Assembly: GCA_001543395.1 (NCBI GenBank)
Contig: LPNG01000001.1
Span: 87,760 to 151,759 of the forward strand
Direction: 5' to 3'
Source of the DNA: Candidatus Alcium sp. F082
GTDB taxonomy: Bacteria; Bacteroidota; Bacteroidia; Bacteroidales; F082
Length of the DNA stretch: 64,000 bases
Shown here: piece after piece, positions 1 through 64,000 of the stretch
Position numbering within the stretch: position 1 is the first letter of the stretch
Layout of the letters: each line of letters begins with the position of its first letter
Translations under genes and position numbers: made by a program
Notes under the pieces: model-generated
Told to the model about the DNA's origin: nothing
The model's input: the letters and a program-made list of their open reading frames with translations, nothing else
Database searches by the model: none

Positions 1-2349
1 CACGAAGATGTCAGCTTCAGCGGTCTGATAGGTCAACTTGTCGGCCACAGGATACACGCCACGGAAGAGCTCCACCTTGGTGTCTTTCAACAGGTCTTTC
101 AAGATGACCGTCTGACCGATGGCAAAGATGACCATATCGGCGTCCAAGGTGATGAGTTCGTTCTCATCATATTGTGGGGCAAAGCGATGCTCATTGTCGT
201 ACACCGATGTGCATTTCTTGAAGACAATGCCGCTGACTTTGCCATCGCCAAGCACTTCCTTCGGTCCCCAACCTGGGTTGATGACCACGCCGTCTTCGCG
301 AGCTTCTTTGCGCTCTTCAAGCGATGCCGGCATGATGTCTTCGGTCTCCAATGAAAGCATCGTCACTGTTTCGGCGCCACTACGCTTGGCCACACGGGCA
401 GCATCGATGGCCACATTGCCGCCGCCAACGACTACTATGTTGCCCGAGACCTTCACCTTGCCGCAGTTGGCATCGTGCAAGAAGTCGATGGCGGTGATGG
501 TACCGGGAAGTGTTTCTCCCGAAATGCCGGGCAGCTTGCCGCCTTGGCAACCGATGGCCACATAGAAGCCTTTATAGCCTTGCTCGCGGAGTTGTTCTAT
601 GGTGATGTCCTTGCCGACCTCCACGCCCGTACGAATCTCTACACCGATCTCGCGCATGATGTCGATTTCAGCCTTGATGACGTCTTTATCCAGTTTGTAG
701 GAAGGTATGCCATAGCGTAACATGCCACCAGGTTCCTCGCTCTTCTCAAACACAGTGGGCTTGTAGCCCATAGTGGCAAGATAATAGGCGCAGCTCAATC
801 CTGCAGGGCCGCCGCCGATGATGGCAATCTTTTCCTCCCATTGTTCCTGCACATTCGAGCAGATATTCACCTCTGGCACAAAGCGTGTCTCAGCGTTGAG
901 GTCTTGCTCGGCGATGAATTTCTTGACGGCATCGATAGCAATGGGCTGGTCGATGGTGCCACGGGTACAGGCATCCTCGCAGCGTCGGTTACACACGCGA
1001 CCGCAGACTGCCGGGAAGGGATTCTCGCGCTTGATGAGCTCCAAGGCTTCGGCATATTTGCCCTCGGCAGCTTTCTTCAGGTAGCCTTGTACGGCGATAT
1101 GGGCAGGACAAGCGGTCTTGCACGGTGCCGTACCCGTTGGGTAGCAGTTGATGCGGTTCTTGTCGCGGTAGTCTTCCGTCCACTTCTCCGGACCCCATTT
1201 CTTGGCATCGGGGAGTTCCTGCTTGGGGTAGGTCTGTTCGCCATGTTTTGTACAAAGCTTCTGTCCCAATCTGACGGCGCCCGCAGGGCAGTATTCCACG
1301 CAGCGACCACAAGCCACACAGTTTTTCGGGTCAACATGAGCCACGTATGCACTACGCGACATGTTCGGGGTGTTGAAAAGCTGTGATGTACGTAAAGCAT
1401 TACATATCTTTACGTTACAATTACAAATGGCAAATATCTTTCCTTCACCGTCAATGTTAGTGACTTGATGCACGAAACCGTGGTCTTCGGCCTTCTTCAA
1501 GATGGCAATCGCCTCGTCGTAGGTGATGAAGTGTCCACGGCCCGTCTCGGCAAGGTATTCGGCCATGTCGCCCACGCCGATGCACCAGTCGCGGTAGTCG
1601 TCGGCACAGCCTTCATCGAGTTTTTTGCGTCCGTAGCGGCAGCTGCAGATACCCACTGCCAGGTGGCCTTCATAGCGCTTGAGCCAATAGGAGATATGCT
1701 CGATGTCGGCAGTCTCGTTTTCCATTGAGATGGCTTTTTCGACGGGAATCACGTGCATTCCGATACCGCTACCGCCCATAGGCACCATTGGGGTAACCTT
1801 TTCCAAAGGCAGGAAGGTCATGCGTTCGAAAAACATGGCAAGCTCTGGGTGTTTGTCCATGAGGTCCACGTTCATGTTTGTGTATTCTGCTGAACCTGGG
1901 ACAAACATCGGCACCCAGTAGATGCGAGCGTCGCGTTCAAACGAAGTGCCGGCCACCGGTCCTTCCTTGGTGTATTTGTCGCCGTAGTCGTACTCCAACA
2001 TGCCGAAATAGGCCAGCTTGTCCAGAAGTTCATCAAATGACTTGTCGTCGGGGGTATAGTGTTTCTTGGCGTTCAACTCATGCAATTCAGCATAGCTGTG
2101 ATGCTCTCTCACTTTGAAGAAGTTGCCAGGAAGCATGTCTAAGAGCAAATCCAATGAGGCCTCCCGAGTGGCGGCATCCATCTCATCTTCGAAGATGCAA
2201 GCGAGCCCCCAATACTCTGGGGCATCGGTGTCCATCTTGATTTTTCCAGGGATACGGTCTGTGACGTGACGGACGAATTTCAACAGTTTCGGGTTCGGGT
2301 TTTTGTCGCCTTTGTGCTTGGGGACAAACTTGGTTGACATTTCGGGCAT
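1..2349 (-). CDS. FAD/NAD(P)-dependent oxidoreductase, glutamate-synthase-small-subunit (GltD)-like, with Cys-rich and 4Fe-4S ferredoxin-type N-terminal half; 3' end runs off the window
   Basis: Absent from the ORF track because it has no in-window stop. My reverse-strand translation from the ATG at 2349 (MPEMSTKFVPKHKG...) stays open to nt 1. It contains CVACGRCVEYCP (4Fe-4S motif), IAIIGGGPAGLSCAYYL (GxGxxG) and VVVGGGNVAIDAAR (second dinucleotide site). Confidence 0.8.
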   Translation of the reverse strand, partial: MPEMSTKFVPKHKGDKNPNPKLLKFVRHVTDRIPGKIKMDTDAPEYWGLACIFEDEMDAATREASLDLLLDMLPGNFFKVREHHSYAELHELNAKKHYTPDDKSFDELLDKLAYFGMLEYDYGDKYTKEGPVAGTSFERDARIYWVPMFVPGSAEYTNMNVDLMDKHPELAMFFERMTFLPLEKVTPMVPMGGSGIGMHVIPVEKAISMENETADIEHISYWLKRYEGHLAVGICSCRYGRKKLDEGCADDYRDWCIGVGDMAEYLAETGRGHFITYDEAIAILKKAEDHGFVHQVTNIDGEGKIFAICNCNVKICNALRTSQLFNTPNMSRSAYVAHVDPKNCVACGRCVEYCPAGAVRLGQKLCTKHGEQTYPKQELPDAKKWGPEKWTEDYRDKNRINCYPTGTAPCKTACPAHIAVQGYLKKAAEGKYAEALELIKRENPFPAVCGRVCNRRCEDACTRGTIDQPIAIDAVKKFIAEQDLNAETRFVPEVNICSNVQEQWEEKIAIIGGGPAGLSCAYYLATMGYKPTVFEKSEEPGGMLRYGIPSYKLDKDVIKAEIDIMREIGVEIRTGVEVGKDITIEQLREQGYKGFYVAIGCQGGKLPGISGETLPGTITAIDFLHDANCGKVKVSGNIVVVGGGNVAIDAARVAKRSGAETVTMLSLETEDIMPASLEERKEAREDGVVINPGWGPKEVLGDGKVSGIVFKKCTSVYDNEHRFAPQYDENELITLDADMVIFAIGQTVILKDLLKDTKVELFRGVYPVADKLTYQTAEADIFV

Positions 2350-2357
2350 AATATTAT

Positions 2358-2404
2358 CAGTTTGCAGTTGTCAGTTTGCAGTTGTTCAGTTATCAGTTGT
2401 TTTT
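2358..2404. repeat. AGTT-type heptamer/octamer tandem repeat (cagtttg cagttgt cagtttg cagttgtt cagttat cagttgtt)
   Basis: Read directly. It fills the hypB-oxidoreductase spacer and overlaps the hypB stop codon (2393-2395). Confidence 0.7.
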
Positions 2405-3067
2405 CCAGGCGTTGACCTCTGCGAGGAGCCATTGGACGAAGGCATCCACACCCTCCCCTGTCTTGGCGCAGATAGGGATGACTTGTGCTTTGGGGTTACG
2501 CTGGTGGATGTAGGATTTACAGCGTTCGAGGTCGAAGTCAAAATACGGCATGACATCCGTCTTGTTGATCAAAACCAGGTCGCACACCGTGAACATCAAA
2601 GGATATTTGAGCGGTTTGTCGTCGCCTTCCGGCACAGAGAGAATCATCGCATTGCGCACGGCGCCAGTATCAAACTCAGCTGGGCATACCAAATTGCCTA
2701 CATTCTCCAAGACGACCAAGTCAACGTCTTTCAGTCCCACATTGTCGAGACCTTGACGCGTCATCTCCGCATCGAGGTGGCACATGCCTCCGGTATGGAG
2801 CTGTATGGATGGCACGCCTGTGGCTTCCACAATCTTGACGGCATCCACGTCGCTGTCGATGTCGGCTTCCATCACTGCCACACGCACCTTGTTTTTGATG
2901 CGGTTGAGCGTCTGGATGAGTGTTGTTGTCTTGCCGCTACCAGGAGCCGACATAAGGTTGAGCAGAAACACACCTTTGTCTTTCAATTCTTTACGGAGAT
3001 CCTCTGCGTCTTTGTCGTTATCTTCAAAAACGTTCTTCTTGATTTCAATGACTTTGATTTCATCCAT
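2393..3067 (-). CDS. hypB: Nickel-insertion GTPase HypB
   Basis: Track ORF 2393..3247 trimmed to the ATG at 3067 (MDEIKVIEIKK...). It has the P-loop SAPGSGKTTT, the ENVGNLVCPAEFD signature and INKTD (NKxD). Confidence 0.85.
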   Translation of the reverse strand: MDEIKVIEIKKNVFEDNDKDAEDLRKELKDKGVFLLNLMSAPGSGKTTTLIQTLNRIKNKVRVAVMEADIDSDVDAVKIVEATGVPSIQLHTGGMCHLDAEMTRQGLDNVGLKDVDLVVLENVGNLVCPAEFDTGAVRNAMILSVPEGDDKPLKYPLMFTVCDLVLINKTDVMPYFDFDLERCKSYIHQRNPKAQVIPICAKTGEGVDAFVQWLLAEVNAWKNN

Positions 3068-3116
3068 GGGAATGTGGATTCGGTTAATAATGCTGCAAAA
3101 ATAGGGAAAAAAGGCG

Positions 3117-3668
3117 TCATCCCAACAAAGTTGGGTAATTAGTCTCATTCCAAGCGATGGCATAGTGTTTCGAGAAATACCTTCTGGCGTGACGGTTGGC
3201 GCGTATCTCGGTCCAAAAGTGGTTGTGGTCGCCTTTGCCGAGGGCACTCAACAGGCTGGGCAGTCCGATGAGAGGGAGATAAAACCAGCCGAAGCGTTGG
3301 CTATCTATGGTATGGCCGAACTCGTGCTGACAGACTTGGTTGGCGAGGACAAAGTCCTCCCCTTCGCCTCGCATCCACGGCACCGTCCACAGGTCGACGA
3401 AAGTGCCTAGCGACACGCCCATGAGGTAGGCACACGACGACTTCGTCGCAAAGGTGATGCCACCCAAAGTATCGACACGGTCAATCTGTCCCGCCAAGGC
3501 CCTTCCCACCGAAAAGAGCCATCCCACGAGGGTCTGCGGCAACTCCCAAGTGAACCTGGAAAGCAGTTGCCACACGCGGCCCCATGGTGACCGGTTGGGG
3601 TCGGTCAAGAAGAGCCCCCGGGTGAGTTGGGCGGTGATTTTGAGACGTTTTGAGATGGTGATTGGCAT
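3117..3668 (-). CDS. Hypothetical protein with HExxH zinc-metallopeptidase-like motif
   Basis: 183-aa ORF with HEFGH at aa 115-119 and no obvious signal peptide. It lies on the same strand, 81 nt downstream of the Sel1-repeat genes. Confidence 0.5.
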   Translation of the reverse strand: MPITISKRLKITAQLTRGLFLTDPNRSPWGRVWQLLSRFTWELPQTLVGWLFSVGRALAGQIDRVDTLGGITFATKSSCAYLMGVSLGTFVDLWTVPWMRGEGEDFVLANQVCQHEFGHTIDSQRFGWFYLPLIGLPSLLSALGKGDHNHFWTEIRANRHARRYFSKHYAIAWNETNYPTLLG

Positions 3669-3749
3669 GGGGCAAAGATAATAAAAATACCATCATGAAA
3701 AGACAAGAAAAAAGCCAACTGATCGTTGGTTGTAGCATCATGCCTTTCT

Positions 3750-5477
3750 TCACTTTTCACCCAGCTCCAATAGCTTTTCCTTGGCTTCTTTTGAGCCAAA
3801 CGATGCAGCTTTCCTAATTTTAGCAAGGGCTTTCTTTTTGTTAGGCTTCACGCCTTTCCCTTCGAGATAGAAAAGACCTGTTTTGTATTGTGCGTCGATT
3901 TCACCTCGACTGGCAAGTTGGGCATACCACTTATAGGCTTCTTTATTGTCCTGCGTTACAACCACACCCTGTTCATACAATTCAGCGAGTTGTCTCATCG
4001 CATAAAGATCCCCAAATTGCGCTGCCTTCTTATACCATTTAATGGCTTGTTGATAGTTTTGACCGATTCCATCTCCGAAGAAATAGCCATCTGCAATATC
4101 GCGCAATTCAGCACCTGTTTCAGGGAGGGTCAAAAGGATGCGTCCAGCCTTCTCATACCATCGGGCTGCTATCACGTCGCTTTGCTTCACCCCCTTGCCT
4201 TCATGATAACGCAACCCCAGTCTTTTGCATGCACGCCATGCGTCTTTAGGTATCATACGCCAAAGATCTTTATCGGTTTGCCGAGCCGATTTCCGATACC
4301 ACTTCACCGCTTCTTGATCGTTTTGCGCCACGCCCTCTCCTTTAGTGTAAAACTCACCCAGCATATACTGCGACAGGGCACGGCCTTGCTCTGCCGATTT
4401 CCTATACCACTTGAATGCTTCCTCTTTGTTTTGTTCAACTTTAACACCTTGGTAATACAACTCACCCAACTTGAATTGCGATTCCTCATGGCCTTGTTCA
4501 GCCGCCTTGGTAAACCATTTGACGGCTGTGTCATGATTCTTTCTAACACATTGGCCATCAAGATAGAAGAACCCAAGGCAATGCTGGGCAACAGGATCAC
4601 CTTGCTCTGCATATTTCTTGAACAACCTGAAAGCCTCCTTGGTGGTCCACCACTTTCCGTCTTCGTATGTATAGGGATAACCTATCCTATCCAAGTCGGA
4701 TTTATCAAGATAATCGGTGGTTTCGATATAATGCATCCACCAGTAAAACGCCTCTTCTTTGTCTTGCTTGACACGGTCCCCACGATACAGAAAACCAGAA
4801 AGCAAATATTGAGCCTCCGAATCACCGCCTTGAGCGGCTTTTCTGTACCATTTGATTCCCTCTTGATCATCCAAATCCCCTATCCCGACACCGACAATAG
4901 TGTCGTTGATATAGGTCTCGGCAATCTTGCATTGGGCCCACGCATCACCGTGATCAGCCAGGTTACGTAGGTATCTCAACATGGTTTCACCGTCACCATC
5001 GGGGCAACCGTTTTCTTCAATATGAAGCCATATCGTATCCGCCACATACCTTTGTGCTTCCAGGTCTCCTTGATCGGCCAACGCCCACATTTTCCTATAT
5101 TCCTCCGTGTCTTGGGGGCCAAATCCCGCACCCACCACAATCCAATCATCCAAATCGGTCCCTACAATACCAATGCCTTTGCCTGAATCGATGTCTGCAA
5201 GACTTTCAAGACGAAGCTTGGCCTCTTCGCTTAGTTTTTCTCCAGCTTTGGCTACGGCCTCAAAGCATTTTGCTGCTTCTACAAGGTCTTTCTCAACACC
5301 CTTCCCCTCATAATACAGAAGAGCCAAATAGTAGAGTGCCGTTGTATAACCCAATTCGGCCGCCTCTTTGTAGCATTTGGCAGCAGATTCATATTTCCTG
5401 CGGCAATGAAAAAGCCATCCTTGTTTGTACAGTTCTTCCGCCTTTGTTTTTTGATTGTTTGTGTTGTTTGATTTCAT
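3750..5477 (-). CDS. Sel1-like (SLR/TPR-family) repeat protein, 575 aa
   Basis: Many tandem ~36-aa units of the type A..WY.KAAEQG...AQY.LG..Y..G.GV.QD...A.KWY. No signal peptide seen. Confidence 0.85.
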   Translation of the reverse strand: MKSNNTNNQKTKAEELYKQGWLFHCRRKYESAAKCYKEAAELGYTTALYYLALLYYEGKGVEKDLVEAAKCFEAVAKAGEKLSEEAKLRLESLADIDSGKGIGIVGTDLDDWIVVGAGFGPQDTEEYRKMWALADQGDLEAQRYVADTIWLHIEENGCPDGDGETMLRYLRNLADHGDAWAQCKIAETYINDTIVGVGIGDLDDQEGIKWYRKAAQGGDSEAQYLLSGFLYRGDRVKQDKEEAFYWWMHYIETTDYLDKSDLDRIGYPYTYEDGKWWTTKEAFRLFKKYAEQGDPVAQHCLGFFYLDGQCVRKNHDTAVKWFTKAAEQGHEESQFKLGELYYQGVKVEQNKEEAFKWYRKSAEQGRALSQYMLGEFYTKGEGVAQNDQEAVKWYRKSARQTDKDLWRMIPKDAWRACKRLGLRYHEGKGVKQSDVIAARWYEKAGRILLTLPETGAELRDIADGYFFGDGIGQNYQQAIKWYKKAAQFGDLYAMRQLAELYEQGVVVTQDNKEAYKWYAQLASRGEIDAQYKTGLFYLEGKGVKPNKKKALAKIRKAASFGSKEAKEKLLELGEK

Positions 5478-5503
5478 AATTGATAGTTTGTTTTATTGTT
5501 TTA

Positions 5504-6307
5504 TTAAAAAAGTTCGTCTTGATTCGATAACAGCGTTGATAGATTGGCAAAAAAGCCATCTTCATCCATCTGTTCCTCACCATTTCTTAACCTTTCGGCT
5601 TCCTCTTGCCATCCTGCTTTTTCGGCCCACTCCAAGGCTTTTGCACGGTTTTTCTTTGTGCCACATCCAATTTTATAGCACCCAGAAAGGGAACACATCG
5701 CCTCTTCGTGCCTCAATTCCGCAGCTCTTTTAAACCACACGAAAGCTCTTTTCCGGTAATGCCTAACACCCCAGCTATAAGAATCATAGATGGTACCAAG
5801 CATATACATTGCCTCGACGTTGCCTTGAACAGCCGCCTTTTTGAGCCAAAGTGCCGCCTCATGTTTGCGACTTCTCCATCCCATTTTTAGACAGTCGAAT
5901 TCGCTATATTGCCATCCAAGCTTGTATTGCATCTCAGCATAACCGTAGTCAGCTATTATCGTCAAGTACTCCAATGCCTTGTCAATATCCGCTTCCACGC
6001 CGATGCCATAATAGTATGCGTAATACATCCAATAAATGGCGTCTTGGTTGCCTTCTTCGCAAGCAGGCTGCAACACATTGTTGATAACAGTCTTCAATTG
6101 ATGCTTCTTCTTTCTCGTCAAAGGACGACATTGCTGATGGTAACGTTGTATGTTTTGGAGTATTTCCTCCTCCGTTTTTGGCAAGCAGTCAGACAAGCAT
6201 TGAATAGCCTCCTCAAGTGGGGTATGAGGCTCAGCATCTTCTGCATAAGGAAAATAGGTGAGGGTAAAATTGCCTTCGGGAGTAATGTTGGGATTTGTTG
6301 TTTTCAT
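5504..6307 (-). CDS. Sel1-like repeat protein, 267 aa
   Basis: The C-terminal half carries Sel1-type units (ALWLKKAAVQGNVEAMYMLGTIY; AFVWFKRAAELRHEEAMCSLSGCY; ALEWAEKAG). 26 nt upstream of the larger Sel1 gene. Confidence 0.8.
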   Translation of the reverse strand: MKTTNPNITPEGNFTLTYFPYAEDAEPHTPLEEAIQCLSDCLPKTEEEILQNIQRYHQQCRPLTRKKKHQLKTVINNVLQPACEEGNQDAIYWMYYAYYYGIGVEADIDKALEYLTIIADYGYAEMQYKLGWQYSEFDCLKMGWRSRKHEAALWLKKAAVQGNVEAMYMLGTIYDSYSWGVRHYRKRAFVWFKRAAELRHEEAMCSLSGCYKIGCGTKKNRAKALEWAEKAGWQEEAERLRNGEEQMDEDGFFANLSTLLSNQDELF

Positions 6308-6348
6308 ACTAATAACAGCAAAAATAGGTGTTTTTATGATAGTGAAGC

Positions 6349-6364
6349 TGGTACTTTTCAGTAC
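6349..6364 (-). promoter_or_regulatory. 16-nt motif TGGTACTTTTCAGTAC (inverted repeat GTACT-N4-AGTAC), copy 1
   Basis: Identical 16-mer also at 16184..16199. This copy lies about 42 nt upstream of the Sel1 gene ATG (6307) and just downstream of the 44-aa ORF. Confidence 0.35.
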
Positions 6365-6382
6365 ATATAATTACTGTCATGA

Positions 6383-6517
6383 TTAAAAAAACAAAGACAT
6401 GACCAAGCTAATAACAGCGATTACACCAAACACGATAGCAGCAATAACAAAGCACCCAGGCCCATCACTGCCACCCCCATCGAAATCACCTGTTTTTGGA
6501 TTATATTCCCAACCCAT
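6383..6517 (-). CDS. Small membrane peptide, 44 aa (MGWEYNPKTGDFDGGGSDGPGCFVIAAIVFGVIAVISLVMSLFF)
   Basis: Not in the track (<60 aa). The ATG is 12 nt after the E1 stop. The N-terminus carries the YNPKTGDF motif shared with two upstream small proteins, followed by a Gly-rich linker and one C-terminal hydrophobic helix. Confidence 0.4.
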   Translation of the reverse strand: MGWEYNPKTGDFDGGGSDGPGCFVIAAIVFGVIAVISLVMSLFF

Positions 6518-6529
6518 AAGTGTAAGTAT

Positions 6530-7741
6530 TTAAAATGATTGTAATAGTTCCTCAAATTCATCTCCTGTATCCAGCAGAATCTCATCCTTTGAACAAACAG
6601 CGCAATCATCTCGTCTACTGATATTGGCCCCGTACCAACGCATGATTGTAGGCATTGGGCCTGCTCCTGGCAAGATGTGCCAATTGGAGAATTTGCGTTC
6701 TCGTCTGTTTGCCCATAGATAGTAATTGTAAACAAGTTCATCTTCCAAACACGAAATGCCAGAAGCCTCACCTCTCGACAGCTCCACTAAGGCCAACTTA
6801 ATCATCATGTTACAGATAGGCTCAATATCAGCCGAAAGACCCACTTGAACCATCGCGTCAGCATCCTGGGCTGAAACGTATGCGGGAATTATGCCGGTCT
6901 GGCGAGCCGAGACCTCGTCAGTAATCTCTTCATGGACAACTCCAATATTTCCCACCAAACAGCTGTAGCAGGCCTGACCTGGATGATAGATAAATACATC
7001 ACCACCTTCGGCTCGAGTAAAAGCCCTTCCAAAGATACCAACTTTCTGGAAATCGACCAAAGCCTGCGACAAGGCAAAGCGGCTCGGGTTGTTGTCGGTG
7101 GCACAAATCACTAAATCAGCACAACACACAATTTCTTCAAGTCTTTGGTTGTTTTTGCTGATATCCAAGGGGTATTTGTGGATTTTTGTGTAAGGGTTTT
7201 TACCGAGAATAGATTCTTCGATGGCATCTGTTTTCAGCCTTCCCAAATCTTTGATGAAACAAGTGTGGCGGGCAAGATTATGAAGTTCTACCCGATCAAA
7301 ATCCACCAAAGAAAACTCTCCCACTCCAGCTTTTGCCAACTCAATGGCAATCTGTGACCCGAAACTGCCTAAACCAATAACGGCTACATGCTTTTTTTCC
7401 AAGATTCCGACTTCCAAAATACCTTTACTTCTGGAATACAAATTCTCCTTCGATGGTATCATTTGGGAATCCACCCGTTGAAGCTCATTATCAGTCTTAA
7501 CGAACACCTGTGGGCCGTCACCTCCGACAAAAACACACCAAAGAACATCATTCAAAAATGATACAATTGGGGCGGCCTTTGAGAAAAAGCACTTTGAAAC
7601 CCTACCGAAGGCATGTGCCAAAGGCTGAGTATGGAGATGCACCACGTCCTCTCCTTCCCATTCGTAAGCATAGCCACATTGAGATTCTGCTTCACCACTG
7701 GCAAAAGCATCCAACTCCTCTTGTGAAAGATAGACAATCAT
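6530..7741 (-). CDS. ThiF/MoeB/HesA-family E1-like adenylyltransferase with ~115-aa N-terminal extension
   Basis: VAVIGLGSFGSQIAIELAKAGVGEFSLVDFDRVELHNLARH (Rossmann/ATP motif plus the NLxRH/Q signature). Two CxxC pairs (CYSC, CAVC), as in Zn-binding E1-like enzymes. Confidence 0.85.
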   Translation of the reverse strand: MIVYLSQEELDAFASGEAESQCGYAYEWEGEDVVHLHTQPLAHAFGRVSKCFFSKAAPIVSFLNDVLWCVFVGGDGPQVFVKTDNELQRVDSQMIPSKENLYSRSKGILEVGILEKKHVAVIGLGSFGSQIAIELAKAGVGEFSLVDFDRVELHNLARHTCFIKDLGRLKTDAIEESILGKNPYTKIHKYPLDISKNNQRLEEIVCCADLVICATDNNPSRFALSQALVDFQKVGIFGRAFTRAEGGDVFIYHPGQACYSCLVGNIGVVHEEITDEVSARQTGIIPAYVSAQDADAMVQVGLSADIEPICNMMIKLALVELSRGEASGISCLEDELVYNYYLWANRRERKFSNWHILPGAGPMPTIMRWYGANISRRDDCAVCSKDEILLDTGDEFEELLQSF

Positions 7742-7914
7742 GCGAATCCATCCTTGGTCATGTCGGTTACAACCTCACCAGCGCTATGGGTGATACCCAT
7801 TGGGGCTTCCTCAAACTCACCCGTGTTGGGATTGAATACTAAATCCGTGATGGTGTTTCCGTTCTGCGTGTCTTTTACGACTTTGGCGATTTTGTTTGCT
7901 TTCTCTTCGTTCAT
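7738..7914 (-). CDS. Small protein, 58 aa (MNEEKANKIAKVVKDTQNGNTITDLVFNPNTGEFEEAPMGITHSAGEVVTDMTKDGFA), translationally coupled to E1
   Basis: Not in the track (<60 aa); translated by hand. Its TGA (7738-7740) overlaps the E1 ATG (7739-7741) as ATGA. Carries the FNPNTGEF motif. Confidence 0.45.
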   Translation of the reverse strand: MNEEKANKIAKVVKDTQNGNTITDLVFNPNTGEFEEAPMGITHSAGEVVTDMTKDGFA

Positions 7915-7926
7915 ATAAATTCGTAT

Positions 7927-8268
7927 TTAAGGTTCGTCAAATCTTTTATCGAATAACTCTTCTATCTGTTCACTTGTTAGCTGTATTCCGTCGGCTTCAC
8001 ATTCTTGAATGGTTTCTTCCATCATTTTACGATACCTATCCACAACGTGTCTTGCAGTATCAGCTATCAAATCTGATAATTCCTTCGGAGGTGCTATATA
8101 TGAAGCAAGTAGAAAACTCGGCACCTCACCTTCTTCATAATTGTTGGGATCTTCATACTCATCTGTTTCACAATTATAAATCAATTCGAGCTCACTTTTG
8201 GACTTGCAATTCTCGAAATCACCGGTCCTTTCATTATAGGCCAAATCGAACCAATCATTGTCTTCCAT
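7927..8268 (-). CDS. Acidic hypothetical protein, 113 aa
   Basis: Track ORF, strongly D/E-rich. The N-terminal DLAYNERTGDFEN matches the motif of the 58-aa and 44-aa ORFs. Sits between E2 and the 58-aa ORF with 12-17-nt gaps. Confidence 0.55.
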   Translation of the reverse strand: MEDNDWFDLAYNERTGDFENCKSKSELELIYNCETDEYEDPNNYEEGEVPSFLLASYIAPPKELSDLIADTARHVVDRYRKMMEETIQECEADGIQLTSEQIEELFDKRFDEP

Positions 8269-8285
8269 AGTATCACGCTTTTAGA

Positions 8286-8714
8286 TTAGCTTTGATGTTT
8301 CAAATAATAACCGATAGGCGCGCCGGTGCTCAAATGTGCCTCATACATTTCAAGCCACAGACGGCACTTGATATAAACTTTATATAGGGAAACCCTATTG
8401 GTCCATGAGGAAGTCCCATAATGGCAAATCTGGGTACACCCGTTTTCGCTATTTAATGTATGCATAGAAGAACTCGGGGTGTCGAGTGGGTTGAGATTAC
8501 AATCATATAACATTTTGGTTACAAACACCTTGGGAATATTATCGGGAAACACATCCAATTCAATTTTCAAGGTATAAATATTCCCTCTATTGGTACGGGC
8601 TGCCATTACCAAATAAGGCTTTGCCGTATTCATATCCATGAAACGATAAATGTTTGAAGGTAGTTTCTCCTCCAACACTTTAATTTCAGCTTGATATCTG
8701 CTGTATTTCATCAT
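8286..8714 (-). CDS. UBC-like (E2-like) protein, 142 aa
   Basis: The start ATGATGA overlaps the JAB stop. YTLKIELDVFPDNIPKVFV resembles the E2 hP..hP flap, followed by HTLNSENGCTQICHYG, which resembles the E2 HPN...G.IC active-site region (Cys93/Cys97). Fold assignment is by pattern only. Confidence 0.6.
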   Translation of the reverse strand: MMKYSRYQAEIKVLEEKLPSNIYRFMDMNTAKPYLVMAARTNRGNIYTLKIELDVFPDNIPKVFVTKMLYDCNLNPLDTPSSSMHTLNSENGCTQICHYGTSSWTNRVSLYKVYIKCRLWLEMYEAHLSTGAPIGYYLKHQS

Positions 8715-9616
8715 AATCTATGTAGTTTATAGTATTCAATAAATGATTGTTCGGTTTCTCCTTCAATAGGTTGCCAGCCCAATCCAGATGCACATAAGCC
8801 TTCTGTTTCATAGGTAATCAGAGGAGAACGTTCGGGGAATCCCATTGGGAACAGAATATCAGTTGTTATCGCTTCTTCTTCGTTTTTTACAAGGATATGA
8901 ACAAGGCGGTTTTCATCAAGCGAAACATTGCAATCCATATCATCATGCTGTTCTTGAACAAAATCAAGCATCGTTTTTAGCACCTTGTTATTGCTCTTGT
9001 CGTTCATCCAATAACCTTTGGGGTATTGTTGTTTCACTCCTTGAACGACCATGGATTTGTATTTCATCCCGACCAGCACAGGGGTTTTGGTGTAAGGATG
9101 CCTCAATATCCGTTTCAAACGCCTGTCTATCACTTTTCTGAAAGGGCTTTCCATAGGCAACACTTCCCATTGTGATTCTTGGTAACAAGAAGTGCTTTCA
9201 ACGAAATTAAAGGCATTGATGGTTGATGTCGTGTTGGTGCAGTTACCAATACAAAGCAAGAACCAACGCAAATTATGGCGAAGCATGTTGTCATATATAG
9301 TATGGGCATCGTGGCCACTGGGATAAGCCAAACCCAGCTGATGATGGGAATGCCATTCGCCGATATGTTGCAGTCCAAATTCATGAACGAGGATTTCGCC
9401 CACTGTTTCAAGATAGTCAAGGTCTTGGTTGAAGAAAGTGGGCTGATGGTTGGCGTTGTCGCCAGGGCCAATGGCGTACAACACCACGGGAACACCTGCC
9501 GAAGTCCAATAGCCAAACAGTTGTCCGCCCGTCTCGATATGCGGATAGTCAAGGATGCAGCGCGAAAGATAATCCAATTCGCTTTGATAGACCAGAACAG
9601 TGTCGGCGGGTTTCAT
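8711..9616 (-). CDS. JAB/MPN (JAMM) metallopeptidase with ~150-aa C-terminal extension
   Basis: HIETGGQLFGYW (Glu) and EWHSHHQLGLAYPSGHD (H-x-H-x(7-8)-S-x-x-D JAMM motif). The track start at 9646 is TTG; the ATG at 9616 (MKPADTVLVY...) is preferred. Confidence 0.8.
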   Translation of the reverse strand: MKPADTVLVYQSELDYLSRCILDYPHIETGGQLFGYWTSAGVPVVLYAIGPGDNANHQPTFFNQDLDYLETVGEILVHEFGLQHIGEWHSHHQLGLAYPSGHDAHTIYDNMLRHNLRWFLLCIGNCTNTTSTINAFNFVESTSCYQESQWEVLPMESPFRKVIDRRLKRILRHPYTKTPVLVGMKYKSMVVQGVKQQYPKGYWMNDKSNNKVLKTMLDFVQEQHDDMDCNVSLDENRLVHILVKNEEEAITTDILFPMGFPERSPLITYETEGLCASGLGWQPIEGETEQSFIEYYKLHRL

Positions 9617-9629
9617 GGCATGTATGATT

Positions 9630-9953
9630 TTATCTTTGGTGAGCAATAATGATTTGTCTCATTTCGATGGCTTCCGATTTCAGGAAGCCGTGGATGGAAA
9701 CAAGGTTCCCGAACGCGAAGAACGATATGGTGGAAAAGCCCACAATGGGCGTTTCGATATGCACCAACGAGATACAGTTGTAAGGTATGTAAGTCGATTT
9801 TCCGCTGAAAATGAAAGGGCAACGCACCGTCACGCCGTTGTCATCGAAAATGATGGTCGGCGGGAACAAGGCGTTGCCTTGGGAAATTCGGGATGCGGTG
9901 TAAGTACGGAGCATGATATTCTGGTACTTTTCTTCGAGGTCACCATCTTGCAT
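9630..9953 (-). CDS. Hypothetical 107-aa beta-rich protein (possibly bacterial PH-like)
   Basis: Track ORF. The ATG at 9953 is 1 nt after the Zn-ribbon stop. Alternating hydrophobic strands (TIIFDDNGVTVRCPFIF...ISLVHIETPIVGFSTISFFAFGNLVSIHGF) end in a helix. No GG terminus. Confidence 0.5.
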   Translation of the reverse strand: MQDGDLEEKYQNIMLRTYTASRISQGNALFPPTIIFDDNGVTVRCPFIFSGKSTYIPYNCISLVHIETPIVGFSTISFFAFGNLVSIHGFLKSEAIEMRQIIIAHQR

Positions 9954-9954
9954 T

Positions 9955-10179
9955 CTAAATTAAAATCCATTCATGCGACCCTCCTTTTGAACAATCGGTG
10001 AATTTGGGGCGACCACTACTATGAACTATAATCCCGCATTTATCACAACAATAGGTATCATCGCCCACTTCTGAATTATATTGCCAATCATGTTCCCCTC
10101 CGTTAGGGCATGAAGATTTAGGCGGCATTCCATTAGTTTTTGTAATCGAACTACATTTTGGACAATCAAAGTTTTGCAT
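9955..10179 (-). CDS. Tandem zinc-ribbon protein, 74 aa
   Basis: Two copies of C-x2-C-x(13-14)-C-x-x-G-G-x-H-x-W: CPKC...CPNGGEHDW and CDKC...CSKGGSHEW, giving eight potential Zn ligands. Confidence 0.6.
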   Translation of the reverse strand: MQNFDCPKCSSITKTNGMPPKSSCPNGGEHDWQYNSEVGDDTYCCDKCGIIVHSSGRPKFTDCSKGGSHEWILI

Positions 10180-10224
10180 GGTTCTTTAACCCTAAATTCG
10201 TCATCGGGTGCAACTTCTTATTTC

Positions 10225-10254
10225 TGCCTACTCGTGAGCTTTTCGGCTTCCGCT
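10225..10254 (-). promoter_or_regulatory. Conserved leader motif, copy 1: minus-sense AGCGGAAGCCGAAAAG-N5-GAGTAGGCA
   Basis: Lies in the only long spacer of the operon (10180..10345), 45 nt upstream of the Zn-ribbon ATG. Both half-motifs recur at 15845..15877. Confidence 0.4.
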
Positions 10255-10345
10255 TAAAATTATCCAATCATTACCCCTAAAGATGCTTGGTTTATCCTTT
10301 CCAAAAACAGTACACTTTTTGGGGGTAGTATAATCTTATTTTGAA

Positions 10346-11680
10346 TTATTCTCCTCGTTCAATGGTATCGACTATAACACCAACACACGTTGCCATTGAA
10401 GGATTACAAATACCATCATCACCATTTAAAACGATGTGTTCGTCGGGATAACCTATTCGAACATCCATGCCTGTTTTGAACTCAACAAGTTGCTTTAGGT
10501 GTTTCATCATGGCTCCACCACCAGTTAGGACAATCCCGGCATACAATTGTTCTTCCAACCCCGTTTTAGTTATTTCACTATAAATAAGGTCAATAATTTC
10601 TTCTTCTCGACTTTGGATAATATGGGACAAGTTTTTGAATGATATTTCTCGAGGTCCCAATTTGCCAACGCCCGGTATGGAAACAACTTCATCTTCACTG
10701 TTTTCACTGGCTAAAGCAGAGCCAAAATTTACTTTCACTTCTTCGGCATAACGTTTGATTATTTTGCAGGAGGCACAAATATCCTTTGTAATAATACATC
10801 CGCCAAGAGGAACAGCAGCAACATGTTTGACTTTTTTGTCTTTATAGACAACTATGTCTGTTGTATTTCCACCAATATTAACGAGAACGACACCAACTTC
10901 CATTTCATTTTTATCAAGTACTGAATTGGCTGATGCTATGGGGTCTGGAATAATGAAATCTATCTTCACACCAGCACTCTGGAGGGGTTTCATGATGTTT
11001 TTGGCAGCAGAGGTTTGCCCAATGATGACATGGAAGTTGGCTTCGATTTTGTTACCTAACATGCCAACGGGGTTAGTGGCGAGCTCGCCATCGACATAGG
11101 TGTCTTGACGGATGACGTAAATGATTTCCTCACCAGGTGTCATGTTGATTTTAAAAGTATCGTTGCGCAAACGCTCCAGTTCCGCTTCCGAAATCTCAGT
11201 GTCATGGTGGTCACGCATCAACACGCCTCGATGTCGTATAGACTTAATCCGTTTATTAGAAAAACCGACACTTACATGGGTTATTTCTACTCCAGCTTCT
11301 TGCGAAGCTTGTTTTATAGCTGATTTGACCGCTTCGACAGAATAGCCGACTTCTTGTTCTTCTTCATTTAATGCAATTTGACTGCTCCCTATAACGACAA
11401 TCTTACCATTAGCATTTTTATATCCGATTACACATACAACTTTTGTGGCACCAATATCCAACCCGACAACGACACTTTTATTATCTTGCTTTTTTGCTTC
11501 TTCACCCAAGTTTTCTTCTTCATTTGAAGAATCTCCAAACTTTTCATTATTAGCAGATTCAACATCTATTTTTTTATCGCTATATTGTGTTGGCATTTCA
11601 TCAACACTTCCTGAATTATTTGAAGAATCTCCAAATAATTCGTTATAAGCAGCATCAAAGTCTATATTGATCGTACCCAT
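10346..11680 (-). CDS. FtsA-like actin-fold ATPase paralog with acidic repeat-containing N-terminal extension
   Basis: VVVGLDIGATKVVCVIG (phosphate-1), VLVNIGGNTTDIVVY (phosphate-2) and GIVLTGGGAMMKHL (adenosine motif), collinear with FtsA including the SHS2-type insert. The first ~70 aa carry a duplicated NE[LK]FGDSSN. It ends right after the core, without a C-terminal amphipathic helix. Confidence 0.8.
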   Translation of the reverse strand: MGTINIDFDAAYNELFGDSSNNSGSVDEMPTQYSDKKIDVESANNEKFGDSSNEEENLGEEAKKQDNKSVVVGLDIGATKVVCVIGYKNANGKIVVIGSSQIALNEEEQEVGYSVEAVKSAIKQASQEAGVEITHVSVGFSNKRIKSIRHRGVLMRDHHDTEISEAELERLRNDTFKINMTPGEEIIYVIRQDTYVDGELATNPVGMLGNKIEANFHVIIGQTSAAKNIMKPLQSAGVKIDFIIPDPIASANSVLDKNEMEVGVVLVNIGGNTTDIVVYKDKKVKHVAAVPLGGCIITKDICASCKIIKRYAEEVKVNFGSALASENSEDEVVSIPGVGKLGPREISFKNLSHIIQSREEEIIDLIYSEITKTGLEEQLYAGIVLTGGGAMMKHLKQLVEFKTGMDVRIGYPDEHIVLNGDDGICNPSMATCVGVIVDTIERGE

Positions 11681-11691
11681 ATTACATCTTT

Positions 11692-12012
11692 TTAAAAATC
11701 CAAACCACCACTAAATGTCGCCCCTGAAGCCGTGGTGATGTTTACGTCTGTAGCACCAAGATTTCTTTTGATATATGGGATATCCGTGTCTTCTATATGC
11801 TTTATAAGACTATGGATATAGTCTTTGTCACGAGAATAATTATCGCTTGAATACTTTTGATAAACCTCGTTCGACAATCCATCAATGTGCAATTCCTCTA
11901 CTCGCTTTTTATATCTTTCCATTGTGTCAATTAATTCTTCTTGGAATCCTTCCAAAAAATGTTGCAATTTCTGTAATGCTTCTAATTGTTTTTTTAATGA
12001 TTGCGTTGACAT
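11692..12012 (-). CDS. 106-aa helical-hairpin protein (WXG100-like architecture) with flexible ...SGGLDF C-terminal tail
   Basis: Two predicted long helices are joined by a HIDGLS turn (in place of W-x-G). The tail is GATDVNITTASGATFSGGLDF. It sits between the coiled-coil and FtsA-like genes with 11-12-nt gaps. Confidence 0.5.
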   Translation of the reverse strand: MSTQSLKKQLEALQKLQHFLEGFQEELIDTMERYKKRVEELHIDGLSNEVYQKYSSDNYSRDKDYIHSLIKHIEDTDIPYIKRNLGATDVNITTASGATFSGGLDF

Positions 12013-12024
12013 GTTGTTATGATT

Positions 12025-13089
12025 TTAGTGGGTGAATAAATGTTTTAGTTTGGCAAAAAAACTTCCATGTTTCATTTCATAGATAGTCTTGTCTCTATCT
12101 TTGAGTTGATCTTTTAACCGCGCTATCTCATCTTTCAATTCTTTAACGGCTTGCGACACTTTGGCTTTGAATGTTTCAAATTCTTTACTATAAGTATCGT
12201 TATTGTCAGCTAATTCTTGAATGTGGCGTCCTTGCAACTGCTCCATCTGCGTATGATAATGTTCTTCTTTGTCTGACAACTCCTTGTGGTGTTGCTCTTG
12301 CAACTGCGCAATTTGTTTGCTATGGTTTTCATTAACCAGCGCTATTCTATTTTCGTGTTCTTTCTTAAGCGACTGAAAATCAACAAGTGGAACCTCATCG
12401 GCATATTTCTTGGTCATCTCACTTATCTTGTCGTTCAATTCCTTGATTTTCCCGTTATACTCATTTACAATCTTTTTCCTCTCCGATTCAGCAGTCTTCA
12501 TTAAAGCTTCATGTTTGTCCGCTGCGCTTTCCACCTCTGCTTTATGCTCTGCTCTCTCTCTTGCAATCTGATCACGCAACCCACTAACTTCCTGCATGTG
12601 TTGTTCAACAAGTGTCTTTTCCCTGTCTTCAGCGGCACTCCTAAAGGCATCCATTGCTTCTTTGGCATTTTCAGCAACCTCTTTCATCTCTGATTTCAGG
12701 TCGGATTTTTCCTTTTTTGCCTTGTCTTGCAGCATTTTTATTTTTTCCTCATACTGTTTTTCGCTGCTTTCTTTCTCCATCTTTAGCGCTTCTATTTCTG
12801 TTTCAAATCGCGCAACGAGTTGTTTTTCCTTACTATTTGCAGAAACTATATAGGTTTCCATTTCTTCTTTGGCTTTGGCGCCAGCAGAAGCCATTTCCGC
12901 TTTTAAGTCCATCTTATCCTTTTGGGCTTGCTTGCGAAGCTTCTCAATCTCCAACTTATGTTTGTCTTTCAACTCTGCCAATTGATTCTCATAAGAATCT
13001 CTAATGGCATTTTCTTTTTCAAGAATTTCATTCTTGGTTTCATCATCAACATGATGGAGATAATTAAGATAAAAATTATAGTCTGCCAT
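12025..13089 (-). CDS. Lys/Glu-rich coiled-coil protein, 354 aa, with internal duplication
   Basis: Heptad-rich K/E/Q sequence throughout. LRKQAQKDKMDLKAEMASAGAKAKEEME... is repeated as LQDKAKKEKSDLKSEMKEVAENAKEAMD.... The start is 5 nt after the ATPase stop. Confidence 0.75.
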   Translation of the reverse strand: MADYNFYLNYLHHVDDETKNEILEKENAIRDSYENQLAELKDKHKLEIEKLRKQAQKDKMDLKAEMASAGAKAKEEMETYIVSANSKEKQLVARFETEIEALKMEKESSEKQYEEKIKMLQDKAKKEKSDLKSEMKEVAENAKEAMDAFRSAAEDREKTLVEQHMQEVSGLRDQIARERAEHKAEVESAADKHEALMKTAESERKKIVNEYNGKIKELNDKISEMTKKYADEVPLVDFQSLKKEHENRIALVNENHSKQIAQLQEQHHKELSDKEEHYHTQMEQLQGRHIQELADNNDTYSKEFETFKAKVSQAVKELKDEIARLKDQLKDRDKTIYEMKHGSFFAKLKHLFTH

Positions 13090-13094
13090 AGCCT

Positions 13095-15602
13095 TTATAA
13101 TTTGTATATTTTAATTTTTTCGATTTCCTCTTCCATTTCAGCAGAACGCAGATTGGCTGTGTAACTATTCCTTACTGTCGATTTGTCGGCACCGCCAAAA
13201 ACCTTGTATCCTTCACCACCTTTCAACTCTATGCCGATTCTCCACTCAAAAATGAAGTCTCTACTATCAAATATCCGTTCATAATGTTGCCAAGTATCCA
13301 CGTATGCAATGACATGAATGCCATATTCTGGACCATCGCTCACAATTTCAGTCAGTTTAGAACAAACAGATGTAGTCCTATCACCACGAAGGATTCTCAC
13401 TGGACGGAAATTGTATAGGTTATGAAAAGCCAACACCAATCTTGCATATTTTCCTTTTTGAGTCTTTCTTTTGTTTAACTCTACACATATCTGTTCAATA
13501 CGTTTTTCTATTTCCTCATCATCTGTTTCGACTCTCAAATTAGAATACTTTTTCTGCAATTCTCTATACTTTCCATATAAACCGCTTTCTTCGTTTGTTT
13601 TGTCGCAAACAATAAACCGGCCTTCTTCTGAGGTCTGTTTGACTATTTGCTCCAATGAATGGAAAATGACAGAAGTGGCTGCTTCTTGATCTTGGCCTAT
13701 CATAAGCACATTGTAGCCATTCTCTCTTTGTAGTGAATAATATATATGAGAATCACTCAGGGAGAAAGGCGTTCCAATATATACTTTAATCTTACCATCT
13801 GTTGGTATAAGATTCTGTATAGCAAGATTTGTGCTTATTTCAACAGGTGTTTCCCCATCAAATATATAGCGACTAAAGTCCTCGTTAATATTACTTTCGT
13901 ATTTTAATCGCAATTTTGAGACCATCTCCTTTATCCTTGTCTCATTCAAATAAGCAACTTGATAAATTACATTGTCCTTATAATTACCACCTGGGCAATA
14001 CACAGACTCGCCTTTTTTTGTGAGTGAACGCGGTGCATAATTATTGGGACCAAGAATCTTCGTACATTCATTTTCGGAATTGAGTCTCATTGAAATCCTC
14101 AAACCAAACTCATCCAATGAATGACCGATACTGAGGTCTCCCAAACCCTGCGTGGATAGAATCATGTTGATTCCAAAAGACCGTCCTCTTTTCCCAATAT
14201 CAGATATTCTGCCAGCGAAATACTCCGCTGCGCGATAGCTGCTATCAAACAGTTTTTGGAACTCGTCAATAATAATAACGTATCGAGGTAGTTTTTCTAA
14301 AGCATTCTTATTGTATTCCAACAAATTGGTTGCTCCAAGAGGTTTGTATAATTCTCCTCTACGAGTAATTTCATCATCAAGGTATTTGAAGACATTTTTT
14401 GCAAATTCCAACTCACTTTTTATCGAAAGCACCTTTACATGCGGCAAATCCTTGTAAACATTAAACTCCGTACCTTCCTTGAAATCAAGCAACAAAAACT
14501 GGACTTCTTGAGGAGAATAAAGCCATGCGGTATTACAAATGATGTTATGCAACAATACGGTTTTTCCCGAACCCGTGGAGCCGCCAATCAAACAATGATG
14601 ATATGATTGCCCTCGGCCATCTTCTACACTTAGAACAAAATTTTGAATATCAGTCGCGTTCACCTTTCCAATAGGAACTTCTATTCCATAACTTGCATCA
14701 GAAGTCCACATGTTCTTTCCTGTAAATTTATCGGCAAGGCTGACAGCAACATTTTGCGCCCTTTGGAGATTCTTGTTGATATAATCTTGTATTTCCTCCG
14801 TTTGAGTAGCATCGGGGAATGCAGTATCTAAGTGCAATGCAAACCGTCGAAGCATTTCATCATTAAGGAGGTTCTTGACATAGAATCTTTGGCCTTTTTC
14901 GTAAATCACCGTCATACTATCGAGCAAAGGCATTGGGTTGTACTCGTATTCTTTCCCAACAGTAAAGGAGGTATCAAAACTGATAATTGTAAAAAATCCT
15001 GCCTTTCTACCTGTCTTCACTATTTGCTTTAGCAACTCCCCGGTTTCCTTATCAATTGAATAAGGCACGTCTGTAAGAACGATAATATGATATGGCTTTG
15101 CCAGTTCTCCTGCATTTCCATTATAATCCACAAGCGTCTTATCGGCATATCTAGCACCTAAGATCTTTTGAATAACCATCGGGATGTTATTCTTCACTTT
15201 CAACAACTCTGATTTCAAATCATAAGTATCGGTCAAAATTCGTTCACCAATAATCTTGGAATTCAAATAAGAAAGGTTGATCAGATTGCCTCCTTGTCCC
15301 TTTGCATCGAACAATGTGAATTTGCACAAACCCGGAGGAATTGACAAAGCCAACCGAAGAGCCATCATTTGGATGGTGTTCTTTACGGTTTTTTCATTTT
15401 CTGGCGTAGTCAAAAAGCAAACACCGTTGGTCTGGTCAAGAGGAATCAATGCGGGAATTCTGTTACCTGTCACAGATTCATATTCGCCAATATAAATGCC
15501 TTCCTTGGGAAAAACATCAAAATCCTGCTCAACCAATTCAAAGTCCCTAGAATTGGCCGAGGTCTTGTGAGTTGTTTTATAGTAATCTTCGACGGTAATC
15601 AT
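13095..15602 (-). CDS. Soluble multi-domain FtsK/SpoIIIE-family (EssC/EccC-like) P-loop ATPase, 835 aa
   Basis: The central domain has Walker A CLIGGSTGSGKT and Walker B RYVIIIDEFQ, plus LSTQ. The flanking N- and C-terminal regions look like degenerate copies (FLTTPENEKT...KFTLFDAKG...YHIIVLTDVP; VLMIGQDQEAAT...ARLVLAFHNL). No TM or FHA region. Confidence 0.85.
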   Translation of the reverse strand: MITVEDYYKTTHKTSANSRDFELVEQDFDVFPKEGIYIGEYESVTGNRIPALIPLDQTNGVCFLTTPENEKTVKNTIQMMALRLALSIPPGLCKFTLFDAKGQGGNLINLSYLNSKIIGERILTDTYDLKSELLKVKNNIPMVIQKILGARYADKTLVDYNGNAGELAKPYHIIVLTDVPYSIDKETGELLKQIVKTGRKAGFFTIISFDTSFTVGKEYEYNPMPLLDSMTVIYEKGQRFYVKNLLNDEMLRRFALHLDTAFPDATQTEEIQDYINKNLQRAQNVAVSLADKFTGKNMWTSDASYGIEVPIGKVNATDIQNFVLSVEDGRGQSYHHCLIGGSTGSGKTVLLHNIICNTAWLYSPQEVQFLLLDFKEGTEFNVYKDLPHVKVLSIKSELEFAKNVFKYLDDEITRRGELYKPLGATNLLEYNKNALEKLPRYVIIIDEFQKLFDSSYRAAEYFAGRISDIGKRGRSFGINMILSTQGLGDLSIGHSLDEFGLRISMRLNSENECTKILGPNNYAPRSLTKKGESVYCPGGNYKDNVIYQVAYLNETRIKEMVSKLRLKYESNINEDFSRYIFDGETPVEISTNLAIQNLIPTDGKIKVYIGTPFSLSDSHIYYSLQRENGYNVLMIGQDQEAATSVIFHSLEQIVKQTSEEGRFIVCDKTNEESGLYGKYRELQKKYSNLRVETDDEEIEKRIEQICVELNKRKTQKGKYARLVLAFHNLYNFRPVRILRGDRTTSVCSKLTEIVSDGPEYGIHVIAYVDTWQHYERIFDSRDFIFEWRIGIELKGGEGYKVFGGADKSTVRNSYTANLRSAEMEEEIEKIKIYKL

Positions 15603-15605
15603 TGC

Positions 15606-15821
15606 TTATGGCAAGGTTTTGAGAAACTCTTGGTACATTTCCATGGCACTGCTAAAATTCTGTCTTTCATCCTTCAACAAATCCCTACCGTCAAAAATAT
15701 AACCGACATAAGTTGGATATTGGTCTGCGGAATTTTGGGTCAGTTTTTTATTTTGTACTTTTTCTTTATCTAACCAATCTTTAAACTCATCTCTTTTGTA
15801 ATAATTTGCTTTTCGGCTCAT
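15606..15821 (-). CDS. Hypothetical 71-aa protein, first gene of the operon
   Basis: Track ORF. Its stop is 3 nt before the ATPase ATG. Charged, probably helical; no recognisable motif. Confidence 0.5.
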   Translation of the reverse strand: MSRKANYYKRDEFKDWLDKEKVQNKKLTQNSADQYPTYVGYIFDGRDLLKDERQNFSSAMEMYQEFLKTLP

Positions 15822-15844
15822 AGTATTTACTTGTCTTTAATTAT

Positions 15845-15877
15845 TGCCTACTCTCTCCCAACTTTTCGGCTTCCGCT
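15845..15877 (-). promoter_or_regulatory. Conserved leader motif, copy 2: minus-sense AGCGGAAGCCGAAAAG-N8-GAGTAGGCA
   Basis: 23 nt upstream of the ATG of the first operon gene (15821). Same 16-mer and 9-mer as at 10225..10254. Confidence 0.4.
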
Positions 15878-16076
15878 GTCTTGGAGTAGAGGCAACAAAA
15901 AAAAAGCCCGCACCCCAATCCTATCATGAAGTGAAGGCTCTCGCATGCCCGAAGTAAAGATAAGGAAAGCAGTGCGTGCTTTATGGGCACACAACGCTCA
16001 CACTTCTGCCTTACTTCGTTCAAATTTGCGAGATTCTCACTTTCAGACAGGTGGTATCGCTACCGATTATATGCCG

Positions 16077-16084
16077 CAAATATA
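16077..16084 (-). promoter_or_regulatory. Candidate Bacteroidota -7 box TATATTTG (TAnnTTTG) for the FtsK/E1-E2-JAB operon
   Basis: Minus-sense ...ATTGTTGCAAAAGCGAAAAATATT-TATATTTG, with a TTG-containing -33-like element about 20 nt upstream. It would give a ~250-nt leader. Confidence 0.35.
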
Positions 16085-16183
16085 AATATTTTTCGCTTTT
16101 GCAACAATTTTTGCACATTTTTCCGGCAAACCACCAGCACTGCTATCCGAGGGCAAAAGTAGAGGTTTTAATAAAACCAGATG

Positions 16184-16199
16184 TGGTACTTTTCAGTAC
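16184..16199 (-). promoter_or_regulatory. 16-nt motif TGGTACTTTTCAGTAC, copy 2
   Basis: Identical to 6349..6364. Lies between the kinase stop (16250) and the candidate operon promoter. Confidence 0.35.
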
Positions 16200-16249
16200 T
16201 TATTATAGAGAAGGAACGGATGGAAAAACTCACTTGTCCACAGCTATTA

Positions 16250-18112
16250 CTACAAAGTGGAAAGATTCAGAAACTGTGGTTCGCCTCCGTTTTTAATGAT
16301 GGCAACTCCTTCCGAAACAATGATGGACTCGCTCTTGGGTACGACAACCCTGCCATTGATGTCGATAATGGTATAAAACCCGTCTTTGGTCTTTGCAAGA
16401 ATCATGGCAAAGCCCTCCAAATATGTCGTCCGAGCATAAGTACCCGGCTCAATGCTCATCTTCCCCCCTCCATTAACCACACCAAAATCATTTTCATATC
16501 GACCAAGCAAAAAGGCACCATCTTCAGCTTTTTTTCCATAAGGATAGTTCAGATTGGTGACATGCTCCATACGAACATTGACAACACCATACCCTTCGTC
16601 AGTCTCAGCAAGGGCAAGGTCATTACTATTGAAATCTAAGCGGTGCTTGAATATCGGTTTCTCCAACTCCTTGCCATCCATTCCTATATAACCATACCGT
16701 CCAAGCTTTTTCACAGGTATTATTCCCTTTTTGCTGAATGCTAATTCCACATCATTATACTCAGCTTCAGCAGGTAGAGGATTTAGGTAAATCACATAAT
16801 CTAGAGTCCGTCCACGTCTTCTTCCGATATAAAAATGATAGTCCTCTGCCAGTGTAAGTATTTCTCTGTAATTAAACAAATATTGCCGCCCATTTGGCGC
16901 GACCAATCCATACTTCCCATCCAGGCAACAAACAGCATACCCGTCTTTAAACGCTTTGGCATCTTGATAGATGGCTGGGATAACCTCCTTCCCATTTCTG
17001 TCAACATACCCATATAGGCCATTCGTTTCATCCAAAAAAAACAATGGCGATGCAGTTTTGCTTTCCAACTCAGCACGTTGATACTGTTCAAGATAACTTT
17101 GTGCAAGGGAATCTTGGTCTAAGTCTGTCGGGACATCGGAATCTACGGGAATTTGTACATGGACAATATCCAACTTTGGCTTGATCGGAATTTCCACCTT
17201 AATAGTATCATGCCTCTCTTCAACAATAAAAACCGTGTCGGTCACTATTTCAGATTGTGTCTGGATTTCATCGTCAGTAACAAGTTGTTTGTCTGCTTTT
17301 TCGTTTATGGTTTTGTTGGTGAGAAACCACACCAATAACGGCACAACGAACACCAAGAGCGACACCCATCGTGAAAGAAAATCCCTAAAACGAAGGGCTT
17401 TTCGCACCTCATTGATGTTTTTATGCCGTTTTGAGGCTTTTTTCCGCTGGCATTTGCGCACAACCCCTCCATAGCGGTGTGGAAACAACGCCTTGATGAC
17501 AAAACCCAAGGAAAAGATGTCGCTCGTGACATCCGTCTGCTCGCGGTTCGCCAACTCGGGCGCGGCATAGGCTTCCGTGCCTCCTGTGGCCTTGTCGCAG
17601 TTGGAATCGCTGTCGGCATAGCCGAAATCTATCAGCTTGACATTGTGTCCGTTGCGAGTTATAAGGATATTCGCAGGCTTCAAGTCGTTGTGAACCACCT
17701 GATGGCTATGAACGAAGGCCATGGCATCCAGCAACTCGCCAAGAATGCGTTTCTTTTCTTTATGGGAAGGCGATGTCTTCAAAAAATCCGACAAGGTCGC
17801 ACCATCGATATATTCCATGACGATGCACGGCCCCACTTCGGCATCCTCGCGCCAGCCAATGCAACGCACAACATGTTCGTTGCCATACAAACGCTCCAGC
17901 AGCCTATACTCGCGCTGCAACCTCGCGAGGTTCTCTGCCAATACACCCTGGTCCCGATTCAAGGCTTTGAGGAACAGCTTACGCTCTCCGCTGAGCACGG
18001 AGTACAAAACACTGTAGCCCGCACCATGATAAGGCAAGCGTCTATAGTCGTGAAACTGGGAATAGCTGGCAACCATCTCCCCAAACGATCCCGAAGTGAA
18101 ACAATCTTCCAT
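16250..18112 (-). CDS. Ser/Thr protein kinase with one TM segment and C-terminal WG-containing (KWG-type) repeats
   Basis: Kinase subdomains HNDLKPANILI, DFGYA and AYAAPE; TM segment WVSLLVFVVPLLVWFL; then repeated units of the type GLYGYVDRNGKEVIPAIYQDAKAFKDGYA / GKYGLVAPNGRQ / GRYGYIGMDGKELEKPIF. Confidence 0.85.
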   Translation of the reverse strand: MEDCFTSGSFGEMVASYSQFHDYRRLPYHGAGYSVLYSVLSGERKLFLKALNRDQGVLAENLARLQREYRLLERLYGNEHVVRCIGWREDAEVGPCIVMEYIDGATLSDFLKTSPSHKEKKRILGELLDAMAFVHSHQVVHNDLKPANILITRNGHNVKLIDFGYADSDSNCDKATGGTEAYAAPELANREQTDVTSDIFSLGFVIKALFPHRYGGVVRKCQRKKASKRHKNINEVRKALRFRDFLSRWVSLLVFVVPLLVWFLTNKTINEKADKQLVTDDEIQTQSEIVTDTVFIVEERHDTIKVEIPIKPKLDIVHVQIPVDSDVPTDLDQDSLAQSYLEQYQRAELESKTASPLFFLDETNGLYGYVDRNGKEVIPAIYQDAKAFKDGYAVCCLDGKYGLVAPNGRQYLFNYREILTLAEDYHFYIGRRRGRTLDYVIYLNPLPAEAEYNDVELAFSKKGIIPVKKLGRYGYIGMDGKELEKPIFKHRLDFNSNDLALAETDEGYGVVNVRMEHVTNLNYPYGKKAEDGAFLLGRYENDFGVVNGGGKMSIEPGTYARTTYLEGFAMILAKTKDGFYTIIDINGRVVVPKSESIIVSEGVAIIKNGGEPQFLNLSTL

Positions 18113-18131
18113 TTATGGCCAATTATTGATG

Positions 18132-18139
18132 CAAAAGTA
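18132..18139 (-). promoter_or_regulatory. Candidate -7 box TACTTTTG for the kinase gene
   Basis: Plus-strand caaaagta, 20 nt upstream of the ATG at 18112. Confidence 0.4.
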
Positions 18140-18170
18140 AAAAAAACCCCACTTATCTGACCGATTATCG

Positions 18171-18178
18171 TAATTTTG
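18171..18178 (+). promoter_or_regulatory. Candidate -7 box TAATTTTG for the divergent 201-aa gene
   Basis: 25 nt upstream of the ATG at 18203. It overlaps the track's alternative start at 18176, which argues for the 18203 start. Confidence 0.4.
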
Positions 18179-18202
18179 CCAGACCAAATAGTGCCAATAA
18201 CC

Positions 18203-18808
18203 ATGACAAGGACATCCGTTTTAAGAAGTGCAAAAGAGCTTGACGAGTTGCGCCAGGAAATCAGAAAACGCGCTGGTTTTCAAGACAAAATCTTGTCGCC
18301 TAGCGATTTTGACTTCCTTGAGGAGGATATCAAAAAGGAACTACCTCAAGCGGTCATCAACGCGAAAACACTGAAACGATTTTTCGGTTATGACCAGACA
18401 GATGAGGGTTCCACTATTAGACTCTACACCTTGGATGTCTTGTCACAATATTCGGGTTATGAAAACTGGAATGCCTATCTTGTACATTTACAACTTTTGG
18501 AAGGTAGTGGCTCTGGAGATCTCAAAGAAGCTGAAATCAAAACAGATGATATGAACATTGGCGTTACTCTGCAAATCGCATGGCAACCCAATCGAAAATC
18601 CACATTGAAATATCTTGGCAACCAACAGTTTGAAATCGTTGCAACCGAAAACTCCAAATGGCAGGTCGGAGACACTTTCTTTTGTAGGCATTTCATTTTT
18701 GGCAAGCCGCTTTATGTCGACAATCTGACTGACAAAAACGGTGTATTGAAATCCTCAATGTATGTTGTTGGGGAAAAGAACGGAATATATTTTGATTCAC
18801 CAAAATAA
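18203..18808 (+). CDS. Hypothetical protein, 201 aa
   Basis: Track ORF 18176..18808 trimmed to the ATG at 18203 (MTRTSVLRSAKELDELRQE...). Followed directly by a strong terminator. No family recognised. Confidence 0.6.
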   Translation: MTRTSVLRSAKELDELRQEIRKRAGFQDKILSPSDFDFLEEDIKKELPQAVINAKTLKRFFGYDQTDEGSTIRLYTLDVLSQYSGYENWNAYLVHLQLLEGSGSGDLKEAEIKTDDMNIGVTLQIAWQPNRKSTLKYLGNQQFEIVATENSKWQVGDTFFCRHFIFGKPLYVDNLTDKNGVLKSSMYVVGEKNGIYFDSPK

Positions 18809-18867
18809 AAAAGACCCTCAGTCACCTAAGGGTCTTTTTTTGTTTACTAACTTATTTCGTACTCGTC
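18806..18867. repeat. ~62-nt direct repeat, copy A (terminator plus degenerate copy of a gene 3' end)
   Basis: ataaaaaagaccctcagtcacctaagggtctttttttgtttactaacttatttcgtactc matches 20442..20506 with only a few differences. Confidence 0.75.
18811..18841. terminator. Bidirectional rho-independent terminator
   Basis: A-tract, stem AGACCCT / AGGGTCT with a 10-nt loop, then a T-tract. Lies between convergent genes (18808 + / 18903 -). Confidence 0.75.
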
Positions 18868-18902
18868 CTTTTCCACGAAGACGAACAACTTCCACTCGAA
18901 TA

Positions 18903-20252
18903 CTACAAGAACGGAACCATATACAATGGCACCATCAGCGTCTCACCGTCTTTACGCAAATCCTTGGTATATACCAGATAGCGATGCAAAATTTCCGACG
19001 AGAACTTCTTGCAAAATCCATCAAGCGAAACATGGGCCTTGTAACCCGAAGACTTCACTTCTATCGGACAGAGTTTGTTGCCACGCGACAAAAGGAAGTC
19101 AATTTCATAGTTGTGTTTGCCTGATGGTGTCGGCCAAGTATGGTAAAACAACTCATTGCCTCCGGCTTTCAGCATTTGCGCCACCACGTTCTCATAAACA
19201 TACCCTAGATCGGCACTCAGCTTGTCGGAAAGCAGCTTTTGATAAATGATGTTTTCGGTCACATCCTTGTCCCAAAATGCCAACGTGATGAACAAACCCG
19301 TATCGCCGACAAACATCTTATAACGGTCTTTGTCCTTATGCAAGGCCAATCCTACCGAAGGATTGTTAGCATTGTAGGCGAAGTTCACACAAAGGCTATC
19401 CTCCATATCCTCCAACAACTCATCCATGTCAGTGTTTTCCGCACTACGCCCCAACACACTCATCACCTGATAACGAGAGGCATTCTTCGCAAGTTCCGAA
19501 GGGATGGCTTTAAACAGACGTGCGGATTTCCCCGAAGGATCAATCTTGCGGAAATCCTCGGTATAAAGGTCTATGATTTCGCGCTTGGATTGGTCAACCT
19601 CGCTTAGGTTGTTTGTGACAAGATAGGTGTTAACCGCCTGAGGCATTCCCCCAACCAACATATACAGCCTAAAGTCGCGCAACAATTGTCTGGCAACTTG
19701 GTCGCCAACAGAACGCTTGTTCTCGTAGGCTTCCCTCAACAACGGAATAGTCACCTCATCTCCCAAGGCCCAACGAAATTCCTCATAATCCATAGGGTAC
19801 ATCGTGATGCGCGTTTCCTCACTTGGAATAGTGATACCCTTCGTATTCTTCTTAATCGACAAGAGCGACCCCGTCTCGATGTAGTCATACCGATGATCTT
19901 TCACCATATACTTTATGGCTTGCCTCACTAGCGGGGCGTTTTGTATCTCATCGAAGATGACAACCGACTTGCGTTCCACCAGCTTTACCTTATAAATGAA
20001 TTGCAACTGGAAGAAAAAGTTGTCAAGGTCAGCGATGTTCTTTACGGCTTCCCACACTCCCTCTGGCGCATTGGCAAAGTCAACCACAATATATGAAGTG
20101 TATTCTCGTTTGGCAAACTCCTCGGCGATGGTCGATTTCCCAACTCGACGTGCCCCTTTGATAAGCAGTGCCGATTTACCGTCCTTGGTACGTTTCCAAT
20201 TCAGCATCTTATCGTACAGCTTCCTCTTGAAAATGCGAAATCCAGCATCCAT
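18903..20252 (-). CDS. AAA-family ATPase of the AAA_14 + DUF4143 type
   Basis: Walker A LIKGARRVGKST and Walker B VVIFDEIQ. The C-terminal portion is of the type seen in DUF4143 proteins. Paralogous in architecture to 57949..59121. Confidence 0.8.
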   Translation of the reverse strand: MDAGFRIFKRKLYDKMLNWKRTKDGKSALLIKGARRVGKSTIAEEFAKREYTSYIVVDFANAPEGVWEAVKNIADLDNFFFQLQFIYKVKLVERKSVVIFDEIQNAPLVRQAIKYMVKDHRYDYIETGSLLSIKKNTKGITIPSEETRITMYPMDYEEFRWALGDEVTIPLLREAYENKRSVGDQVARQLLRDFRLYMLVGGMPQAVNTYLVTNNLSEVDQSKREIIDLYTEDFRKIDPSGKSARLFKAIPSELAKNASRYQVMSVLGRSAENTDMDELLEDMEDSLCVNFAYNANNPSVGLALHKDKDRYKMFVGDTGLFITLAFWDKDVTENIIYQKLLSDKLSADLGYVYENVVAQMLKAGGNELFYHTWPTPSGKHNYEIDFLLSRGNKLCPIEVKSSGYKAHVSLDGFCKKFSSEILHRYLVYTKDLRKDGETLMVPLYMVPFL

Positions 20253-20280
20253 CCCTCAAAATGTTTATTCGTTTCGGATG

Positions 20281-20288
20281 CAAAAATA
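20281..20288 (-). promoter_or_regulatory. Candidate -7 box TATTTTTG with TTTG 19 nt upstream
   Basis: Minus-sense TTTGAGATTATTACATAAATGCG-TATTTTTG, 29 nt upstream of the ATG at 20252. Confidence 0.5.
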
Positions 20289-20441
20289 CGCATTTATGTA
20301 ATAATCTCAAAATGAATTTATAAAAGATATGTAGAAATCTCAATTTTTAGTTTTCCGTGCAATTACTACTTCGCAGAAAAACGAGTAATATATATAGGCT
20401 AACTATTCGTGAAAAAAGGCTAGAAATCGGCCAAAAAAAGC

Positions 20442-20506
20442 ATAAAAAAAGGCCCTCAGTCACCTAAGGGTCTTTTTTTCTGTTTACTAACTTATTTAGT
20501 ACTCAT
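20442..20506. repeat. ~62-nt direct repeat, copy B (terminator plus authentic 3' end of the DUF2795-like gene)
   Basis: ataaaaaaaggccctcagtcacctaagggtctttttttctgtttactaacttatttagtactc; see copy A. Confidence 0.75.
20444..20480. terminator. Rho-independent terminator (bidirectional form)
   Basis: A-tract, stem GGCCCT / AGGGTC, then a T-tract. Downstream of the minus-strand gene ending at 20496. Confidence 0.65.
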
Positions 20507-20717
20507 CTTCGTGGAAGAAGAAGTCGTCCTTCGTGGGATAATCGGGCCAGAGGTCTTCGATGCGTTCGTATATCTCACCCTCGTCTTCGATTTCCTGAAG
20601 GTTCTCGATGATCTCTTCCTGCGCGCCCGTACGCAAAGCCCAATCCAACAGCTCGTCACGGGTTGCCGGCCACGGGGCGTCTTCCAATTTTGAGGCTAAT
20701 TCTAGTGTCCAATACAT
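20496..20717 (-). CDS. Small acidic protein, DUF2795-like, 73 aa
   Basis: PWPATRDELLDWALRTGAQEEIIENLQEI fits the DUF2795 pattern (fPa.k.eLi..A...GA...v...L..l). Assigned from memory of the family. Confidence 0.55.
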   Translation of the reverse strand: MYWTLELASKLEDAPWPATRDELLDWALRTGAQEEIIENLQEIEDEGEIYERIEDLWPDYPTKDDFFFHEDEY

Positions 20718-20745
20718 AGTCTTTTTTCCTTTTTATTTGAGCGCG

Positions 20746-20753
20746 CAAAAGTA
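20746..20753 (-). promoter_or_regulatory. Candidate -7 box TACTTTTG
   Basis: 29 nt upstream of the ATG at 20717. Confidence 0.45.
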
Positions 20754-20803
20754 CAAGTATTTTCTTAACTGACAAGGGGTTTTTCTTCTAAAATATAGAA
20801 TTA

Positions 20804-21373
20804 TTATTTGTTTGATTCCCAGTTGTTTTCGTCGACTTTGTCTAAAAAGCCAAAAAATCTTGCCAACACAAAGAAGTAATCCGACAAACGGTTCAGGTAT
20901 TTCAAATCGAGTGCATCGACAGGATGTTGGGCAGCCAAACGCCAGCCCTGACGCTCGGCACGACGGCACACGGTGCGGCATACGTGCGCATAACTCGCCT
21001 TGAGATTGCCACTCGGAATGACGAAGCTTCTCAACTCGGGCAACTGCTCGTTCATCACGTCGATTTCGTGCTCCAAGTAGGCCACATCATCAGGAGCCAA
21101 CACAGGGATCATCTTCTTGACCTCGGAGTTTTCGTCCAAGGCAAAGTGCGACTCTATGGTGAACAACTTGTTCTGCACCTTGTCCAACACGGTCTTCATC
21201 TCGGCGGTGACGCCTTCTTGGTCGTATAGCACCCCGATAAAAGCGCTCAGCTCGTCGACAGTGCCATAAGCCTCCACCCGGTCGTCGTATTTCGCGACGC
21301 GCAAGCCACCAATCAACGAGGTCTTGCCTTCGTCACCAGTTCTAGTGTAGGTAATATTCTTCATATTTGTCAT
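20804..21373 (-). CDS. ATP:cob(I)alamin adenosyltransferase, PduO type
   Basis: The N-terminal YTRTGDEGKTSLIGGLRVAKYDDRVEAYGTVDELSAFIG is the classic PduO/MMAB signature. Confidence 0.85.
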   Translation of the reverse strand: MTNMKNITYTRTGDEGKTSLIGGLRVAKYDDRVEAYGTVDELSAFIGVLYDQEGVTAEMKTVLDKVQNKLFTIESHFALDENSEVKKMIPVLAPDDVAYLEHEIDVMNEQLPELRSFVIPSGNLKASYAHVCRTVCRRAERQGWRLAAQHPVDALDLKYLNRLSDYFFVLARFFGFLDKVDENNWESNK

Positions 21374-21380
21374 TTTCTGT

Positions 21381-21453
21381 CGGGCCTTTCGACAGGCTCA
21401 AGGACCCTTAACTTCAGTATTAAAACAAGGTCCCTGAGCCTGTCGAAGGGCCG
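21381..21453. repeat. Long imperfect palindrome (about 28-bp arms, 17-nt loop), REP-like/terminator
   Basis: cgggcctttcgacaggctcaaggaccctt ... aaggtccctgagcctgtcgaagggccg, between two minus-strand genes. Confidence 0.7.
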
Positions 21454-21462
21454 ATTTATTCA

Positions 21463-22131
21463 TTAATATTTCAAAACAAAATCCTGTTTCTCAATGCCTT
21501 CACGGAAGAAGACCATACCCACACAAAAGAGGTCGAAGGTGACCGAAACGTCCTCGTTGGCCTTGATCTCTTCCCAAGCATCCTCCATGTCACGGTTGTG
21601 GTGTATGCCCTCGAAGACAAACACCGAATCAGAGGTCTTATGGTTCAAACAGTCCGCCAGGTAATCCCAAGTGTCATCCTCAAAGGAGTCACGGCTGAAG
21701 AAGACAAAGCCCGTGTTGAGTCGCTTGAAATGCTCGGAGTCGAACTCGGCCGGTTGGATGAGGTTGACGTTGACGACACCCATCGAATTTAGCGTCTCCA
21801 AGAAGCTCTCTGACTCCTCCAGATAGACCTTGGTCTGCATATGGCCCAAAGCCATCGAAGTGGCGTTCAAGGCGCTTATGTGTCCGAACGACACCACCGA
21901 ATCGGGCTCAAAATATCGCACCATCCTATAAAGCAGGCGGCTCTGCTTGCGGAGGTTGAAGTTGATGTACTTCTTCTTATCCAACAAGCGACTGATACGT
22001 AATATGGTGTCGTAGTCACGGTTGGAGCCGCTGTCGTTGAGCACCTTACGGCTAAACTCATAGACAAAAGGCGAATGGATGCTGTATTCGCTCTTGCGCT
22101 TCCATAGGTATTTCAGATAACTGCACACCAT
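21463..22131 (-). CDS. Hypothetical protein, possibly class I methyltransferase-like, 222 aa
   Basis: The N-terminal SIHSPFVYEF motif recalls a Bacteroidota methyltransferase-like family. No clean SAM-binding glycine motif seen. Confidence 0.45.
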   Translation of the reverse strand: MVCSYLKYLWKRKSEYSIHSPFVYEFSRKVLNDSGSNRDYDTILRISRLLDKKKYINFNLRKQSRLLYRMVRYFEPDSVVSFGHISALNATSMALGHMQTKVYLEESESFLETLNSMGVVNVNLIQPAEFDSEHFKRLNTGFVFFSRDSFEDDTWDYLADCLNHKTSDSVFVFEGIHHNRDMEDAWEEIKANEDVSVTFDLFCVGMVFFREGIEKQDFVLKY

Positions 22132-22134
22132 AAC

Positions 22135-23691
22135 TCAATCGTATTGAACCTTTTGCAAATAGTATACCGTACGTCTCGGTTTAGGCTGGCTGCCATTCTG
22201 AATGATCTGCGAGCCATAGATGAGGAAACGGCTACCATACCACCTCGTCATCTGAGCGAAGTACTCGTCTTCCACATAGTCGGCACCATAGATCGGGGCC
22301 AACTTCTCCTCCTGCAGGTTCATCAAAGGCTGACCCTGGGCGTCGAAAGCGGCATAACGCAACTTGTTGCGATAAGGCGAAGCCACAACAAGCTCATCAT
22401 AGCAAGCGCCTTCAGCGGCATGTGGGAAGAGTTCGAAAGTCAACTCGTTGTCGAACTTCAACGATTGCTGCCATTGCAGATGGCCTTCCTGGTCGAAAGC
22501 CAGCAGCACCTCACTGAAGAAGTCGTAGCCGTCGAATACGGTGTAGGTATAGGGATAGCCGCCGTAATAGCCATAATAGCCATAGTTCATGCGCGTCTCC
22601 GTATGATAATAGGGCATAAATGCCTCCACTGCAAAGACGGTCAAGTCGCCAAAATCAGTCAGACGCGGCGTCAGGAATTGGAAAGCGATCTCGCCTTTGA
22701 CGGCTTTTTGGTTCTTGCTCAGCTTCAGCTTCTCCTCGCGCAGCCGCACACGATCGGAGGCCGTCAGCGCATGTTCTATCTCAGGCATGTCCTTGAAGAG
22801 ATACACCTTGCTGTCGGGCACACTCGAAGCGAAGCGCATCCACACCACGCCGACGCTCTCCTTGTCGTAGTTATCGGTCACGCCTTCAAGGTTGACTTTA
22901 CGGCCTGTCTCGCGCTCCAAGGTACCGATGACCACTAGGTTTCTGTTTCGGTCAAAACGGAACACCATACGACCCAAGGCAGCGTTAGGGATGTTCTCGT
23001 AGCGGTAGCTGCCCTGAAGGCTGCCCGTAGGGGAATAGACCAAGAACGACGTCGAAACAAAATGCTTGTTCTCGTATTCCTTAGCCGCCACCACGAAGCA
23101 ACGTTCCTTGGTGAAAGCCTCCGTCTGAAACAACACGAAACTGCTAGAGGAAGGCGACACCGTGCGGCATTGGTTGTCGGTGAGGTCATAGAAATACAAG
23201 GCACCGTTACCGCTTTTGTTGTTAAGCGCCATCATCATCGTGCCACCAGTGACTTCCACCGACAGCGGCACCGACTTCTCCGGCCATTTATTCCAGAAGG
23301 TCTGGTAGGTCTTTTCTTGACGATTGAAGCTCACGACAAGGAAGTCCAACGTATCCGAGGCCTTTTTGTTGCCGTCATTCATAAAGAGGAAGGCGGCGAA
23401 GCGGTCGTCGCCACCCGAGTCGACGAATTTGAGTTTTTCGGGCAAGGGAATCAAATCGCTGCGGGTCTCGTAGAGGCTGCTGTCGACGCAAGCGAAGTTC
23501 CAAAGGCGATGCTTCTGCTTGTCGGTCTTCTCGGTCTCGTAGACCATGAGGCCGCCCTTGTCGCCAAAGGACTGGAAGTGGCAGCCTTGATCCTTGTTCC
23601 AACGGCTCACCTCATAGCGCACAGGCTCCACCTGCTGGGCTGAGGCCCAACTGGCAAGGAACAAGAATGCTATGAGGAGGAGTTTCTTCAT
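22135..23691 (-). CDS. Secreted hypothetical protein, ~518 aa
   Basis: Track ORF trimmed to the ATG at 23691 (MKKLLLIAFLFLASWASAQQ signal peptide). Its stop is 3 nt before the next gene. Confidence 0.65.
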   Translation of the reverse strand: MKKLLLIAFLFLASWASAQQVEPVRYEVSRWNKDQGCHFQSFGDKGGLMVYETEKTDKQKHRLWNFACVDSSLYETRSDLIPLPEKLKFVDSGGDDRFAAFLFMNDGNKKASDTLDFLVVSFNRQEKTYQTFWNKWPEKSVPLSVEVTGGTMMMALNNKSGNGALYFYDLTDNQCRTVSPSSSSFVLFQTEAFTKERCFVVAAKEYENKHFVSTSFLVYSPTGSLQGSYRYENIPNAALGRMVFRFDRNRNLVVIGTLERETGRKVNLEGVTDNYDKESVGVVWMRFASSVPDSKVYLFKDMPEIEHALTASDRVRLREEKLKLSKNQKAVKGEIAFQFLTPRLTDFGDLTVFAVEAFMPYYHTETRMNYGYYGYYGGYPYTYTVFDGYDFFSEVLLAFDQEGHLQWQQSLKFDNELTFELFPHAAEGACYDELVVASPYRNKLRYAAFDAQGQPLMNLQEEKLAPIYGADYVEDEYFAQMTRWYGSRFLIYGSQIIQNGSQPKPRRTVYYLQKVQYD

Positions 23692-23707
23692 CTTGTCGTC
23701 GCTTTGC

Positions 23708-23783
23708 GTCATTGCGAGGAGGAACGACGAAGCAATCCAGGGGTTAAGCTGGCTCTCTGGATTGCTTCGTTCCTCGCAATGAC
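23708..23783. repeat. Long imperfect palindrome (about 27-30-bp arms), REP-like/terminator
   Basis: gtcattgcgaggaggaacgacgaagcaatccag ... ctggattgcttcgttcctcgcaatgac, between two minus-strand genes. Confidence 0.7.
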
Positions 23784-23798
23784 GCTATCGCGTCTGTA

Positions 23799-25439
23799 TC
23801 AGAACTTCACGAACTTCGCAACTGCCGTCGTGCCGTTGGCATAGCGGAAGTTGACGAAGTAAACGCCGTTTTCGAGCTCGCTCACGTTGAGTTGAGCCTC
23901 GCCGGCAGTGGCATTCATCTCACGCACCATGCGGCCCGTCATGTCGAAGACGCTGACTTGGGCGTCGCTGTCAAGTGTGAAGGAAACCTGGGCACTGGCG
24001 GGGTTGGGATAGACACCAACCGTCGTGGCAGCGTTCTCGTTGACTGCGGTCAGATGTTGACCCGTCACTTTCACATAGTCGATCTCCCATGAAGCGGCAG
24101 CTTCGTCACTGCTGGTATAGATGAAAGCGATGTAGAAGCTGTGATTGCCAACGATGTCAGACACATCTAAGGCACCTGACTCAACCCATTCGTAGTTACC
24201 TGTCGAATAGTCGAAGGCGTCGGTGATGTCTTCCCATTCGAAATCGCTTGGTTCGCTGATGCCGTCATAGTCGGTGGAGATGGCCACACGCAGCGGGTCG
24301 CCTTCAAACTTCATGGCGTTGCGGAATTCAACCCAAATCTCGTCAAAACCGAGGCCATTCGGGATCTCAGCATAGCCAATCAGCCAGTCTTCGTTCTGAT
24401 GAGCAGCGCCATCGGCATAACCATTCATATTGGCATAGGTCGTGCCTTGATGAGTGCCTTGATGCCAGGTTTGATCGCCATAGGCATCGAAGGTGAAGAA
24501 CACGCCAAGACCATCATCAAAATCTTCATAGAGCAGAACGTAGACCTCTTCAGTAGTGGCCTCTGCGGTTGGATAGGTGCCATCGGTCTTGTAGTCGATG
24601 TTGGAACCACTGTTGGTGTAGGGGAAGATAGCGAAGTGATAGGTAGTGTTGGGTTCTAAGCCTTCGAAAACGACGCCATTGATGCCATAAGGCACATTCT
24701 TGGCGAGGTCGCTATCGGGAACAGGTGTTCCGTCGACAGGAACGGTGATATTGCCCGTGGAGGCCAAAACCAAATACTTGGAAGGCAATTGAGCTCCGGT
24801 GGCATCCTGCCACACGACGTAGACATCAACGCCATCAGGCGCAGCCGTGAATTGGGTCGGATAGTTGCTCGGCTCGGGATCGGGCTGGGCAGCGCCACCG
24901 GCCTTGAAGAAGTAAACGGTAGCGGCCACATTCGACGACTCCTTATAGCAGCCGAACAAAGTGGAAGTGATGTTGTAGCGCATGTAGCACTGCTCCACAC
25001 CACCGTTGCTGACAGGCACCATACCGCCTTCATCACCATCGGTGATGGTCCAGCGACCGTTGTCGTTCAGATCGGTTTGCGTGCGGAGGTAGTTGCCACC
25101 GCCAGGGGCATAGAGATAACCGTTGTTGAGCGGATCGTAAATGGTCCAGGCACCGGGAGCACCGTCAAGGGTGAACTCGAAAGGAAGGTCCTGTTGCGAG
25201 GGGTCAGTGGCCACGGTAGCCGTGATGACACCGCCATTCTCGTCGATAGTGAGTGCATGACGGTTATTGGATTTCTGGTAGCTCATGACAAAGGCTTGGC
25301 CTTCGTTGTCGTAGCCCACCAGGATGTACTGGCCAGGCTCAAGTTGCGCGGCCGAGTTGACCATGGTGTAGGTCGTTTGGGCAAAGCCGCTCACCGAAAG
25401 GAGCAGCAGTGCCAATAATGAGAATAGAACTTTTTTCAT
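23799..25439 (-). CDS. T9SS-sorted surface protein, 546 aa
   Basis: Signal peptide MKKVLFSLLALLLLSVSGFAQ. The C-terminal ~75 aa (VGVYPNPASAQVSFTL...GVYFVNFRYANGTTAVAKFVKF) has the form of a T9SS type A sorting domain. Confidence 0.75.
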   Translation of the reverse strand: MKKVLFSLLALLLLSVSGFAQTTYTMVNSAAQLEPGQYILVGYDNEGQAFVMSYQKSNNRHALTIDENGGVITATVATDPSQQDLPFEFTLDGAPGAWTIYDPLNNGYLYAPGGGNYLRTQTDLNDNGRWTITDGDEGGMVPVSNGGVEQCYMRYNITSTLFGCYKESSNVAATVYFFKAGGAAQPDPEPSNYPTQFTAAPDGVDVYVVWQDATGAQLPSKYLVLASTGNITVPVDGTPVPDSDLAKNVPYGINGVVFEGLEPNTTYHFAIFPYTNSGSNIDYKTDGTYPTAEATTEEVYVLLYEDFDDGLGVFFTFDAYGDQTWHQGTHQGTTYANMNGYADGAAHQNEDWLIGYAEIPNGLGFDEIWVEFRNAMKFEGDPLRVAISTDYDGISEPSDFEWEDITDAFDYSTGNYEWVESGALDVSDIVGNHSFYIAFIYTSSDEAAASWEIDYVKVTGQHLTAVNENAATTVGVYPNPASAQVSFTLDSDAQVSVFDMTGRMVREMNATAGEAQLNVSELENGVYFVNFRYANGTTAVAKFVKF

Positions 25440-25468
25440 CTTAGAGTGATTTTATGTTTGACATTGAT

Positions 25469-25726
25469 TTATAGATCCAAAGTTTCCGCCTGTTCCACCG
25501 CCTTGATCTCGGGGATGACTTTCTTCATCACGGATTCGATACCGTTTTTGAGGGTCATCTTGCTGTGAGGGCAATTGCCGCAGGCACCCGTGAGCTGCAC
25601 CAGAACGACCATATCGTCGGTGAGTTCCACGAAGTTGACGTCGCCGCCGTCCTGCTGGAGGTAGGGACGCACTTGTTCGAGGACGTTCTTGACTTTGCGT
25701 AATATCGTTTCTCTTTCCATTTCCAT
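25469..25726 (-). CDS. NifU-like Fe-S cluster assembly domain protein
   Basis: VRPYLQQDGGDVNFVELTDDMVVLVQLTGACGNCPHS: NifU C-terminal domain with CxxC. Confidence 0.85.
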   Translation of the reverse strand: MEMERETILRKVKNVLEQVRPYLQQDGGDVNFVELTDDMVVLVQLTGACGNCPHSKMTLKNGIESVMKKVIPEIKAVEQAETLDL

Positions 25727-25765
25727 CAGTTGTTCAGTTGGAAGTTGTTCAGTTGTTCAGTTAGG
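25727..25765. repeat. AGTT-type tandem repeat, 39 nt, identical to 61963..62001
   Basis: cagttgttcagttggaagttgttcagttgttcagttagg, checked base by base against the second copy. It spans the whole mrp-nifU spacer and the mrp stop codon. Confidence 0.85.
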
Positions 25766-26780
25766 CATTGATAATGGTTTGCGCAATCTGGTCGAAGGCC
25801 TTGGTGACGGGTGAGTCAGCGTCCAAAGCGAGCGGCATACCGGCATCACCGCACTCGGCGATCTTCTCCGTAATCGGGATCTGACCCAAGAGCGGCACAC
25901 CCAGTTGGTCAGCAAATTCCTTGCCAGTCTCCTTGCCGAAGATATAGTATTTCTTCTCAGGCATGTCGGAAGGCGTGAAGTAGGCCATGTTCTCCACCAG
26001 ACCGTAAATCGGGATCTGCAAGGCTTCTTCCTTGAACATCATGGCGGCGCGAAGCACATCGGCGAAGGCCACCTTCTGAGGCGTCGTCACGATGAGGGCG
26101 CCCGACACGTTGTATTGCTGGGCCAACGTCAGCTGGATGTCGCCTGTCCCAGGAGGCATGTCAACGACCATCCAGTCCAACTCGCCCCAAAGGGTGTCAT
26201 TCATCAGCTGGTTCAAAGCGCTGGTAGCCATAGGTCCACGCCAGATGAGCGGACGGTTGGCGTCGACAAAGCAACCTATACTCATCAACTTGATGCCAAA
26301 TCTTTCAAGAGGCAGCATCACGGTCTTGCCGTCTTTCTCGAATGCAGCTGGCTGTTCGTTGCCAAGGCCAAACATCATCGGGACGGAAGGACCATAGATG
26401 TCGGCATCGATCAAACCCACACGCTGGTTGGCGCGTGCCAAGGCGATGGCCAGGTTAGCAGCCACCGTCGACTTGCCGACACCACCCTTGCCCGAAGCCA
26501 CAGCAATGATATGCTTCACCTTCGAGAGGGCTGTCTTCTCCTCCACTACCTTGATTTCGATGTCGACATCCTCGCCAAACACCTCGGTCAGCGTGCGCTT
26601 GGCACCATTCACAAGGATGTCGTTCTTCGGGTCGTTGGCGTGTTCCATAACAAGGTCGAAGCGGATGGCATTGTCTCTAACCATCAGGTTCTCAACCATA
26701 TTCAATGCGATGATATTATCCCCTTTAGGGAAATAGATGACGTCCTTCAGGACTTCCTGTACGTTTTCTTTATTAAGCAT
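25761..26780 (-). CDS. mrp: Mrp/NBP35 (ApbC) family Fe-S cluster carrier ATPase
   Basis: IAVASGKGGVGKSTVAANLA deviant Walker A and VVDMPPGTGD; N-terminal MIP18-like domain. Confidence 0.9.
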   Translation of the reverse strand: MLNKENVQEVLKDVIYFPKGDNIIALNMVENLMVRDNAIRFDLVMEHANDPKNDILVNGAKRTLTEVFGEDVDIEIKVVEEKTALSKVKHIIAVASGKGGVGKSTVAANLAIALARANQRVGLIDADIYGPSVPMMFGLGNEQPAAFEKDGKTVMLPLERFGIKLMSIGCFVDANRPLIWRGPMATSALNQLMNDTLWGELDWMVVDMPPGTGDIQLTLAQQYNVSGALIVTTPQKVAFADVLRAAMMFKEEALQIPIYGLVENMAYFTPSDMPEKKYYIFGKETGKEFADQLGVPLLGQIPITEKIAECGDAGMPLALDADSPVTKAFDQIAQTIINA

Positions 26781-26811
26781 GGCGTTTCTAAAATGATTCT
26801 AAATTACCCTG

Positions 26812-26819
26812 CAAAGGTA
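26812..26819 (-). promoter_or_regulatory. Candidate -7 box TACCTTTG
   Basis: About 32 nt upstream of the mrp ATG at 26780. Confidence 0.45.
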
Positions 26820-26826
26820 AGAAATA

Positions 26827-26858
26827 GTTTAGAGTTTAGAGTTGAGAGTTGAGAGTTT
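26827..26858. repeat. AGTT-type heptamer tandem repeat (agtttag agtttag agttgag agttgag agttttt)
   Basis: Read directly, between the C10 peptidase stop and the mrp promoter. Confidence 0.75.
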
Positions 26859-26864
26859 TTTTGA

Positions 26865-29402
26865 TTAATGCTTTAGGGTGATGCGTTTGGAGATGATGCC
26901 TTGCTCGGTCTTGATGCGAAGCATGTAGAGTCCTTCGGACGCATGCTGCAGGTCAACGGTGGTTTGATTACCATCGACTTCTTTCTGCAAGACACACTGC
27001 CCCAGAGTGTTGTAGACTGACACCGCCGTCATGCCTTCGGCTTCAACGGTAATAAGGCTCTTGGTCGGGTTAGGATAGACCTTCACTTGCGCCTCATTCT
27101 CATCCATGCCTGTGGGCGAATAATACACATGCAACTCGAAGACGTTGTCGTAATAATGCCGGTTAGCGGGTGCCGAGGTGCAATCCAAAGCACCGTAATA
27201 CGCATAAAGACGGTAGTAATAATGGCCTTCTTGATTCGCGGAATTGTCGGTGAAAGAAACCGCTGAAGCATTAAGCGACTTGATACGATGGTATTCGCCA
27301 TCGCCTTCCTTACGGAAGAGATAATAGCCCGATAGACCATCGTTCAGCTGTGGCGTCTCCCACATCAGTTTAACCTTGAAATTACTTGTTAATTCATAGT
27401 CCAGGTTACGGGGCGGATAGCAGGGTCCTGCCGTGGCACACGACTCGTTGGAGCGTTCACCGCTATCGCCGCCTTCGCAAAGCACAGCCACCTGATAGCA
27501 ATGTCCACCCATGGGCGCGTTTTCGTCAAGACAGGTCGTACCCTCTTGGACAAGACGATACAGTAAGCCGTCGCGATAGATGTTATAACCATAACCAGGA
27601 TCCTGGACGGCATCCCAAGTGAGCAAGATGGCGTCGTCATGGGCCGTGGCAACGAGATTCTGCGGGACTCCGCAAACCATTTCGTTTCCGCAATTGTTGT
27701 TGGTCTCGAAGAAGACGCCCGAAGGCAAGTCATCAGAAGACCCTGAGAAGGAATACACCGTCTGCCCGGTGGCATCCTTGATGACGAAAGCCATCTGGCT
27801 GACCGTTTCTTCAGGGGCAGTCCAGCCAAAGCTCACATGACCAAGCGGCAATTCAGGCTGGACCTGTACGCCAGCCGAGGTGTTGGTCGTCATACTCACT
27901 ATTTCGCGGCCTGTGGCTGAATACGCCGAAACGGCACCACCCTTCCAGCCTTGATAGCTGGTGGTGGTCATGATAACCTGCCATGTGCAGGAAGGACCCA
28001 CCAAAACTTTCATGACATTGGCGTGTTTCCCAACACGACCATTGGCAACGGCATACACGGCATAGTGGAATACATCGTAACGCGGCACACCGGCGTCTTC
28101 AAACTCAAGCGTAGCACCGGGGACTACATCGGTAAGGGTGGCGATGACTTCGTTGTCGCGCGTCACCACAACCTGTTCGATGGTCTCCAAGGTCGTGCCG
28201 TCAAGGGTGGTAGTAGGATTGGTCCAGTTGAGGCGCACCTTGAGGTCGGTGTCGCTGACAGGAACCGCCGTGAAATCAGTCGGCTCCGAAGGCGTCTGGT
28301 TATAGACCTCAGCAGGGACAAAATTGAACATGGCATCGGCGGGACTGGTGTAAGGAGCGTCATCGATGAGATACCAGCCGTCGGAGCCGCCGCCCCAACC
28401 TAGGTTGAAGTGGAACATATCGAAATCATCGTAGCCGTCGCACACGAAGGCATGGCAGCCACCGTCTTGGCAGCCACCGTAATACATAGGCCATCCCATG
28501 TCGAACTGTTCGCGCACCATGGCCTTCCAGGTCTCCGTCTCGAAGTCGTTGCGACGGAGCTGGACGATGGCATCGCAGTAGTTGAAATAGGTATGCATCA
28601 CACCAGGGATGGGACCCGATGCGCCTCCGCTGCCATCAGGTCCATAGCCCATGTCGATGGTGACACCACAATGGAAACACAGTGTACCCGTGGCCAGCAT
28701 TTCGGCTTCCGATGAATTGTTGTTCAGCACATTAGGCATGTTGTCCCAATCGTAGGTAGTGTTGCCGAAGTCGGCACAGATTTGGCCATAATCCTCATGG
28801 TAATAGCAATGGCTACCGATACCTTGGGCAGGATAGGCCCAGAAGCGCATCAGCTGCGACATAGCAGTGGCAAGGCAACCCACGATGGCATGACCGCCTG
28901 AGCCGGCAGGATCTTCGGGACAACAATAGTTATAGGGATAGGTTTGGTTCCATTGGGTTTGGCAGAAGTAACCCGTACCACGACCACCATGACGTGAAAC
29001 GAGCCGACCATGCTCAAGTACCGAAGCCCATTCGGCAGCCACATCGGGAGTGGCCACGGCATTGCGCAATAGCGATATACACTCGGCCACGCCATCCAGA
29101 TAATATGCCAACGCGGGCGGGATGTTTGCTGCATCGAAAGCCGACTGGTCGGAATATCCGATGACAGGACGATGCGCGTCGTCGCCAGCAATGATGACGA
29201 AATTATGTTCGCCGATGTTATAGACATAAAACGCATCGTTCTGACCCGTGTAGACGAGTTCGGGCAGGGCGCGTTCCATTGCAAACTGTGTCGAGGCAAA
29301 TTTTTGGGCGGCAGTCAAGGCTAGGCTGCTGTCGATGGGCTTGGCCTGAAGTGCCATTATGCTGAAAACCAGCATGAAAACTGATAATAAAAGCTTTTTC
29401 AT
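26865..29402 (-). CDS. C10-family (streptopain/SpeB-like) cysteine peptidase with T9SS C-terminal sorting domain, 845 aa
   Basis: Signal peptide; inhibitor-like propeptide; QTQWNQTYPYNYCCP...HAIVGCLATAMSQLMRFW (catalytic Cys context of C10); Ig/FN3-like middle region; C-terminal VKVYPNPTKSLITVEAEG...GLYMLRIKTEQGIISKRITLKH. Confidence 0.8.
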   Translation of the reverse strand: MKKLLLSVFMLVFSIMALQAKPIDSSLALTAAQKFASTQFAMERALPELVYTGQNDAFYVYNIGEHNFVIIAGDDAHRPVIGYSDQSAFDAANIPPALAYYLDGVAECISLLRNAVATPDVAAEWASVLEHGRLVSRHGGRGTGYFCQTQWNQTYPYNYCCPEDPAGSGGHAIVGCLATAMSQLMRFWAYPAQGIGSHCYYHEDYGQICADFGNTTYDWDNMPNVLNNNSSEAEMLATGTLCFHCGVTIDMGYGPDGSGGASGPIPGVMHTYFNYCDAIVQLRRNDFETETWKAMVREQFDMGWPMYYGGCQDGGCHAFVCDGYDDFDMFHFNLGWGGGSDGWYLIDDAPYTSPADAMFNFVPAEVYNQTPSEPTDFTAVPVSDTDLKVRLNWTNPTTTLDGTTLETIEQVVVTRDNEVIATLTDVVPGATLEFEDAGVPRYDVFHYAVYAVANGRVGKHANVMKVLVGPSCTWQVIMTTTSYQGWKGGAVSAYSATGREIVSMTTNTSAGVQVQPELPLGHVSFGWTAPEETVSQMAFVIKDATGQTVYSFSGSSDDLPSGVFFETNNNCGNEMVCGVPQNLVATAHDDAILLTWDAVQDPGYGYNIYRDGLLYRLVQEGTTCLDENAPMGGHCYQVAVLCEGGDSGERSNESCATAGPCYPPRNLDYELTSNFKVKLMWETPQLNDGLSGYYLFRKEGDGEYHRIKSLNASAVSFTDNSANQEGHYYYRLYAYYGALDCTSAPANRHYYDNVFELHVYYSPTGMDENEAQVKVYPNPTKSLITVEAEGMTAVSVYNTLGQCVLQKEVDGNQTTVDLQHASEGLYMLRIKTEQGIISKRITLKH

Positions 29403-29451
29403 TTTACAGACAATTGTTCTAATTAACTACGTTGATTCTACGAATTGCCTG

Positions 29452-29459
29452 CAAATGTA
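29452..29459 (-). promoter_or_regulatory. Candidate -7 box TACATTTG
   Basis: 50 nt upstream of the ATG at 29402. Confidence 0.4.
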
Positions 29460-29462
29460 GTA

Positions 29463-30143
29463 TTATTTTCTTAAAAAATCCGCCACCACCTTATTAAATG
29501 CGTCAGGGTTTTTGTTGGCCACAAAATGGTCGCCTTCGAGGATGGCTAGTTGGGCATTAGGCAAACTCTTGTAGATAAGCCGTGTGTGCGATTCCTTAAT
29601 CATGTCCTTGTTGCCTGCAACGACCAAAACAGGCATCGTCAGGCTGGCCAATTCAGAAGGCTCAATATGTGGCTCGTTGACCATCAGGCCGAGCATTTCG
29701 GCATTCTGTTTGGCTTTTTCGGATTTCTTGGCTAACAGCCTTGCGATGCGGTAGCCAAATTCGATGGGCCATTGATACAGCGGCTTCACACCCGAAGGAA
29801 ACAGGTTGGCACCATCCACAATCATTTTATCGACCCTTTCCGGGTACTTCAATGCAAAGGTCAAGGCGATGTTGCCACCGTCGGAGAAGCCGAGTAGTAT
29901 AGCTTTTTCTATGCCTTTTTCGTCCATGAAATCGTGCAAGTCCTCTGCAAATTGTTTGATGGTGAAAGGCTTTTCGCCACGAGGAGACTTACCATGACCT
30001 CGCGTATCGATGGCAATGACGCGGTAATCCCCAGCGAAAAAAGGGATCTGATGCTCAAAGTAGTCGTTGCTTTCACCGTTGCCATGGAGCAAGATGAGCG
30101 GTTGGCCTTGGCCTTGTTCGATATAGTTTAGTTTGATATCCAT
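29463..30143 (-). CDS. Alpha/beta hydrolase
   Basis: PLILLHGNGES (oxyanion region) and GFSDGGN (nucleophile elbow GxSxG). Confidence 0.8.
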   Translation of the reverse strand: MDIKLNYIEQGQGQPLILLHGNGESNDYFEHQIPFFAGDYRVIAIDTRGHGKSPRGEKPFTIKQFAEDLHDFMDEKGIEKAILLGFSDGGNIALTFALKYPERVDKMIVDGANLFPSGVKPLYQWPIEFGYRIARLLAKKSEKAKQNAEMLGLMVNEPHIEPSELASLTMPVLVVAGNKDMIKESHTRLIYKSLPNAQLAILEGDHFVANKNPDAFNKVVADFLRK

Positions 30144-30159
30144 AGGTTTTTGTCTTATT

Positions 30160-30287
30160 GAGTTTCCCCTTCGGGGAATGGAGATGCATGTGTTTTGTTA
30201 ACCGCGGCAAGCAACGTCTACGACTCGTAAGCTTTAAAAGCCGCCGCTGGCAACTATATGCCCCAGCTCCATTCCCGAAGGGAATCT
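30160..30287. repeat. Nested-palindrome intergenic element (MITE/REP-like), copy 1
   Basis: Terminal hairpins tttccccttcggggaatggag / ctccattcccgaagggaatct, inverted with respect to each other, and an inner gcggc...gccgccgc stem. Confidence 0.75.
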
Positions 30288-30289
30288 AT

Positions 30290-31054
30290 TCACATATACT
30301 TTTTCCTTTCTTCATCCGTAAACTTCTCAATGGCATACCTCAGCATGGTGCGCGGCATTGTTGCATGACGTGGCGCTAGCCATTCTTTCAGCCTTTGCTC
30401 ATCGCGTTTTCCCGCCTCACGTAGCAGCCATCCGACGGCCTTCTGCAGGAGGTCGTGCAAGGGTTTCGGCTTGGCCAAAAAGAGTTCAGCAATGGCATAG
30501 GTGTCGTCCAACTCGCCATGACGGATGAATTGCATAGTACTCACCATACCGATGCGTTGCTCCCAAATCGTCTTTCCGTCGCGGGCTAGGTCGTAGAGCA
30601 AGGATCGGTCTTTGTCCAGGAGCCAGGTGCCAAGTAGTTCGTAACAGGAGAGGTCGACCAAATCCCAATTATTGATGTATTGGGTATGGGAAAGGTAAAA
30701 GTCAATGCATTGCTGTTGGAGATTCCGGGTCAAGCCCGGAATGACTGACAAGCCCGGAATGACTGAAGAGGAGGGCGAGACTCGCTTGCCTGCATGCTTG
30801 AAGATCTGCACCAAAGTCAGTAAAGCTGCCAAACGGATTTCGTGATACTCAGATTGGATGCACGCCTCCAAGTCGTCGAAAGAGGTCTCCTTCCAGCACT
30901 GTTTCACCACCTCACGAGTGACAGGCACTTTGACACCAAGGAATTTATCCCCCTCGCCATATTGTCCCTTACCCGTCTTGAAGAAACGCGACAGGTTGAC
31001 GGCTTGCTCGGCATCTTGTCGGGCGAGGATTTCGTTAAACAGCCTGCAATTCAT
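30290..31054 (-). CDS. DNA alkylation repair protein (AlkD/HEAT-repeat family)
   Basis: FFKTGKGQYGEGDKFLGVKVP and the overall HEAT-like helical pattern. Contains an in-frame palindrome/duplication insert (see 30720..30766). Confidence 0.75.
   Translation of the reverse strand: MNCRLFNEILARQDAEQAVNLSRFFKTGKGQYGEGDKFLGVKVPVTREVVKQCWKETSFDDLEACIQSEYHEIRLAALLTLVQIFKHAGKRVSPSSSVIPGLSVIPGLTRNLQQQCIDFYLSHTQYINNWDLVDLSCYELLGTWLLDKDRSLLYDLARDGKTIWEQRIGMVSTMQFIRHGELDDTYAIAELFLAKPKPLHDLLQKAVGWLLREAGKRDEQRLKEWLAPRHATMPRTMLRYAIEKFTDEERKKYM
30720..30766. repeat. In-frame REP-like hairpin (gagattccgggtcaagcccggaatgac) plus perfect 18-bp tandem duplication
   Basis: caagcccggaatgactga at 30731-30748 and again at 30749-30766. 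Encodes ...SSSVIPGLSVIPGLTRNL... within the AlkD-like ORF. Confidence 0.85.
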
Positions 31055-32165
31055 GTTTTTGCTTCTTAATACCTAACACGCACCATCTGACAAACGGAAT
31101 ACGGCATATGATCTCATAAATCACTGGCGACAAAACCATGACGGCCAAGAAAAGGATAACATACATCATCCAAGGGGCCAACGAGGTGTAGTATTTCATC
31201 ATATAGCCCAAAGAGGCAATCACCAGATAATGAACGATATAGATACCGTAACTCGAACGAGTCATATAACCTGCGAAAGCTCCAGTACGGTTGAAACGCG
31301 CCTTAAACCAACCCATCATGGCAAGACACATCAGCCAGCCATAAAGGCAGTTAAGCGGGCTCCCCAGATACTGAGGCGAAGTATTATCCTGACCGAAGGT
31401 AGAAATAATTAGGACCGCGCCAGCAACGACGGCACAAGCCAACAACGGAATCCAAGCCTTCTCGAGTTTCGCGTGCACCTCGTCGTGCGAGAACACGAAA
31501 TAACCCAACAGGAAGGGAACCAGATAGAACAGAGGCTTATACAAGTTCAAGAGGCCATCCAACGATTCGGGACGGGGATTCTTGATGAGCGTCTGCTCAC
31601 CAACCCAAAACAGCACACCCAGCAGGATGATGACAACAAGGTTGGCCTTTCCGCACCAGTTCCAGAATCTGTCTTTCCTGTCTATCGCACGCACCAAAAG
31701 CAACACAAGGCAAAGCAACCACAACACCTGGATGAACCACAAGGGTCCTGTGCCGCTTATGGCCATCATGAAATACTTTGCTATTGCGGGCACGCCATCA
31801 AACACGCCTTGCCTTGAGGCAACAACGGTATTGAAATAACCCACCATCCAATGGAACACAAAGAGGCCTATCGTGCCTGGCACCAATAGTTTGCGCGTAC
31901 GCGACTTAAACCACTCCTTACCTGATTGCTTTTGCAGTGCATATCGGGAGCTGGCACCGGCCAGTAAAAACAATAGCGGCATGAACCAGGGATAGAGGAT
32001 ATACATGACGACATCCTGATACTGCTTATACTGAGGGTATTCGCCAAAGCCACCGACACCACCGAAGACACCTTTGTTGTTGTAGAAATAAAAAACGTGG
32101 TAAAACAGCACCAAGAGCACCGTCACCCAACGTAGGTTATCCATCCAATGCTTGCGTTCCATCAC
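31035..32165 (-). CDS. Acyltransferase family 3 integral membrane protein
   Basis: MDNLRWVTVLLVLFYHVFY start and about 10 hydrophobic segments, typical of acyltransferase_3. Confidence 0.8.
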   Translation of the reverse strand: MMERKHWMDNLRWVTVLLVLFYHVFYFYNNKGVFGGVGGFGEYPQYKQYQDVVMYILYPWFMPLLFLLAGASSRYALQKQSGKEWFKSRTRKLLVPGTIGLFVFHWMVGYFNTVVASRQGVFDGVPAIAKYFMMAISGTGPLWFIQVLWLLCLVLLLVRAIDRKDRFWNWCGKANLVVIILLGVLFWVGEQTLIKNPRPESLDGLLNLYKPLFYLVPFLLGYFVFSHDEVHAKLEKAWIPLLACAVVAGAVLIISTFGQDNTSPQYLGSPLNCLYGWLMCLAMMGWFKARFNRTGAFAGYMTRSSYGIYIVHYLVIASLGYMMKYYTSLAPWMMYVILFLAVMVLSPVIYEIICRIPFVRWCVLGIKKQKHELQAV

Positions 32166-32368
32166 TTGCCCTCCCCTAACACTTCATCAATTTTGTCCTG
32201 AAATATCTCCGTCTTCAAAATGGCCATGCCTTTTGAGTCGCCCAGCACCAACAGGCTGTCGCCAGCCTTGATGCCATAAAGTTCGCGGGCGTCTTTCGGA
32301 ATGACGATCTGTCCCCTGTCGCCCACTTTTACTACACCGAAAATGTATTTTCCTTGTTCTGCTATCAT
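32162..32368 (-). CDS. AbrB/MazE/SpoVT-type DNA-binding domain protein
   Basis: VVKVGDRGQIVIPKDARELYGIKAGDSLLVLGD is a swapped-hairpin barrel motif. The start is moved to the ATG at 32368 because a -7 box overlaps the track start. Confidence 0.75.
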   Translation of the reverse strand: MIAEQGKYIFGVVKVGDRGQIVIPKDARELYGIKAGDSLLVLGDSKGMAILKTEIFQDKIDEVLGEGK

Positions 32369-32404
32369 GATAGTTTGATTTGTATGATTTTTCATATTTT
32401 GCAG

Positions 32405-32412
32405 CAAAAGTA
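32405..32412 (-). promoter_or_regulatory. Candidate -7 box TACTTTTG
   Basis: 37 nt upstream of the ATG at 32368. Confidence 0.45.
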
Positions 32413-32476
32413 GGAAAAGTTTTCATTACTTGTATCATTTCAAGCCAAAAAAAGCGCATTTTTTGATGGTTTTTTC

Positions 32477-32484
32477 TATTTTTG
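32477..32484 (+). promoter_or_regulatory. Candidate -7 box TATTTTTG
   Basis: 34 nt upstream of the ATG at 32518. Confidence 0.45.
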
Positions 32485-32517
32485 CACTCAAATCGAAGTC
32501 AAATAATCATATTTAAA

Positions 32518-35500
32518 ATGAAAAAGATAACCTTACTTCTTGTTCTTGCCTTGAGCACCCTGTTTGCCCTGGCCCAAAATGGCCGCATTGACTTGCGCCA
32601 CGAAACAAAAGCTGAAATCACGCACAGCGAGTTCAACAACCTCCGTGCCACCTTCAGCTATGGCTCCATCGAGAGCATTGAGATTGCTACCGAAAGAGGC
32701 ACTTTCTCCGAAATCGCCATCGAAGGCACCTATGCCTCTGGCGAAATCGGCACGCCCGAACTACCTGCCTCTCACCAACTGCTGGCTGTGCCTTTTGGTG
32801 CCACGCCTCGCGTTAATGTCATCAGTTACACGACAACCGATTATCGTCTCTCCGACTATGGCATCGGCACCATCCTGCCGCATCAGCCTTCTGTCCGCAA
32901 GGACCAGAATCCTGAAGACGTAGAGTTCGTGTACAACACCGCTGCCTATCAAACCCGCAGCCTTGCCACAGCTCCCGAAGCCACAATCGAAATGCAAGGC
33001 ACCATGCGTGGCATCCGCATCGGCTCGCTGCTCATCAACCCCGTCAGCTACAACCCCGCCGCCAACACCTTGCGTGTGTTCAACGACATCGAGGTGGAAG
33101 TCAGCTTCGACGGTGCCGACCGCGCCGAAACCGAACGCATGCTGCTCAGCACCTACAGCCCCTATTTCGACATCGTCTACAAGCAGATGTTCAACTATCG
33201 TCAAATCCTTGACGTCTACACCGACCACCCCGACCTGATGGCCTATCCCGTCCACATGATCGTGATTACGCCCGAAGACTACGTCACTGCCTTGCAGCCT
33301 TGGATCAACTGGAAGATTCAGAAGGGCTTCGACGTGAATGTGGTGACCACAGCACAGGCCGGCGGTAACTACAACGCCATTCAGTCCTACGTGCAGAACC
33401 TCTACAACACAGGCGTCAACCAAGGTGCTACGCCGACCTTCGTCATCCTGGTGGGTGACACGGGTCAAGTCCCAGGAAAAACTAGTGGTAATGCCACCCA
33501 AAAGGTGACCGACCTGTACTATGGCTCCATCGATGGCGACTACTTCCCCGACATGTTCTACAGCCGTATGTCGGCCGAGAACACCAACCAAGTCACGGCC
33601 ATCGTCAACAAGATCTTGCAATACGAGCAATACACCATGCCCGACCCGAGTTACCTGAGCAACGTGACCCTCATCGCCGGCTGGGACAGCTACTGGAATG
33701 CTCGCATTGGTCGACCCACCATCAACTATGCCACCACCTATTACTATAATACAGCCCATGGCTTTAACCAGGTGAACGCCTACCTCCAACAAGGCCAATA
33801 TACGGGTTGTTATAACACCCTGAATACAGGTGTTGGTTTCATCAACTATACGGCTCACGGCTCAGAGACCAGCTGGTCCGACCCGCAATTCACGGTCTCC
33901 AACGTCAACGCCTTGACCAATGCCAACAAATATTTCCTTGCTATGGGTAACTGCTGCTTGACGGGTAACTTCGGCCACAGTCAGCCCTGCTTCGGCGAGG
34001 CCATGCTCCGTGGCGAAAACAAAGCCGCCTATTCCTATATCGGTTCATGCCCTGTCACCTATTGGTATGAGGACTACTACTTCGGCGTAGGCGCTACCAC
34101 CGTCATGAACCAAACCCCCACGCTTGAAAACACAGCCACTGGCGTTTACGACGGCATCTGGATGGACGACACCTACAACACGGTATCTTCCATTACTTTC
34201 CTTGGCAACATCGCCGTCTGCTATGCCAGCACAGGTGGTTACCAAACCAGTTCCAGCCCACTCTATTATTGGCAGGCTTACCATGTGCTCGGCGACGGCT
34301 CCATCATGCCTTACCGTGTGAATCCCACACCCAACACCGTCAGCCACGCCAGCACCTTCCCCGCTGGTGCCACCTCGTTCCAAGTGAGCGCCGAAGCCGG
34401 CTCTTATGTTGGCATCTCGCAGAATAACGTCCTGAAAGGCGCTGCTTTGGTACCTGCCTCTGGCTCGGTCAGCGTACCGGTCTCAGCAGGTATCACTTCA
34501 GGACAGGTGCGTATCGTGGTCACCAAGCCGCAACGTCAGCCCTACATCCAAGACATCAACGTAGGCGGTGCTCCGCAGTCATTCACCATCAACGTGTCGG
34601 CCAACCCGACTATTGGTGGCACCGTCAGTGGTGGCGGAACCTACAACCAAGGTCAGTCGTGCACGGTTACCGCAGCAGCCAACGCGAGTTACTCCTTCGT
34701 TAACTGGACCGAAAACGGCAACGTGGTCTCCACCAACAGAAACTACACCTTCACCGTCACGAGCAACCGTACCTTGGTGGCCAACTTCCAGGCACAGCCT
34801 CAGAACTACAGCATCACCGTGTCGGCCAACCCGACCAACGGCGGCACCGTCACGGGTGGTGGCTCCTACCAGCAGGGACAATCCTGCACCGTGAATGCCA
34901 CGCCTGCTACAGGTTACAATTTCGTGAGATGGACAGAAAACGGCCAGCAGGTTAGCACCAACGCCAGCTATACCTTCACCGTCACGGGCAACCGCACTTT
35001 GGTGGCTCAATTCCAACTCCAGAGCTTCTCCATCACTGCATCGGCCGACCCGAACAACGGAGGCACGGTGACGGGTGGTGGCACCTATAACTACGGTCAA
35101 AGCTGCACACTGTCGGCCACACCTGCTACGGGCTACACCTTCGTCAACTGGACCAAGAACGGCCAGCAGGTCAGCACCAACGCCAGCTACACCTTCAACG
35201 TGACCAGCTCGGGAGCGTATGTGGCACATTTCCAGATCCAGAGCTATAACATCGCTGTGGTTGCCAAACCTGCCAATGGCGGCACCGTGACGGGTGGCGG
35301 CACTTACACTTATGGCCAGAATTGCACCATCACGGCCACTGCCAACGAAGGCTACGATTTCATCAACTGGACGGAAAACAACATCCCGGTTTCCACCAAT
35401 CCGAGCTATAGCTTCAACGTGACGGGCAACCACAGCTTCGCTGCCAACTTTGAGTTGCAGACCATTGAAATCACCGCTACCGTTGAGCCGGCCGAAGGCG

Positions 35501-35931
35501 GCACCGCCACTGGCGGCGGCACATATACCTATGGCGACGAGGTGACCATCACCGTGGAGACTAACGAAGACTGGGCCTTCCTCAACTGGACTGAAAACGG
35601 CACTGTGGTGTCGGAGGAAAAGACCTATACCTTCATCGCCACCTCCAGCCGCGACTTGGTGGCTAACCTCATCTACACCGTAGGCGTCGGCGAGCAGATG
35701 GGCAACAACATCACCCTTTACCCCAACCCCGTCAACGACAAGCTGACCATTGAGGCAGAATCCGCCCTCGGTACCGTCGAGATCTACAACCTCATGGGTG
35801 CCTTGGTCTACAGCCAGAAAGGTTGCGCCAACAAGGTGGAAATCAACACCTCCGACCTGCAAAGCGGCATCTATTTCATCCGTATGACGAATGACAATAC
35901 CTCTGAAACCAGAAGGTTTGTGAAAGAATAA
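32518..35931 (+). CDS. C25-family (gingipain-like) cysteine peptidase with five InlB-B-like repeats and T9SS C-terminal sorting domain
   Basis: Signal peptide MKKITLLLVLALSTLFALAQ; propeptide; VILVGDTGQVPG; INYTAHGSETSW (catalytic His context); LAMGNCCLTGNFG (catalytic Cys context); five ~73-77-aa repeats; C-terminal ITLYPNPVNDKLTIEAES...GIYFIRMTNDNTSETRRFVKE. Confidence 0.85.
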   Translation: MKKITLLLVLALSTLFALAQNGRIDLRHETKAEITHSEFNNLRATFSYGSIESIEIATERGTFSEIAIEGTYASGEIGTPELPASHQLLAVPFGATPRVNVISYTTTDYRLSDYGIGTILPHQPSVRKDQNPEDVEFVYNTAAYQTRSLATAPEATIEMQGTMRGIRIGSLLINPVSYNPAANTLRVFNDIEVEVSFDGADRAETERMLLSTYSPYFDIVYKQMFNYRQILDVYTDHPDLMAYPVHMIVITPEDYVTALQPWINWKIQKGFDVNVVTTAQAGGNYNAIQSYVQNLYNTGVNQGATPTFVILVGDTGQVPGKTSGNATQKVTDLYYGSIDGDYFPDMFYSRMSAENTNQVTAIVNKILQYEQYTMPDPSYLSNVTLIAGWDSYWNARIGRPTINYATTYYYNTAHGFNQVNAYLQQGQYTGCYNTLNTGVGFINYTAHGSETSWSDPQFTVSNVNALTNANKYFLAMGNCCLTGNFGHSQPCFGEAMLRGENKAAYSYIGSCPVTYWYEDYYFGVGATTVMNQTPTLENTATGVYDGIWMDDTYNTVSSITFLGNIAVCYASTGGYQTSSSPLYYWQAYHVLGDGSIMPYRVNPTPNTVSHASTFPAGATSFQVSAEAGSYVGISQNNVLKGAALVPASGSVSVPVSAGITSGQVRIVVTKPQRQPYIQDINVGGAPQSFTINVSANPTIGGTVSGGGTYNQGQSCTVTAAANASYSFVNWTENGNVVSTNRNYTFTVTSNRTLVANFQAQPQNYSITVSANPTNGGTVTGGGSYQQGQSCTVNATPATGYNFVRWTENGQQVSTNASYTFTVTGNRTLVAQFQLQSFSITASADPNNGGTVTGGGTYNYGQSCTLSATPATGYTFVNWTKNGQQVSTNASYTFNVTSSGAYVAHFQIQSYNIAVVAKPANGGTVTGGGTYTYGQNCTITATANEGYDFINWTENNIPVSTNPSYSFNVTGNHSFAANFELQTIEITATVEPAEGGTATGGGTYTYGDEVTITVETNEDWAFLNWTENGTVVSEEKTYTFIATSSRDLVANLIYTVGVGEQMGNNITLYPNPVNDKLTIEAESALGTVEIYNLMGALVYSQKGCANKVEINTSDLQSGIYFIRMTNDNTSETRRFVKE
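34579..35679 (+). repeat. Five tandem 219-231-nt coding repeats (divergent InlB B-repeat-like domains)
   Basis: Units start SFTINVSANP / YSITVSANP / FSITASADP / YNIAVVAKP / IEITATVEP. Each has GGTVTGGGTY..GQ.CT and F[VI]NWTENG cores. Confidence 0.85.
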
Positions 35932-35947
35932 GTCAAGTTAATAAACC

Positions 35948-36002
35948 AAAAAACCGACCGTCTATAGATTCCCGAGGGAATGACATAGACGGTCGGTTTT
36001 TT
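35948..36002. terminator. Bidirectional terminator whose loop carries a REP-type inner hairpin
   Basis: A-tract, outer stem ccgaccgtctat / atagacggtcgg, inner hairpin agattcccgagggaatgac, then a T-tract. Lies between convergent genes. Confidence 0.75.
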
Positions 36003-36018
36003 ACGTCGTTGCTCCTGT

Positions 36019-36945
36019 TTATCTATTGGCTTGCGGCGCTGCTGCGCGGCTTTGGTTGACTATCCACACACCTGTGAACACCAAGACCATGGCGACCAAT
36101 TTCTTCCATGTGAGATGGTCCAAACCGATATAGATGCTGATGAGTGTGGCAATGATAGGCTGCACGTAGTTGTACATGCTTACCAAGGTGGGACGCAGTC
36201 TCTTCTGCCCGACAGGGATCAGGAAATAGGCCACAAAGGTGGCAAAGACCACTACGAAGGCCACTTGCCATAAGATCTTACTCTCCATCTGGGCGAAAGG
36301 CACATGGACGAGATGACGCGCATTGAACGGCAAGGCCACCAGCATAGAGAAGAGGAACATCCACTTCATGAAAGTGACCACGTTGTATCTCGAGATGAGT
36401 GGGCGGAAGATACCGAGATAGAGGGCAAATGTCAGGCCGTTGACGACGACCAGGACGATGCCCATGGGCTTCGTCTCCGAAGCCCCACCACCCAGTCCCA
36501 CTGAGTTGAAGATCAGGAAGAGCACACCAGCCAGACTCACCAACACACCCGCGATCTTCTTGAAAGTAATGGGTTCCTTCAAGGCAACAGCTGCAACCAG
36601 CATCGTTAGAATTGGCGTACAAGTGTTGGTGATGCTCGTATCGATGGAGGTCGTCATAGTGATGGCCTTCAGAAAGCTGATTTGGGTCAGGAAGAGGCCC
36701 AACATGGAAGCGATGAAAATCTGCCCCATGTCCTTCAGCGGGACCTTCTCCTTGGGCATAAAGAGCGAGAGCAGCCAAAACAAGGCCGTGGCTCCCATTG
36801 CACGGAGACAAAACAAGTCCATGGGCGTCAGCACGTGCGCATTGGAGATGTTCTTGCAGCACACAATGTTGAAGCCGAAGATGCAATAGGCGCCAAAACA
36901 GGCGAGATGCCCTATGAGGGTGGATTTATTCGATCCAGTAGACAT
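36019..36945 (-). CDS. EamA/DMT-family transporter
   Basis: Ten hydrophobic segments in a two-fold EamA-like arrangement. Start set at the ATG at 36945 (MSTGSNKSTLIGHLACFG...). Confidence 0.75.
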   Translation of the reverse strand: MSTGSNKSTLIGHLACFGAYCIFGFNIVCCKNISNAHVLTPMDLFCLRAMGATALFWLLSLFMPKEKVPLKDMGQIFIASMLGLFLTQISFLKAITMTTSIDTSITNTCTPILTMLVAAVALKEPITFKKIAGVLVSLAGVLFLIFNSVGLGGGASETKPMGIVLVVVNGLTFALYLGIFRPLISRYNVVTFMKWMFLFSMLVALPFNARHLVHVPFAQMESKILWQVAFVVVFATFVAYFLIPVGQKRLRPTLVSMYNYVQPIIATLISIYIGLDHLTWKKLVAMVLVFTGVWIVNQSRAAAPQANR

Positions 36946-37573
36946 AATTCTCCTTACGTGGACGGGCCTCAGGATAGTCACCGTTCACATAGCCGAGGAT
37001 GCAGTTGCCGATGCCGACATATTTGTTGGTGTCGATGCCCAGTCCGGCGAGGATGGCTTTACCTTCTTCCGTCTCAAAGACCTCTTTGGCACGGTGGATC
37101 CAGCACGAGCCCAAGCCTTTGGCATGAGCAGCGTTGAGCAGGTTGCCCATGACGAGCGAGCCATCTTCCTTCCAAGTCATGGCGGCGGTGCTGTCGGCCA
37201 AGACCACGAGCACCACGGGAGCGCCATAGAAGGGATCGTTGTCGGCACCCATCACGGAGGCGTTGAGGCGGCTCATCTCATCGCGCACCTCACGGTTGGT
37301 GACGGCGATGATGATAGGTGCTTGGCGGTTCATGCCCGTAGGGGCGTAGGTGCCCGCCTCGCAGATCTCTTCGATGACCTCCTTGGGAGGAATCTGGTCG
37401 GTGTAGCTGCGGATGCTACGACGCGTCAGCAGGTCTTGCATGGTCGTATTCATAGTCGTTTCGTTTGTAGTTTCTTGATTGCTCTGGTTATCGGAACTCT
37501 CCGTGGTCTTGTTGCCGCATGAACTGACAGCGGCGAAGACGGCCAAAGCGAAAATAAAGCAGAGTCTCTTCAT
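36926..37573 (-). CDS. Nitroreductase-family lipoprotein
   Basis: Start at the ATG at 37573 (MKRLCFIFALAVFAAVSSCG lipobox); LLTRRSIRSYTDQIP...APTGMNRQ nitroreductase signature. Confidence 0.8.
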   Translation of the reverse strand: MKRLCFIFALAVFAAVSSCGNKTTESSDNQSNQETTNETTMNTTMQDLLTRRSIRSYTDQIPPKEVIEEICEAGTYAPTGMNRQAPIIIAVTNREVRDEMSRLNASVMGADNDPFYGAPVVLVVLADSTAAMTWKEDGSLVMGNLLNAAHAKGLGSCWIHRAKEVFETEEGKAILAGLGIDTNKYVGIGNCILGYVNGDYPEARPRKENYVYWIE

Positions 37574-37592
37574 GATATTTGCGTTTAGGCGA

Positions 37593-37600
37593 CAAAGATA
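37593..37600 (-). promoter_or_regulatory. Candidate -7 box TATCTTTG
   Basis: 20 nt upstream of the ATG at 37573. Confidence 0.4.
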
Positions 37601-37641
37601 CGGATATATTTCGCAATTTTGCAGGCCCAAATAAGATTTCA

Positions 37642-38538
37642 ATGCAAAAAATAAAGAGCTACGTCCTCCCCATCGCCATCGTGCTGGGATTGTTGCTGCA
37701 CGACTATTGTGCCGCTTTCAGCGTAGTGGTGCCCTATATCATCTTCACCATCATCCTGTTGACCTTTACCGCCGTCGACATCACGAAGCTGCGGTTCAAG
37801 CCTTTGTTCATTTGGATTATCCTGTTTCAGGTAGTGGTGAGTCTGGGTGGCTATTACTTGCTGCGGCTCTTTCATGTCAACGAAATCATCGCTGAGGGTG
37901 TGTTTATCGGAGTGTTGTGTCCTGTAGCTGCCTCAGTGGCGGTGGTCAGCACTATGCTGGGGGCCGACCGCAACACGGTGACTTCCTTCTCCGTCATCGG
38001 CAATCTAGTGATCTCCGTGGTGGCGCCCATCTACTTCTCCTTCATCGGGGTGAACCAGGACCTGCCTTTCTTCACATCGTTTTTGCACATCTTACGGCGC
38101 ATCGGCACCGTCATCGGCTTGCCCTTCTTCATCGCCTTGGCCTTGCAGCTTTGTCTGCCCAAAGCCAACGCTTTCCTAAGCCGTTACAAGGGCTTGGCCT
38201 TCTACCTCTGGGCGGTGGCTTTGTTTCTCACTTTGGGCCAGACCATTCACTTCATCTTCCTCAACGGCAAGGGCAATTGGGGCAGTATCCTATGGCTCGG
38301 CGTCTCGGCCTTGTTGTTCTGCATCATCCAATTCGGCTTAGGCAAATGGATAGGCAGCAAATACGGCGACACCATTGCGGGTGGGCAGCTGCTTGGGCAG
38401 AAAAACAGTGCCATGGGCATCTGGATGGCCAACCATTATCTAAACCCTTTGGCTTCGGTCTTCTTGGCCTTTTATTCCGTCTTCCAGAACCTGTTCAACA
38501 GCTGGCAGCTTTGGTATAAGGAGAGGAAAAAGAAATAA
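37642..38538 (+). CDS. Polytopic membrane transporter, bile-acid:sodium-symporter (BASS/SBF)-like
   Basis: Start at the ATG at 37642 (MQKIKSYVLPIAIVLG...). About 9-10 TM segments. Family call by overall pattern only. Confidence 0.55.
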   Translation: MQKIKSYVLPIAIVLGLLLHDYCAAFSVVVPYIIFTIILLTFTAVDITKLRFKPLFIWIILFQVVVSLGGYYLLRLFHVNEIIAEGVFIGVLCPVAASVAVVSTMLGADRNTVTSFSVIGNLVISVVAPIYFSFIGVNQDLPFFTSFLHILRRIGTVIGLPFFIALALQLCLPKANAFLSRYKGLAFYLWAVALFLTLGQTIHFIFLNGKGNWGSILWLGVSALLFCIIQFGLGKWIGSKYGDTIAGGQLLGQKNSAMGIWMANHYLNPLASVFLAFYSVFQNLFNSWQLWYKERKKK

Positions 38539-38547
38539 ACACTATAT

Positions 38548-38688
38548 GAGGTTCCCGCCTGACGGCGGGAATGGAGTTGGACACATTGTATCCAGCGGCG
38601 GCGTGATGCGGTTACTGGTCAGTAGCTGGCTTTAGCCGCCGCGTGTAACAATACTATACACTCGCCATTCCCGCGAAGCGGGAACCTC
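38548..38688. repeat. Nested-palindrome intergenic element (MITE/REP-like), copy 2
   Basis: gaggttcccgcctgacggcgggaatggag ... gcggcggc ... gccgccgc ... gccattcccgcgaagcgggaacctc. Confidence 0.75.
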
Positions 38689-38706
38689 AACCCATACAAC
38701 AAACAA

Positions 38707-38740
38707 AGGCCTCCCGTATGGGGAGGCCTCCATTGAATCA
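38707..38740 (-). terminator. Rho-independent terminator for the 87-aa gene
   Basis: Minus-sense GGAGGCCTCCCC-ATAC-GGGAGGCC followed by TTTGTTTGTTG. Confidence 0.55.
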
Positions 38741-38764
38741 AAAAACGATAAAACGTTCAGTGAA

Positions 38765-39028
38765 TTATTCTTGTTCCTTCTTGCGCTTGCCAAGGAGGTA
38801 GGCGCCAGCCAGGCCGGCGAGGAGCATGATGCCTTCTCCAGCAGGGGCCTGCTTCCATTGGTCGTACTCAACATTCTCTTGAGGAACCATGACACCAAAA
38901 TCATTTTCGCTAAGGCGACCACGTTTGTTGTTGTTCCATTCATCTTCCTCGAGAACGAACACCTGTGACATGGCGGGTACAACGGCCATCAACATCAAGG
39001 TTGTGATTGCAATTATTCTTTTTTTCAT
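38765..39028 (-). CDS. Small secreted/anchored protein, 87 aa, with sorting-signal-like C-terminus
   Basis: Signal peptide MKKRIIAITTLMLMAVVPAMSQ. The C-terminus is PAGEG + IMLLAGLAGAYLLG (hydrophobic) + KRKKEQE (basic). Confidence 0.6.
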   Translation of the reverse strand: MKKRIIAITTLMLMAVVPAMSQVFVLEEDEWNNNKRGRLSENDFGVMVPQENVEYDQWKQAPAGEGIMLLAGLAGAYLLGKRKKEQE

Positions 39029-39080
39029 CGTATTTTGGGTTTTATTTGTTATTTCTTCCGTTAATGTTGGGGTCTTGTAA

Positions 39081-39100
39081 GGGCGAACCCGGGTTCGCCC
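39081..39100. terminator. Perfect 20-bp palindrome GGGCGAACCCGGGTTCGCCC downstream of the giant gene
   Basis: Read directly, 20 nt past the stop at 39121. The T-tract is weak, so terminator function is uncertain. Confidence 0.4.
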
Positions 39101-39120
39101 CTACAATTACCATACCGTTT

Positions 39121-42100
39121 TTATCTCACCACGACCTTTTGGACCTTGGTGCTGTTGCCTTCGCTTATGCGGAGCATGTAGACACCCTTGGCCACATTGT
39201 TCAGGTTGACACGGTTCTGGTCGTTGGTCAGGCGAGTGCTGTAGATCGTACGACCCAGCACGTCGACCACGTCGAGGTTACCCTTGCCGTTGATGACCCA
39301 CTCGGAGCCGTCGAACCAGGCGAAGTCGTTGTCGCTCTCGTTGTACTCCTCGACGTCGGTCACAGCGAAGGTGATGTAGAAGCGCGACACATAGTCATCG
39401 GTGGTGGCATCGAAGGTGTAGTGGTCGCTACGCAGCATGTCGGTGATCGTACCCGTCATGTTATCAACCAGCAGCAAGCTCGTGAAGTCACCATTCTGGG
39501 TGTTCCAGGTCAGCGTGAAGGTGCCGTCTTCATCGGTGATGAAGCGCACGGGCACGCGATCGGTACCTTCGGGCGTAAACACCAGACCGTAGCTGGTGCC
39601 CTCAAGATGGGCTGCGATCTTGAAGTTGGCGTTGCGCAGGTTGTTCACCTTGCGGACACCGCCAATCTCAGGACGGAGCAACTCGATAATGGCGAGGTCA
39701 CGATTACCCGTCTCATTCTCAGCAAAGAGGTTGACCACAGGATATCTGGGTTGTTCCTCACCGCGGAAGTAAGACGTCTCGTTAGGCGTAGCAGTAGCCA
39801 TGTCGTAAGTGAACTTAAGTTCTTTTTCCGTTCCTTCACGTCCTTCAATAACCACGAAGAATGCTTGGTGCGGGTGGATGAACTGAGAAGGAACAGCTGT
39901 GTTGACAGAAGCATTGGTGATGTAAGGACCATAAGTGCCATTGTCAGCGTCGTAGATATAGAAACCATTGGCTGTAGCATAACCACCAAAACCGTTCTCC
40001 GATGCAACCTTGGCGAGGTCAAGATAGGCCTGATAGGGGTTACCCACAAGGTTGCTGCCCCAATCCTTAGTGGGAGCAGGGTCGTTTTCCTGGTCTCCAG
40101 AGATGGTAAGATTAATCTTAACCTCCTTGTTGTTCAGTGTACCCGTGTTACTCAGGTAGCTGTCCTTGCTGATGGCCATCATGTAGCCACGGCCAGGAGT
40201 GAAGGTCGTTTCGTTAGTATACATAATCTGGTCGTATGGGTCATCATAGTGCCAGTGGCTATCAGAACCACGCTTGAAGTTAATCCAATGGTACTGTGGC
40301 TCATAGTATGTATAAAGATCCCATGTGACTTCAGTTTGATCAAGCAAACCATTTGGCATGTAGTTTCCAACCATAGTCAAAATATTGGCAGGTGCACCAT
40401 GTAAAGCCTGTCCTCCATAAGTCGTACCCATCGGAGCATCGCTCAGCGGCGTTGACATCAAGTGCCAGTCATACTCTAACAAGTTGCCATAGTAGTCGTG
40501 AGCGCTCTTGCTCGAGTTGTCGAAGGTGATACCCACGACAGCTTTGATACTAGCCATAGCTTTGCCGTTAGTGGCTTCCTTCTGCAGCAATACGGCATCT
40601 TCGTTGATGAAGAGCATATTGTCACCATTGCCCTTCGTCACATCAACAGCTTTGCCATAGAGGAACATTTTGACCGACTTGCCATCAAATCTGGCAAACA
40701 GATTGTCGAGGCCGTTGGCACCATCATAAATGGAGCTATAGCGCAAGAACTTGCCATCAGTAGAAGCCAAACTGTTGTCGGTGTCGAAGCCTAAAATCGG
40801 CAAGTCGCTATTGATGTCGCCAGAGGTCGGACGGAACCACTTGGTATAGCCAGTGTGCGTCTTGACCCATTGGTTCAAAGCGTCAAGCATACCAGGCCAT
40901 CTGTTTATTTTACCACCACTGTATGTAATCGCAGTTGCAACACAATTGTTGGATTGTCCATCAGCAAAAGTAATCTTGTTGTCGTCATACATATAACCGA
41001 TAGCTTTGCGATCCAATGGTGCGCTATAGAGGCCGTGGCCTGTGAGTGAAGTCTCATTACCAGGAATACCAACATAACCGTTTGAAGCGTCTGCATAGCA
41101 GATGGTAATCTCACCATCGCTATTGTCGTAAGCAAAAGCTGGGAAGGTTTGCTCACCAATAGCAGCGTAGCAGTTCTCCACATGACCATTGTTTACGCCA
41201 ACGAGACCACCAATACTAGTAGCTTGCGTACCCGTGACAGTCACGTTGCTGTAGCTATTGTAGAGGTCAGCACCATTGACGGCAACCAAACCGCCAACTG
41301 TGGTTTCGTCTCTCTGTGCTATAATCGTGTTAACAGCGAAAGAGGAATGGATGGTGCTACCTTCTTCGGCAACAGCGACGAGACCGCCAATATTCTGGGC
41401 AAATTCGTCATCGCCAGTAAGATTACCAGCAGCTTCAATATTGGCGAGTGTACCACCTCTCATGGTACCGATAACCGTAGCATAGTTATTGGCCACACCA
41501 TTGAAGTTGGCAACGGCAACCATATCGTGGATATTGGCACCTTCGGTGATACCAAACATACCGAGGTCTGTTCTGTAGAGCGAACTGACGAGGCCTTCAA
41601 TCACAAATCCATTACCCTCAAATTCACCCTTGAACACATTATTTCTCTCACCAATTGGCACCCAAGTATGCTCATGCATGTCTAGGTCTTTCTTGATGAT
41701 CACTTTCTTATTGGTAAAGTCGTCGGGGTCACAGCCATTCTCACCATTGACCAAAGAAATTACCCAAGCAAGGTCTTCTTCGGAGTCGATGTTATCGATG
41801 GAAAAACCTTCGGGCTGCGAAGTGACCCAAGTTACCCAAGTGTCAATCCAATACAGGATGTTGGGATCGGCACCCGTTTCCAACTTATAGATTTCGCCAT
41901 CGTGGACAATAATGGCCTGAGTTTCATGAGGTTCATCAAGCCAGGCAAGCTCGTTAGAATAGACCACCTCAGCAATACCGGCAACAAAGTAATCGATAGG
42001 CTTGCTCAAGCCAATGAAAGCGGAATGTGCTGCATCATTTTCAACGTAAGCCAATTCCTTGTAGTTCTCAGAATCATTGTCTTCACCAATCTGAAGCTTT

Positions 42101-45100
42101 TTATCTACACCAGCAAGGTAGACATTGTTTTGGCCGTTACTATTTGTGTTGTCCCAAACCTTAACCATGTCAGAGGCAATCATGGTGCCATTCATATAAA
42201 CGCCACCGCCATTCCCGTCAGTCTTGTTGTCAGTGATAGAGGCATCCTGATTCATCATCAAAGTACCGCCGTTATTCACATAAACAGCACCGCCGTCATT
42301 AGTATTGTAGTTCTGCTCCAAAAGCACAGCTTGATTCAACTCAAGGGTACCGCCGTTCTGAACAGTGATTAACGGGGACGTAGAAGTAACAGTACTATAT
42401 TCAACACCTTCTTCACCACCATTATTATAATAACCGTCCAAATCGATACCACGTATAATCATATGACCGCCATTCGGCACATCAACTAGTGCACCCGTAT
42501 AGGCTGCGTTGTCAGGATTGCCAATGATACCGACTTCTTCATTATACAATTCATGACCACCATTATAACGGTAAATCTTCACTTGACCACCTTGGGTAAG
42601 GCCATTCCATTCGAGGTCATCGTCGGCTGTCACTTGGTTAACCACATAGACTTCATCGCCAGGCAAGAAGCCTGAACGGGTAAAGATGGCACCCAAAGTA
42701 AGCATGGCTCTGTCAGGTTTCGTACCTGGATAGGAGTTCTTACCGTTAACACCATCCAAATAGAAGCGGTTGCCCATACCACGACGATACACCTTGATGG
42801 TAATCGTGAAGTCTTTAGAACCATTCGGATATTGAGTAGTGGTCTCGCCATAGTTGGTAAATCTCATGTGATATACCAAAGTACCCATCAGTTCAGGAGC
42901 GACAACTCCTACCAATTCCTCTTGTCCATTGTAATTCAAGGCGAAGTCGAATGAGAATTGCGTACGGCCACCCGTGGTACCCATTTCTTTAGGTGTAATC
43001 GCTGGCGGGCCTAACAACACCCTGGTGTCATAAACTGTGGGAGTAAGCTCATTCCAACCCGTTGTACCATCGTAGTTATCGGAAATGCTAAATTCCATGG
43101 CAAACTTGGTCTTATCAAAACCACCATCAGCAATATTAACCAACGTACCTGAGCCACCGCCATTGGTCGGCAAAGTAGCAGGCGTCCAGTCAATGCTTTC
43201 AACGGTGAAATGGGAATCAACGCCTGGTACATTCAAGTTGAAACGAGGTAACACCACTTGTACATGAGCCTCTTCAGCTGTAGAGCCATTACCGTTCATC
43301 ACAGCATAAACCTCAGTCTCAAAGTTACGGCCAACGATGGTTGAGGTATTGACAATCAGCTTGATCTTGACGATGTCTTTCACATTGCCGTTCTTGTCAC
43401 ATTGCACCAGATTAACCCACATCGGTTTGTATGTCTTGTTAGAGCTCAACAAGTCACTATAGGTCAAGCGGAATTTCACAGTAGGCATAATGTCATTGGT
43501 AGTATAAGTGAACTTATTGATAGGTTCACCCTCCTGACGTTTCACCAAGAATTCATCGGCATCATTATTGATAATCAGAGCAGGAGCTGTGGCACCTTCA
43601 ATTTGGGGTGAGCTTAAGGCATCACCTTCACCACTGAGGATGACCAAACCGTAGTTGACATCAGGGTTGCTTCTAATTTCATTTTGAGCCTCAGTATTGG
43701 CTTCAAGAACCTGTGCATGTGTAGAGGTATTGTAATAAATCCAGGCATCATTATCATAAAGAGCCGCATTATAGGTCATCAACTCCGGACCGTAATCAGT
43801 GGTGGTAGCAAGAGCAGGCGCAGTGCCCTTAGTTTGGAAAGCATAATAGTAATCATGGCCACGCCATGCAGGTAATTCAATCTCAACATCCACATATTTG
43901 AACACATTATTACCATAAGCCACCACATCGAAAACGCCTTCACGTTCGTGGATCTGGCCTGTAGTACGCCAAATACGGAAGTAGGCCTCACCCACCTTCG
44001 AGCCAGGAGTGTGGTTTTCGTAGGCCATCTGAACATTACCTTCATTACCTTCCAAATCAAACACGTTGTCGCTATCGACATAGCTCACCCAACCACCATC
44101 GTTGCGGTTGTCATAGGTGGCATCATTGATATGGAACAAGTTATCGTCGTTGGCGCACCATCGCGGACGAGCGTATGCACAGGTAGCTTCGTTGTTGTCG
44201 GCAGTCATCATATATGCATAGCCGTTGAGCATGCCATAGCCAGGCTCATAGGAAACGTTGTTGCCTGAGCCACTTGCAATCTGCTTGTCATGGTAAACCT
44301 TAATGTAGTTACCACCATTCACACGAATCTTATTAGGCGTGGCACTCAATGTAGAAGGATTGACAACTGTGTAATCACCATTGTCATAAGTACCATCGAT
44401 TTGTTTCGTAGGCAACTCAGCCGTGTAAACATCACTGCACGAAGTGCTCCAGAAGGTCATGACTTGGTCGACGGGGGCATCCATGATGAGAGTGCTACCA
44501 CCTGTTACAATGACCGCCTCAGTAGCCTCATAGAGAGAATACACCTCAGTGACATTGAGGGAGTTGATACGGCCTTGGCCTAAGAAATCGACATGGACAT
44601 TATCCAATACAATGTAGTCGGCACGCTGAATAGATCCAAAGTTACGTGTAGCGGAATTGTAGGGACTTTGAGATTGACCATAGTTGCGCAGCATCACGGT
44701 ATGTTCTTTCTTACCAGCATCGCAGGATGTACCTGAGCCGAAAAGGCTGCCGTCGATACCCATGTAACCCACAGTATTCTTGTCTGAGGTGTTGGTGATG
44801 TAGTCTTTACCATCGACATAGACGTTGGAGTTACCAGATATAGTAGGAGCGCCAAACTGGTCCACGAAGGTACCCCAGTCGCCACCAGCCCAAACAGAAC
44901 CTGTGATCGACAGTTTGGAGATGGTGTATTCCTCTCCAGCCGACTCGCTGCCTAAAGTTTCCACATGGTTCGGTGCGTTATAGATGGCATCCTTACCCAC
45001 AAAGGCAAATACCGAACCGAAGCAGTTGCCGAAGAAGCCGGCGGCATACACCTGCTGGTCAATCTGACCACCACTGATGTTGACTACGCACACAGTCTCT

Positions 45101-47955
45101 TCGTTGGTAGCTGTTTCGAAGTCGCCAGGCTCAAACGAGAGAGCATCGTCGGCATTACGCGAGCCGCCATACACGTTGGCGAAGACATGGCCACCCATCA
45201 CGTTGACAGTATGGCGACCGGCTACATACACTTGGTGTTGCTCACCGAGTGCACCACCATACACGCTGCCATGCACCGAGCCGTTCTTCACATTGACGAT
45301 AGTACCACCATCAGTAGTGCCAAAGGCGCCGCCACCAAATACATTCTCGCTGATGTTACCGCCATTGATAGTAACCGTAGAAGCAACAGCAACTTCCTGT
45401 TGCTCTGGAGCAATTATCTCAATATCATCAATAAGCAGCCAATATTGGTCAGTACAATTAAAGTGGCGAATGGCAATATAACCTGCTTTACCAGAATAGG
45501 CACTTAAATTAGCTGAGAATTGATGCCATGTGCCTTGATCACGATTACCGCCACGTGACACTCCTTCAGGACCTTTATTTCCATTAGCAGGCAATGTCCA
45601 TTCGTTAACCAAAACGAAAGAAGAAGCGTTGTTATCTGTAATAGAAACAAACACGCCAAAATGCTCTTCCGAATAATTACCATCTTGAGCACAAGCCCAA
45701 AAACTGATGCTGCCACCTAGATTCACACGTGGGGAAACCAAATAGTTGTCTGGTGTTAAAGCACCGACATTGTTAATATAAGAAGCAGAGGCGGCAACAC
45801 CAGTACCATTATGTCCACCGAAATCCGTACTAGCCTGCCAGTTATAATTATCACCATCGGCATCAATCGTTGTCCAATTGCCCAATGTACCATCAGCAAA
45901 ATCATATGTTAACGTTCCGAAAAGGCCTGGTTCAACAGCACTTTCTGCTCCAATATTTCCATTCTCACCGCCACCATACACATTGGCGATGGTGCCGCCA
46001 GTAACTTCCACAAAGGTTTGGCCAATAACTTCAGCAGAAGAAGAAGTAGCACCCTTGCCAGCGCCATACACATCCTTCATGGTGCCACCGCTGACCTTAA
46101 CGTTGGTATTACCCGTTACGGTACCTTCCTCACCACCGCCATACACATTATTATTAATAGTGCCACCAGAGATGTTGACAGAGGTGCCAGCCGCCATATT
46201 GGTAGCAGATCCATATCCACCACCGAACACATTGGTGACGGTACCGCCTCCGACATTCACAGTGGCAAGACCCGCCACTGCACCAGATGCGTTGGCACCT
46301 CCATAGAGTGATCCAACAACCTTACCACCTTTCATGGTAACCGTTGTCTTGGCCTCGCTACGGGCTCGGTTGGCACCACCGAACACGGAACCACTCACGG
46401 TAAGTGTATTCGCGCCTCCGCCAAGCACCCACACTTCGGTGTCATCGGTGCAGTAACCGTTGTTACCTCCGCCATACACATTACCAGCAATCTGGGCTTC
46501 GTCTGCTACGACAACGAAAGATTTTTGAACAGTATATCTATTATCTGCAGTGGCATAATTACCATAGCCGGATCCGAAGACGCCTTCACCGCTATCAGTT
46601 TGTTTTGCATTACCACCAAAATAAATATAGGTATTACCTTCGGTCACACCATTCTCATCGGTGGAATTGTCTGTACCATAACAACCACCTGCAACCCAAT
46701 CAGTAAATGTACCACCAGTAATAACAGTCTTTCTGCTTCCATATGCTGTTGAGTGCTGTCCTGAACCATATAAATATTGATTGATTGTGCCACCTTTAAT
46801 GCGCATATTTAAGGTGAGTGTAGTGGCACTTACTCCTCTTTCAATACCACCAGCAATACCTCCTTGGAACACGCCTCCTAAGACTTCAAGGTATCGCGGC
46901 GCCTGGGTATTGTATGAACTACTATTGGCTTCATAGCCCATGTATAACTCTGTATTGTCTCCTGTGGAGCCAAATGTACCGCTCATGGCTGTGACTTTAG
47001 CAGTGCCGTTTGCTGAAGTCAAGTTAAAGTTGTAAGCCACCTCCGCTTGTTGAGCAATGGTAAGATTGGTATTCGTCTTCTTGGCACGGTCGTAGTCGCA
47101 ACCAAGTGTCATTTTCCATGTGTTGGCAGAACCAGTTCTTGTATTTCTATATCCATAGAACATATAAGCTCGGGTAAAACTACCACTTTCAATGCGCAAG
47201 TTAAAACTATTAATAGTGACATTACCACCATTGGTGCCATAATAGCCATAAATCCTACTAATAGCATTGCTACAAGTTATACCACGACCGATGATTAGGC
47301 TGTTGCCTTGGCCATTAAGGTAGGTGTTTTCACCTGCTCTAGACAATGTGGCATTCTCAAACTTTGTGTTAGCTCGGCAATTGAAATAATTATTATAGTT
47401 GTCGCTATAGCCAAAAGTGATAGTTCTTTTAGTTCCCGCACCCGTTGCAGGATCAAGTGTAGTATAAGTAACAGGAACGTTCAATCCATTTCCGTATAGG
47501 GTCGTGTTTGAAGAGAGGTAAACAAAGTTGCGCTCATAACCAACCGAAGCCTCAAGGCCATTGGTCGTGTTACTTGTCACGACATAGGCTCTTGCCCAAA
47601 CTGCTTCAAATTCCACTTCATTGCCATCGCTGTTGTTGGTAACAAATTGGATTTCCGTTTCGGCAGGAATAATGCTACCCACATTATAACCATTAATGGT
47701 CACGCCATTGAGGCTCTTCACACGCCAACCATAGAAACCTGTATAATACTTTGTGCCTTGTAAAGTGAAAGAAGGACGCACACTGAACGGGTTCGGAATC
47801 AGCGTATAGGCCAAGTTGCCAGTACCGGCATCACCATTGGCACGCTCGAGGGTCTTCAGATAGATGAAAGTGTCTTCTTCATCAGAAGGACCGACTTTCA
47901 CACCTGTAGCATCGCTAAGGTTACCAGAAGGTGTAGCACCTGTAGAGGTGTACAT
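39121..47955 (-). CDS. Giant beta-helix-repeat surface protein with T9SS C-terminal sorting domain, 2944 aa (probable C-terminal part of a split ~3,460-aa gene)
   Basis: Dozens of V[YF]GGG..G.V.G.T.V.V.GG units. Also a cleaved-adhesin/choice-of-anchor-like module (DGTLGNWTTIDADGDNYNWQ...LVSPRVNL) and a C-terminal GVYMLRISEGNSTKVQKVVVR. No signal peptide at its own N-terminus. Confidence 0.85.
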   Translation of the reverse strand: MYTSTGATPSGNLSDATGVKVGPSDEEDTFIYLKTLERANGDAGTGNLAYTLIPNPFSVRPSFTLQGTKYYTGFYGWRVKSLNGVTINGYNVGSIIPAETEIQFVTNNSDGNEVEFEAVWARAYVVTSNTTNGLEASVGYERNFVYLSSNTTLYGNGLNVPVTYTTLDPATGAGTKRTITFGYSDNYNNYFNCRANTKFENATLSRAGENTYLNGQGNSLIIGRGITCSNAISRIYGYYGTNGGNVTINSFNLRIESGSFTRAYMFYGYRNTRTGSANTWKMTLGCDYDRAKKTNTNLTIAQQAEVAYNFNLTSANGTAKVTAMSGTFGSTGDNTELYMGYEANSSSYNTQAPRYLEVLGGVFQGGIAGGIERGVSATTLTLNMRIKGGTINQYLYGSGQHSTAYGSRKTVITGGTFTDWVAGGCYGTDNSTDENGVTEGNTYIYFGGNAKQTDSGEGVFGSGYGNYATADNRYTVQKSFVVVADEAQIAGNVYGGGNNGYCTDDTEVWVLGGGANTLTVSGSVFGGANRARSEAKTTVTMKGGKVVGSLYGGANASGAVAGLATVNVGGGTVTNVFGGGYGSATNMAAGTSVNISGGTINNNVYGGGEEGTVTGNTNVKVSGGTMKDVYGAGKGATSSSAEVIGQTFVEVTGGTIANVYGGGENGNIGAESAVEPGLFGTLTYDFADGTLGNWTTIDADGDNYNWQASTDFGGHNGTGVAASASYINNVGALTPDNYLVSPRVNLGGSISFWACAQDGNYSEEHFGVFVSITDNNASSFVLVNEWTLPANGNKGPEGVSRGGNRDQGTWHQFSANLSAYSGKAGYIAIRHFNCTDQYWLLIDDIEIIAPEQQEVAVASTVTINGGNISENVFGGGAFGTTDGGTIVNVKNGSVHGSVYGGALGEQHQVYVAGRHTVNVMGGHVFANVYGGSRNADDALSFEPGDFETATNEETVCVVNISGGQIDQQVYAAGFFGNCFGSVFAFVGKDAIYNAPNHVETLGSESAGEEYTISKLSITGSVWAGGDWGTFVDQFGAPTISGNSNVYVDGKDYITNTSDKNTVGYMGIDGSLFGSGTSCDAGKKEHTVMLRNYGQSQSPYNSATRNFGSIQRADYIVLDNVHVDFLGQGRINSLNVTEVYSLYEATEAVIVTGGSTLIMDAPVDQVMTFWSTSCSDVYTAELPTKQIDGTYDNGDYTVVNPSTLSATPNKIRVNGGNYIKVYHDKQIASGSGNNVSYEPGYGMLNGYAYMMTADNNEATCAYARPRWCANDDNLFHINDATYDNRNDGGWVSYVDSDNVFDLEGNEGNVQMAYENHTPGSKVGEAYFRIWRTTGQIHEREGVFDVVAYGNNVFKYVDVEIELPAWRGHDYYYAFQTKGTAPALATTTDYGPELMTYNAALYDNDAWIYYNTSTHAQVLEANTEAQNEIRSNPDVNYGLVILSGEGDALSSPQIEGATAPALIINNDADEFLVKRQEGEPINKFTYTTNDIMPTVKFRLTYSDLLSSNKTYKPMWVNLVQCDKNGNVKDIVKIKLIVNTSTIVGRNFETEVYAVMNGNGSTAEEAHVQVVLPRFNLNVPGVDSHFTVESIDWTPATLPTNGGGSGTLVNIADGGFDKTKFAMEFSISDNYDGTTGWNELTPTVYDTRVLLGPPAITPKEMGTTGGRTQFSFDFALNYNGQEELVGVVAPELMGTLVYHMRFTNYGETTTQYPNGSKDFTITIKVYRRGMGNRFYLDGVNGKNSYPGTKPDRAMLTLGAIFTRSGFLPGDEVYVVNQVTADDDLEWNGLTQGGQVKIYRYNGGHELYNEEVGIIGNPDNAAYTGALVDVPNGGHMIIRGIDLDGYYNNGGEEGVEYSTVTSTSPLITVQNGGTLELNQAVLLEQNYNTNDGGAVYVNNGGTLMMNQDASITDNKTDGNGGGVYMNGTMIASDMVKVWDNTNSNGQNNVYLAGVDKKLQIGEDNDSENYKELAYVENDAAHSAFIGLSKPIDYFVAGIAEVVYSNELAWLDEPHETQAIIVHDGEIYKLETGADPNILYWIDTWVTWVTSQPEGFSIDNIDSEEDLAWVISLVNGENGCDPDDFTNKKVIIKKDLDMHEHTWVPIGERNNVFKGEFEGNGFVIEGLVSSLYRTDLGMFGITEGANIHDMVAVANFNGVANNYATVIGTMRGGTLANIEAAGNLTGDDEFAQNIGGLVAVAEEGSTIHSSFAVNTIIAQRDETTVGGLVAVNGADLYNSYSNVTVTGTQATSIGGLVGVNNGHVENCYAAIGEQTFPAFAYDNSDGEITICYADASNGYVGIPGNETSLTGHGLYSAPLDRKAIGYMYDDNKITFADGQSNNCVATAITYSGGKINRWPGMLDALNQWVKTHTGYTKWFRPTSGDINSDLPILGFDTDNSLASTDGKFLRYSSIYDGANGLDNLFARFDGKSVKMFLYGKAVDVTKGNGDNMLFINEDAVLLQKEATNGKAMASIKAVVGITFDNSSKSAHDYYGNLLEYDWHLMSTPLSDAPMGTTYGGQALHGAPANILTMVGNYMPNGLLDQTEVTWDLYTYYEPQYHWINFKRGSDSHWHYDDPYDQIMYTNETTFTPGRGYMMAISKDSYLSNTGTLNNKEVKINLTISGDQENDPAPTKDWGSNLVGNPYQAYLDLAKVASENGFGGYATANGFYIYDADNGTYGPYITNASVNTAVPSQFIHPHQAFFVVIEGREGTEKELKFTYDMATATPNETSYFRGEEQPRYPVVNLFAENETGNRDLAIIELLRPEIGGVRKVNNLRNANFKIAAHLEGTSYGLVFTPEGTDRVPVRFITDEDGTFTLTWNTQNGDFTSLLLVDNMTGTITDMLRSDHYTFDATTDDYVSRFYITFAVTDVEEYNESDNDFAWFDGSEWVINGKGNLDVVDVLGRTIYSTRLTNDQNRVNLNNVAKGVYMLRISEGNSTKVQKVVVR

Positions 47956-47971
47956 TTTACCATTACCATAA

Positions 47972-49528
47972 TTAAGTAATCTTCACATCAGCAGGATTGA
48001 GACTACGGATGGGATTAGTAGCATCGCTATAGTAGCTCCAGCTATGGTCTTCAAAATCGTTGAGGATAACAACGCCACCATATGTGCCGCTATTGCCACC
48101 GCCAGGCAGATACATCTCAGTCACCACATTCGAAGGGTCGTAGTTTTGGTCAACAACTCCATCGGTCACTTTATAGGCAATCACTTTTACCGTAGTACCA
48201 GGATGGAGGTCATTCACTGTAACCGATGTTCCAGTTGTCACCTCCGTGCCATTGGTCGTGCTGGGGGTAGAGCCGTCCGTAGTATAGCGGATGACGTAGT
48301 TATCTTCCCAAGAGATTGTAGCTGTACCCGTATTGTTATTATCTACGATAGTAATTGAAGGATCAGGCACTTGCAGCTTTGCGAAGTTGTATAGGATCAC
48401 AGCAGACTGCTTGGCACAAGTTTGGGCAACGATACGGAACTTGAAATTGGTATTGGGGCTAGTCCATTCGAAATGCACCTTGCCAGGCATCGCACCGTTC
48501 CATCCATCGGGAGCCACATAGGTACCCACATTATTAGGATTACCATTACCAAGATAATCAGGATCCTCAGGCGTGCCGCCATTGTATGCGCGTGTATAAA
48601 TAACACCATAAGTTTCGTTAATATGGTCCGGCACTGCAGGAGGCGTAATGATGATGGTATTGCCATCACGTTCAATCAACGCATCGTTAGCATTGGGAAC
48701 AGGAGTGGCGTCAGAGGCATTGTAGGTCTTATCTGCAAAACCTTCACATGTTTGGTTGCCAATAACAGTAATTGCCTTCACCGTCGTAGGATAGGTGATG
48801 GAGAAAGGATCTTCATAGAGCATGCTGCTCGTACCCGGATTGCTGCCGTTAGTCGTATAACGGACTTGGGCACCCAACGTAGTGGGATAAAGCACAATCA
48901 AGTCGGAGCACACTTCCATGCTGATGGCAGGCTTCTGCAATCCGTAGGAAGTAGCAGGAATAGCCTTCACCGTAGCGCCCCAACCTTCTTCAGTATGGGC
49001 GTTAACGGCATCGAAATGGAAAGTGATCGGGCCATTTGACATAATGGTGAATTCATCAACGATGGTACCCGTCAACGTAGTGATGAGTTTGGCAGGATCC
49101 ACTGCTGTTCCTTCATACACGCTCAGCGTAGCATCATTCAGACGCATGGAGTATGTACCAGGAAGGGCGTGAGCGTTGTTGGTACCGTTGTTGTCGGTAT
49201 AAGCCGTAAACGACTCAAAATCCACTTGGACGGCATAACCAGCCGTTTCGGGATTAAAGGTGTAGGTAAACTCGTTTCTCGAGAACCAGTGTAACCAATA
49301 ATTGTCTGGACCTTTTGACGGACCGCCCGCATCGTAGAACTTCACACCAGAGGTTCCAACGTACGAACTGCCGTTGTGCATGTATACTTGTGCCTTAGCC
49401 GGCACCACAAAGATCAAGGCGCAGAGCGCCAGGAAAGCAGTCCTCATCACGAGGCGCACTTTCAGCTTGTGATTTTTCACTTGCATGATCGTTTTACTGT
49501 TTTTGGAGTTTGTAACTATTTGATTCAT
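47972..49528 (-). CDS. Signal-peptide-bearing N-terminal fragment of the giant adhesin gene, 518 aa
   Basis: Signal peptide ...MRTAFLALCALIFVVPAKAQ. Two chitobiase/hexosaminidase-C-like modules (VRYTTNGSNPGTSSMLYEDPFSI; IRYTTDGSTPSTTNGTEV). No T9SS domain of its own. It ends 16 nt before, and +1 out of frame with, the 2944-aa ORF. Confidence 0.75.
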   Translation of the reverse strand: MNQIVTNSKNSKTIMQVKNHKLKVRLVMRTAFLALCALIFVVPAKAQVYMHNGSSYVGTSGVKFYDAGGPSKGPDNYWLHWFSRNEFTYTFNPETAGYAVQVDFESFTAYTDNNGTNNAHALPGTYSMRLNDATLSVYEGTAVDPAKLITTLTGTIVDEFTIMSNGPITFHFDAVNAHTEEGWGATVKAIPATSYGLQKPAISMEVCSDLIVLYPTTLGAQVRYTTNGSNPGTSSMLYEDPFSITYPTTVKAITVIGNQTCEGFADKTYNASDATPVPNANDALIERDGNTIIITPPAVPDHINETYGVIYTRAYNGGTPEDPDYLGNGNPNNVGTYVAPDGWNGAMPGKVHFEWTSPNTNFKFRIVAQTCAKQSAVILYNFAKLQVPDPSITIVDNNNTGTATISWEDNYVIRYTTDGSTPSTTNGTEVTTGTSVTVNDLHPGTTVKVIAYKVTDGVVDQNYDPSNVVTEMYLPGGGNSGTYGGVVILNDFEDHSWSYYSDATNPIRSLNPADVKIT

Positions 49529-49677
49529 TTTAATTTATGATTTATTTTCGTAACTATTTACAATTCTCTTTGTCTTCACCTGCTCGGGCTCAATCATTAA
49601 AAAAACTGCCCTTCGCCGGCGAGGCTTTTATTAATAAGGTGTAGTGCCTCTTGGGCACACTATCCATTTTAAGGCTG

Positions 49678-49685
49678 CAAAAGTA
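49678..49685 (-). promoter_or_regulatory. Candidate -7 box TACTTTTG for the adhesin locus
   Basis: 150 nt upstream of the track start at 49528, so the leader would be long. Low confidence. Confidence 0.3.
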
Positions 49686-49780
49686 CAAAAAAAATGGACT
49701 GGAAGGATATTTTTCTTAAAAAACATTTTATTTAGAATTAATTTTAATAGAAGAGTTGGCGTTACTGCACACGGTGCTTT

Positions 49781-49936
49781 AGATTCCCCTGTGGGGAATG
49801 GAGATGGGTGTAAAGTGGCCTGCGGCGGTCAATAACGTTAACGTCCCGTAAACGCTTCAAACCGCCGCGTGATACCTGATAACTATAACTCCATTGACTT
49901 CGTCGAATCAAAGATTTCCCGCGCAGCGGGAACCTC
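49781..49936. repeat. Nested-palindrome intergenic element (MITE/REP-like), copy 3 (right end rearranged)
   Basis: agattcccctgtggggaatggag ... gcggcgg ... ccgccgc ... ctccatt ... agatttcccgcgcagcgggaacctc. Confidence 0.7.
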
Positions 49937-49983
49937 ATACCCCTACACTCCAGCCCAAAACCTTCATTGCGAGAAAAGGGAAA

Positions 49984-50013
49984 CAAAAAAAGCGCCCATG
50001 GGCGCTTTTTTTG
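49984..50013. terminator. Bidirectional rho-independent terminator
   Basis: AAAAAAA-AGCGCCCATGGGCGCT-TTTTTTT, just downstream of the minus-strand gene ending at 50033. Confidence 0.75.
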
Positions 50014-50032
50014 TTTTGACATGATACCATCC

Positions 50033-50899
50033 TTACAGTTGGTTGTAAGCGGGCGAGAAGGTGTCGCCGAGGCTGACGTCGCCCGTGCTGATGCCTTTCC
50101 TCAGCCAACGGGAGCGCTGGGCGCTGGTGCCGTGGTTGAAGGTCTCAGGCATGGTGCGGCCGTAGGCCTGTTTCTGCAGGTAGTCGTCGCCGATCTTCGA
50201 AGCAGCGTTCAAGGCTTCCTCGATGTCGCCGTCCTCCAATGAGCCAAACAGCTTATTGTCGTTGTTGGCCCACACACCAGCGAAGAAGTCGGCCTGCAGC
50301 TCCAAACGCACGCTGATCTCGTTCGACTGTTTGGTGTTCTGTCCATAACGCGCCATCTGCTGATGTGCCTGGCCCAAGATGCCGAGCTGGTTCTGCACAT
50401 GGTGACCCACCTCGTGAGCGATGACATAGGCATAGGCAAAGTCGCCGTCGGCACCAATCTGACGACGCATGCTCTTGAAGAACTCAAGGTCAAGATAAAC
50501 GGTCTCGTCTGCGGAACAATAGAACGGTCCGCTGGCCGAGGTGGCGTTGCCGCATGCCGAGTTGACGGCGTCGCTGAAGATGACCATCTTGGGCGGCTGA
50601 TAGGTGCGGCCCATCTTCTTGAACTCACGGTCCCAGACGTCCTCGGTGCCAGCCAAGATACGCTTGCAGAAGGTCATCAGCTCCTGATCCACCTGACTAT
50701 AGTCCTGCTCGTCGACATACTCGGTTGAAGCACCCTGTTGCTGTTGCTCGAGCATGGGGCTGATGTCGACACCCAAGAAGCTCTTCAACACAAAATAAAG
50801 AATCAAGCCGCCAAGGCCGACGCCACCGGCGGTTGCCACCGCCCTTTTACCGCGGCGGTCTTCTACGTTCGTACTTTCTCTGCGTCCTTCAAGTTTCAT
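50033..50899 (-). CDS. YpfJ-family neutral zinc metallopeptidase (membrane-anchored)
   Basis: N-terminal RRESTNVEDRRG, one TM segment, and HEVGHHVQ (HExxH). Confidence 0.8.
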   Translation of the reverse strand: MKLEGRRESTNVEDRRGKRAVATAGGVGLGGLILYFVLKSFLGVDISPMLEQQQQGASTEYVDEQDYSQVDQELMTFCKRILAGTEDVWDREFKKMGRTYQPPKMVIFSDAVNSACGNATSASGPFYCSADETVYLDLEFFKSMRRQIGADGDFAYAYVIAHEVGHHVQNQLGILGQAHQQMARYGQNTKQSNEISVRLELQADFFAGVWANNDNKLFGSLEDGDIEEALNAASKIGDDYLQKQAYGRTMPETFNHGTSAQRSRWLRKGISTGDVSLGDTFSPAYNQL

Positions 50900-50929
50900 A
50901 GTTTTCGAATTTTTAAGTTAATTTGAGGG

Positions 50930-50937
50930 CAAAAATA
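50930..50937 (-). promoter_or_regulatory. Candidate -7 box TATTTTTG
   Basis: 31 nt upstream of the ATG at 50899. Confidence 0.45.
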
Positions 50938-50978
50938 CATAAAAACCAAAAGAAAAGGGAATTTTTCTGAAAAAACTG

Positions 50979-50986
50979 TATTTTTG
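50979..50986 (+). promoter_or_regulatory. Candidate -7 box TATTTTTG
   Basis: 30 nt upstream of the ATG at 51016. Confidence 0.45.
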
Positions 50987-51015
50987 CCCTACTTAACACA
51001 TCAATCATTTCTATC

Positions 51016-51210
51016 ATGAAAGCCTACGTCAACGACATCGAAGTGCGCACTTACTACGGCGCCAAAGTGAAATCGGTGGTGCTGGCCTACTGCCGCGCCC
51101 ACAACCTGCCCCTCAAACTCGACGACGTCGAGGTACGCGACGCCTACGGCAACATCATCGGTCTGGACGGATCGTTGCGCGCCAACTCAAAAATCTACGT
51201 CAAATTCTGA
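51016..51210 (+). CDS. Hypothetical small protein, 64 aa
   Basis: Track ORF with its own -7 box. Ends 5 nt before the 5'-nucleotidase gene. Beta-rich; no motif recognised. Confidence 0.5.
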   Translation: MKAYVNDIEVRTYYGAKVKSVVLAYCRAHNLPLKLDDVEVRDAYGNIIGLDGSLRANSKIYVKF

Positions 51211-51215
51211 AGGCC

Positions 51216-52646
51216 ATGAAAAAACGCTGTCTACTCGTTTTGACGGCCTTGGCCGCCATGTTCCTCTTTGCCTCATGCGAGAAGGAACAGAAGATCTACG
51301 TCGTTTCGACCAACGACATGCATGCCAACATCGATAACTTCCCACAGCTGGCTGCCCTCGTCGACAGCCTGCGCACGGCACATCCCGACCTGCTGCTCTT
51401 CGGCGCGGGCGACAATCGCTCGGGCAACCCCATCAACGACCGCTACGCCGAGCCTGCCAAGCCCATGTATGAGCTGATGAACAAGGTCGGCTTCGACCTC
51501 TCCACCTTCGGCAACCACGAGTGGGACGGCGGCGTAATAGCTCTGCGTAACGTGCTCACCTGGGCACAGTTCCCCTTCGTCTGCGCCAACGTCACCTTCG
51601 ACGACAGCTTGCAGATGCCCAACTTCAAGCCTTACGAGATCTTTGAGCGCAATGGCTTGAAGATCGGTGTCATTGGTGGTATACAGCTGGGCGAGAACGG
51701 TCTGCCCGACTTCCATCCCAAAAACGCCGGCGGCTCGCACTTCCGCCCCCTCACCGAGGTGCTGCCCGAATATCTGCCCAAGCTCCGCGAGCAATGCGAC
51801 CTCGTCTTCCTCCTCTCCCACTGCGGCTACGAAGAAGACCGTGAGACGGCCGAACAATTTCCCGACCTCGACGCCATCTTCGGCGGCCACAGCCACACCC
51901 GTGTGAGCGAGACCCAACTCGTCAACGGCGTACTCGTCACCCAAGCCGAAGCCAAAGTCAAGTTCGTGACCCTCAGCACCTTCACCTTGAAGAAGGGCAA
52001 GGTCATTGACAAGCAGATGGAGCTGCTCTCCGTCAAGGAGTTCCCGAAACGCAACGAGGAGGTGCAGGCTATGGTTGACGAATACAACGACAACGATTAC
52101 TTCCGCACCGTGGTCACCACCAACACCACGCCTATCGACAACTACGAGTCGCTGGGCTGCCTGATGACCGACGCCATACGCTACACTACGGGCGCCGACA
52201 TGGGCTTCCAGAACCCTGGCGGCGTGCGCTACGACACCCTCTCGGCCCGTCCTGTGACCTTGAAGGACATCTTCGCCCTCGACCCCTTCGACAACGAGAT
52301 CATCGCCTACACCCTCAGCGGCGAGGAGGTCGTCAACATGATGGAATCATGCTTCACCAGCGACCATGGTCCCATCTACTGTTCGGGCTGCTCCTATAGT
52401 TTTAAGGTGAGCGACGAAGGCGAGATCACCGACTTCAAGGTGACCTTGGACAACGGCAAGCCCATTGACCCCAGCGCCAAATACAATGTGGTGATGAACA
52501 GCTACATGTCAAGCACCTTCGACTACGAGCACGAAGACGAGGGCCGCAGCACCTTCCGCAGCTCAAACGAGCTGATGCTGGAGTACCTGGCCAGCCATCC
52601 CGAAATTGATTACGGCACGACTCATAGAGTCACCGAAGTGGAATAA
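51216..52646 (+). CDS. Bifunctional metallophosphatase / 5'-nucleotidase lipoprotein (UshA-like)
   Basis: Lipobox LFASC; metallophosphoesterase motifs STNDMHAN, GAGDNRSGNP, GNHEWD and GGHSHT; C-terminal 5'-nucleotidase domain. Confidence 0.85.
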   Translation: MKKRCLLVLTALAAMFLFASCEKEQKIYVVSTNDMHANIDNFPQLAALVDSLRTAHPDLLLFGAGDNRSGNPINDRYAEPAKPMYELMNKVGFDLSTFGNHEWDGGVIALRNVLTWAQFPFVCANVTFDDSLQMPNFKPYEIFERNGLKIGVIGGIQLGENGLPDFHPKNAGGSHFRPLTEVLPEYLPKLREQCDLVFLLSHCGYEEDRETAEQFPDLDAIFGGHSHTRVSETQLVNGVLVTQAEAKVKFVTLSTFTLKKGKVIDKQMELLSVKEFPKRNEEVQAMVDEYNDNDYFRTVVTTNTTPIDNYESLGCLMTDAIRYTTGADMGFQNPGGVRYDTLSARPVTLKDIFALDPFDNEIIAYTLSGEEVVNMMESCFTSDHGPIYCSGCSYSFKVSDEGEITDFKVTLDNGKPIDPSAKYNVVMNSYMSSTFDYEHEDEGRSTFRSSNELMLEYLASHPEIDYGTTHRVTEVE

Positions 52647-52779
52647 GAGATTCCCCTGCGGGGAATGGAGTTAAGTCGTATGTATTATTGCGGCGGTTTG
52701 TGACGTTTACGATTTGTATGCGTTACTTGCCGCCGCAGTTTACATAATAACAGGTTTTCCATTCCCCGCAGGGGAATCT
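52647..52779. repeat. Nested-palindrome intergenic element (MITE/REP-like), copy 4 (most symmetric)
   Basis: gagattcccctgcggggaatggag ... gcggcgg-N39-ccgccgc ... ttccattccccgcaggggaatct. Confidence 0.8.
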
Positions 52780-52858
52780 AAAATATTTTGGCACGGTTTT
52801 GGTAGTGTGGTAAGGTGAACACAAAAACAGAAGTCAAACCCTCTAAAAAATCACAACT

Positions 52859-54001
52859 ATGAAAGCCAAGAACATCCTGATGACCCTCCTGTTAGTGACA
52901 GGAACCATCGCAGCAAAAGCAAGCGGTTTCCCGCCCGAACTCGCCTTGGTCTCACAGCCCGTGATGGTGTACAACTACAACTCGGTCACGGTCTACTACG
53001 ACGTCGAGAACATTGGCGACTACACCTATAGAGGTAACGTCTGCATCTACCTCGATCCTGACGACGGCTTCTCCTACGCCGAGAAATACGTGAAGGTCCG
53101 TCCCGGTCGCATCAAGAGAATCGCTGTCGAGATCCCTTCCTACAGCATCGACCGTCACTTCACCTACACGATCATGCCCTACTACACGATAGGCCGCGAG
53201 CTCTACAGCTTCACCACCTTCGAGTACTTCGAGCCCATCCGCTTCTGCTGGCATGGCACGCGCACTGAGCCCTGGGTGGTGATCCACATCGGACCACGTG
53301 TGCGCTACTACCACCGTCCGGGCACCTACCGCTACTACTACGACGGATTCCGCCCGCCGATGCCGCCTCACGGTCACCCCATGCCCCCGATGGACCCGAT
53401 CCACCACACCTACGGCTACCACCACAACAACGGCGGTTATCCTGCCACCCACAACTGGAGCAGTGAAGAGCCCAAGCCCAACAGCAGCAACAGCAGCGCC
53501 ACCGTCAGATCCAACAACAGCGGTTCTTCGACCGGCTCAGCCACCAGCGGCAGCATGAGCTCAGGCAACGCCAACACGGGCAACAACAGCGGTAGCGTCA
53601 GCAACGGCAACAAGCCCAACGCCCCCGCAGCTCCGCGCAACGACAGCGGTAGCGTCAGTCGCCCGAGCAACAGCCGCCCGAGCGCTGGCACCAGCAACAG
53701 CGGTCGCACTGGCAACAGCGGCTCTAGCCGAGTCAACAACAACTCGAACAGCAGCCGTCCCAGCAGTGGCACTAGCACCAGCGGTCGCACCGGCAACAGC
53801 AACGTGAACCGCTCAAGCAGCTCCACCAACCGCAGCGGCAACAGCGGTAGCAGCCGCGCCAGCAGCTCAAGCTCAAGCTCCCGTTCAAGCGGCACCTCGA
53901 CAAGCTCGACGACCCGCAGCAGCTCCTCCAACAGCAGAAGCTCAAGCGGCACCAGCAGCACCAACAGCCGCAGCGGCTCAGCAAACAGCGGACGCAGATA
54001 A
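52859..54001 (+). CDS. Secreted protein with His/Pro-rich linker and ~180-aa Ser/Asn/Gly/Arg low-complexity tail
   Basis: Signal peptide MKAKNILMTLLLVTGTIAAKA. A folded ~150-aa N-terminal region, then PPMPPHGHPMPPMDPIHHTYGYHHNNGG, then reiterated S-x-S-G-R-T-G-N-S / SSSSR units to the C-terminus. Confidence 0.65.
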   Translation: MKAKNILMTLLLVTGTIAAKASGFPPELALVSQPVMVYNYNSVTVYYDVENIGDYTYRGNVCIYLDPDDGFSYAEKYVKVRPGRIKRIAVEIPSYSIDRHFTYTIMPYYTIGRELYSFTTFEYFEPIRFCWHGTRTEPWVVIHIGPRVRYYHRPGTYRYYYDGFRPPMPPHGHPMPPMDPIHHTYGYHHNNGGYPATHNWSSEEPKPNSSNSSATVRSNNSGSSTGSATSGSMSSGNANTGNNSGSVSNGNKPNAPAAPRNDSGSVSRPSNSRPSAGTSNSGRTGNSGSSRVNNNSNSSRPSSGTSTSGRTGNSNVNRSSSSTNRSGNSGSSRASSSSSSSRSSGTSTSSTTRSSSSNSRSSSGTSSTNSRSGSANSGRR

Positions 54002-54022
54002 GACAGAAATATAATAAAAAAC

Positions 54023-54056
54023 GAGGACGGTCGGAAGGCCGTCCTCAATTGTTTTC
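54023..54056 (+). terminator. Rho-independent terminator
   Basis: GAGGACGG-TCGGAAGG-CCGTCCTC followed by AATTGTTTT. Confidence 0.65.
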
Positions 54057-54112
54057 CTACCTTTGTTCAAATCTTTAAGCCGTGAACATCATCAATTTTA
54101 TGGCGATAAGAT

Positions 54113-54586
54113 TTAATGCTTATAGAAGCGGAAGTTATAACCAACTGTAATCACCGGACCATAACCGATAACCTTGGCATTAGGTCCGAAATTGATTTGG
54201 AAGCCTGCACCGAAATCCAAGTCTTTATAGCTGGCTCCGCCGACAAGTGAATGTCTCCAAACGGGGTCTCTATTGTATCTAAACGCCCCCACATGATAGT
54301 CGATCAAAGCTGACCAGGGATTATTACCATGAGTATAAACACGGACACCGCCATGTACTGACCCTGCAAAACCAACAGAAACATCATTGCCAGTGGTGTT
54401 AAAGAGGAACAGAGCACCTGGGCCTACAGACACTTGAACGTATGGACTAATCTGATAGCCCACATTCGCAAAGAAACCACCATACAAATCGGGACGGACG
54501 AAGAAGCCTCTCCCACGAGTATAGTCTTGAGCCAAAGAAGGAATAGCCATCATAGCTATTGCCAGAACTAATAATAACTTTTTCAT
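54113..54586 (-). CDS. Small outer-membrane beta-barrel protein
   Basis: Signal peptide MKKLLLVLAIAMMAIPSLAQ, alternating-hydrophobic strands, and a C-terminal ...VGYNFRFYKH (aromatic near the terminus). Confidence 0.65.
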   Translation of the reverse strand: MKKLLLVLAIAMMAIPSLAQDYTRGRGFFVRPDLYGGFFANVGYQISPYVQVSVGPGALFLFNTTGNDVSVGFAGSVHGGVRVYTHGNNPWSALIDYHVGAFRYNRDPVWRHSLVGGASYKDLDFGAGFQINFGPNAKVIGYGPVITVGYNFRFYKH

Positions 54587-54630
54587 AAAAACAGGTTTTA
54601 AGGTTAATAAATTTATGGGTTTAAATAGGT

Positions 54631-55290
54631 TTACTTTTTATCAAGATAATCCACTACAGACTCCACCAAATTGTAGGCACCGTCGTAGACGTCCTTTAAC
54701 GTGGCGTCGAGCATGTAGGCGGGTGTGGTGAAGACCAACAGCTCGTTGTCGGCACAAACGTCGCCGTGTTCGGTCTGCACGTGGAAAGCACCCATTTTGC
54801 GGATGTTTTCGGCATCGGGCGTGCCTTCGTTGCCCAAGGTGACGCAAACACCGGGCAGTAGTTTGGCGAACATCACAGGGGCGATGCACATGCCACCGAG
54901 AGGCTTGCCAGCTTCACGCGTCTCGATGATGGCACGGGCCACATCGGGCTTTACTTCCATGTCGGCGCCTTTGTAGGCATAATCACAAAGATTCTTAGCC
55001 ACACCGTAGCCACCGCTGAAGAGCAGGCCATCGAAATCAGCGGCTTTGTAGTCTTCGATGGGAAGGATGCGGCTACGAGCCAGACGGGCCGCCTCGGTCA
55101 GGATGTTGCGCTCTTCTTTAACCTGCTTCTCGGTGAGGTGATCAACGACCTCGGTTTGCGGGCGGTTGGGCGCAAAACACTGGTATTCACAATAGTGTTG
55201 CTCGATGGAGAGCAAAAGGGTAATGGCTTCGTTGATTTCACTGCCATCCTTACGGCCACAGCCGGCGAGTATTACTGCAAATTTTTTCAT
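54631..55290 (-). CDS. elbB: Isoprenoid-biosynthesis glyoxalase ElbB (DJ-1/PfpI superfamily)
   Basis: Start at the ATG at 55290. MKKFAVILAGCGRKDGSEINEAITLLLSI...CFAPN closely follows the ElbB N-terminal signature. Cys in GGMCIAP. Confidence 0.85.
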   Translation of the reverse strand: MKKFAVILAGCGRKDGSEINEAITLLLSIEQHYCEYQCFAPNRPQTEVVDHLTEKQVKEERNILTEAARLARSRILPIEDYKAADFDGLLFSGGYGVAKNLCDYAYKGADMEVKPDVARAIIETREAGKPLGGMCIAPVMFAKLLPGVCVTLGNEGTPDAENIRKMGAFHVQTEHGDVCADNELLVFTTPAYMLDATLKDVYDGAYNLVESVVDYLDKK

Positions 55291-55313
55291 GATGTTTCGT
55301 TTTGAATTTGAAG

Positions 55314-55321
55314 CAAAGGTA
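55314..55321 (-). promoter_or_regulatory. Candidate -7 box TACCTTTG
   Basis: 24 nt upstream of the ATG at 55290. Confidence 0.45.
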
Positions 55322-55449
55322 CAAAAATCCCCTGAAATTGCCAAAATCGCCAGAAAGAATTATCAAAAATACCCATTCAACTCTGCGGAAAGTGCTATTA
55401 TTTGATAGATTCCGCAGCGTTGGAAGCATGTTTTTCTGACAACAAAACA

Positions 55450-55480
55450 CAAAAAAAGGGCACCCTACCAGAGATGCCCT
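55450..55480 (-). terminator. Rho-independent terminator for the 734-aa gene
   Basis: Minus-sense AGGGCA-TCTCTGGTAGGG-TGCCCT followed by TTTTTTTGTG. Confidence 0.55.
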
Positions 55481-55505
55481 TTCTCCATTCATAATTGAAA
55501 AAGCT

Positions 55506-57710
55506 TTACTCTTTTACGATTTTCCCTTGCAGCAAGCCGTCCTCGGTGCTGATGCTGTAGAAATAGATGCCAGCCTTCCAGGCGCTGCCGTCTATGCCAA
55601 ACTCTTTTGTATCGGCACACTTTTCGGTCTTGCAGTATACCTGTTCGCCAAGGACGTTGTAGACTTGGATAATGGCAGTGCCATTCACGGCTTGGGCGGC
55701 GGTGATTTTCACTTCTCCGCTGAAGGGGTTGGGGTAAACCACGTGGAGCAAGCCATGATTTTCACTTATTGAAGTTTGGTCATCCACATAAAACAAGTTG
55801 TAAAGCTCTTGCGTCTGGCTGTTGCCTGCCATGTCGCTAAGGACAAACTTAACGGTAACCCATTGGTTGAGCACCTCGCCCACCAACTGTGACAATGGAA
55901 TCTCATAAAAATTACCATAGTTGATGTGGAACATTTCTAGTTTTTCTTCATATTCAAGTGGCTGATATTCTGCGCCTTCCGTTTTGTAGAAAACCTCTAC
56001 AATAGCCTCATCATCATATACCATGTTCCAATACAAATCGAGGTCGACATGATAATCACCGCCAGCAAAATTAATTCTTGAGTGTTCCAAATCGCTAACG
56101 GTGATGACTTCTTCATTGTTGGCATCCATCACTTGCAACAAATTGAGCGTAGGCGGCAAAGCATCATTCCGATTCATATCAAACTCAATGTGAGTGATGT
56201 TGGTCTTAGCAACCCCGTCCACTACCAGATTGTCATTCACTATATCGTAAGCCACGGCACCCGCATCCGCAAAATACATAAAAGTCCTGTTGGCCAAATA
56301 CAGGCTGTCCTCAAAATAGGTCTCGCCATTGTACGTGATTTTAAGGGTGCGGTCTTCATCCTTCATTCTTTGAACACCACCTTCACCCAAATATCCACAC
56401 AAGCCTCCAAAGAATGCGGCTCCCCAAGGGCTGGTTTCTGCATTGTAATTAACAGGTTGGTAGTATAACATTGGTGTTCTGTAACCAAAAACAAGAGTTT
56501 TGGTGGGTTCGTAAACGTACATGGCAGGCGTGCAGGGCACAAAATCAGGGTAAAATGCGGGACTCAAGCCAGTTTTAAAAAACATATCATAAGGTTCTCG
56601 TATCATTTTCCCTTCTGAATTCAACGCCATTCCAAACGGTGTCAGCATATCACAAAAGTTTTGTTCGTAAGTAAATTCATGATAGGGATCAAATGACTCG
56701 TATACCATAGGAATAACCATGAATTTCATGTTAGAACCTCCGTCCACTATAGGTTCATCGTTATTGGTTATATTGGTCACAACTCTTAATGGTTCCTTGG
56801 GATTGTATATGCAATCGTATTGCCAACTCTTAACGGAACCCCAGGATCCAAGTCGCGGACCGAAGTGATTATAAGCACTGTTGAAATATGCACTGTCAGG
56901 GTTATTGACATTATAGTATTCTTCATGCACCAACAAATCGTCGGGGAGATTACTGAGTGTAAGGTCGCCCGTTATTCCTTCGGTTATGGTAGGCAACTGG
57001 ATACAATATATTCCCTGATCTGTCGTGTTAAACTTTATGGTATTATACACGGTAATTCTGCTACCAAAAGTGTTGAAATAAAAAGGGACATATAAATCCA
57101 ACGTACTTGTATAAAAGCTACTAGTAAGATGCCAAGAGCCATGACTCATCACAAATTCCGTAAAGATATCAAGTTTTCCGCCAACATCAGGCAGTGATAA
57201 CGGTAATTCTTCTATAGGTGTCCCGTTTTCATCAGTCAGGTCAAAAGAAATACGATTTGTCGCCTCACTGAAAGAAGGTGTAAATTCCGTATCTCCTGAT
57301 ACCTCAAATTGGTCGTAAGCAAGAATACGACCATCATTTTCGCCATTTCCAAGAATTACAATGTCATAAAAGCCTTCCGACACTTCTCTTTGGAAAATGG
57401 TGTCATCGTCATACCAGCCATAATCCTCAAAACCGTCATCATTGTTGATGATGATTATATCCCATACGCCATCTGGTGCAATGGTCAGTGTGTAAACGGC
57501 TTTGTCTTTGGTAAGGACAAGGTTTCGTTCGGGATTTGAAAAGGAAATGATTTGGTGATCATTTACCTTTTTTACTGTTTGGTTGTCAGATACTTGCATT
57601 TCAGACACAAAAGTCTTGTTGTCGGTTAATGTGCAACGGTCCTGTGCCTTCACGCTCGCAATGCCTACTAACAAGGCCGCTGCGAGAAACATAGAATACA
57701 GTTTTTTCAT
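55506..57710 (-). CDS. T9SS-sorted surface protein, 734 aa
   Basis: Signal peptide MKKLYSMFLAAALLVGIASVKAQ. C-terminal VVYPNPFSGEVKITAAQ...GIYFYSISTEDGLLQGKIVKE. Confidence 0.75.
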   Translation of the reverse strand: MKKLYSMFLAAALLVGIASVKAQDRCTLTDNKTFVSEMQVSDNQTVKKVNDHQIISFSNPERNLVLTKDKAVYTLTIAPDGVWDIIIINNDDGFEDYGWYDDDTIFQREVSEGFYDIVILGNGENDGRILAYDQFEVSGDTEFTPSFSEATNRISFDLTDENGTPIEELPLSLPDVGGKLDIFTEFVMSHGSWHLTSSFYTSTLDLYVPFYFNTFGSRITVYNTIKFNTTDQGIYCIQLPTITEGITGDLTLSNLPDDLLVHEEYYNVNNPDSAYFNSAYNHFGPRLGSWGSVKSWQYDCIYNPKEPLRVVTNITNNDEPIVDGGSNMKFMVIPMVYESFDPYHEFTYEQNFCDMLTPFGMALNSEGKMIREPYDMFFKTGLSPAFYPDFVPCTPAMYVYEPTKTLVFGYRTPMLYYQPVNYNAETSPWGAAFFGGLCGYLGEGGVQRMKDEDRTLKITYNGETYFEDSLYLANRTFMYFADAGAVAYDIVNDNLVVDGVAKTNITHIEFDMNRNDALPPTLNLLQVMDANNEEVITVSDLEHSRINFAGGDYHVDLDLYWNMVYDDEAIVEVFYKTEGAEYQPLEYEEKLEMFHINYGNFYEIPLSQLVGEVLNQWVTVKFVLSDMAGNSQTQELYNLFYVDDQTSISENHGLLHVVYPNPFSGEVKITAAQAVNGTAIIQVYNVLGEQVYCKTEKCADTKEFGIDGSAWKAGIYFYSISTEDGLLQGKIVKE

Positions 57711-57757
57711 TTTTTTGAGTTTTAGATTAAATAATGGTTAGCGTTCAAAATCTTTGG

Positions 57758-57765
57758 CAAAACTA
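57758..57765 (-). promoter_or_regulatory. Candidate -7 box TAGTTTTG
   Basis: 48 nt upstream of the ATG at 57710. Confidence 0.35.
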
Positions 57766-57948
57766 TCTTAATCCAAAATGATGTCAAGTATTTCATCCTA
57801 TACAAAACGGGAACATGTCCCATTATGCAGGGGGACAAAAGGGGGACAATGTTTTATTATGAAGATTTTCAGTGTTTTAAAACATCGTCAGAAAACACGG
57901 ATGCTGAGTCTTCGCACCGTCTAACGTATGGATGATATACTTTCCGAA

Positions 57949-59121
57949 TCAATAATTCAGTCCAAACATCCAAAGGGGAACAACTCCCGGAGTGGCATAT
58001 TCAATATCATCTTTTACCACAAAACTATCAGGCACTTCTGCAATCTGACGGCGTCCTTTTTTGTGGCCTCCCACTTCAAAGGTATGGCCATCAACCAAAA
58101 AGTCAGACACTTCGGAGGCGGTCACCGTGTGGCACACCCTCATTTGGTTAAAGAAAAAGGTCTCCCGTAAGTTGCCCGTGTCGGGCTGTGTGCCATTGAG
58201 GGCATACATCAGGTTGGTGTTGTCCAAATAGATTTTCTCCACTTTCGCCAAGCGTGTCATGCCAAAGGCTGGCAACTGTAAGCTTTGTATCATACCCGAC
58301 TTTTCCATGTAAAACAGATAGTCCTTGAGGTCGCTGCGAGCCACGGAAATGTCACGGGCAAGGTCGCTGTAATTGGGCTTGAAAGGCGAAATCTGCGAGA
58401 TGATTTGCATCAATTGCTTCAATTTGTGCATCACACCAACGCTGAGGCCCGCAAATTGGGGTATGTCGGTTTCAAGTGTCTGCTCAACTACTGCGCTCAA
58501 TCGTTCAAGGTAGTCTTCTTCACAGCAAAACGGGAAATAACCAGTTTTAAGATACTCTTTGAACAAAGGCAACGGTCGGTGCTCGGCATACGGAAAAGAT
58601 ACTTTTGTCGAAAGTATTTCGTCAAGCGTAAGTTTTGGCACCACAATGCTTTTTGTCATCTGTAGCCATTCGCGGAACGACATTCCGTGCATATAGTTTT
58701 TCAACTGTCGGCGCGATAGGTCGGCACCGCCTTTCTCCAAGTCGAGAATCGACGATCCTGTATAAACAATTTGCAAGTCGGGAATTTGGTCGTAGATGTT
58801 CTTTATCTCAGTCGACCAATGTTTGTATTTGTGTACTTCGTCAATATAAAGATGCTTGCCACCATTCTTGTAGAATGTGTCGGCCATGTCAAGCAAGGTA
58901 TGCTTTGAGAAATAGATGTCGTCGGCAAACACTACGAGAGAAGTGTCGCGTTCGTCGCTGAGCAAAATGTGTTGGAACATCAAAGTGGTTTTTCCGACGC
59001 CCCTTGCACCAAGGATGGCATTGAGCCGTGCTTCCCAACAAATTTCATCATGAAGATAGCGGACAAAGTCGGTTTTTGTCCTGTCCAATTGCGCTTGATA
59101 GCGTTGCAATAACCTTTCCAT
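57949..59121 (-). CDS. AAA-family ATPase of the AAA_14 + DUF4143 type (second copy in window)
   Basis: Walker A ILGARGVGKTTL and Walker B HLYIDEVH. Same architecture as 18903..20252. Confidence 0.8.
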   Translation of the reverse strand: MERLLQRYQAQLDRTKTDFVRYLHDEICWEARLNAILGARGVGKTTLMFQHILLSDERDTSLVVFADDIYFSKHTLLDMADTFYKNGGKHLYIDEVHKYKHWSTEIKNIYDQIPDLQIVYTGSSILDLEKGGADLSRRQLKNYMHGMSFREWLQMTKSIVVPKLTLDEILSTKVSFPYAEHRPLPLFKEYLKTGYFPFCCEEDYLERLSAVVEQTLETDIPQFAGLSVGVMHKLKQLMQIISQISPFKPNYSDLARDISVARSDLKDYLFYMEKSGMIQSLQLPAFGMTRLAKVEKIYLDNTNLMYALNGTQPDTGNLRETFFFNQMRVCHTVTASEVSDFLVDGHTFEVGGHKKGRRQIAEVPDSFVVKDDIEYATPGVVPLWMFGLNY

Positions 59122-59148
59122 AGCGTCTTTGTTTTATCATTTCGGCTG

Positions 59149-59156
59149 CAAAGATA
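59149..59156 (-). promoter_or_regulatory. Candidate -7 box TATCTTTG
   Basis: 28 nt upstream of the ATG at 59121. Confidence 0.45.
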
Positions 59157-59303
59157 CAAATTTGTAAGTAATAAGAATCAATTTTGGAAATAAATTGTAA
59201 CTAAAAAGAATCAATTTTAGTAAAAATTCGACTCTATTTTATATCAATTTTGACAAAATTGGAGTCAAAAATCATATAATGAAAGACAAAAAAACTTTGA
59301 TTA

Positions 59304-61007
59304 TCAATACTTTGATAAAAAACCCAGCAAACTCACATCTTCACCAGTGAGATTCAAGGATTTGCGCAAACGTTTTCTGGCGGTCTTCACTGAATCGACG
59401 GAAATTCCATTGATAGTGGCAATTTCCTTGATACTCAAGTTAGATTTGATGAAAGCGCAAAGCCTAAGTTCGTTTGGAGTGAGGTTTGGAAAGTCGGTCA
59501 ACAATTTTTGGTAGAAATCGGGGTGCATTTGCACGAAATGCAGGTCGAAATCTTTCTTCGTGTCGGCATCTATAAGGGTTTTCAGGTCGCGGATAACGCC
59601 GGGCAACACGTTATTCTCGGGATGTTCCTCCATTTCGGTCAGCTTTTCGATGGCATTGTTCAGCATTTCGTTGCTTTGTATTTTATCCATCGATTTAGCT
59701 GTGATTTCGCGGTTACGCAATGCCAATTCCGAGGCCAAGCGTTTCTTGTTCAGCAAGATGAGGATGGCCACCAATGTGGCAATTATCGTTATGAAAACAG
59801 CTAAAATAATGATAATCAATTGCTTTTGCTGAAAAGCCTGCTGTTGCAGTTCGTATTGCTTTTCCATTTGTGTTGCCTCATGCTGGTATTGCTGCTCTTG
59901 CACTTTCAAAAGGTTTTCGCGATTGTTGATGGTGTCGGTCAAAATGTTGAAATAGCGCAAGTTCTCCACTTCCCTTTCATAATCCTTCATGTTTTCTAAT
60001 ATATCCGATTTCAGTTTTACAGCAAACCATTCAGAGTATATATCTTCAAAATTTCTTGAGATGATAATGGCCGTATCAATAAGGCAAAGTGCAGTTTCAT
60101 ATAGGCCTTTCCCATTATTGGCATCTGCATCGTGCAAGTAATTGACGCAAAACTGCTTCTTGTCATCAAACTTTTCCAATAATACTCGGGACTCTTTCAA
60201 ACATTGCAAAGCATCATCCCATTGTTCCAAATCCAAATAACATACCGCCTTGGTTTGGTAAGTTTTTATGAGAATGTCTTGAACTACCCGATCCTTTACA
60301 CCTGCTTTTGGCATATACCGAATAATGGAATCAAGATAATAAAAAGCGGAATCATATTGTTTTAATTGCTGAAATGAAGATGCAATATTAAGAATGGCAT
60401 TTTTATCATCAGCCAATATCATCTTAAACTGTACTATGGCATCTTCAAATCTTTCCATACGCATCAATAAAGCCCCATAGTTATTGTGAAAACTAGACTG
60501 TAATTTTTCAAAACCATTGTTTTCAGCAAGTTCCAAGCCTCTATCAATATAGCTTTGGCATTCAGGAAACTGATTATTCCTAAAATAAAAAGCACTTTTA
60601 GCGAGACATATCCGAGTAAGCAAGAGTTGTGTTCGTGTTGTTTCCCGCAGAGTTTCTGTTATTTGCAAAGATTTGTTTATCAAAGGCAAATTTTCAGAAA
60701 AAAGATTGCTTTCGTATGCACACAAACTCTTGTAATACAAGCTCACCGCCTTCCAATATCTATCTTTAATCTCATCTGACAATGCAGCCAATTCATTTAT
60801 ATATGTTTCGGCTTCCAAAATCCGTCGCTCGTCGAAATAAAACCTTATCGCCGCTTCCAAAGCTTCGGCTCTGTTCAAATCAGTCTTTCGGAATTCCTTC
60901 AGCCGTCCCACCAACGAATCCGGCAAGGACAAAGGAGAACTATCCTCTTGGGCGAAAGCACTCAAAGCGAACAAAACAAGAAAAAGGAGAAGAAAGTATT
61001 TTTTCAT
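59304..61007 (-). CDS. TPR-repeat / single-TM / LuxR(GerE)-type HTH transcriptional regulator
   Basis: Signal peptide; TPR-like helical repeats; TM segment LIIIILAVFITIIATLVAILILL; C-terminal LTPNELRLCAFIKSNLSIKEIATINGISVDSVKTARKRLRKSL. Confidence 0.75.
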   Translation of the reverse strand: MKKYFLLLFLVLFALSAFAQEDSSPLSLPDSLVGRLKEFRKTDLNRAEALEAAIRFYFDERRILEAETYINELAALSDEIKDRYWKAVSLYYKSLCAYESNLFSENLPLINKSLQITETLRETTRTQLLLTRICLAKSAFYFRNNQFPECQSYIDRGLELAENNGFEKLQSSFHNNYGALLMRMERFEDAIVQFKMILADDKNAILNIASSFQQLKQYDSAFYYLDSIIRYMPKAGVKDRVVQDILIKTYQTKAVCYLDLEQWDDALQCLKESRVLLEKFDDKKQFCVNYLHDADANNGKGLYETALCLIDTAIIISRNFEDIYSEWFAVKLKSDILENMKDYEREVENLRYFNILTDTINNRENLLKVQEQQYQHEATQMEKQYELQQQAFQQKQLIIIILAVFITIIATLVAILILLNKKRLASELALRNREITAKSMDKIQSNEMLNNAIEKLTEMEEHPENNVLPGVIRDLKTLIDADTKKDFDLHFVQMHPDFYQKLLTDFPNLTPNELRLCAFIKSNLSIKEIATINGISVDSVKTARKRLRKSLNLTGEDVSLLGFLSKY

Positions 61008-61032
61008 GGAGATATGCTATCTTTTGCTGAGG

Positions 61033-61040
61033 CAAAGGTA
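61033..61040 (-). promoter_or_regulatory. Candidate -7 box TACCTTTG
   Basis: 26 nt upstream of the ATG at 61007. Confidence 0.45.
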
Positions 61041-61167
61041 CAACTTTCTTCCAAAACAACATCTGTTTCAAAATCACTGATAATAATTGGATTAGCAAAA
61101 CTATTTTTTCTTTTTGTGGAATTTTGTTTTGGTTTTTTGCGGTGTTTTACTCTTGCTTTTTACGCAA

Positions 61168-61956
61168 TCAATGACACCATTCCGGTCTCCGTTTCTCGAA
61201 AAACGCCTTCATGCCCTCTTGGCCTGCCTCGGAGATGCGTTGGTTGGCGATGAGGACCGAAGTGTCGTGAAAGACGGGGTTGAAAGTATCATTGGTGCCA
61301 CTCACCAGGCGAAGCAGGTTCTTGCACTCGGCGATGGCGTCGGGCGAGGCGTGCATGAAATGCTCAATGTATTGACGTTCCGTGTCAACCATCTCAGCCT
61401 CATCGACGACGGCATTCACTAATCCAAAGGCTTTGGCCTCTTCGGCGGTGAAACGACGTCCAGTAAGCATCAGCTCTTTGGCAGCGGTGTTGCCTATGCG
61501 GCTTACCACAAAAGGTGAGATGGTGGCAGGCGTTAGACCCAAGCGCACCTCAGTGAAGGCAAACTTGGTCTGTCGCTCGGCAATCACGATATCGGCGGCA
61601 GCGATGATGCCGTTGGCCCCACCGATGCATGCGCCGTGAACGTCGACGATGACCGCCTTATTGCAGAAATATATCGTTTGAAACAGCTTCGACAGCTTTT
61701 CGGCATCAGCGATATTTTGGTTGTAGCTGAATCCCGCCATCGCTTTCATATACTCAAGGTCGGCACCGGCACAAAAAGCCTTGCCGTTGCCTTTGAGAAT
61801 GACGACACGGATGTCGTCGCGGCTGTTGAGCCATTCGAAGACCTCGGTCAGCTCGTGTATCAATTCGGCATTCAACGCGTTGCGCACCTCGGGGCGGTCG
61901 AGGTTGATCCAGGCCATGCTTTCGCCCAATTGTATCTTTATCGTTTTGAAATCCAT
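61168..61956 (-). CDS. Enoyl-CoA hydratase/isomerase (crotonase) family protein
   Basis: VVILKGNGKAFCAGADL oxyanion-hole motif and crotonase-length core. Confidence 0.85.
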   Translation of the reverse strand: MDFKTIKIQLGESMAWINLDRPEVRNALNAELIHELTEVFEWLNSRDDIRVVILKGNGKAFCAGADLEYMKAMAGFSYNQNIADAEKLSKLFQTIYFCNKAVIVDVHGACIGGANGIIAAADIVIAERQTKFAFTEVRLGLTPATISPFVVSRIGNTAAKELMLTGRRFTAEEAKAFGLVNAVVDEAEMVDTERQYIEHFMHASPDAIAECKNLLRLVSGTNDTFNPVFHDTSVLIANQRISEAGQEGMKAFFEKRRPEWCH

Positions 61957-61962
61957 AGAATT

Positions 61963-62001
61963 CAGTTGTTCAGTTGGAAGTTGTTCAGTTGTTCAGTTAG
62001 G
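61963..62001. repeat. AGTT-type tandem repeat, 39 nt, identical to 25727..25765, followed by gagttgaga
   Basis: Base-by-base identical to the copy 36 kb away. Begins 7 nt upstream of the crotonase ATG. Confidence 0.85.
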
Positions 62002-62091
62002 AGTTGAGAATGCAATATTCGTGAAAAATTGGCAATCTGGCGCAATCATTCCGCAAAAAATTCGTTTCTTTGCAAACGAAAACAGAAAAAG

Positions 62092-62544
62092 ATGGACGAC
62101 AACCTCAACAACGGCCTCGACGACTTGCTGAACATGTTCAAGAAACTGATGGAGAATCAGGATTTGGACGCCATCCCGGGTATCAACGAAGAGCAGAAAG
62201 AACAGCTGAAAATGTTCTTGGAGGACTTCGACGAGATGAAGGATGAGATGAAGGTGGAGATCTACAAGTTGGACCCGTTCACTAAGCAAATGATAGAGAT
62301 GGTGATGGGACAACTGAAGAACTTCTCCGGCGAAGGCATGCCTGCCACACAGCAGGAAACCACGCCCCAGGAGCCGCCTGTCAACAAGGAGAAGCAGTTG
62401 ACCGACATCCCTGGTACCACCGAGAACCTTGAGGCCAGAATAGAAGCCATCGACAAGCAGTTGCGCCAGTCGGACCTCACCGACGAAGAGATCAACCGTT
62501 TGTTGGATGAGCGGAGAGCTATTATGAAGGAGTTGAGAGTTTAG
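62092..62544 (+). CDS. Acidic helical hypothetical protein, 150 aa
   Basis: Start at the ATG at 62092 (MDDNLNNGLDDLLNMFKKLMENQ...). No motif recognised. Confidence 0.55.
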   Translation: MDDNLNNGLDDLLNMFKKLMENQDLDAIPGINEEQKEQLKMFLEDFDEMKDEMKVEIYKLDPFTKQMIEMVMGQLKNFSGEGMPATQQETTPQEPPVNKEKQLTDIPGTTENLEARIEAIDKQLRQSDLTDEEINRLLDERRAIMKELRV

Positions 62545-62565
62545 GGTTTAGAGTTTAGAGTTTGA
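62531..62565. repeat. AGTT-type heptamer tandem repeat (agttgag agtttag ggtttag agtttag agtttga)
   Basis: Overlaps the last codons and stop of the 62092..62544 ORF and the leader of the next gene. Confidence 0.75.
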
Positions 62566-62579
62566 AAGCATTATCACAT

Positions 62580-63278
62580 ATGAAGAAAGTATTATTCACA
62601 CTTATCGCGATGGTCGTTTCGATGACCTCTTTCGCCCAACTCATTGCCAACAAGACGGACAACAAAATTACCCTTGGCATTGACCTGTTCAGTGACTTGC
62701 AGCTGAAGACCAGTGACAACTGGGATGCCCGTGGCTTCAACCAAGGCGTGGGCTTAGGCCTGACCTACAACTTCCCTTTGGGTGAGAGCACGAAGCATAC
62801 TGTCAGCATCGGTGCAGGTATGTCGTCGCACAACTATTTCTCGTACAACCGTATCTCGAACCCCTATGCCGACACGTTGGTCCTCTCCGATTCGTATCGT
62901 GGCAACGAGAAGTTCAAGCGCGCCAAGGTCAACCCGACCTATCTGGAAGTGCCGCTCGAGCTGCGTTTCCGTATCAAGGACGCCGTGAAGATCGGCGTGG
63001 GCTTCAAGATTGGCATCATGGTGGCAGCAAAGACGAAATATGTGGGTCCCGACCCCACCGAAGGTGCTGTGCTGACCAACGACAACGGTTCCATCGTACA
63101 TGAGAAATACTGTTACATCAACAACCTGGAGCGCTATGCCTATTCGGCCACGCTGCGTGTGGGTTGGAGATGGGTGAGTGCCTTTGCCGCCTATCAGATT
63201 TCGCCCGTCTTCGCTGTTGGCCACAATGCCCCTGAGATTCACCCGCTGTCGGTTGGCTTGACTTTCGCTCCGTTCTGA
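62580..63278 (+). CDS. Outer-membrane beta-barrel protein (porin-family/PorT-like)
   Basis: Start at the ATG at 62580 (MKKVLFTLIAMVVSMTSFAQ signal peptide). Alternating-strand pattern, C-terminal ...LSVGLTFAPF. Confidence 0.65.
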   Translation: MKKVLFTLIAMVVSMTSFAQLIANKTDNKITLGIDLFSDLQLKTSDNWDARGFNQGVGLGLTYNFPLGESTKHTVSIGAGMSSHNYFSYNRISNPYADTLVLSDSYRGNEKFKRAKVNPTYLEVPLELRFRIKDAVKIGVGFKIGIMVAAKTKYVGPDPTEGAVLTNDNGSIVHEKYCYINNLERYAYSATLRVGWRWVSAFAAYQISPVFAVGHNAPEIHPLSVGLTFAPF

Positions 63279-64000
63279 TGGATTCAGGGTGGATTGTAGC
63301 CGAGGCCGAACGCATGGGCTTCGACGCCTGCGGCATTGCTCAGGCGACGGCCCTGGAAGAAGAGTCGGCCCACGTCGAGCAGTGGCTTGAGAGCGACTGC
63401 GAAGGCGAGATGGGCTACCTGACCCGCAACAAGGAGAAACGCTACGACCCCCGTCTTTTGGTGGAAGGCACCAAAAGCATCGTCACCGTACTTTACAACT
63501 ACTATCCAAAAAAGCGTATTGGCGATTCTGACAAGTTCAAAATCGCCAAATATGCATATGGTGCCGACTACCACGATGTGTTGAAACGAAAGATGCATCA
63601 GCTCTTGGAAGGTATTGAGGCTCAGACGGGCAAACTGGAAGGCACACGTCTTTTTGTGGACTCGGCGCCCGTGCTCGACCGCGCCTGGGCGGTGCGTTGC
63701 GGTTTGGGATTTATCGGCAAAAACACCACCTTGATCCATCCCAAGAAAGGCTCTTTCTTCTTTATCGGACACCTTTTTTTACCCATAGAATTGGAGGGGA
63801 CGGGGAAACCTTTGACCAACTGCTGCGGACGCTGCACGAAATGCTTGGACGCTTGTCCTTCAGGCGCTTTGGAGGCTCCCTTCCACATCGATGCGCGCAA
63901 GTGCATCTCCTATCTTACCATCGAATACAAAGGCAGCCTTGCAGGCATTGACCCCAAGACCTTCAACGGTTGGATGTATGGTTGCGACATCTGCCAAGAC
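63278..64000 (+). CDS. queG: Epoxyqueuosine reductase QueG, 3' end beyond the window
   Basis: Not in the track (no in-window stop). Hand translation from the ATG at 63278 (overlapping the previous TGA) gives ...KIAKYAYGADYHDVLK...VDSAPVLDRAWAVRCGLGFIGKNTTLIHPKKGSFFFIGHLF...CGRCTKCLDACP...YGCDICQD, which has the QueG core and 4Fe-4S motifs. Confidence 0.85.
   Translation, partial: MDSGWIVAEAERMGFDACGIAQATALEEESAHVEQWLESDCEGEMGYLTRNKEKRYDPRLLVEGTKSIVTVLYNYYPKKRIGDSDKFKIAKYAYGADYHDVLKRKMHQLLEGIEAQTGKLEGTRLFVDSAPVLDRAWAVRCGLGFIGKNTTLIHPKKGSFFFIGHLFLPIELEGTGKPLTNCCGRCTKCLDACPSGALEAPFHIDARKCISYLTIEYKGSLAGIDPKTFNGWMYGCDICQD

Follow-up and report, generated by a model that had tools for sequence, protein, structure and literature searches.

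The systems that come closest to the locus analysed here, which lies in a window of 64,000 nucleotides (the whole stretch of DNA examined) from Candidatus Alcium sp. F082, belong to protein export on one side and to protein conjugation on the other. Canonical type VII secretion relies on a three-domain FtsK-like ATPase (EccC/EssC), on helical-hairpin proteins (EsxA/EsxB) and on membrane components of the EssA/EssB/EsaA or EccB/D/E type. A class named 'mobile versions of T7SS' was mentioned, and never dissected, by Zhang et al. (2012, Biol Direct, PMC3482391, Table 1 footnote 6); there a solo WXG protein accompanies a YueA-like ATPase that contains three HerA/FtsK domains, the central one alone being active. 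Sets of E1, E2 and JAB enzymes are known from type II CBASS (Cap2/Cap3) and from the Bil (type I/II BilABCD) and Bub systems. It has also been found that a protein lacking the beta-grasp fold is conjugated via a conserved C-terminal Gly or Ala and that JAB cuts a head-to-tail fusion of this protein (Jenson 2023, PMC10097602). Finally, Kaur et al. (2020, eLife) described MinD/ParA, FtsK and FtsZ-like effector domains in conflict systems, FtsA not being listed. In the literature searched we found no description of a system joining an ATPase-WXG module to an E1-E2-JAB module, as the first-pass annotation of this DNA had supposed.

The block comprises 13 ORFs, all on the minus strand from 15821 to 6383, with intergenic gaps of -4 to +17 nt and one exception, a 166-nt spacer (10180-10345). 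Its G+C content is 0.35-0.46 over about 4-21 kb vs 0.50-0.55 in the flanks. On spacing and AT-richness the first-pass annotation was borne out, and its fold guesses (FtsK/EccC, WXG100-like, FtsA, JAB, E2 and E1) agree with Pfam, TIGR01174, PADLOC, AF2/Foldseek and a WXG family profile. Cassette A (15821-10346) contains the following features:

15606..15821, minus strand: 71-aa ORF, no family matches
13095..15602, minus strand: soluble EccC/EssC-like ATPase with three FtsK-like domains (FtsK_SpoIIIE and EccC matches)
12025..13089, minus strand: coiled-coil partner of the ATPase, with an N-terminal YxxYLxxLxHVD motif and an amphipathic C-terminus
11692..12012, minus strand: WXG100-superfamily helical hairpin with C-terminal GGLDF (family profile matches)
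10346..11680, minus strand: FtsA paralog (TIGR01174, 284 bits vs a cutoff of 176)
11474..11680, minus strand: N-terminal 69-aa extension of the FtsA paralog, with the tag IDFDAAYNELFGD at aa 6-18
10973..11242, minus strand: host-like patch of the FtsA paralog, SHS2/1C subdomain, aa 147-236 (identity to housekeeping FtsA)

Cassette B (10179-6383) contains:

9955..10179, minus strand: accessory zinc-ribbon protein, tandem CxxC...C...H, read from sequence
9630..9953, minus strand: beta-rich protein of 94-107 aa (a distant member matches bPH_3, E=1e-3)
8711..9616, minus strand: JAB/JAMM peptidase (Pfam Prok-JAB and 15 PADLOC JAB models)
8286..8714, minus strand: putative UBC-like E2 (PADLOC E2 HMM 1.3e-5, 23 bits)
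7927..8268, minus strand: acidic protein of 113 aa, its N-terminal part bearing two tags of the YNxxTGxFE type
7738..7914, minus strand: p58, a conserved 58-aa peptide with a helix, a beta-hairpin (LVFNPNTGEFEE) and the tail ...TDMTKDGFA-COOH
6530..7741, minus strand: ThiF-type E1, an N-terminal beta-rich domain and a single adenylation domain (Pfam ThiF 4e-32)
6383..6517, minus strand: membrane peptide of 44 aa, tagged YNPKTGDFD at its N-terminus and holding the single TM helix predicted in the block

The position 6383 was rejected as the end of the gene run, because same-strand genes carry on, with two Sel1 genes, down to 3750. Each cassette is preceded by a copy of the DUF805b motif, and the two copies, which have an exact 15-mer in common, score on either side of the RF02914 gathering score of 35.6. 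The elements around the cassettes are:

16250..18112, minus strand: Ser/Thr kinase that carries WG repeats and a single TM helix (Pfam Pkinase 1e-32)
3750..6307, minus strand: two Sel1-repeat proteins (Pfam Sel1)
15845..15879, minus strand: DUF805b cis-regulatory RNA motif, leader of cassette A (Rfam RF02914, 35.9 bits)
10225..10256, minus strand: second DUF805b motif, leader of cassette B, within the 166-nt spacer (RF02914, 34.3 bits, E=3e-8)

The kinase is the left frame of a variable hotspot and lies outside both cassettes, its homologues being found upstream in L085, L088, L093-95, L100 and L186 regardless of the cassettes downstream; the Sel1 pair is the right frame, with homologues downstream of the cassettes in L085, L088 and L093-L100. 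The same leader precedes other cassettes in L088, L093-95 and L098. Our preferred reading, to which we give slightly better than even chances, is that the block combines two cassettes, each self-contained, in this kinase/Sel1-framed variable Bacteroidales hotspot, acting by the separate mechanisms proposed below. Gene content, folds, motifs, fusions and the finding of each cassette separately are direct observations.

The first-pass annotation had instead read a single 13-gene operon coupling two modules. Its division into modules stands. Against the operon speaks the occurrence of each cassette alone in close relatives: L085, with an ATPase 81% identical and the same flanks, reads kinase-ATPase-CC-WXG-Sel1 and lacks FtsA, JAB, E2 and E1, while L088 and L093-L098, with E1 83-95% identical, read kinase...JAB-E2-g10-p58-E1-TM-Sel1 and lack the ATPase. 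A second leader sits in the spacer, the tags of the two cassettes differ and no cross-tagging was seen. Within 10 kb, E1/E2/JAB or FtsA were found at 0 of 80 other species-representative ATPase loci, and the ATPase was absent from 82 of the 85 other E1 loci. Besides the window, 3 of 27 informative E1 lineages have an FtsK-family ATPase directly upstream of the E1 module, and the three subtypes concerned (window, L100, L133/L134) are mutually only 25-29% identical. Judged informally, this frequency seems above that of unrelated genes. Since ATPases of three subtypes, deeply divergent from one another, are found in this position, the coupled reading is partly rescued and the cassettes may cooperate facultatively; an obligate single-operon design is not supported. 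A fully integrated system, where the FtsK/WXG machine and the E1-E2-JAB cascade cooperate (p58, for example, marking or licensing clients for the ATPase to remodel or relocate) and FtsA is the common output, we consider unlikely, roughly a one-in-five proposition. The tight packing on one strand, the recurrent adjacency, a junction gene common to both contexts and the presence of a different remodelling ATPase, ClpB-like, in most other E1 loci (51/85) are in its favour, but close relatives carry either cassette singly, none of the 80 ATPase loci holds the E1 module, a separate leader precedes each cassette and neither tag type is shared between them, FtsA bearing the ATPase type only. Moreover, L133 and L134 hold the FtsK-family ATPase and ClpB together, and therefore the former is no substitute for the latter.

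Cassette A is a membrane-less, type VII-like ATPase module that matches the 'mobile T7SS-like' class: the ATPase architecture is the same, with the middle P-loop alone active (Walker A GGSTGSGKT, aa 340-347, in the middle domain only), the partner is likewise a solo WXG100-like protein, and the phyletic spread (Bacteroidota, Planctomycetota, Proteobacteria and others) is shared. The AF2 model of the ATPase (pLDDT 85.5) aligned over its full length to EccC 4nh0 in Foldseek (E=2e-32, >920 columns), which supports the fold and the kinship with canonical type VII. Most family loci listed in detail have, directly 3' of the ATPase, a gene starting with YxxYLxxLxHVD and encoding 158-602 aa. The WXG family profile matches EsxB 4j42 (8e-6), HP0062 (1e-5) and also EsxA; the proteins of close relatives end in GGLDF, MGFDF or QGWDF, and such a tail could dock on the ATPase, as in canonical type VII. 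Unlike canonical type VII, cassette A has no membrane components of the EssA/EssB/EsaA or EccB/D/E type, and the WXG-like protein of the window has DGL at the WxG position. No conserved counterpart of the 71-aa ORF was found in related loci, L085, L088 and L186 having unrelated small ORFs there. New for the class are a coiled-coil partner that is conserved, a WXG protein with the tail G[LFW]DF, an N-terminal DFDAAxxxxF tag on the variable client and a client derived from FtsA.

It could be argued that cassette A truly serves secretion, as a minimal exporter, type VII-like, of the WXG-like protein and of tagged clients (Sel1, FtsA-like), as the pairing of an EccC-like three-domain ATPase with a WXG100-superfamily protein, and the very name given by Zhang et al. 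2012, would suggest. However, neither a TM segment nor an FHA domain was found in the ATPase, TM prediction on the block gave no membrane protein among the cassette A genes, and Bacteroidota have two membranes. The client, moreover, is a cytoplasmic actin-fold ATPase copying the 1C domain of the host FtsA, and we regard export as improbable, at about one chance in eight.

The FtsA paralog was rightly placed with the ATPase module; it carries only the tag of that type. Over aa 70-444 it is 65% identical to housekeeping Bacteroidales FtsA, and it lacks the C-terminal ~70 aa, in which the membrane-targeting helix lies; its cluster is confined to this strain group and no FtsA-like gene was found near the other ATPase (80) or E1 (85) loci. 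In its extension a degenerate second tag copy follows at aa 38-50. The same tag lies 7 residues past the start Met in clients of L085 (a Sel1 protein), L086, L185 and L186, so that DFDAAxxxxF occupies the same position in five independent loci; scanning all six frames of 1.45 Mb yielded a single match, an unrelated one. In the 1C patch, amino-acid identity to housekeeping FtsA is 87-96% vs 30-60% in the rest, GC3 is 0.556 vs 0.16-0.31 outside and synonymous third-position identity is 53% vs 24-40%; indirectly, by comparison with the housekeeping ftsA of other genomes, these values suggest gene conversion as a possible origin. Like the effectors of Kaur et al. 2020, the paralog is a cell-division homologue standing where a conflict-type system has its variable effector, but it looks catalytically complete, is truncated at the C-terminus and has a host-matching 1C patch. 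The tagged, anchor-less FtsA is a likely candidate effector of cassette A, and the earlier statement that the locus lacks both a ubiquitin-like modifier and an effector is probably wrong, p58 with its GFA C-terminus being a likely modifier.

Cassette B belongs to a Bacteroidales-wide, widespread and apparently undescribed E1-E2-JAB family with the core JAB-E2-p58-E1, present in 79 (JAB), 83 (E2), 71 (p58, by tblastn) and 85 (E1) of 85 E1 loci. In the JAB, whose start was moved from TTG 9646, rejected, to ATG 9616 (301 aa), where homologues place it, the site E...HSH...S..D is intact with catalytic residues invariant across the family, and a C-terminal domain of some 150 aa, peculiar to the family, follows. 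The E2 has invariant His85 and Cys97-His98, and an in-register hhalign alignment to UbcH5B puts Cys97 on the catalytic Cys85; HMM searches against PDB gave no matches, and the assignment as UBC-like, suggested by a weak HMM match (23 bits), by motif register and by gene context, is putative. In the E1 (PADLOC E1-E2 model, 2e-30) the catalytic residues are likewise intact, Cys310 is invariant and there is a zinc site of the form CxxC...CxxC; its AF2 model, in agreement with the proposed fold, matched ThiF, UBA5, Cap2, BubCD and MccB in Foldseek.

The best PADLOC matches of these enzymes are the CBASS JAB, E2 and E1-E2 models. With type II CBASS cassette B shares the enzyme set, the lack of a beta-grasp Ubl and a substrate C-terminus that is likely Ala or Gly, as in cGAS (PMC10097602), but it has E1 and E2 as separate genes, no CD-NTase, no cyclic-nucleotide effector and, as candidate modifier, a dedicated 58-aa peptide. 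Stand-alone E2, JAB and E1 recall Bil, the modifier placed N-terminally on the E2 in some loci recalls BubAB, and the surroundings are defence-island-like as well; in contrast with both, there is no beta-grasp Ubl, and the E1 has one adenylation domain and a new N-terminal beta domain, without IAD or CYS domains. No similarity to BilB was detectable, BubCD was matched only remotely (8e-5), and Pfam scans of the 13 ORFs gave no match to DUF6527 (BubE).

The p58 family ends in ...TxMTxxGFA. A regular expression for its motif retrieved 54 copies, 27 free (20 of them ending exactly at GFA), 23 N-terminal on E1 and 4 N-terminal on E2; tandem p58-p58 proteins also occur. The residue following the invariant Gly is a conserved aromatic, unusual for an E1-activated C-terminus, and in an AF2 model of a natural p58-E1 fusion the peptide had pLDDT 33-52 and its tail was not placed in the adenylation site. 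We infer that p58 is a candidate non-beta-grasp modifier, for which the conjugation described by Jenson 2023 (PMC10097602) is a precedent. By analogy only, Pup is a short modifier without the ubiquitin fold that acts via its C-terminus, as p58 may do. Pupylation employs glutamine-synthetase-like ligases and has no E1-E2 cascade.

The YNxxTGxFE motif was matched 100 times in E1 loci vs 0 in as much sequence from ATPase loci, and within the window in three cassette B genes only; it stands at the N-terminus of many partner proteins, including large ones such as Hsp70-TPR. Among the accessory genes, the acidic protein is a clade-specific partner (8/85 E1 loci), tagged TM proteins lie 3' of E1 in many other loci, and a zinc-ribbon homologue was found in 3 of the 85. 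The beta-rich protein, whose start is probably 9914, giving 94 aa, probably has the bacterial PH-like fold; its gene stands at the junction and is seen with either cassette, homologues adjoining a lone ATPase cassette in L085 and a lone E1 cassette in L088. RiPP-like maturation or sulfur transfer, with the E1 adenylating p58 by MccB/PaaA or ThiS-type chemistry, in place of conjugation, is very doubtful, about one chance in ten. In its favour, the solved structures nearest to the E1 include MoeB, ThiF, MccB and PaaA, the candidate substrate is a short peptide and radical-SAM/SPASM cassettes with Cys-rich small ORFs adjoin the module in L088, L098 and L140. Against it, nearly all members of the family have both a JAB peptidase and a UBC-like E2 with its invariant His...Cys pair, p58 occurs joined to E1 or E2 and repeated in tandem, its motif is on large proteins, and the radical-SAM cassette has a separate leader and is missing from most loci.

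According to the composite reading, the E1 of cassette B would adenylate the C-terminal carboxylate of p58 (...GFA), which would be handed to Cys97 of the E2 and then conjugated to targets; JAB would free p58 where it is naturally fused to E1 or E2 and where a precursor runs on past its C-terminus, and would undo conjugation as well. The YNxxTGxFE hairpin, which lies inside p58 and at the N-terminus of partners, could be a docking code bringing partners to the enzymes, the partners in the window being the acidic protein of 113 aa and the membrane peptide of 44 aa. All of the chemistry, the pairing of tags with receptors, the arrest of division and any role against phages are what we infer. In cassette A the ATPase would bind the WXG tail and the client tag and, upon a trigger, release or remodel the client; the anchor-less FtsA would then poison the host divisome and division would stop.

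All thirteen minus-strand open reading frames (ORFs) of the first-pass annotation were present at the coordinates claimed, spaced by gaps of -4 to +17 nt with one exception, a 166-nt spacer at 10180-10345. The block is AT-richer than its flanks, as had been noted (G+C 0.35-0.46 over about 4-21 kb versus 0.50-0.55 outside). Two gene starts were revised: homologues place that of the JAB peptidase at an ATG at 9616, giving 301 aa, and that of the 107-aa beta-rich ORF probably at 9914, giving 94 aa. The co-directional run reaches past the reported block through two Sel1-repeat genes, down to 3750. Contig LPNI01000001.1 of GCA_001543405.1 carries the identical window sequence, as do metagenome contigs. 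The main features are listed below.

16250-18112, minus strand, Ser/Thr kinase gene, upstream of the block
15821-10346, minus strand, cassette A (ATPase, coiled coil, WXG-like protein, FtsA paralog)
10179-6383, minus strand, cassette B (core JAB, E2, p58, E1)
9630-9953, minus strand, beta-rich protein of 94-107 aa
7927-8268, minus strand, acidic 113-aa protein
7738-7914, minus strand, p58, a 58-aa peptide
6383-6517, minus strand, 44-aa TM peptide

The thirteen genes had been read as a single coupled system. A scan with the ATPase profile, taking one genome per species, returned 80 loci from Bacteroidota, Planctomycetota, Chloroflexota, Proteobacteria and others, and in none of these species-representative loci did an E1, E2, JAB or FtsA-like gene lie within 10 kb of the ATPase. 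Gene orders were then compared among homologous loci fetched from genomes and metagenomes (L-numbers). L085, whose ATPase is 81% identical and whose flanking genes are the same, reads kinase, small ORF, ATPase, coiled coil, WXG-like protein, Sel1, 96-aa beta protein, Sel1. The loci with an E1 83-95% identical to that of the window read kinase, small ORF, nothing or a radical-SAM cassette, 94-aa beta protein, JAB, E2, acidic protein, p58, E1, TM peptide, Sel1, and the ATPase was not found in them. From these gene orders of close relatives it follows that the kinase/Sel1 frame is constant and that the cassettes come and go. Cassettes A and B are therefore separable, without obligate coupling; since each occurs alone in relatives and has its own leader, and since no ATPase locus of the scan carried the E1 module, a single thirteen-gene system is improbable. 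More generally, tight packing on the same strand within a hotspot is not evidence of a single system.

That the two modules would also meet outside this genome holds in one direction. An FtsK-family ATPase lies directly upstream of the cassette B E1 module in L100, L133 and L134 as well, and such adjacency was counted in 3 of 27 E1 lineages (clustered at 90% identity, with at least 5 kb of upstream sequence present), while the scan from the ATPase side gave no such case. Between the ATPases of L100 and of L133/L134, and between either and the window's, identity is only 25-29%. The cassettes may cooperate facultatively, or may have a common insertion hotspot. In scans of viral contigs the E1 had no relatives and the only ATPases were 24-35% identical, which gives no hint of a phage origin.

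The leaders follow the same division. A DUF805b cis-regulatory motif (Rfam RF02914) lies at 15845-15879 (minus strand), 24 nt 5' of the first ORF, above the gathering score; a second copy lies at 10225-10256 (minus strand) within the 166-nt spacer (E=3e-8), and an exact 15-mer is common to both. In related loci, namely L088 (4576, 4870), L093-95 and L098 (three copies), other cassettes have the same leader 5' of their first gene. The leader evidence rests on this Rfam motif and on conserved intergenic sequence, which replaced a scan for sigma-70 promoters and terminators that gave counts no higher than in shuffles, its consensus being unsuited to Bacteroidota.

In the hotspot the motif is followed by a conserved stretch, AAGTTGCGCCCG...TTTAGGG...ATG, and the pair precedes the first gene of every cassette; its role could be that of a leader or regulator common to the cassettes, or of a junction at which they are more easily exchanged. 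Downstream of the kinase gene, at about 15895-15990, there is a conserved terminator-like element ending in GGGGTGCGGGCTTTTTTTTT, and further upstream, at about 16075-16085, a TAtaTTTG box resembling the Bacteroidota -7 box. Because the terminator-like element is also kept in L088, L093 and L098, the kinase seems to be transcribed separately from the cassettes.

The kinase domain is kept between the window, L085, L088 and L100 (72-97% identity) and the C-terminal part differs, the protein having 620 aa with WG repeats in the window versus 399-413 aa elsewhere (L085 8159-9358, L088 2977-4218, L100 1704-2945). Upstream of the kinase, an AAA_14/DUF4143 ATPase gene (18903-20252) is missing at the same position in the syntenic L085 and is a further presence/absence variation of the hotspot. 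In L088 (5145-7823) and L098 the slot of the ATPase cassette is filled by a radical-SAM/SPASM (PqqD-containing) enzyme, an amidohydrolase and small ORFs, one of them encoding a Cys-rich peptide of 42 aa (MKEFKKVEMIAKNLPTGSYAAGCPAEKCDYSAQQCKYCERTM); the set resembles a RiPP-type cassette.

Concerning cassette A, FtsK_SpoIIIE and EccC/EssC HMMs match through the centre of the 835-aa ATPase. Its AF2 model (pLDDT 85.5) was aligned by Foldseek over its full length to the three-ATPase cytoplasmic domain of T. curvata EccC (4nh0, E=2e-32, more than 920 columns). There are three FtsK-like domains and a single Walker A, in the middle one (aa 340-347). A profile built from 15 relatives of the 106-aa protein matches EsxB, HP0062 and EsxA (8e-6 to 2e-2), its hairpin turn being D-G-L in the window and W-x-D in distant members; by its sequence profile, this protein probably belongs to the WXG100 superfamily. 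With type VII secretion (ESX/Ess), cassette A shares the EccC/EssC-type three-domain ATPase, but it lacks the N-terminal TM anchor, no hydrophobic window exceeding 1.6 across the 835 aa, and it lacks the membrane core: among the ORFs scanned there was no Pfam, NCBIfam or PADLOC match to EssA/EssB/EsaA or EccB/EccD/EccE/MycP. Since no membrane protein is encoded in cassette A, a classical exporter is unlikely. A mobile T7SS-like class has been noted in Bacteroidetes, Planctomycetes and others, in which a solo WXG protein accompanies a YueA-like ATPase whose three HerA/FtsK domains are inactive except for the middle one (Zhang et al. 2012). The window module fits it exactly in its one Walker A within three domains, its adjacent WXG-like gene and its phyletic distribution, so that what is new in cassette A is its anatomy, the class itself being already noted.

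Several details of this anatomy are new. After the ATPase comes a coiled-coil gene whose product varies greatly in length and nearly always starts YxxYLxxL; G[LFW]DF closes the WXG-like protein in loci with the window's ATPase subtype. The variable protein that follows bears a tag at its start, always 7 residues after the start Met: MATFDFDFDAAFSDIFG in the Sel1 protein of L085, MAKKDFDFDAALNDIFE in L086, MAKKEFDFDAALSDIFA in L185, MSTFDFDSAFADIFG in the Sel1-like protein of L186 and MGTINIDFDAAYNELFG in the FtsA paralog of the window. A six-frame scan of 1.45 Mb gave one unrelated match. From the tag shared with the variable proteins of these four loci, the FtsA paralog is taken to be the client of cassette A.

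The C-terminus of the coiled coil is amphipathic (GSFFAKLKHLFTH in the window, 12025-12070; RSFFEKLKDLFKK in L085, 12520-13302) and resembles a membrane-targeting helix, through which cassette A, otherwise soluble, could be tethered to the membrane. Downstream of other ATPase subtypes lie proteins with another N-terminal motif, GYxDGYxxGxxGKxKDF (L006 15439-16059, L015 4315-4896, L133 4509-5489, L134 6317-7288), which may be a second client or adaptor code of the family; the C-terminal part of the L134 protein matches the WXG-like protein at 27% identity (tblastn).

The FtsA paralog scores 284.5 bits against the equivalog model TIGR01174 (cutoff 175.85) and thus shares the sequence family of cell-division FtsA. 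Only its own strain cluster comes close to it among 5.8 billion non-redundant proteins, the next matches being housekeeping Bacteroidales FtsA at 65% identity. One of these housekeeping genes sits in a murC-ftsQ-ftsA-ftsZ cluster, whereas the paralog sits in an accessory locus, outside the dcw cluster (ftsQ-ftsA-ftsZ). The paralog ends at the position of residue 384 of the 455-aa housekeeping protein, so that it lacks roughly 70 C-terminal residues, in which the linker and the membrane-targeting amphipathic helix lie; at the other end it has gained 69 residues with two copies of the tag. It is also a mosaic: aa 147-236 (SHS2/1C; window 10973-11242) are 87-96% identical to housekeeping FtsA, about 92%, versus 30-60% for the rest. 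GC3 is 0.556 in this patch versus 0.16-0.31 elsewhere, and synonymous third-position identity is 53% versus 24-40%. These sequence patterns suggest that the patch was copied from the host ftsA into the AT-rich paralog, i.e. gene conversion, and such copying in turn hints that it is important to mimic the 1C surface of the host. The paralog would engage divisome partners while being unable to reach the membrane, and would then act as a dominant negative. The locus had been described as lacking a classical effector; this client-tagged, anchor-less FtsA is a candidate one, and its host-identical 1C patch makes for a concrete hypothesis in which the cell's own divisome is the target.

In cassette B, the JAB protein has an intact E...HSH...S..D site with invariant active-site residues and a family-specific C-terminal domain, and 15 PADLOC JAB models match it (best 1.7e-12). 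The E2 (142 aa) matches a PADLOC E2 model at 1.3e-5, with His85 and Cys97-His98 invariant, and is in register with UbcH5B: Cys97 falls on Cys85 and FPxxxPKV on YPFKPPKV. Together with the EccC match of the ATPase, these results uphold the E2, JAB and FtsK folds that had been proposed. The ThiF-type E1 combines a new N-terminal beta-rich domain of roughly 100 aa, a single adenylation domain, a CxxC...CxxC zinc site and an invariant Cys310, and it is about equally far from MoeB, ThiF, MccB, UBA5, Cap2 and BubCD. PDB HMM searches gave nothing useful for the E2 family, the JAB C-terminal domain or the 94-aa beta-rich protein; for the small ORFs, Pfam at relaxed thresholds gave only a weak bPH_3 match, to a distant relative of the beta-rich protein. 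The metagenome contig L002 is 99.99% identical to the window, but its JAB gene has lost 60 bp in frame (16076-16077; window about 9470-9530), which takes GGQLFGYWTSAGVPVVLYAI out of the catalytic core; in this natural variant JAB is probably inactivated.

A metagenome scan with the E1 profile gave 80 further loci which, with five fetched earlier, make 85. The core is largely constant among them: JAB in 79, E2 in 83, p58 in 71 (tblastn) and E1 in all 85. A ClpB-like AAA+ protein follows the E1 in 51 of the 85, though not in the window's clade. The FtsK-family ATPase is not its replacement, since L133 and L134 have both. Other neighbours, namely Hsp70-TPR, a UvrD-like helicase, TerB, CHAT and caspase proteases, ArdA and HsdR, look like defence-island company.

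No Ubl family match was found in any ORF by Pfam, PADLOC and NCBIfam scans, in line with the noted lack of a recognisable GG-terminated Ubl, and the 107-aa beta-rich ORF was ruled out as the missing Ubl, being present also beside the ATPase cassette in the L085 genome, which has no E1, E2 or JAB. A modifier need not be lacking for that, as p58 is a candidate. A motif search recovered 54 copies of it (27 free, 23 at the N-terminus of E1 and 4 at that of E2), with the conserved pattern ...LV[FY][ND]PxTG[DE]F...G[DE]xVT[DE]MTxxGFA. Free p58 ends exactly at GFA in 20 of 27 cases, the other 7 having one or two more residues; the residue after the invariant Gly of the tail is aromatic, which is atypical. 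There are also tandem p58-p58 proteins and a p58 fused to a tagged membrane protein. In the AF2 model of a natural p58-E1 fusion p58 appears, at low confidence, as a helix and a beta-hairpin, and as regards a docked tail the peptide region was not placed confidently. We propose that p58 would be the modifier, because a fixed C-terminal carboxylate is what an E1 needs and because its fusions mirror Ubl-E2 fusions, e.g. BubAB (PMC11601603). Type II CBASS conjugates a protein that is not of the beta-grasp kind and has a conserved Gly or Ala at its C-terminus, and a head-to-tail fusion of this protein is cut by Cap3 (PMC10097602).

The hairpin of p58 is not confined to it. At residues 3-12, the motif [YF][ND]xx[TS]G[DEN][FW][DE] is also found in many different proteins encoded downstream, among them Hsp70-TPR, short TM peptides, a zinc-finger membrane protein and proteins ranging from 118 to 343 aa. 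In six-frame translations the strict pattern occurred 100 times in E1 loci versus 0 in an equal amount of ATPase-locus sequence, and within the window it marks only the acidic 113-aa protein, p58 and the 44-aa TM peptide. The hairpin may be read as a putative docking label.

When p58 was searched with phmmer against 1.8 billion representatives, the top-scoring hits were long proteins with many matched stretches (P0361, P0362, P0365 and P0388). P0365 and P0388 are long tandem-repeat proteins that by eye look Ig- or cadherin-type and share an NPxTGxI turn. These matches were rejected as spurious and almost certainly convergent, though they make plain that the tag resembles a common beta-hairpin turn. 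The real p58 family is small, with at most 39 representatives.

Cassette B differs from each of the known systems compared. Unlike Bil (BilABCD), the window has no beta-grasp Ubl with a conserved C-terminal Gly (BilA); the Bil E1 is multidomain, with inactive and active adenylation domains and a CYS domain, whereas the window E1 has a single adenylation domain; and the E2 family gave no meaningful hhalign alignment with E. aridi BilB. With type II CBASS it shares a Cap3-like JAB peptidase, but Cap2 is an E2-E1 fusion where the window has separate genes, and no CD-NTase or nucleotide-activated effector was matched by PADLOC or Pfam in the ORFs scanned (10 of 13 for PADLOC). Bub systems have a Ubl-E2 or E2-E1 fusion and a JAB-E1 fusion, in contrast to the separate genes here; BubCD is only a remote match (8e-5), and Pfam scans of the 13 ORFs gave no DUF6527 (BubE). 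The NCBIfam model for 6A-MBL, an E2-E1-JAB triple-domain protein with a metallo-beta-lactamase, reaches 26 and 64 bits where its cutoff is 320, and there is no MBL gene. PADLOC and NCBIfam gave no system-level match for the locus. In the literature searched, the cassette B E1 family was not found described and neither was an FtsK-E1 combination, in agreement with the annotation, which knew of no described system joining the two. Cassette B is apparently an undescribed family within the bacterial ubiquitination-like operons. In the predicted conjugation chemistry, E1 would adenylate the C-terminus of the modifier, a thioester would form on E2 and an isopeptide on the target; of this the sequences show the catalytic residues and the conservation of the p58 C-terminus.

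We offer the overall reading only tentatively, as a possible one: a genuine Bacteroidales E1-E2-JAB cascade would use a 58-residue modifier without ubiquitin fold (helix, hairpin, ...GFA tail) and a portable YNxxTGxFE label on Hsp70-TPR, zinc-finger and membrane proteins, and in some lineages would cooperate with a membrane-less type VII-like ATPase, whose payload here would be a dominant-negative, host-mimicking FtsA halting division. Experimental follow-up is worthwhile for p58 as a candidate modifier, for both peptide address codes and for the FtsA that mimics the host and lacks its anchor. The client tag and the tail of the WXG-like protein give first handles on the role of the barely noted mobile T7SS-like ATPases in Gram-negative cells. 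Bacterial E1-E2-JAB systems are now regarded as roots of ubiquitination and as antiviral devices, and to our knowledge what the characterised ones conjugate is a beta-grasp Ubl in Bil and Bub, and in type II CBASS the cGAS-like enzyme itself. If the reading is true, p58 would be a third kind of modifier, in a large Bacteroidales family of gut and rumen metagenomes, and the linear docking motif would be a simple, testable code for target recruitment.

Follow-up and report, generated by a model that had tools for sequence, protein, structure and literature searches.

Why should three small proteins encoded around a single E1 gene carry the same short motif? The question is raised by a 64,000-nucleotide stretch of DNA from Candidatus Alcium sp. 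F082 (the window), for which an earlier note had described the motif near a terminus of each protein and had proposed a linear docking or recognition element common to one operon, or else a shared modification site. The genes and motif copies concerned are listed below (nucleotide positions in the window, residue numbers in the encoded proteins).

3750-5477, minus strand: Sel1-repeat protein, 575 aa, 10 repeats
5504-6307, minus strand: Sel1-repeat protein, 267 aa, located where most other loci have a ClpB-like AAA+ gene
6383-6517, minus strand: TM44, 44-aa hairpin-only partner; hairpin 5-13, Gly-rich linker, C-terminal transmembrane helix (tail-anchored)
6479-6505, minus strand: motif in TM44, Y5-N-P-K-T-G-D-F-D13 (MGWEYNPKTGDFDGGG...)
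6530-7741, minus strand: E1, 403 aa; ThiF/MoeB-type adenylation domain 114-302 (PF00899, E=3.8e-32)
7738-7914, minus strand: S58, putative mini ubiquitin-like tag, 58 aa; helix 3-15, hairpin 23-38, strand 47-53, tail KDGFA
7810-7836, minus strand: motif in S58, F27-N-P-N-T-G-E-F-E35 (...DLVFNPNTGEFEE...)
7927-8268, minus strand: S113, soluble hairpin-only partner; N-terminal hairpin 11-19, degenerate copy 31-38, acidic/helical C-terminal part
8155-8178, minus strand: degenerate second copy in S113 (residues 31-38), YNCETDEY (LIYNCETDEYED)
8212-8238, minus strand: motif in S113, Y11-N-E-R-T-G-D-F-E19 (...DLAYNERTGDFEN...)
8286-8714, minus strand: E2-like protein (PADLOC E2 models, E=1.3e-5)
8711-9646, minus strand: JAB/JAMM peptidase (PF14464 above cut-off; full E...HxH...S...D motif)
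9630-9953, minus strand: 107-aa protein whose gene overlaps the start of JAB; found with the cassette in L001-L003 only, the closest loci

A motif concentrated around the E1 gene

In a six-frame translation of the window, the strict motif [YF]N..TG[DE]F[DE] occurs three times, with about 0 copies expected. All three copies are encoded on the minus strand, in ORFs surrounding the E1, and their coordinates differ by no more than 3 nt from those reported earlier. No match was obtained in 300 first-order Markov DNA shuffles or when the residues of all long reading frames were shuffled 500 times, and the shorter core N..TG[DE]F was found three times in the window against an expectation of 0.04-0.05. 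We compared the window to 80 related loci (1.0 Mb), mostly from Bacteroidales of the gut and rumen. In these loci, a relaxed form of the motif has 103 matches on the E1 strand and 0 on the opposite strand, and almost all of them are located within a few kb of the E1. A position near a terminus was confirmed for TM44 and S113 but not for S58, where it occupies residues 27-35 of 58, in the middle of the chain.

The three ORFs are conserved coding genes. Public records call all of them genes (KWW26257, KWW26259 and KWW26260, titled 'hypothetical protein F082_78/80/81 [bacterium F082]'), and searches of Pfam, NCBIfam and PADLOC returned nothing for S58, S113 or TM44. Purifying selection is indicated for S58 (pN/pS 0.05-0.13 at a pS of about 0.65) and for TM44 (pN/pS 0.17), while S113 evolves fast outside the motif, with a pN/pS of 0.69 versus its L001 homologue. 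Overall identity between these two proteins is 38%, and conservation is confined to the motif; the degenerate second copy is not conserved in the L001 protein. In orthologous operons, the motif is the conserved part of these ORFs.

The surrounding genes form a recurrent arrangement. The order JAB-E2-small ORF-E1 is conserved, with an E2 in 79/80 and a JAB in 77/80 loci, and the catalytic residues are intact: His-85, Cys-97 and His-98 of the E2 are invariant in 80/80 sequences, as are Glu-38, His-99, His-101, Ser-110 and Asp-113 of the JAB in 73/73. The E2-like protein has no Pfam match, and the JAB ends in a conserved domain of about 150 aa. Ahead of its adenylation domain, the E1 has about 110 aa that form a conserved, beta-rich N-terminal domain, and it contains two CxxC pairs. 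By sequence and PDB matches, this adenylation domain is closest to MoeB, ThiF, UBA5, MccB, Cap2 and BubCD, with BubCD the best structural match of the E1 model. Between Cys-261 and Val-298 of the E1, only Glu-272, Gly-283, Ile-285 and Tyr-288 are invariant. The crossover loop has no invariant cysteine, and the chemistry may thus differ from the textbook scheme. The S58 stop codon overlaps the E1 start (ATGA), and the TM44 ORF starts 13 nt beyond the E1 stop. Genes farther upstream (FtsA-like, FtsK/EssC-like, coiled-coil and kinase) were also considered as part of the cassette and rejected, as none of the 80 related loci contains any of them. An IMG/VR search found no relative of the E1, and a phage origin is not supported.

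The S58 family, its hairpin and the hairpin-only proteins

The three small proteins are not equivalent but of two kinds. A word-indexed homologue search with S58 yielded only 8 close relatives, all annotated 'hypothetical' and without Pfam domains. We therefore describe the family as collected from the loci and by an exhaustive profile search. Its members have 56-89 aa (median 61) and are encoded between E2 and E1, the position at which one is found in at least 71 of the 80 loci. They consist of an N-terminal helix, a hairpin, a third strand and a C-terminus of the form MTxxGFA, the invariant columns being those of the hairpin and of VT.MT..GFA. In an alignment of 55 sequences, Leu-25, Val-26 and Phe-34 are invariant, and Pro-29 and Gly-32 are conserved in at least 90%. 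GFA forms the C-terminus in 55/71 tags; more broadly, 61/71 have G-[FYW]-A and 10 have P-[FY]-[FY]. The chain stops exactly at the alanine in 24 cases, continues for 1-3 residues in 34 and is fused in frame to the E1 in 13, and some tags are fused in frame to a membrane protein. One tag-E1 fusion (P0055, 481 aa, Segatella copri-type) represents 1,702 member sequences. The short extensions and the fusions suggest that the tags are processed. The terminal residue is alanine and not the glycine (GG) usual for modifiers of E1-E2-JAB operons. Judged from these sequence features, the family shows the hallmarks of a processed, E1-activated modifier, though not detectably of the beta-grasp fold.

An AlphaFold2 model of S58 contains a helix and a three-stranded sheet (sheet pLDDT 75-86). 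A Foldseek search of the PDB with this model gave no match at E<=0.001, a weak negative in view of the model's small size and medium confidence. No ubiquitin-like protein is among its top 50 matches, the best of which is an MbtH-like protein (E=1.5). We speculate that S58 might be a trimmed beta-grasp, retaining strands 1, 2 and 5 plus the helix.

Within the model, residues 23-28 and 33-38 form the two strands of the hairpin at a pLDDT of about 85, and the same hairpin is predicted in the natural tag-E1 fusion P0055 (pLDDT about 70, compared with about 85 in S58 alone). Covariation points to the same structure. An asparagine at motif position 2 pairs with an acidic residue at position 9 in 44 of 46 distinct instances, while an aspartate at position 2 pairs with a non-acidic residue in 29/29 (overall Fisher p = 9e-19). 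The rule is valid separately in tags and in N-terminal copies. We evaluated the N/E versus D/R state as the signature of a reader and discarded this idea, as tags and partners from the same locus are not concordant. Since the rule is kept in each class without such concordance, it describes an internal contact. Together, covariation and the predicted models show that the motif is a self-contained, folded beta-hairpin made of a strand, an N/D-P-x-T-G turn and a second strand, rather than the linear motif initially envisaged. The weakest matches of the tag profile are Kelch and Tectonin propeller blades, which align over the hairpin only and share [VI][FY][DN]Px[TS]xx[FW] as a common solution for a tight two-stranded hairpin. 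Those blades are four-stranded and repeated 5-7 times to form a propeller, whereas here one or two isolated hairpins are present, and Kelch and Tectonin models do not match S58, TM44 or S113. As the pattern is generic in such hairpins, sharing it is by itself no proof of a common binding partner.

TM44 and S113 contain the hairpin but lack the third strand and the GFA end. TM44 has orthologues in L001-L003, and analogous small transmembrane proteins follow the E1 in about 20 loci; the slot of S113 between E2 and tag holds analogous hairpin-only proteins in L009, L013, L019, L020 and L047. Overall, 46 non-tag ORFs with the motif were found in 36/80 loci, although a handful of these ORFs represent chance matches or tag variants that escaped filtering. 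The motif aromatic is residue 5 in 21/46 of these ORFs and falls at residues 3-6 in 31/46, and 25/46 contain transmembrane helices. Doubled hairpins occur in S113, in the L018 partner and in P0253. The residue preferences of the two classes differ, with Y-[RK]-Y-N-E-[KR] in partners and L-V-[FY]-N-P-x in tags. A tag without a detected hairpin-only partner is found in 44/80 loci, and such partners are nearly absent from loci in which the tag hairpin is a variant. Being present in only 36/80 loci and nearly absent alongside variant hairpins, the partners are accessory rather than core components. In P0253 and P0262, tag and partner are joined in a Rosetta-stone arrangement, tag-GFA-A-x3-4-RYN[DE]xTGEFE-linker-TM, and in L082 this fusion, adjoining JAB-E2-E1, is the sole source of the tag.

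Proposed function of the shared hairpin

The reading we favour, for which we judge the chances to be about even, is that the tag hairpin serves as a grip for the cassette enzymes and that the hairpin-only partners dock on the same machinery by mimicry. JAB-E2-(S113)-S58-E1-TM44 would then represent a complete conjugation cassette, with the hairpin as the core of its 58-residue tag. Tag precursors would be trimmed by the JAB after ...MTxxGFA (predicted cut after GFA), the exposed alanine carboxylate would be adenylated by the ThiF-type E1, and the tag would be transferred onto Cys-97 of the E2 and from there onto a target. TM44 and S113 are not tags themselves; each carries a copy of the tag hairpin at the very beginning of its chain, joined by a flexible linker. 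On the cytoplasmic side of the membrane, TM44 could dock in this way and serve either as a dedicated acceptor, receiving the tag through its N-terminus, or to anchor the enzymes to the membrane, and an acceptor or anchor role is conceivable for S113 as well. The E1 is the most likely reader of the hairpin because tag-E1 fusions are so frequent; the E2, the JAB, the Sel1 proteins and the ClpB-like ATPase of other loci are further candidates. A common recognition element within one operon, as put forward in the earlier note, is still the best reading. The refuting conditions named there did not apply, since the motif is conserved in orthologous operons and the ORFs are conserved coding genes. 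The three ORFs are not equivalent, however, and the element is a folded hairpin rather than a linear one.

Alternatively, the hairpin could be read after conjugation and serve the ClpB-like AAA+ unfoldase, or here perhaps the Sel1 proteins instead, as a degron or tether. Tagged proteins and those with a built-in hairpin would both be delivered to the unfoldase, resembling Pup-Mpa, ClpV-VipB and SspB-ClpX tethering. Indeed, a ClpB-type or 4xAAA gene directly follows the E1 or the small TM gene in 53/72 loci (those of the 80 with enough downstream sequence), a hairpin at the tip of a long low-complexity linker has the architecture of an adaptor tethering peptide, and several hairpins per partner would fit an oligomeric reader. 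We nevertheless consider this explanation unlikely. No ClpB-like gene is present anywhere in the 64-kb window, and of the 19 loci without an AAA+ gene (the window and 18 others) 12 retain hairpin-only partners. Among cassette enzymes, natural tag fusions involve only the E1 and never the AAA+ protein, and outside the closest loci only L004 has Sel1 proteins together with the cassette.

A second possibility is that the hairpin has no common function and is simply a good beta-hairpin sequence, either inherited through duplication of tag fragments or reached independently, with no common binding partner. Tag duplicates and truncated copies are indeed evident in L013, L019, L020, L025 and L061, and the match of Kelch and Tectonin blades over the hairpin alone is what a generic fold solution would produce. 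The explanation is nonetheless improbable in view of the conservation of the partner genes (pN/pS 0.17-0.49), the fixed place of the hairpin with its aromatic at residue 5, and the location of 103/103 matches on the operon strand, almost all close to the E1. It also has to contend with S113, in which the motif is all that is conserved relative to L001, and with the fusion of partners to the tag in other species.

The hairpins could also act as homotypic adaptors, pairing edge-to-edge as a beta-sheet to join the tag, TM44 and S113, comparable to the effector-associated domains common to components of other bacterial conflict operons. There is a precedent for one small module being fused to both a Ubl and an effector (Kaur et al. 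2020, PMC7159879), the hairpins of TM44 and S113 would have free edges as they lack a third strand, and tandem and doubled hairpins occur. The hairpin variants of tag and partner are, however, not concordant within a locus (L008, L018 and L040 are discordant), partner and tag sequences differ systematically, and 44/80 loci have a tag but no detected partner, rendering this arrangement quite improbable. Finally, a shared modification site, for example for threonine phosphorylation by the Ser/Thr kinase encoded at 16250-18112, is very improbable and received no support: the threonine is nearly invariant and the same strand also encodes the kinase, 8 kb upstream, but the kinase and its neighbours are absent from 80/80 loci, even from L001 with its 95% E1 identity, and the conserved T-G is accounted for by the geometry of a tight turn and recurs in Kelch-type and Tectonin hairpins.

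Returning to docking on the cassette enzymes, a more far-reaching version of this reading can be formulated, which we regard as doubtful. The gut Bacteroidales would possess a conjugation system with a non-beta-grasp, GFA-ending tag of about 60 residues, in which the hairpin-bearing, tail-anchored proteins are dedicated acceptors, tagged on their N-terminal amine, so that the tag becomes reversibly anchored in the membrane. The tag-TM fusions would correspond to a 'pre-conjugated' form released by the JAB, and the conjugates would be passed to the ClpB-like unfoldase in most species. If true, this would be a protein-based analogue of Atg8 lipidation, operating through tail-anchored acceptors.

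Comparison with known conjugation systems

Protein conjugation by type II CBASS, Bil and Bub systems has been shown only recently, mostly in phage defence. To our knowledge, all bacterial relatives of ubiquitination (Bil, Bub) except CBASS use beta-grasp modifiers. The cassette described here is abundant among Bacteroidales of the human and animal gut, and if our reading is correct, it would combine a minimal, non-beta-grasp modifier ending in alanine with an E1 that has a Bub-like tyrosine loop and is paired with a cysteine E2. Its genetic tie to a ClpB-like unfoldase would recall Pup and ubiquitin, in which a tag is likewise combined with an unfoldase. A recognition hairpin of 16 residues, present on both a conjugatable tag and its partner proteins, would provide a mutable and transplantable handle, and thus a simple means of studying how such systems select their partners without an E3. 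A full-text literature search returned no description of a JAB-E2-mini-tag-E1-ClpB cassette, although this does not establish that the cassette is new.

Bil type I/II (6d/6c) and Bub (6e) operons contain the same trio of ThiF-type E1, UBC-like E2 and JAB/JAMM peptidase together with a small modifier gene, and in BubAB and BubCD the modifier precursor likewise has extra C-terminal residues or is fused to an enzyme. The Bub E1 crossover loop has an invariant tyrosine and no cysteine (PMC11601596), and the cassette E1 resembles it in this respect, with Tyr-288 comparing to Tyr-370 of BubCD. The Bub E2, in contrast, has an invariant serine where the cassette E2 has the invariant Cys-97, and DUF6527, the BubE serine protease that is a feature of Bub, was not found among the 10 cassette proteins scanned. 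The Bil E1 has an IAD-AAD-CYS organization, while the cassette E1 has a single adenylation domain and a new N-terminal domain; its length of 403 aa and the gene order JAB-E2-tag-E1 do not agree with the defining features of Bil (PMC10557695, PMC11601596). The cassette further differs from both systems in its modifier of 56-89 aa, which ends in alanine (GFA) and has no beta-grasp match, in its ClpB-like AAA+ gene, in its hairpin-only partners and in its gene order. By their descriptions, none of the 6a-6e operons (Iyer et al. 2006) matches the cassette.

Type II CBASS (Cap2/Cap3) also has an E1 of the homodimer type, an E2 and a JAB, and there too the entity that is activated is a short conserved C-terminal tail and not a classical Ubl. 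The best PADLOC library matches are the CBASS E1-E2, E2 and JAB models, and no match was found in the cassette to models of effectors or of the CD-NTase, the protein that in CBASS provides its C-terminus as the E1 substrate. Cap2 is an E2-E1 fusion, whereas here E1 and E2 are encoded by separate genes and a dedicated small tag is present. The Pup-proteasome system (Pup, PafA, Dop, Mpa) is similar in having a non-beta-grasp tag of about 60 residues, a coupling to an AAA+ unfoldase (in most of our loci) and a processing enzyme that exposes the reactive C-terminus. It relies on the glutamine-synthetase-like chemistry of PafA and Dop, a ligase and a deamidase, and not on E1, E2 and JAB, and no PafA-like match was found in the proteins scanned. 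Pup is disordered with a GGQ/E end, while the cassette tag is predicted to fold into a three-stranded sheet and ends in GFA.

Integral UBLs of the Rad23 type follow the same logic, in which a module that can be conjugated as a tag also occurs, in non-conjugatable form, as a built-in N-terminal part of other proteins, and the head-to-tail fusion of tags to unrelated proteins recalls Ub-L40 and Ub-S27a, which are cut by DUBs. Ubiquitin-domain proteins contain the whole domain, whereas here only a hairpin of about 16 residues is shared. MccB and PaaA, which are among the sequence and structure matches of the E1, are likewise ThiF-type enzymes with an extra N-terminal domain and use the C-terminus of a neighbouring short peptide as their substrate. 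The cassette differs from them by its E2 with a catalytic cysteine, its JAB, the tag fusions and the C-terminal extensions, features that argue for conjugation of the tag rather than for a secreted peptide product.

The motif in the cassette and its relatives

The JAB, E2-like, S113, S58, E1, TM44 and two Sel1-repeat genes form a tight gene run in the window.

Genes of the run (window coordinates, strand, feature)
8711-9646, minus, JAB
8286-8714, minus, E2-like protein
7927-8268, minus, S113 (113-aa ORF)
7738-7914, minus, S58 (58-aa ORF)
6530-7741, minus, E1
6383-6517, minus, TM44 (44-aa ORF)
5504-6307, minus, Sel1-repeat protein
3750-5477, minus, Sel1-repeat protein

The S58 stop overlaps the E1 start (ATGA), TM44 starts 13 nt past the E1 stop, and S113, S58 and TM44 are all annotated GenBank genes ('hypothetical protein F082_78/80/81 [bacterium F082]'). 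An earlier note had reported the motif [YF]N..TG[DE]F[DE] in these three proteins, and we could confirm its peptides: DLAYNERTGDFEN in S113, DLVFNPNTGEFEE in S58 and WEYNPKTGDFDG in TM44. The six-frame translation of the 64-kb window has no other match, and neither 300 Markov shuffles of its DNA nor 500 residue shuffles of the long reading frames gave any. S113 contains a second, degenerate copy, LIYNCETDEYED.

We collected 80 loci with an E1 profile from one-genome-per-species contigs (1.0 Mb in total), mostly from gut and rumen Bacteroidales (Prevotellaceae, Muribaculaceae, Segatella copri), with some from Fibrobacter and others. The order JAB-E2-small ORF-E1 is preserved, with E2 found in 79 and JAB in 77 of the 80 loci. 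A relaxed motif, [YFW][ND]..[TS][GND][DEK][FWY], matches 103 times on the E1 strand and never on the opposite strand of these sequences. The motif is thus kept in orthologous operons, and the objection that it might not be conserved there falls away.

A modifier-like tag and its hairpin-only partners

At least 71 of the 80 loci have an S58 family member (class A) in the interval from E2 to E1. These tags are 56-89 aa long (median 61) and consist of an N-terminal amphipathic helix, a polar loop, a hairpin with the consensus DLV[FY][ND]PxTG[DE]F[ER]QV, a second loop and VVTxMTxxGFA. When 55 tags and tag-E1 fusions are aligned, residues L25, V26, F34, G40, V49, T50, M52, T53, G56, F57 and A58 are invariant. 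The C-terminal end is G-F-A in 55/71, G-[YW]-A in 6/71 and P-[FY]-[FY] in 10/71 tags. The gene stops immediately past the Ala in 24 cases, continues for 1-3 residues in 34 (A, C, F, K, Q, L, V, S, HGV, others) and is fused in frame to E1 in 13. Such fusions are common, as the 481-aa representative protein P0055 stands for 1,702 sequences. S58 is under strong purifying selection (pN/pS 0.05-0.13, synonymous sites nearly saturated). Ubiquitin-like modifiers made as precursors typically keep a constant C-terminal end, vary in a few residues beyond it and occur fused head to tail or to enzymes, as is generally established and as the Bil and Bub papers also show (PMC10557695, PMC11601596). The tag family resembles them in its conserved end, short extensions, fusions and adjoining E1, E2 and JAB. 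The assignment of S58 as the modifier-like tag of the cassette is well supported.

In Fibrobacter loci, a remnant (...AEGFA followed by G...) lies ahead of the tag. The tag ORF just upstream of E1 in L032, L035 and L037 begins with MKNIIVTAFSAEGFA followed by G..., repeating the tag's C-terminal strand and GFA site; it has the look of a leftover from a tandem poly-tag, or of a pro-peptide that carries a separate cleavage site. Proteins arranged as tag-GFA-linker-second hairpin occur in other species (P0234, P0236, P0259, L025, L061).

A motif scan found 46 non-tag ORFs in 36 loci (class B), although a handful match by chance or are tag variants that escaped filtering. Here the motif maps to the extreme N-terminus, with its aromatic at residue 5 in 21 and at residues 3-6 in 31 proteins, the usual start being M-A-Y-[RK]-Y-N-E-[KR]-T-G-E-F-E-[DE]. 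The hairpin is followed by a low-complexity linker and, in 25 cases, by at least one TM helix. TM44 is the window's member of this type, with orthologues in L002 and L003 (MNYNSRTGEFDG...; pN/pS 0.17). Other class B proteins have Ig/PKD-like repeats or a DnaJ-type zinc-finger domain past the linker, and soluble ones are S113 and the small proteins of the E2-to-tag slot in L009, L013, L019, L020 and L047. S113 and its L001 counterpart (38% identity, pN/pS 0.69) have little in common except the motif. There is good support for TM44 and S113 as hairpin-only partners. Some tags contain variant hairpins (VWDKNxMTFxEL with a PF[YF] end, FDxxxGNLTT with GYA, YLDxxDGKxK), and their loci mostly have no hairpin-only partners; L047 departs from this, with an additional protein that bears the locus's own variant hairpin.

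AlphaFold2, run on S58 with 55 aligned sequences, places a helix at residues 3-15 with low confidence, strands at 23-28 and 33-38 (pLDDT ~85) and a strand at 47-53 (pLDDT ~78); the model of the natural fusion P0055 contains the same elements. The hairpin turn is the motif's P-x-T-G. Among 75 distinct motif instances, Asn at position 2 is found with Asp/Glu at position 9 in 44/46, and Asp at position 2 with a non-acidic position 9 (mostly Arg, Val, Ile) in 29/29 (Fisher p 9e-19, which overstates independence as the instances are related). This rule is seen separately in class A (21/0 and 0/17) and class B (23/2 and 0/12) and in several clades, and tag and partner show no concordance of hairpin state within one locus (they differ in L008, L018 and L040). 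Together, these patterns mark an intramolecular contact between positions 2 and 9, with both classes, as judged from sequence, building the same structure. The recurrence claimed for the motif thus stands, but what had been called a 'beta-turn-like linear motif' is, by the AlphaFold2 model and the pairing rule, a well-supported folded beta-hairpin module.

Tag and partner also occur in one chain, in two representative proteins from other metagenomes: P0262 (tag-...MTEDGFA-ADRV-RYNDTTGEFE-linker-TM) and P0253 (tag-...GFA-ARASPKVC-RYNDATGEFE...RYNEATGEFE-linker-TM). At the P0262 locus, L082, the fusion (3353-3814) is directly upstream of JAB-E2-E1, and the E2 and E1 genes have no tag gene of their own between them. 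The tag would therefore arise there only by cleavage from its membrane partner, which ties the two classes functionally. The fusions indicate that a peptide bond from GFA to a residue ~4 positions ahead of the partner hairpin is a natural state. Ahead of the L082 fusion are genes for an M16 peptidase and for a coiled-coil protein of 410 aa with a C-terminus that, by eye, resembles an NYN/PIN-type nuclease.

Predicted conjugation enzymes and candidate hairpin readers

The E1 contains one ThiF/MoeB-type adenylation domain (PF00899, E=4e-32), two CxxC zinc pairs and a conserved, beta-rich N-terminal domain of ~110 residues, for which no sequence relative was found in the PDB. Its structural neighbours are BubCD, Cap2, UBA5, ThiF, MccB and MoeB. 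The crossover loop (residues ~262-297) has no invariant Cys, and its invariant residue is Tyr288 (IPAYVS), the arrangement described for the Bub E1, where the Cys-free loop has Y370 (PMC11601596). The E2 is recognised by PADLOC E2 models, and its H85, C97 and H98 are invariant; a Tyr-loop E1 with a Cys97/His98 E2 is a mixed arrangement that suggests unusual transfer chemistry. The JAB has a full JAMM motif and a conserved additional C-terminal domain. That E1, E2 and JAB are intact is well supported.

JAB would cleave the tag after GFA, E1 would adenylate its Ala, and the tag would move to Cys97 of E2 and then to a target. By reasoning from these features, we infer that the common hairpin acts as a handle for tag recognition by the conjugation enzymes, with E1 the prime candidate reader because tag-E1 fusions are frequent. 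The partners would carry this handle at the end of a flexible linker and dock on the same enzymes, serving either as dedicated acceptors or to anchor the machinery at the membrane; a role as acceptors would agree with the fixed N-terminal hairpin placement and the natural GFA-partner peptide fusions.

The hairpin could instead be read downstream of conjugation, by an AAA+ N-domain or, in the window, by the Sel1 proteins, which we regard as possible though unlikely. A ClpB-type two-ring AAA+ or a four-AAA protein (1,266 aa) follows E1, or the small TM gene, in 53 of 72 loci with enough downstream sequence (loci given range from L005 to L078).

Examples of AAA+ genes after E1 (locus coordinates)
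L013:4716-7301
L016:8274-12074
L067:2998-5172

The window and its nearest relatives, L001 and L002, have Sel1-repeat proteins in its place, and no ClpB-like gene is found anywhere in the 64-kb window. An exhaustive tag-profile search returned 60-odd tag clusters, the weakest matches being Kelch/Tectonin propeller proteins (P0285, P0292, P0297 among them) over the hairpin columns alone. [VI][FY][DN]Px[TS]xx[FW] is therefore a general, widely reused tight-hairpin sequence, which supports the folded hairpin but also warns that sharing it does not alone prove a common partner. That the hairpins have no common function is nevertheless improbable, given the L082 fusion. Homotypic hairpin pairing, for which effector-associated domains are a precedent (Kaur et al. 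2020, PMC7159879), seems slightly less probable still, with tag and partner hairpin states differing within loci. A modification site, as the earlier note had also considered, is very improbable, since the turn geometry accounts for T-G. We prefer the handle.

Genomic setting and known systems

Neighbours outside the cassette vary (integrases, CARF-adenosine deaminase, AAA_14/DUF4143), and the cassette therefore looks like a mobile accessory module; no relatives were found in IMG/VR viral contigs. An AAA_14/DUF4143 ATPase gene is near the cassette both in the window (18903-20252, minus) and in the unrelated locus L017 (3332-4636), which may be due to chance or to a loose link between the two within mobile regions.

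Window genes next to the cassette (coordinates, strand, feature)
9955-10179, minus, double zinc-ribbon protein
10346-11680, minus, FtsA-like actin-fold protein
13095-15602, minus, FtsK/EssC-like ATPase
16250-18112, minus, Ser/Thr kinase with WG repeats
within 9955-18112, minus, 106-aa protein, 354-aa coiled-coil protein, 71-aa protein

None of the genes at 9955-18112 accompanies the cassette in the 80 related loci, and they therefore look like a separate module. The FtsA-like protein has an N-terminal extension of ~65 residues in which another short repeat occurs twice (AAYNELFGDSSNN and SANNEKFGDSSNE); this repeat resembles the hairpin motif just in 'YNE..GD'. Two proteins with C-terminal sorting domains for type IX secretion, including a C10 peptidase that also has an I69 inhibitor domain, and a 2,944-aa ORF (23799-25439, 26865-29402, 39121-47955, minus) fit a Bacteroidota origin.

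The finding is thus real and more than a recurring short motif: the motif labels the modifier and partner proteins of an apparent conjugation system. We found no published description of the cassette in the literature searched, although one may exist elsewhere, and it is apparently a variant of bacterial ubiquitin-like conjugation not described before and widespread in gut Bacteroidales. The operon types 6a-6e listed by Iyer et al. 2006 do not include the cassette. In kind it belongs with the bacterial ubiquitination-like operons (type II CBASS, Bil, Bub, 6A-MBL), none of which matches it feature by feature. A similar logic is found in Pup-Mpa, with its small non-beta-grasp tag and AAA+ unfoldase, and the relation of tag to partners resembles that of ubiquitin to integral UBL-domain proteins and linear Ub fusions.

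Follow-up and report, generated by a model that had tools for sequence, protein, structure and literature searches.

We found that the two copies of a bipartite sequence repeat that precede an FtsK module and an E1-E2-JAB module in Candidatus Alcium sp. F082 are DUF805b RNAs (Rfam RF02914) with a pseudoknot fold, an identification that we regard as practically certain. The repeat is already catalogued as a known RNA family, and the window (the whole stretch of 64,000 nucleotides that was analysed) holds two further members. The reading that we prefer, at a probability of about 0.55 with the mechanism included, is that DUF805b is a portable leader acting in cis on the initiation of translation.

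The features concerned are the following:

15897-16084, minus strand: upstream context of copy 2, a -7 box and a rod-like hairpin RNA
15845-15879, minus strand: copy 2 of the DUF805b RNA, heading the FtsK module and its first ORF (71 aa)
15822-15844, minus strand: A/U-rich linker of 23 nt from copy 2 to the start codon
15606-15821, minus strand: 71-aa ORF directly downstream of copy 2; nothing in Pfam or PADLOC matches it
13095-15602: FtsK-like ATPase gene, after the 71-aa ORF
10225-10256, minus strand: copy 1 of the DUF805b RNA, heading the E1-E2-JAB module and its first ORF (Zn-ribbon)
10189-10214, minus strand: element 2 (second conserved box), a GUUG-CACC-CGAU hairpin followed by UAGGGU
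9955-10179, minus strand: Cys-rich, Zn-ribbon-like ORF of 74 aa directly downstream of copy 1
Behind the 74-aa ORF: a 107-aa ORF, JAB (8711-9646), an E2-like gene (8286-8714), a 113-aa ORF and a ThiF-type E1 (6530-7741)

Two copies of a catalogued RNA

The 16-mer AGCGGAAGCCGAAAAG lies at 10254..10239 and 15877..15862 and the 9-mer GAGTAGGCA at 10233..10225 and 15853..15845, all on the minus strand, with a spacer of 5 nt in copy 1 and 8 nt in copy 2. Copy 1 ends 45 nt before the next ATG (10179) and copy 2 ends 23 nt before its own (15821), or 24 nt if the distance is counted from the last paired base. These positions, spacers, distances and the minus sense confirm what a first-pass annotation of this DNA had reported. 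The stop codon that it had placed immediately upstream of one copy was also found, as a TAA overlapping the first base of copy 1. The repeat is not explained by chance: the window contains just two exact matches to the 16-mer, and even with three mismatches allowed 0.65 matches would be expected. Furthermore, the bipartite pattern of 16-mer and 9-mer was detected only at these two sites in the whole 2.37-Mb assembly (72% complete). The 9-mer alone was unremarkable, with 11 matches at one mismatch versus 9.4 expected. Four looser matches to the 16-mer, at 5591, 28698, 53987 and 61696, lie in coding sequence without the 9-mer tail and were set aside as chance; both covariance models, that of Rfam and our own (R1), missed them.

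When compared with RF02914, copy 2 (15845-15879) scored 35.9 bits (E 5.7e-9), which reaches the gathering score of 35.6 bits. Copy 1 (10225-10256) aligned over the full length with 34.3 bits (E 1.9e-8), 1.3 bits under the gathering score because of its three-pair stem and short linker. The R1 model, built from 84 copies of relatives, gave 42.7 bits for copy 2 and 40.4 bits for copy 1. The alignment of each copy spans all of the 35-position Rfam model, from which both take the hairpin, the loop GGAAGCCGAAAA and the tail AGAGUAGGC, and they agree with the family in placement and orientation before a start codon and in host clade (Bacteroidales). Nothing essential sets them apart from the family, and neither downstream gene here is a DUF805 gene.

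RF02914 is of Rfam type Cis-reg and shares clan CL00115 with DUF805 (RF03081, 68 positions), which had no match across the genome at E up to 0.01; in the cmscan search an overlapping, lower-scoring match of the same clan was suppressed. The accession RF02913 was rejected as the sister family, as it denotes pemK and the correct sister is RF03081. DUF805b reportedly stems from the comparative screen of Weinberg et al. 2017. The motif is not mentioned in the main text of PMC5737381, and a literature search found no paper on DUF805 or DUF805b function. Membership in RF02914 does not in itself give a mechanism.

Fold and covariation

In copy 2, the P1 stem joins 15878-15875 with 15862-15859 (C-G, A-U, G-U, C-G) around a 12-nt loop at 15874-15863, and GCC at 15870-15868 pairs with GGC at 15848-15846; all four P1 pairs and all three pseudoknot pairs can form. 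Copy 1 has a P1 stem of three pairs (10254-10252 with 10239-10237; A-U, G-C, C-G), a pseudoknot between GCC at 10247-10245 and GGC at 10228-10226, and a short 3-nt linker. In both copies the hairpin of 3-4 pairs closes a 12-nt loop in the family form GGAAgCCGAAAA, and the 3' tail reads (A)GAGUAGGc, the GGC of which is pairable with the loop GCC.

Covariation was analysed in 111 copies from relatives, 106 of them distinct. Among the distinct copies the P1 pairs alternate between AU, GC, UA and CG, and the pseudoknot helix is 98.4% paired with compensatory changes (in columns 12-43, for example, GC 67, UA 14, CG 6 and GU 4). The pseudoknot gave a covariation score of 0.486, compared with 0.004-0.113 when its partner was slid by 1-3 columns, and G-U pairs were twice as frequent as A-C. 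This helix was absent from the model used to collect the copies. The viral copies were collected by a pattern with GCC and GGC fixed, and the pseudoknot covariation rests on the bacterial copies. The motif is invariably oriented in the same direction as the gene that follows. The covariation of stem and pseudoknot indicates that the element is a folded sense-strand RNA and not a double-stranded DNA operator. The first-pass annotation had argued for conservation at the nucleotide level and had listed action at the RNA level among its options; the compensatory changes and the constant sense orientation bear out both.

Across the family, the third loop, between the two blocks, varies from 2 to 13 nt, and about 20 unpaired nucleotides are nearly invariant. 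An invariant AGUA in the tail faces an invariant GAA in the loop, adjoining the pseudoknot helix. This arrangement corresponds to the bulged-G/sarcin-ricin consensus, which commonly serves as a recognition surface, and tail and loop may form a putative bulged-G module.

Genomic setting of the leaders

The distance from the motif to the gene is nearly fixed. Of 88 simple leaders in bacteria, 67 have 19-24 nt between the 3' end of the motif and the start codon, and in viral contigs the pseudoknot ends 18-25 nt before the ATG. Since it ends about 21 nt upstream, the pseudoknot neither overlaps nor occludes the start codon. The linker is 87% A+U family-wide (53% A, 34% U).

Element 2, which occurs in the window at copy 1 only, matches the consensus rGUUGYRCCCGAYAC, 5-7 nt, UAGGG, and its UAGGGU stands 10 nt before the ATG. 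It is present in 18 of the 111 DUF805b leaders of relatives, where the pseudoknot-to-ATG distance is 39-49 nt, mostly 44, and the 45 nt of copy 1 resembles that of these 18 other two-part leaders. It also occurs without DUF805b inside related islands. Element 2 had no Rfam family match at E up to 10 and is uncatalogued. It was located by a pattern scan, as its MAFFT alignment was too ragged at the 3' end for a model. Three variants of its 3' strand were found, all of which keep the hairpin pairing. A proposed pairing of the loop with GGG is only partly supported: judged by eye, the third pair is kept in about 10 copies, and G stands opposite A in about 8.

A Bacteroidetes-type -7 box, TATATTTG, lies upstream of copy 2 at 16084-16077. 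It is followed by a rod-like hairpin RNA of about 174 nt (MFE -72.9 kcal/mol, z -5.6) that ends in a run of nine U (15905-15897), 18 nt before the P1 stem of copy 2. This RNA has no Rfam family match. Four other genomes of the genus carry it at 84-92% identity, it is conserved in the closest related island (L042) too, and it is always situated between the kinase gene and the first DUF805b. No Bacteroidetes -7 box was found in or next to copy 1, which lacks its own promoter and probably shares the transcript of the FtsK module. More widely, 42 of 105 leaders are operon-internal, as they follow a same-strand ORF with no -7 box, and copy 1 is alike. The search for this box was more useful than a sigma-70 scan; sigma-70 promoter and simple terminator scans gave nothing above shuffled expectation.

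In related islands, we found the FtsK module alone or the JAB/E2 genes alone, each behind a DUF805b leader. L042 conserves the leader and the FtsK gene, with a different 59-aa ORF in first position. In genome G002 (island L052), a two-part leader like that of copy 1 heads a 46-aa membrane peptide, after which come JAB and E2-like genes at 92% identity. The two closest related islands, L042 and G002, both have the motif, and distant homologues of the FtsK/E1 system (L043, L045, L046) lack DUF805b. Between related islands, homology extends across the leader and is lost immediately behind it, and the islands do not have the first small ORF in common.

These comparisons divide the earlier proposal of co-regulation through a shared signal. 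The element does precede both gene modules, and the modules share whatever the leader confers because the same sense-strand RNA leader heads both. What falls away is a signal particular to this locus that ties the modules together: the motif is a catalogued one that stands before about 100 unrelated genes in relatives and many phage genes, the FtsK and E1-E2-JAB modules are separate in related islands, and their distant homologues do without it. Similarly, the motif is not spread over this genome as a common repeat would be, yet across the clade it occurs unrelated to this system. With a generic leader and modules that stand apart in related islands, the repeat is unusable as evidence for one regulated FtsK plus E1-E2-JAB system.

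DUF805b was detected in 49 of 61 relatives and in 42 of 150 Bacteroidota genomes, and it is frequent in IMG/VR viral contigs. The number of copies per genome ranges from 0 to 15; some genomes have only 1-2 and some complete relatives none, and the copies cluster in variable islands. The set of genes behind the motif is wide and unrelated. Behind 104 bacterial copies there are 37 Pfam families, most proteins having no match; outer-membrane beta-barrels form the largest group (12 and 10 members), and lipoproteins and the conflict system described here also occur. Viral copies precede genes for ParB-like proteins, methyltransferases and regulators. By a crude test, 72 of the 104 proteins behind bacterial copies (~70%) look exported, a share that hints at a regulon more specific than a generic leader.

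Function of the leader

Ribosomes of Bacteroidia do without Shine-Dalgarno pairing, and initiation is tuned by the structure of the leader and by A-rich context (PMC7797042, PMC6847099, PMC9976891). The motif, of about 35 nt, lies in the mRNA leader, where a hairpin of 3-4 bp and the pairing of loop GCC with tail GGC give an H-type pseudoknot. An unstructured A/U-rich linker of about 21 nt separates it from the start codon, with element 2 filling the gap in copy 1. In our preferred reading, general host machinery could sense the leader, or the leader could dock on it, where the ribosome-binding region has its 5' edge; alternatively, it may insulate the A/U-rich ribosome-binding region from upstream RNA. 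Modules moving between genomes and phages would in this way stay expressible in Bacteroidia, and here the leader would mark the heads of two separable modules in a mosaic island. The leader could raise or lower expression, or act only under certain conditions.

The analysis shows family membership, the fold, the fixed spacing and the breadth of the unrelated gene set; which step of translation is affected, and through which partner, is what we infer. The near-constant distance to the ATG, the A+U linker and the many operon-internal leaders point to a link with translation, and the copy numbers of 1-2 or 0, the frequency in viruses and the unrelated genes point to a general partner. The near-constant spacing would also suit a bound repressor or a riboswitch.

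In the mRNA leader of phage T4 gene 32, a 5' pseudoknot nucleates binding of a specific autoregulatory protein, and the stretch between it and the start codon is unstructured and A/U-rich. By analogy, DUF805b resembles this leader in its compact pseudoknot and its A/U-rich single-stranded linker with the ribosome-binding region. It differs in that T4 has one autoregulatory protein nucleated on one gene, whereas DUF805b heads hundreds of unrelated genes.

A bolder version of the preferred reading, which we put forward tentatively and hold to be rather doubtful, is that DUF805b with or without element 2 is a self-contained module that recruits ribosomes or insulates the ribosome-binding region. 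If true, it would take the place of the Shine-Dalgarno interaction in Bacteroidia and would travel with gene modules and phage genes, leaving newly acquired genes translatable in any context. The locus would then be a conflict island made from modules that each bring a translation signal with them, and it would follow a conserved kinase gene and a rod-like leader RNA of 174 nt that gates transcription. The function of DUF805b would bear on translation start in Bacteroidia and on the expressibility of mobile genes, and the motif could give a compact expression part for gut Bacteroidales. This question belongs to the whole family, and the two copies here add little to it.

The pseudoknot might instead be the site of a trans-acting regulator, an RNA-binding protein or small RNA, with the leaders forming a dispersed regulon and the two modules here truly co-regulated. 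The roughly 20 near-invariant unpaired nucleotides, including the bulged-G-like module, would offer a typical protein-recognition surface, the start-codon spacing is fixed as for a translational operator, and genes for exported and outer-membrane proteins are over-represented behind the bacterial copies. However, a dedicated regulator would need class-wide conservation regardless of the presence of targets, and genomes carry 0-15 copies, some complete ones none. The motif is also common in phage contigs before DNA-handling genes, and no candidate regulator gene travels alongside it in the islands compared. We consider such a regulator unlikely.

We judge it improbable that DUF805b is a riboswitch with a very small aptamer, comparable in size to preQ1-I or guanidine-III, through which a metabolite or ion sets downstream translation. 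The compact H-type pseudoknot, covarying helices and highly conserved joining nucleotides are like those of known small pseudoknot riboswitches, and the Cis-reg listing in Rfam agrees with such a role. The preQ1-I, SAM-II and guanidine-III riboswitches are likewise of about 35 nt, pair a loop with a 3' tail, have an A-rich third loop and lie just upstream of the start codon. DUF805b differs from them in its incoherent downstream genes, its unsequestered ribosome-binding region and its variable third loop (2-13 nt). No common pathway unites porin-like proteins, lipoproteins, ParB-like proteins, methyltransferases, regulators and a ubiquitin-like conjugation system, several copies lie inside one operon, and no expression platform is visible because the start region is unpaired with the motif.

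The operon-internal position of many copies, copy 1 included, would also suit an element for RNA processing or stability, in which the polycistronic transcript is cut nearby and the pseudoknot shields the downstream mRNA as a cap at its 5' end. Moreover, a -7 box, where present, can be as near as 7-8 nt upstream, so some motifs lie near a transcript 5' end. A protective 5' structure, however, needs no start-codon distance fixed within about 5 nt, and no conserved cleavage motif was found upstream of P1, where the flanks are unconserved. We assign this explanation a low probability.

A DNA-level element, either a promoter or operator common to the two modules or a site for cassette exchange by recombination, would fit the clustering in variable islands and the break in island homology right after the leader with its differing first small ORF, but it is very improbable, as the compensatory changes fit a pseudoknot that is impossible for double-stranded DNA, the block spacing (5 and 8 nt here, 2-13 in the family) varies by up to 11 nt and is unsuited to a -35/-10 pair, copy 1 has no Bacteroidetes -7 box in or next to it, and the breaks are equally explained by homologous recombination between reused leaders. 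In a recombinase search that covered Phage_integrase domains (tyrosine recombinases), all 12 matches fell on contigs other than that of the window (C1). An RfaH ops-like site (loading of a NusG paralogue), suggested by the core GGCGGAAGCCG, was ruled out by the RNA-type compensatory changes, including those in the pseudoknot. Compared with the ops element GGCGGTAGCGTG, the first G is not conserved, and both copies in the window start with AGCGG.

Identity and fold of the repeat

The first-pass annotation had read a bipartite repeat ahead of two gene modules as a shared operator, RNA-binding or processing site. We found that both copies exist on the minus strand, with the spacers and start-codon distances it had given. 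The 16-mer AGCGGAAGCCGAAAAG lies at 10254..10239 and 15877..15862 and the 9-mer GAGTAGGCA at 10233..10225 and 15853..15845. They are separated by 5 nt in copy 1 and 8 nt in copy 2, and the next ATG is 45 nt and 23 nt away, respectively. No further exact 16-mer is present in the window, where even ≤3 mismatches would give an expected 0.65 matches. Two near-copies with 2 mismatches each, at 5591-5606 and 28698-28713 (-), fall in coding sequence (a Sel1-repeat gene in one case), have no 9-mer tail and look like chance.

An Rfam scan of the window gave a single above-threshold match, the DUF805b RNA (RF02914), at 15845-15879 (-) with 35.9 bits (gathering score, 35.6 bits). Under permissive thresholds, copy 1 aligned over the full length of this model with 34.3 bits. 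The consensus of RF02914, AAGGcGGAAgCCGAAAAgCCUuAAaAGAGUAGGcA, has a 12-nt loop closed by a 4-bp stem, and Rfam classes the family as cis-regulatory. Therefore, the repeat is a catalogued RNA motif, and its two copies add ordinary members, from a new genome, to a known family. The sister family DUF805 (RF03081) had no match in the Candidatus Alcium sp. F082 genome, and we found no paper on DUF805b function. What the copies reflect is family membership and not a locus-specific signal; the earlier suggestion of an element special to this locus was wrong.

DUF805b copies were gathered with their flanks from 60 relatives, and a covariance model was built with the hairpin only. In an alignment of 111 matches to this model, three of the four hairpin pairs exchange freely among A-U, G-C, U-A and C-G; the outermost pair is formed in about half of the copies. 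The tail GGC and loop GCC were paired in 98.4% of cells, with outer-pair counts of G-C 67, U-A 14, C-G 6 and G-U 4. Their covariation score was 0.486, falling to 0.004-0.113 once the partner was shifted by 1-3 columns. Since this helix was absent from the model, its covariation is not a product of fitting. Thus, the hairpin and GCC/GGC covariation together indicate that DUF805b is an H-type pseudoknot in sense-strand RNA, which bears out the earlier view that conservation is at the nucleotide level. A-C combinations are half as common as G-U pairs. Furthermore, the tail's invariant AGUA runs antiparallel to the loop's invariant GAA and directly adjoins the pseudoknot helix. We take this arrangement to match the bulged-G (sarcin-ricin, loop E) module consensus; such modules often serve as recognition surfaces.

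The locus and related islands

As the first-pass annotation proposed, the element heads both modules, copy 2 before the FtsK module and copy 1 before the Zn-ribbon, JAB, E2 and E1 genes.

Features of the locus in minus-strand gene order (all minus strand)
1: Ser/Thr kinase with WG repeats
2: spacer, 428 nt
3: 15845-15879, DUF805b copy 2
4: 71-aa ORF
5: FtsK-like ATPase
6: coiled-coil protein
7: 106-aa ORF
8: FtsA/actin-like protein
9: DUF805b copy 1, followed by the second box (10214-10189; hairpin GUUG-YRCC-CGAY, then UAGGG)
10: Zn-ribbon ORF
11: 107-aa ORF
12: JAB
13: E2-like
14: 113-aa ORF
15: ThiF-type E1
16: Sel1-repeat proteins

The 428-nt spacer contains a Bacteroidetes -7 box, TATATTTG, at 16084-16077 (-), followed by a conserved RNA of ~174 nt (box and RNA together, 15897-16084, minus strand). 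Its predicted fold is a long rod-like hairpin (-72.9 kcal/mol, z -5.6), and its 3' end is a run of nine U, 18 nt ahead of copy 2. This RNA matched no Rfam family; candidate roles are a leader that gates transcription and a small RNA gene at an island border. No promoter was seen between the U-run and copy 2, and the FtsK module is therefore probably transcribed by read-through. The 166-nt gap ahead of copy 1 has no -7 box, making it probable that copy 1 is operon-internal.

A further conserved box (rGUUGYRCCCGAYAC, 5-7 nt, UAGGG) lies between DUF805b and the ATG in 18 leaders, copy 1 among them. In these leaders the DUF805b-to-ATG distance is 39-49 nt, most commonly 44, and the GGG is about 8-10 nt from the ATG, a Shine-Dalgarno-like distance. 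At the third pairing position of the box, some of the changes are compensatory (A-U, G-C, G-U), but G stands opposite A in about eight copies. The box matched no Rfam family and did not occur in ~1.08 Mb of viral DNA scanned. Within related islands it is also found without DUF805b (L073:2605, L073:3301 and L079:2601).

A mosaic island lies downstream of the conserved kinase gene in the window (3750-18112), in the Bacteroidales MAG L042 and in contigs L052 (from G002), L073 (from G036) and L079 (from G030). L042 and four further genomes of the genus keep the kinase gene, rod-like RNA and first DUF805b, always with the RNA between the other two, and the cargo behind them differs among islands. 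The FtsK module and the JAB/E2 genes, together in the window, are apart in L042 and in the relative G002. L042 has the FtsK module (FtsK 81% identical) without JAB, E2 or E1, and its leader precedes a 59-aa ORF unlike the 71-aa ORF. In G002, JAB and E2-like genes (92% identical) immediately follow two leaders, with no FtsK module; the piece compared ended before the E1 position. Its two-part leader aligns to copy 1 as far as the GGG and diverges beyond. The same place holds small secreted proteins in two other genomes, and L042 encodes the 107-aa protein as well, flanked by Sel1-repeat genes. The window's contig has no tyrosine recombinase genes.

L045 and L046, Muribaculaceae and Bacteroides MAGs, encode distant FtsK-like ATPase homologues (23-25% identity) with a ThiF-type E1 homologue (30-32%) ~3-4.5 kb away; FtsK is thus paired with E1 in other Bacteroidales families too, where DUF805b is absent. 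The motif was absent from both and from L043 (FtsK 41% identical). These loci and the separate modules indicate that the system can do without the motif and that the motif has no fixed link to the system.

Distribution of DUF805b and a possible role in translation

Searching the source assembly whole (2.37 Mb, 72% complete) gave no third site with the bipartite pattern. Among relatives, DUF805b was found in 49 of 61 from the genus and order, at 1-15 copies per carrier, frequently clustered on a single strand. Some complete relatives have zero copies. A phylum-wide sample of 150 high-quality genomes had 42 carriers, mainly of the same class; the 14 control genomes, including Bacteroides thetaiotaomicron, had none. 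An exact-pattern scan of IMG/VR found it in at least 118 contigs, and the covariance model gave 85 matches on 80 of these, nearly all full motifs (36-55 bits).

The genes behind these copies are unrelated. By a crude test 72 of 104 proteins behind bacterial copies appear to be exported; their Pfam matches are chiefly small outer-membrane beta-barrels and lipoproteins, the majority having no match. Viral copies precede genes for ParB-like proteins, DNA methyltransferases, regulators and small proteins of no assigned kind. No shared pathway was apparent. In 67 of 88 simple leaders the ATG follows the last paired base by 19-24 nt, and in viral contigs by 18-25 nt; the linker is 53% A and 34% U.

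The fixed ATG distance, A/U-rich linker and operon-internal copies, taken jointly with the unrelated genes, low, patchy copy number and phage use, point to a portable leader. Bacteroidia-clade ribosomes lack Shine-Dalgarno pairing, and initiation depends on leader structure (PMC7797042, PMC6847099, PMC9976891), a setting that a portable translation leader fits. We give a probability of about 0.55 to DUF805b affecting translation initiation through the general machinery, where we infer the step and the partner. It would act, up or down, on the gene behind it. That it is a site for a dedicated trans-acting regulator seems unlikely; a small riboswitch, or a processing or stability element, is more doubtful still, each to the same degree. 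With the pairing conserved in sense-strand RNA, a DNA-level site is very improbable.

The top-scoring copies overall (55.5 bits) are in large viral contigs of 55-107 kb from IMG/VR sample 3300045988 (L130, L134, L150, L154, L156, L190 and others). In these contigs the first ORF of at least 35 codons begins just 105-119 nt past DUF805b, and a shorter ORF, a different start codon or a different genetic code may be the cause.
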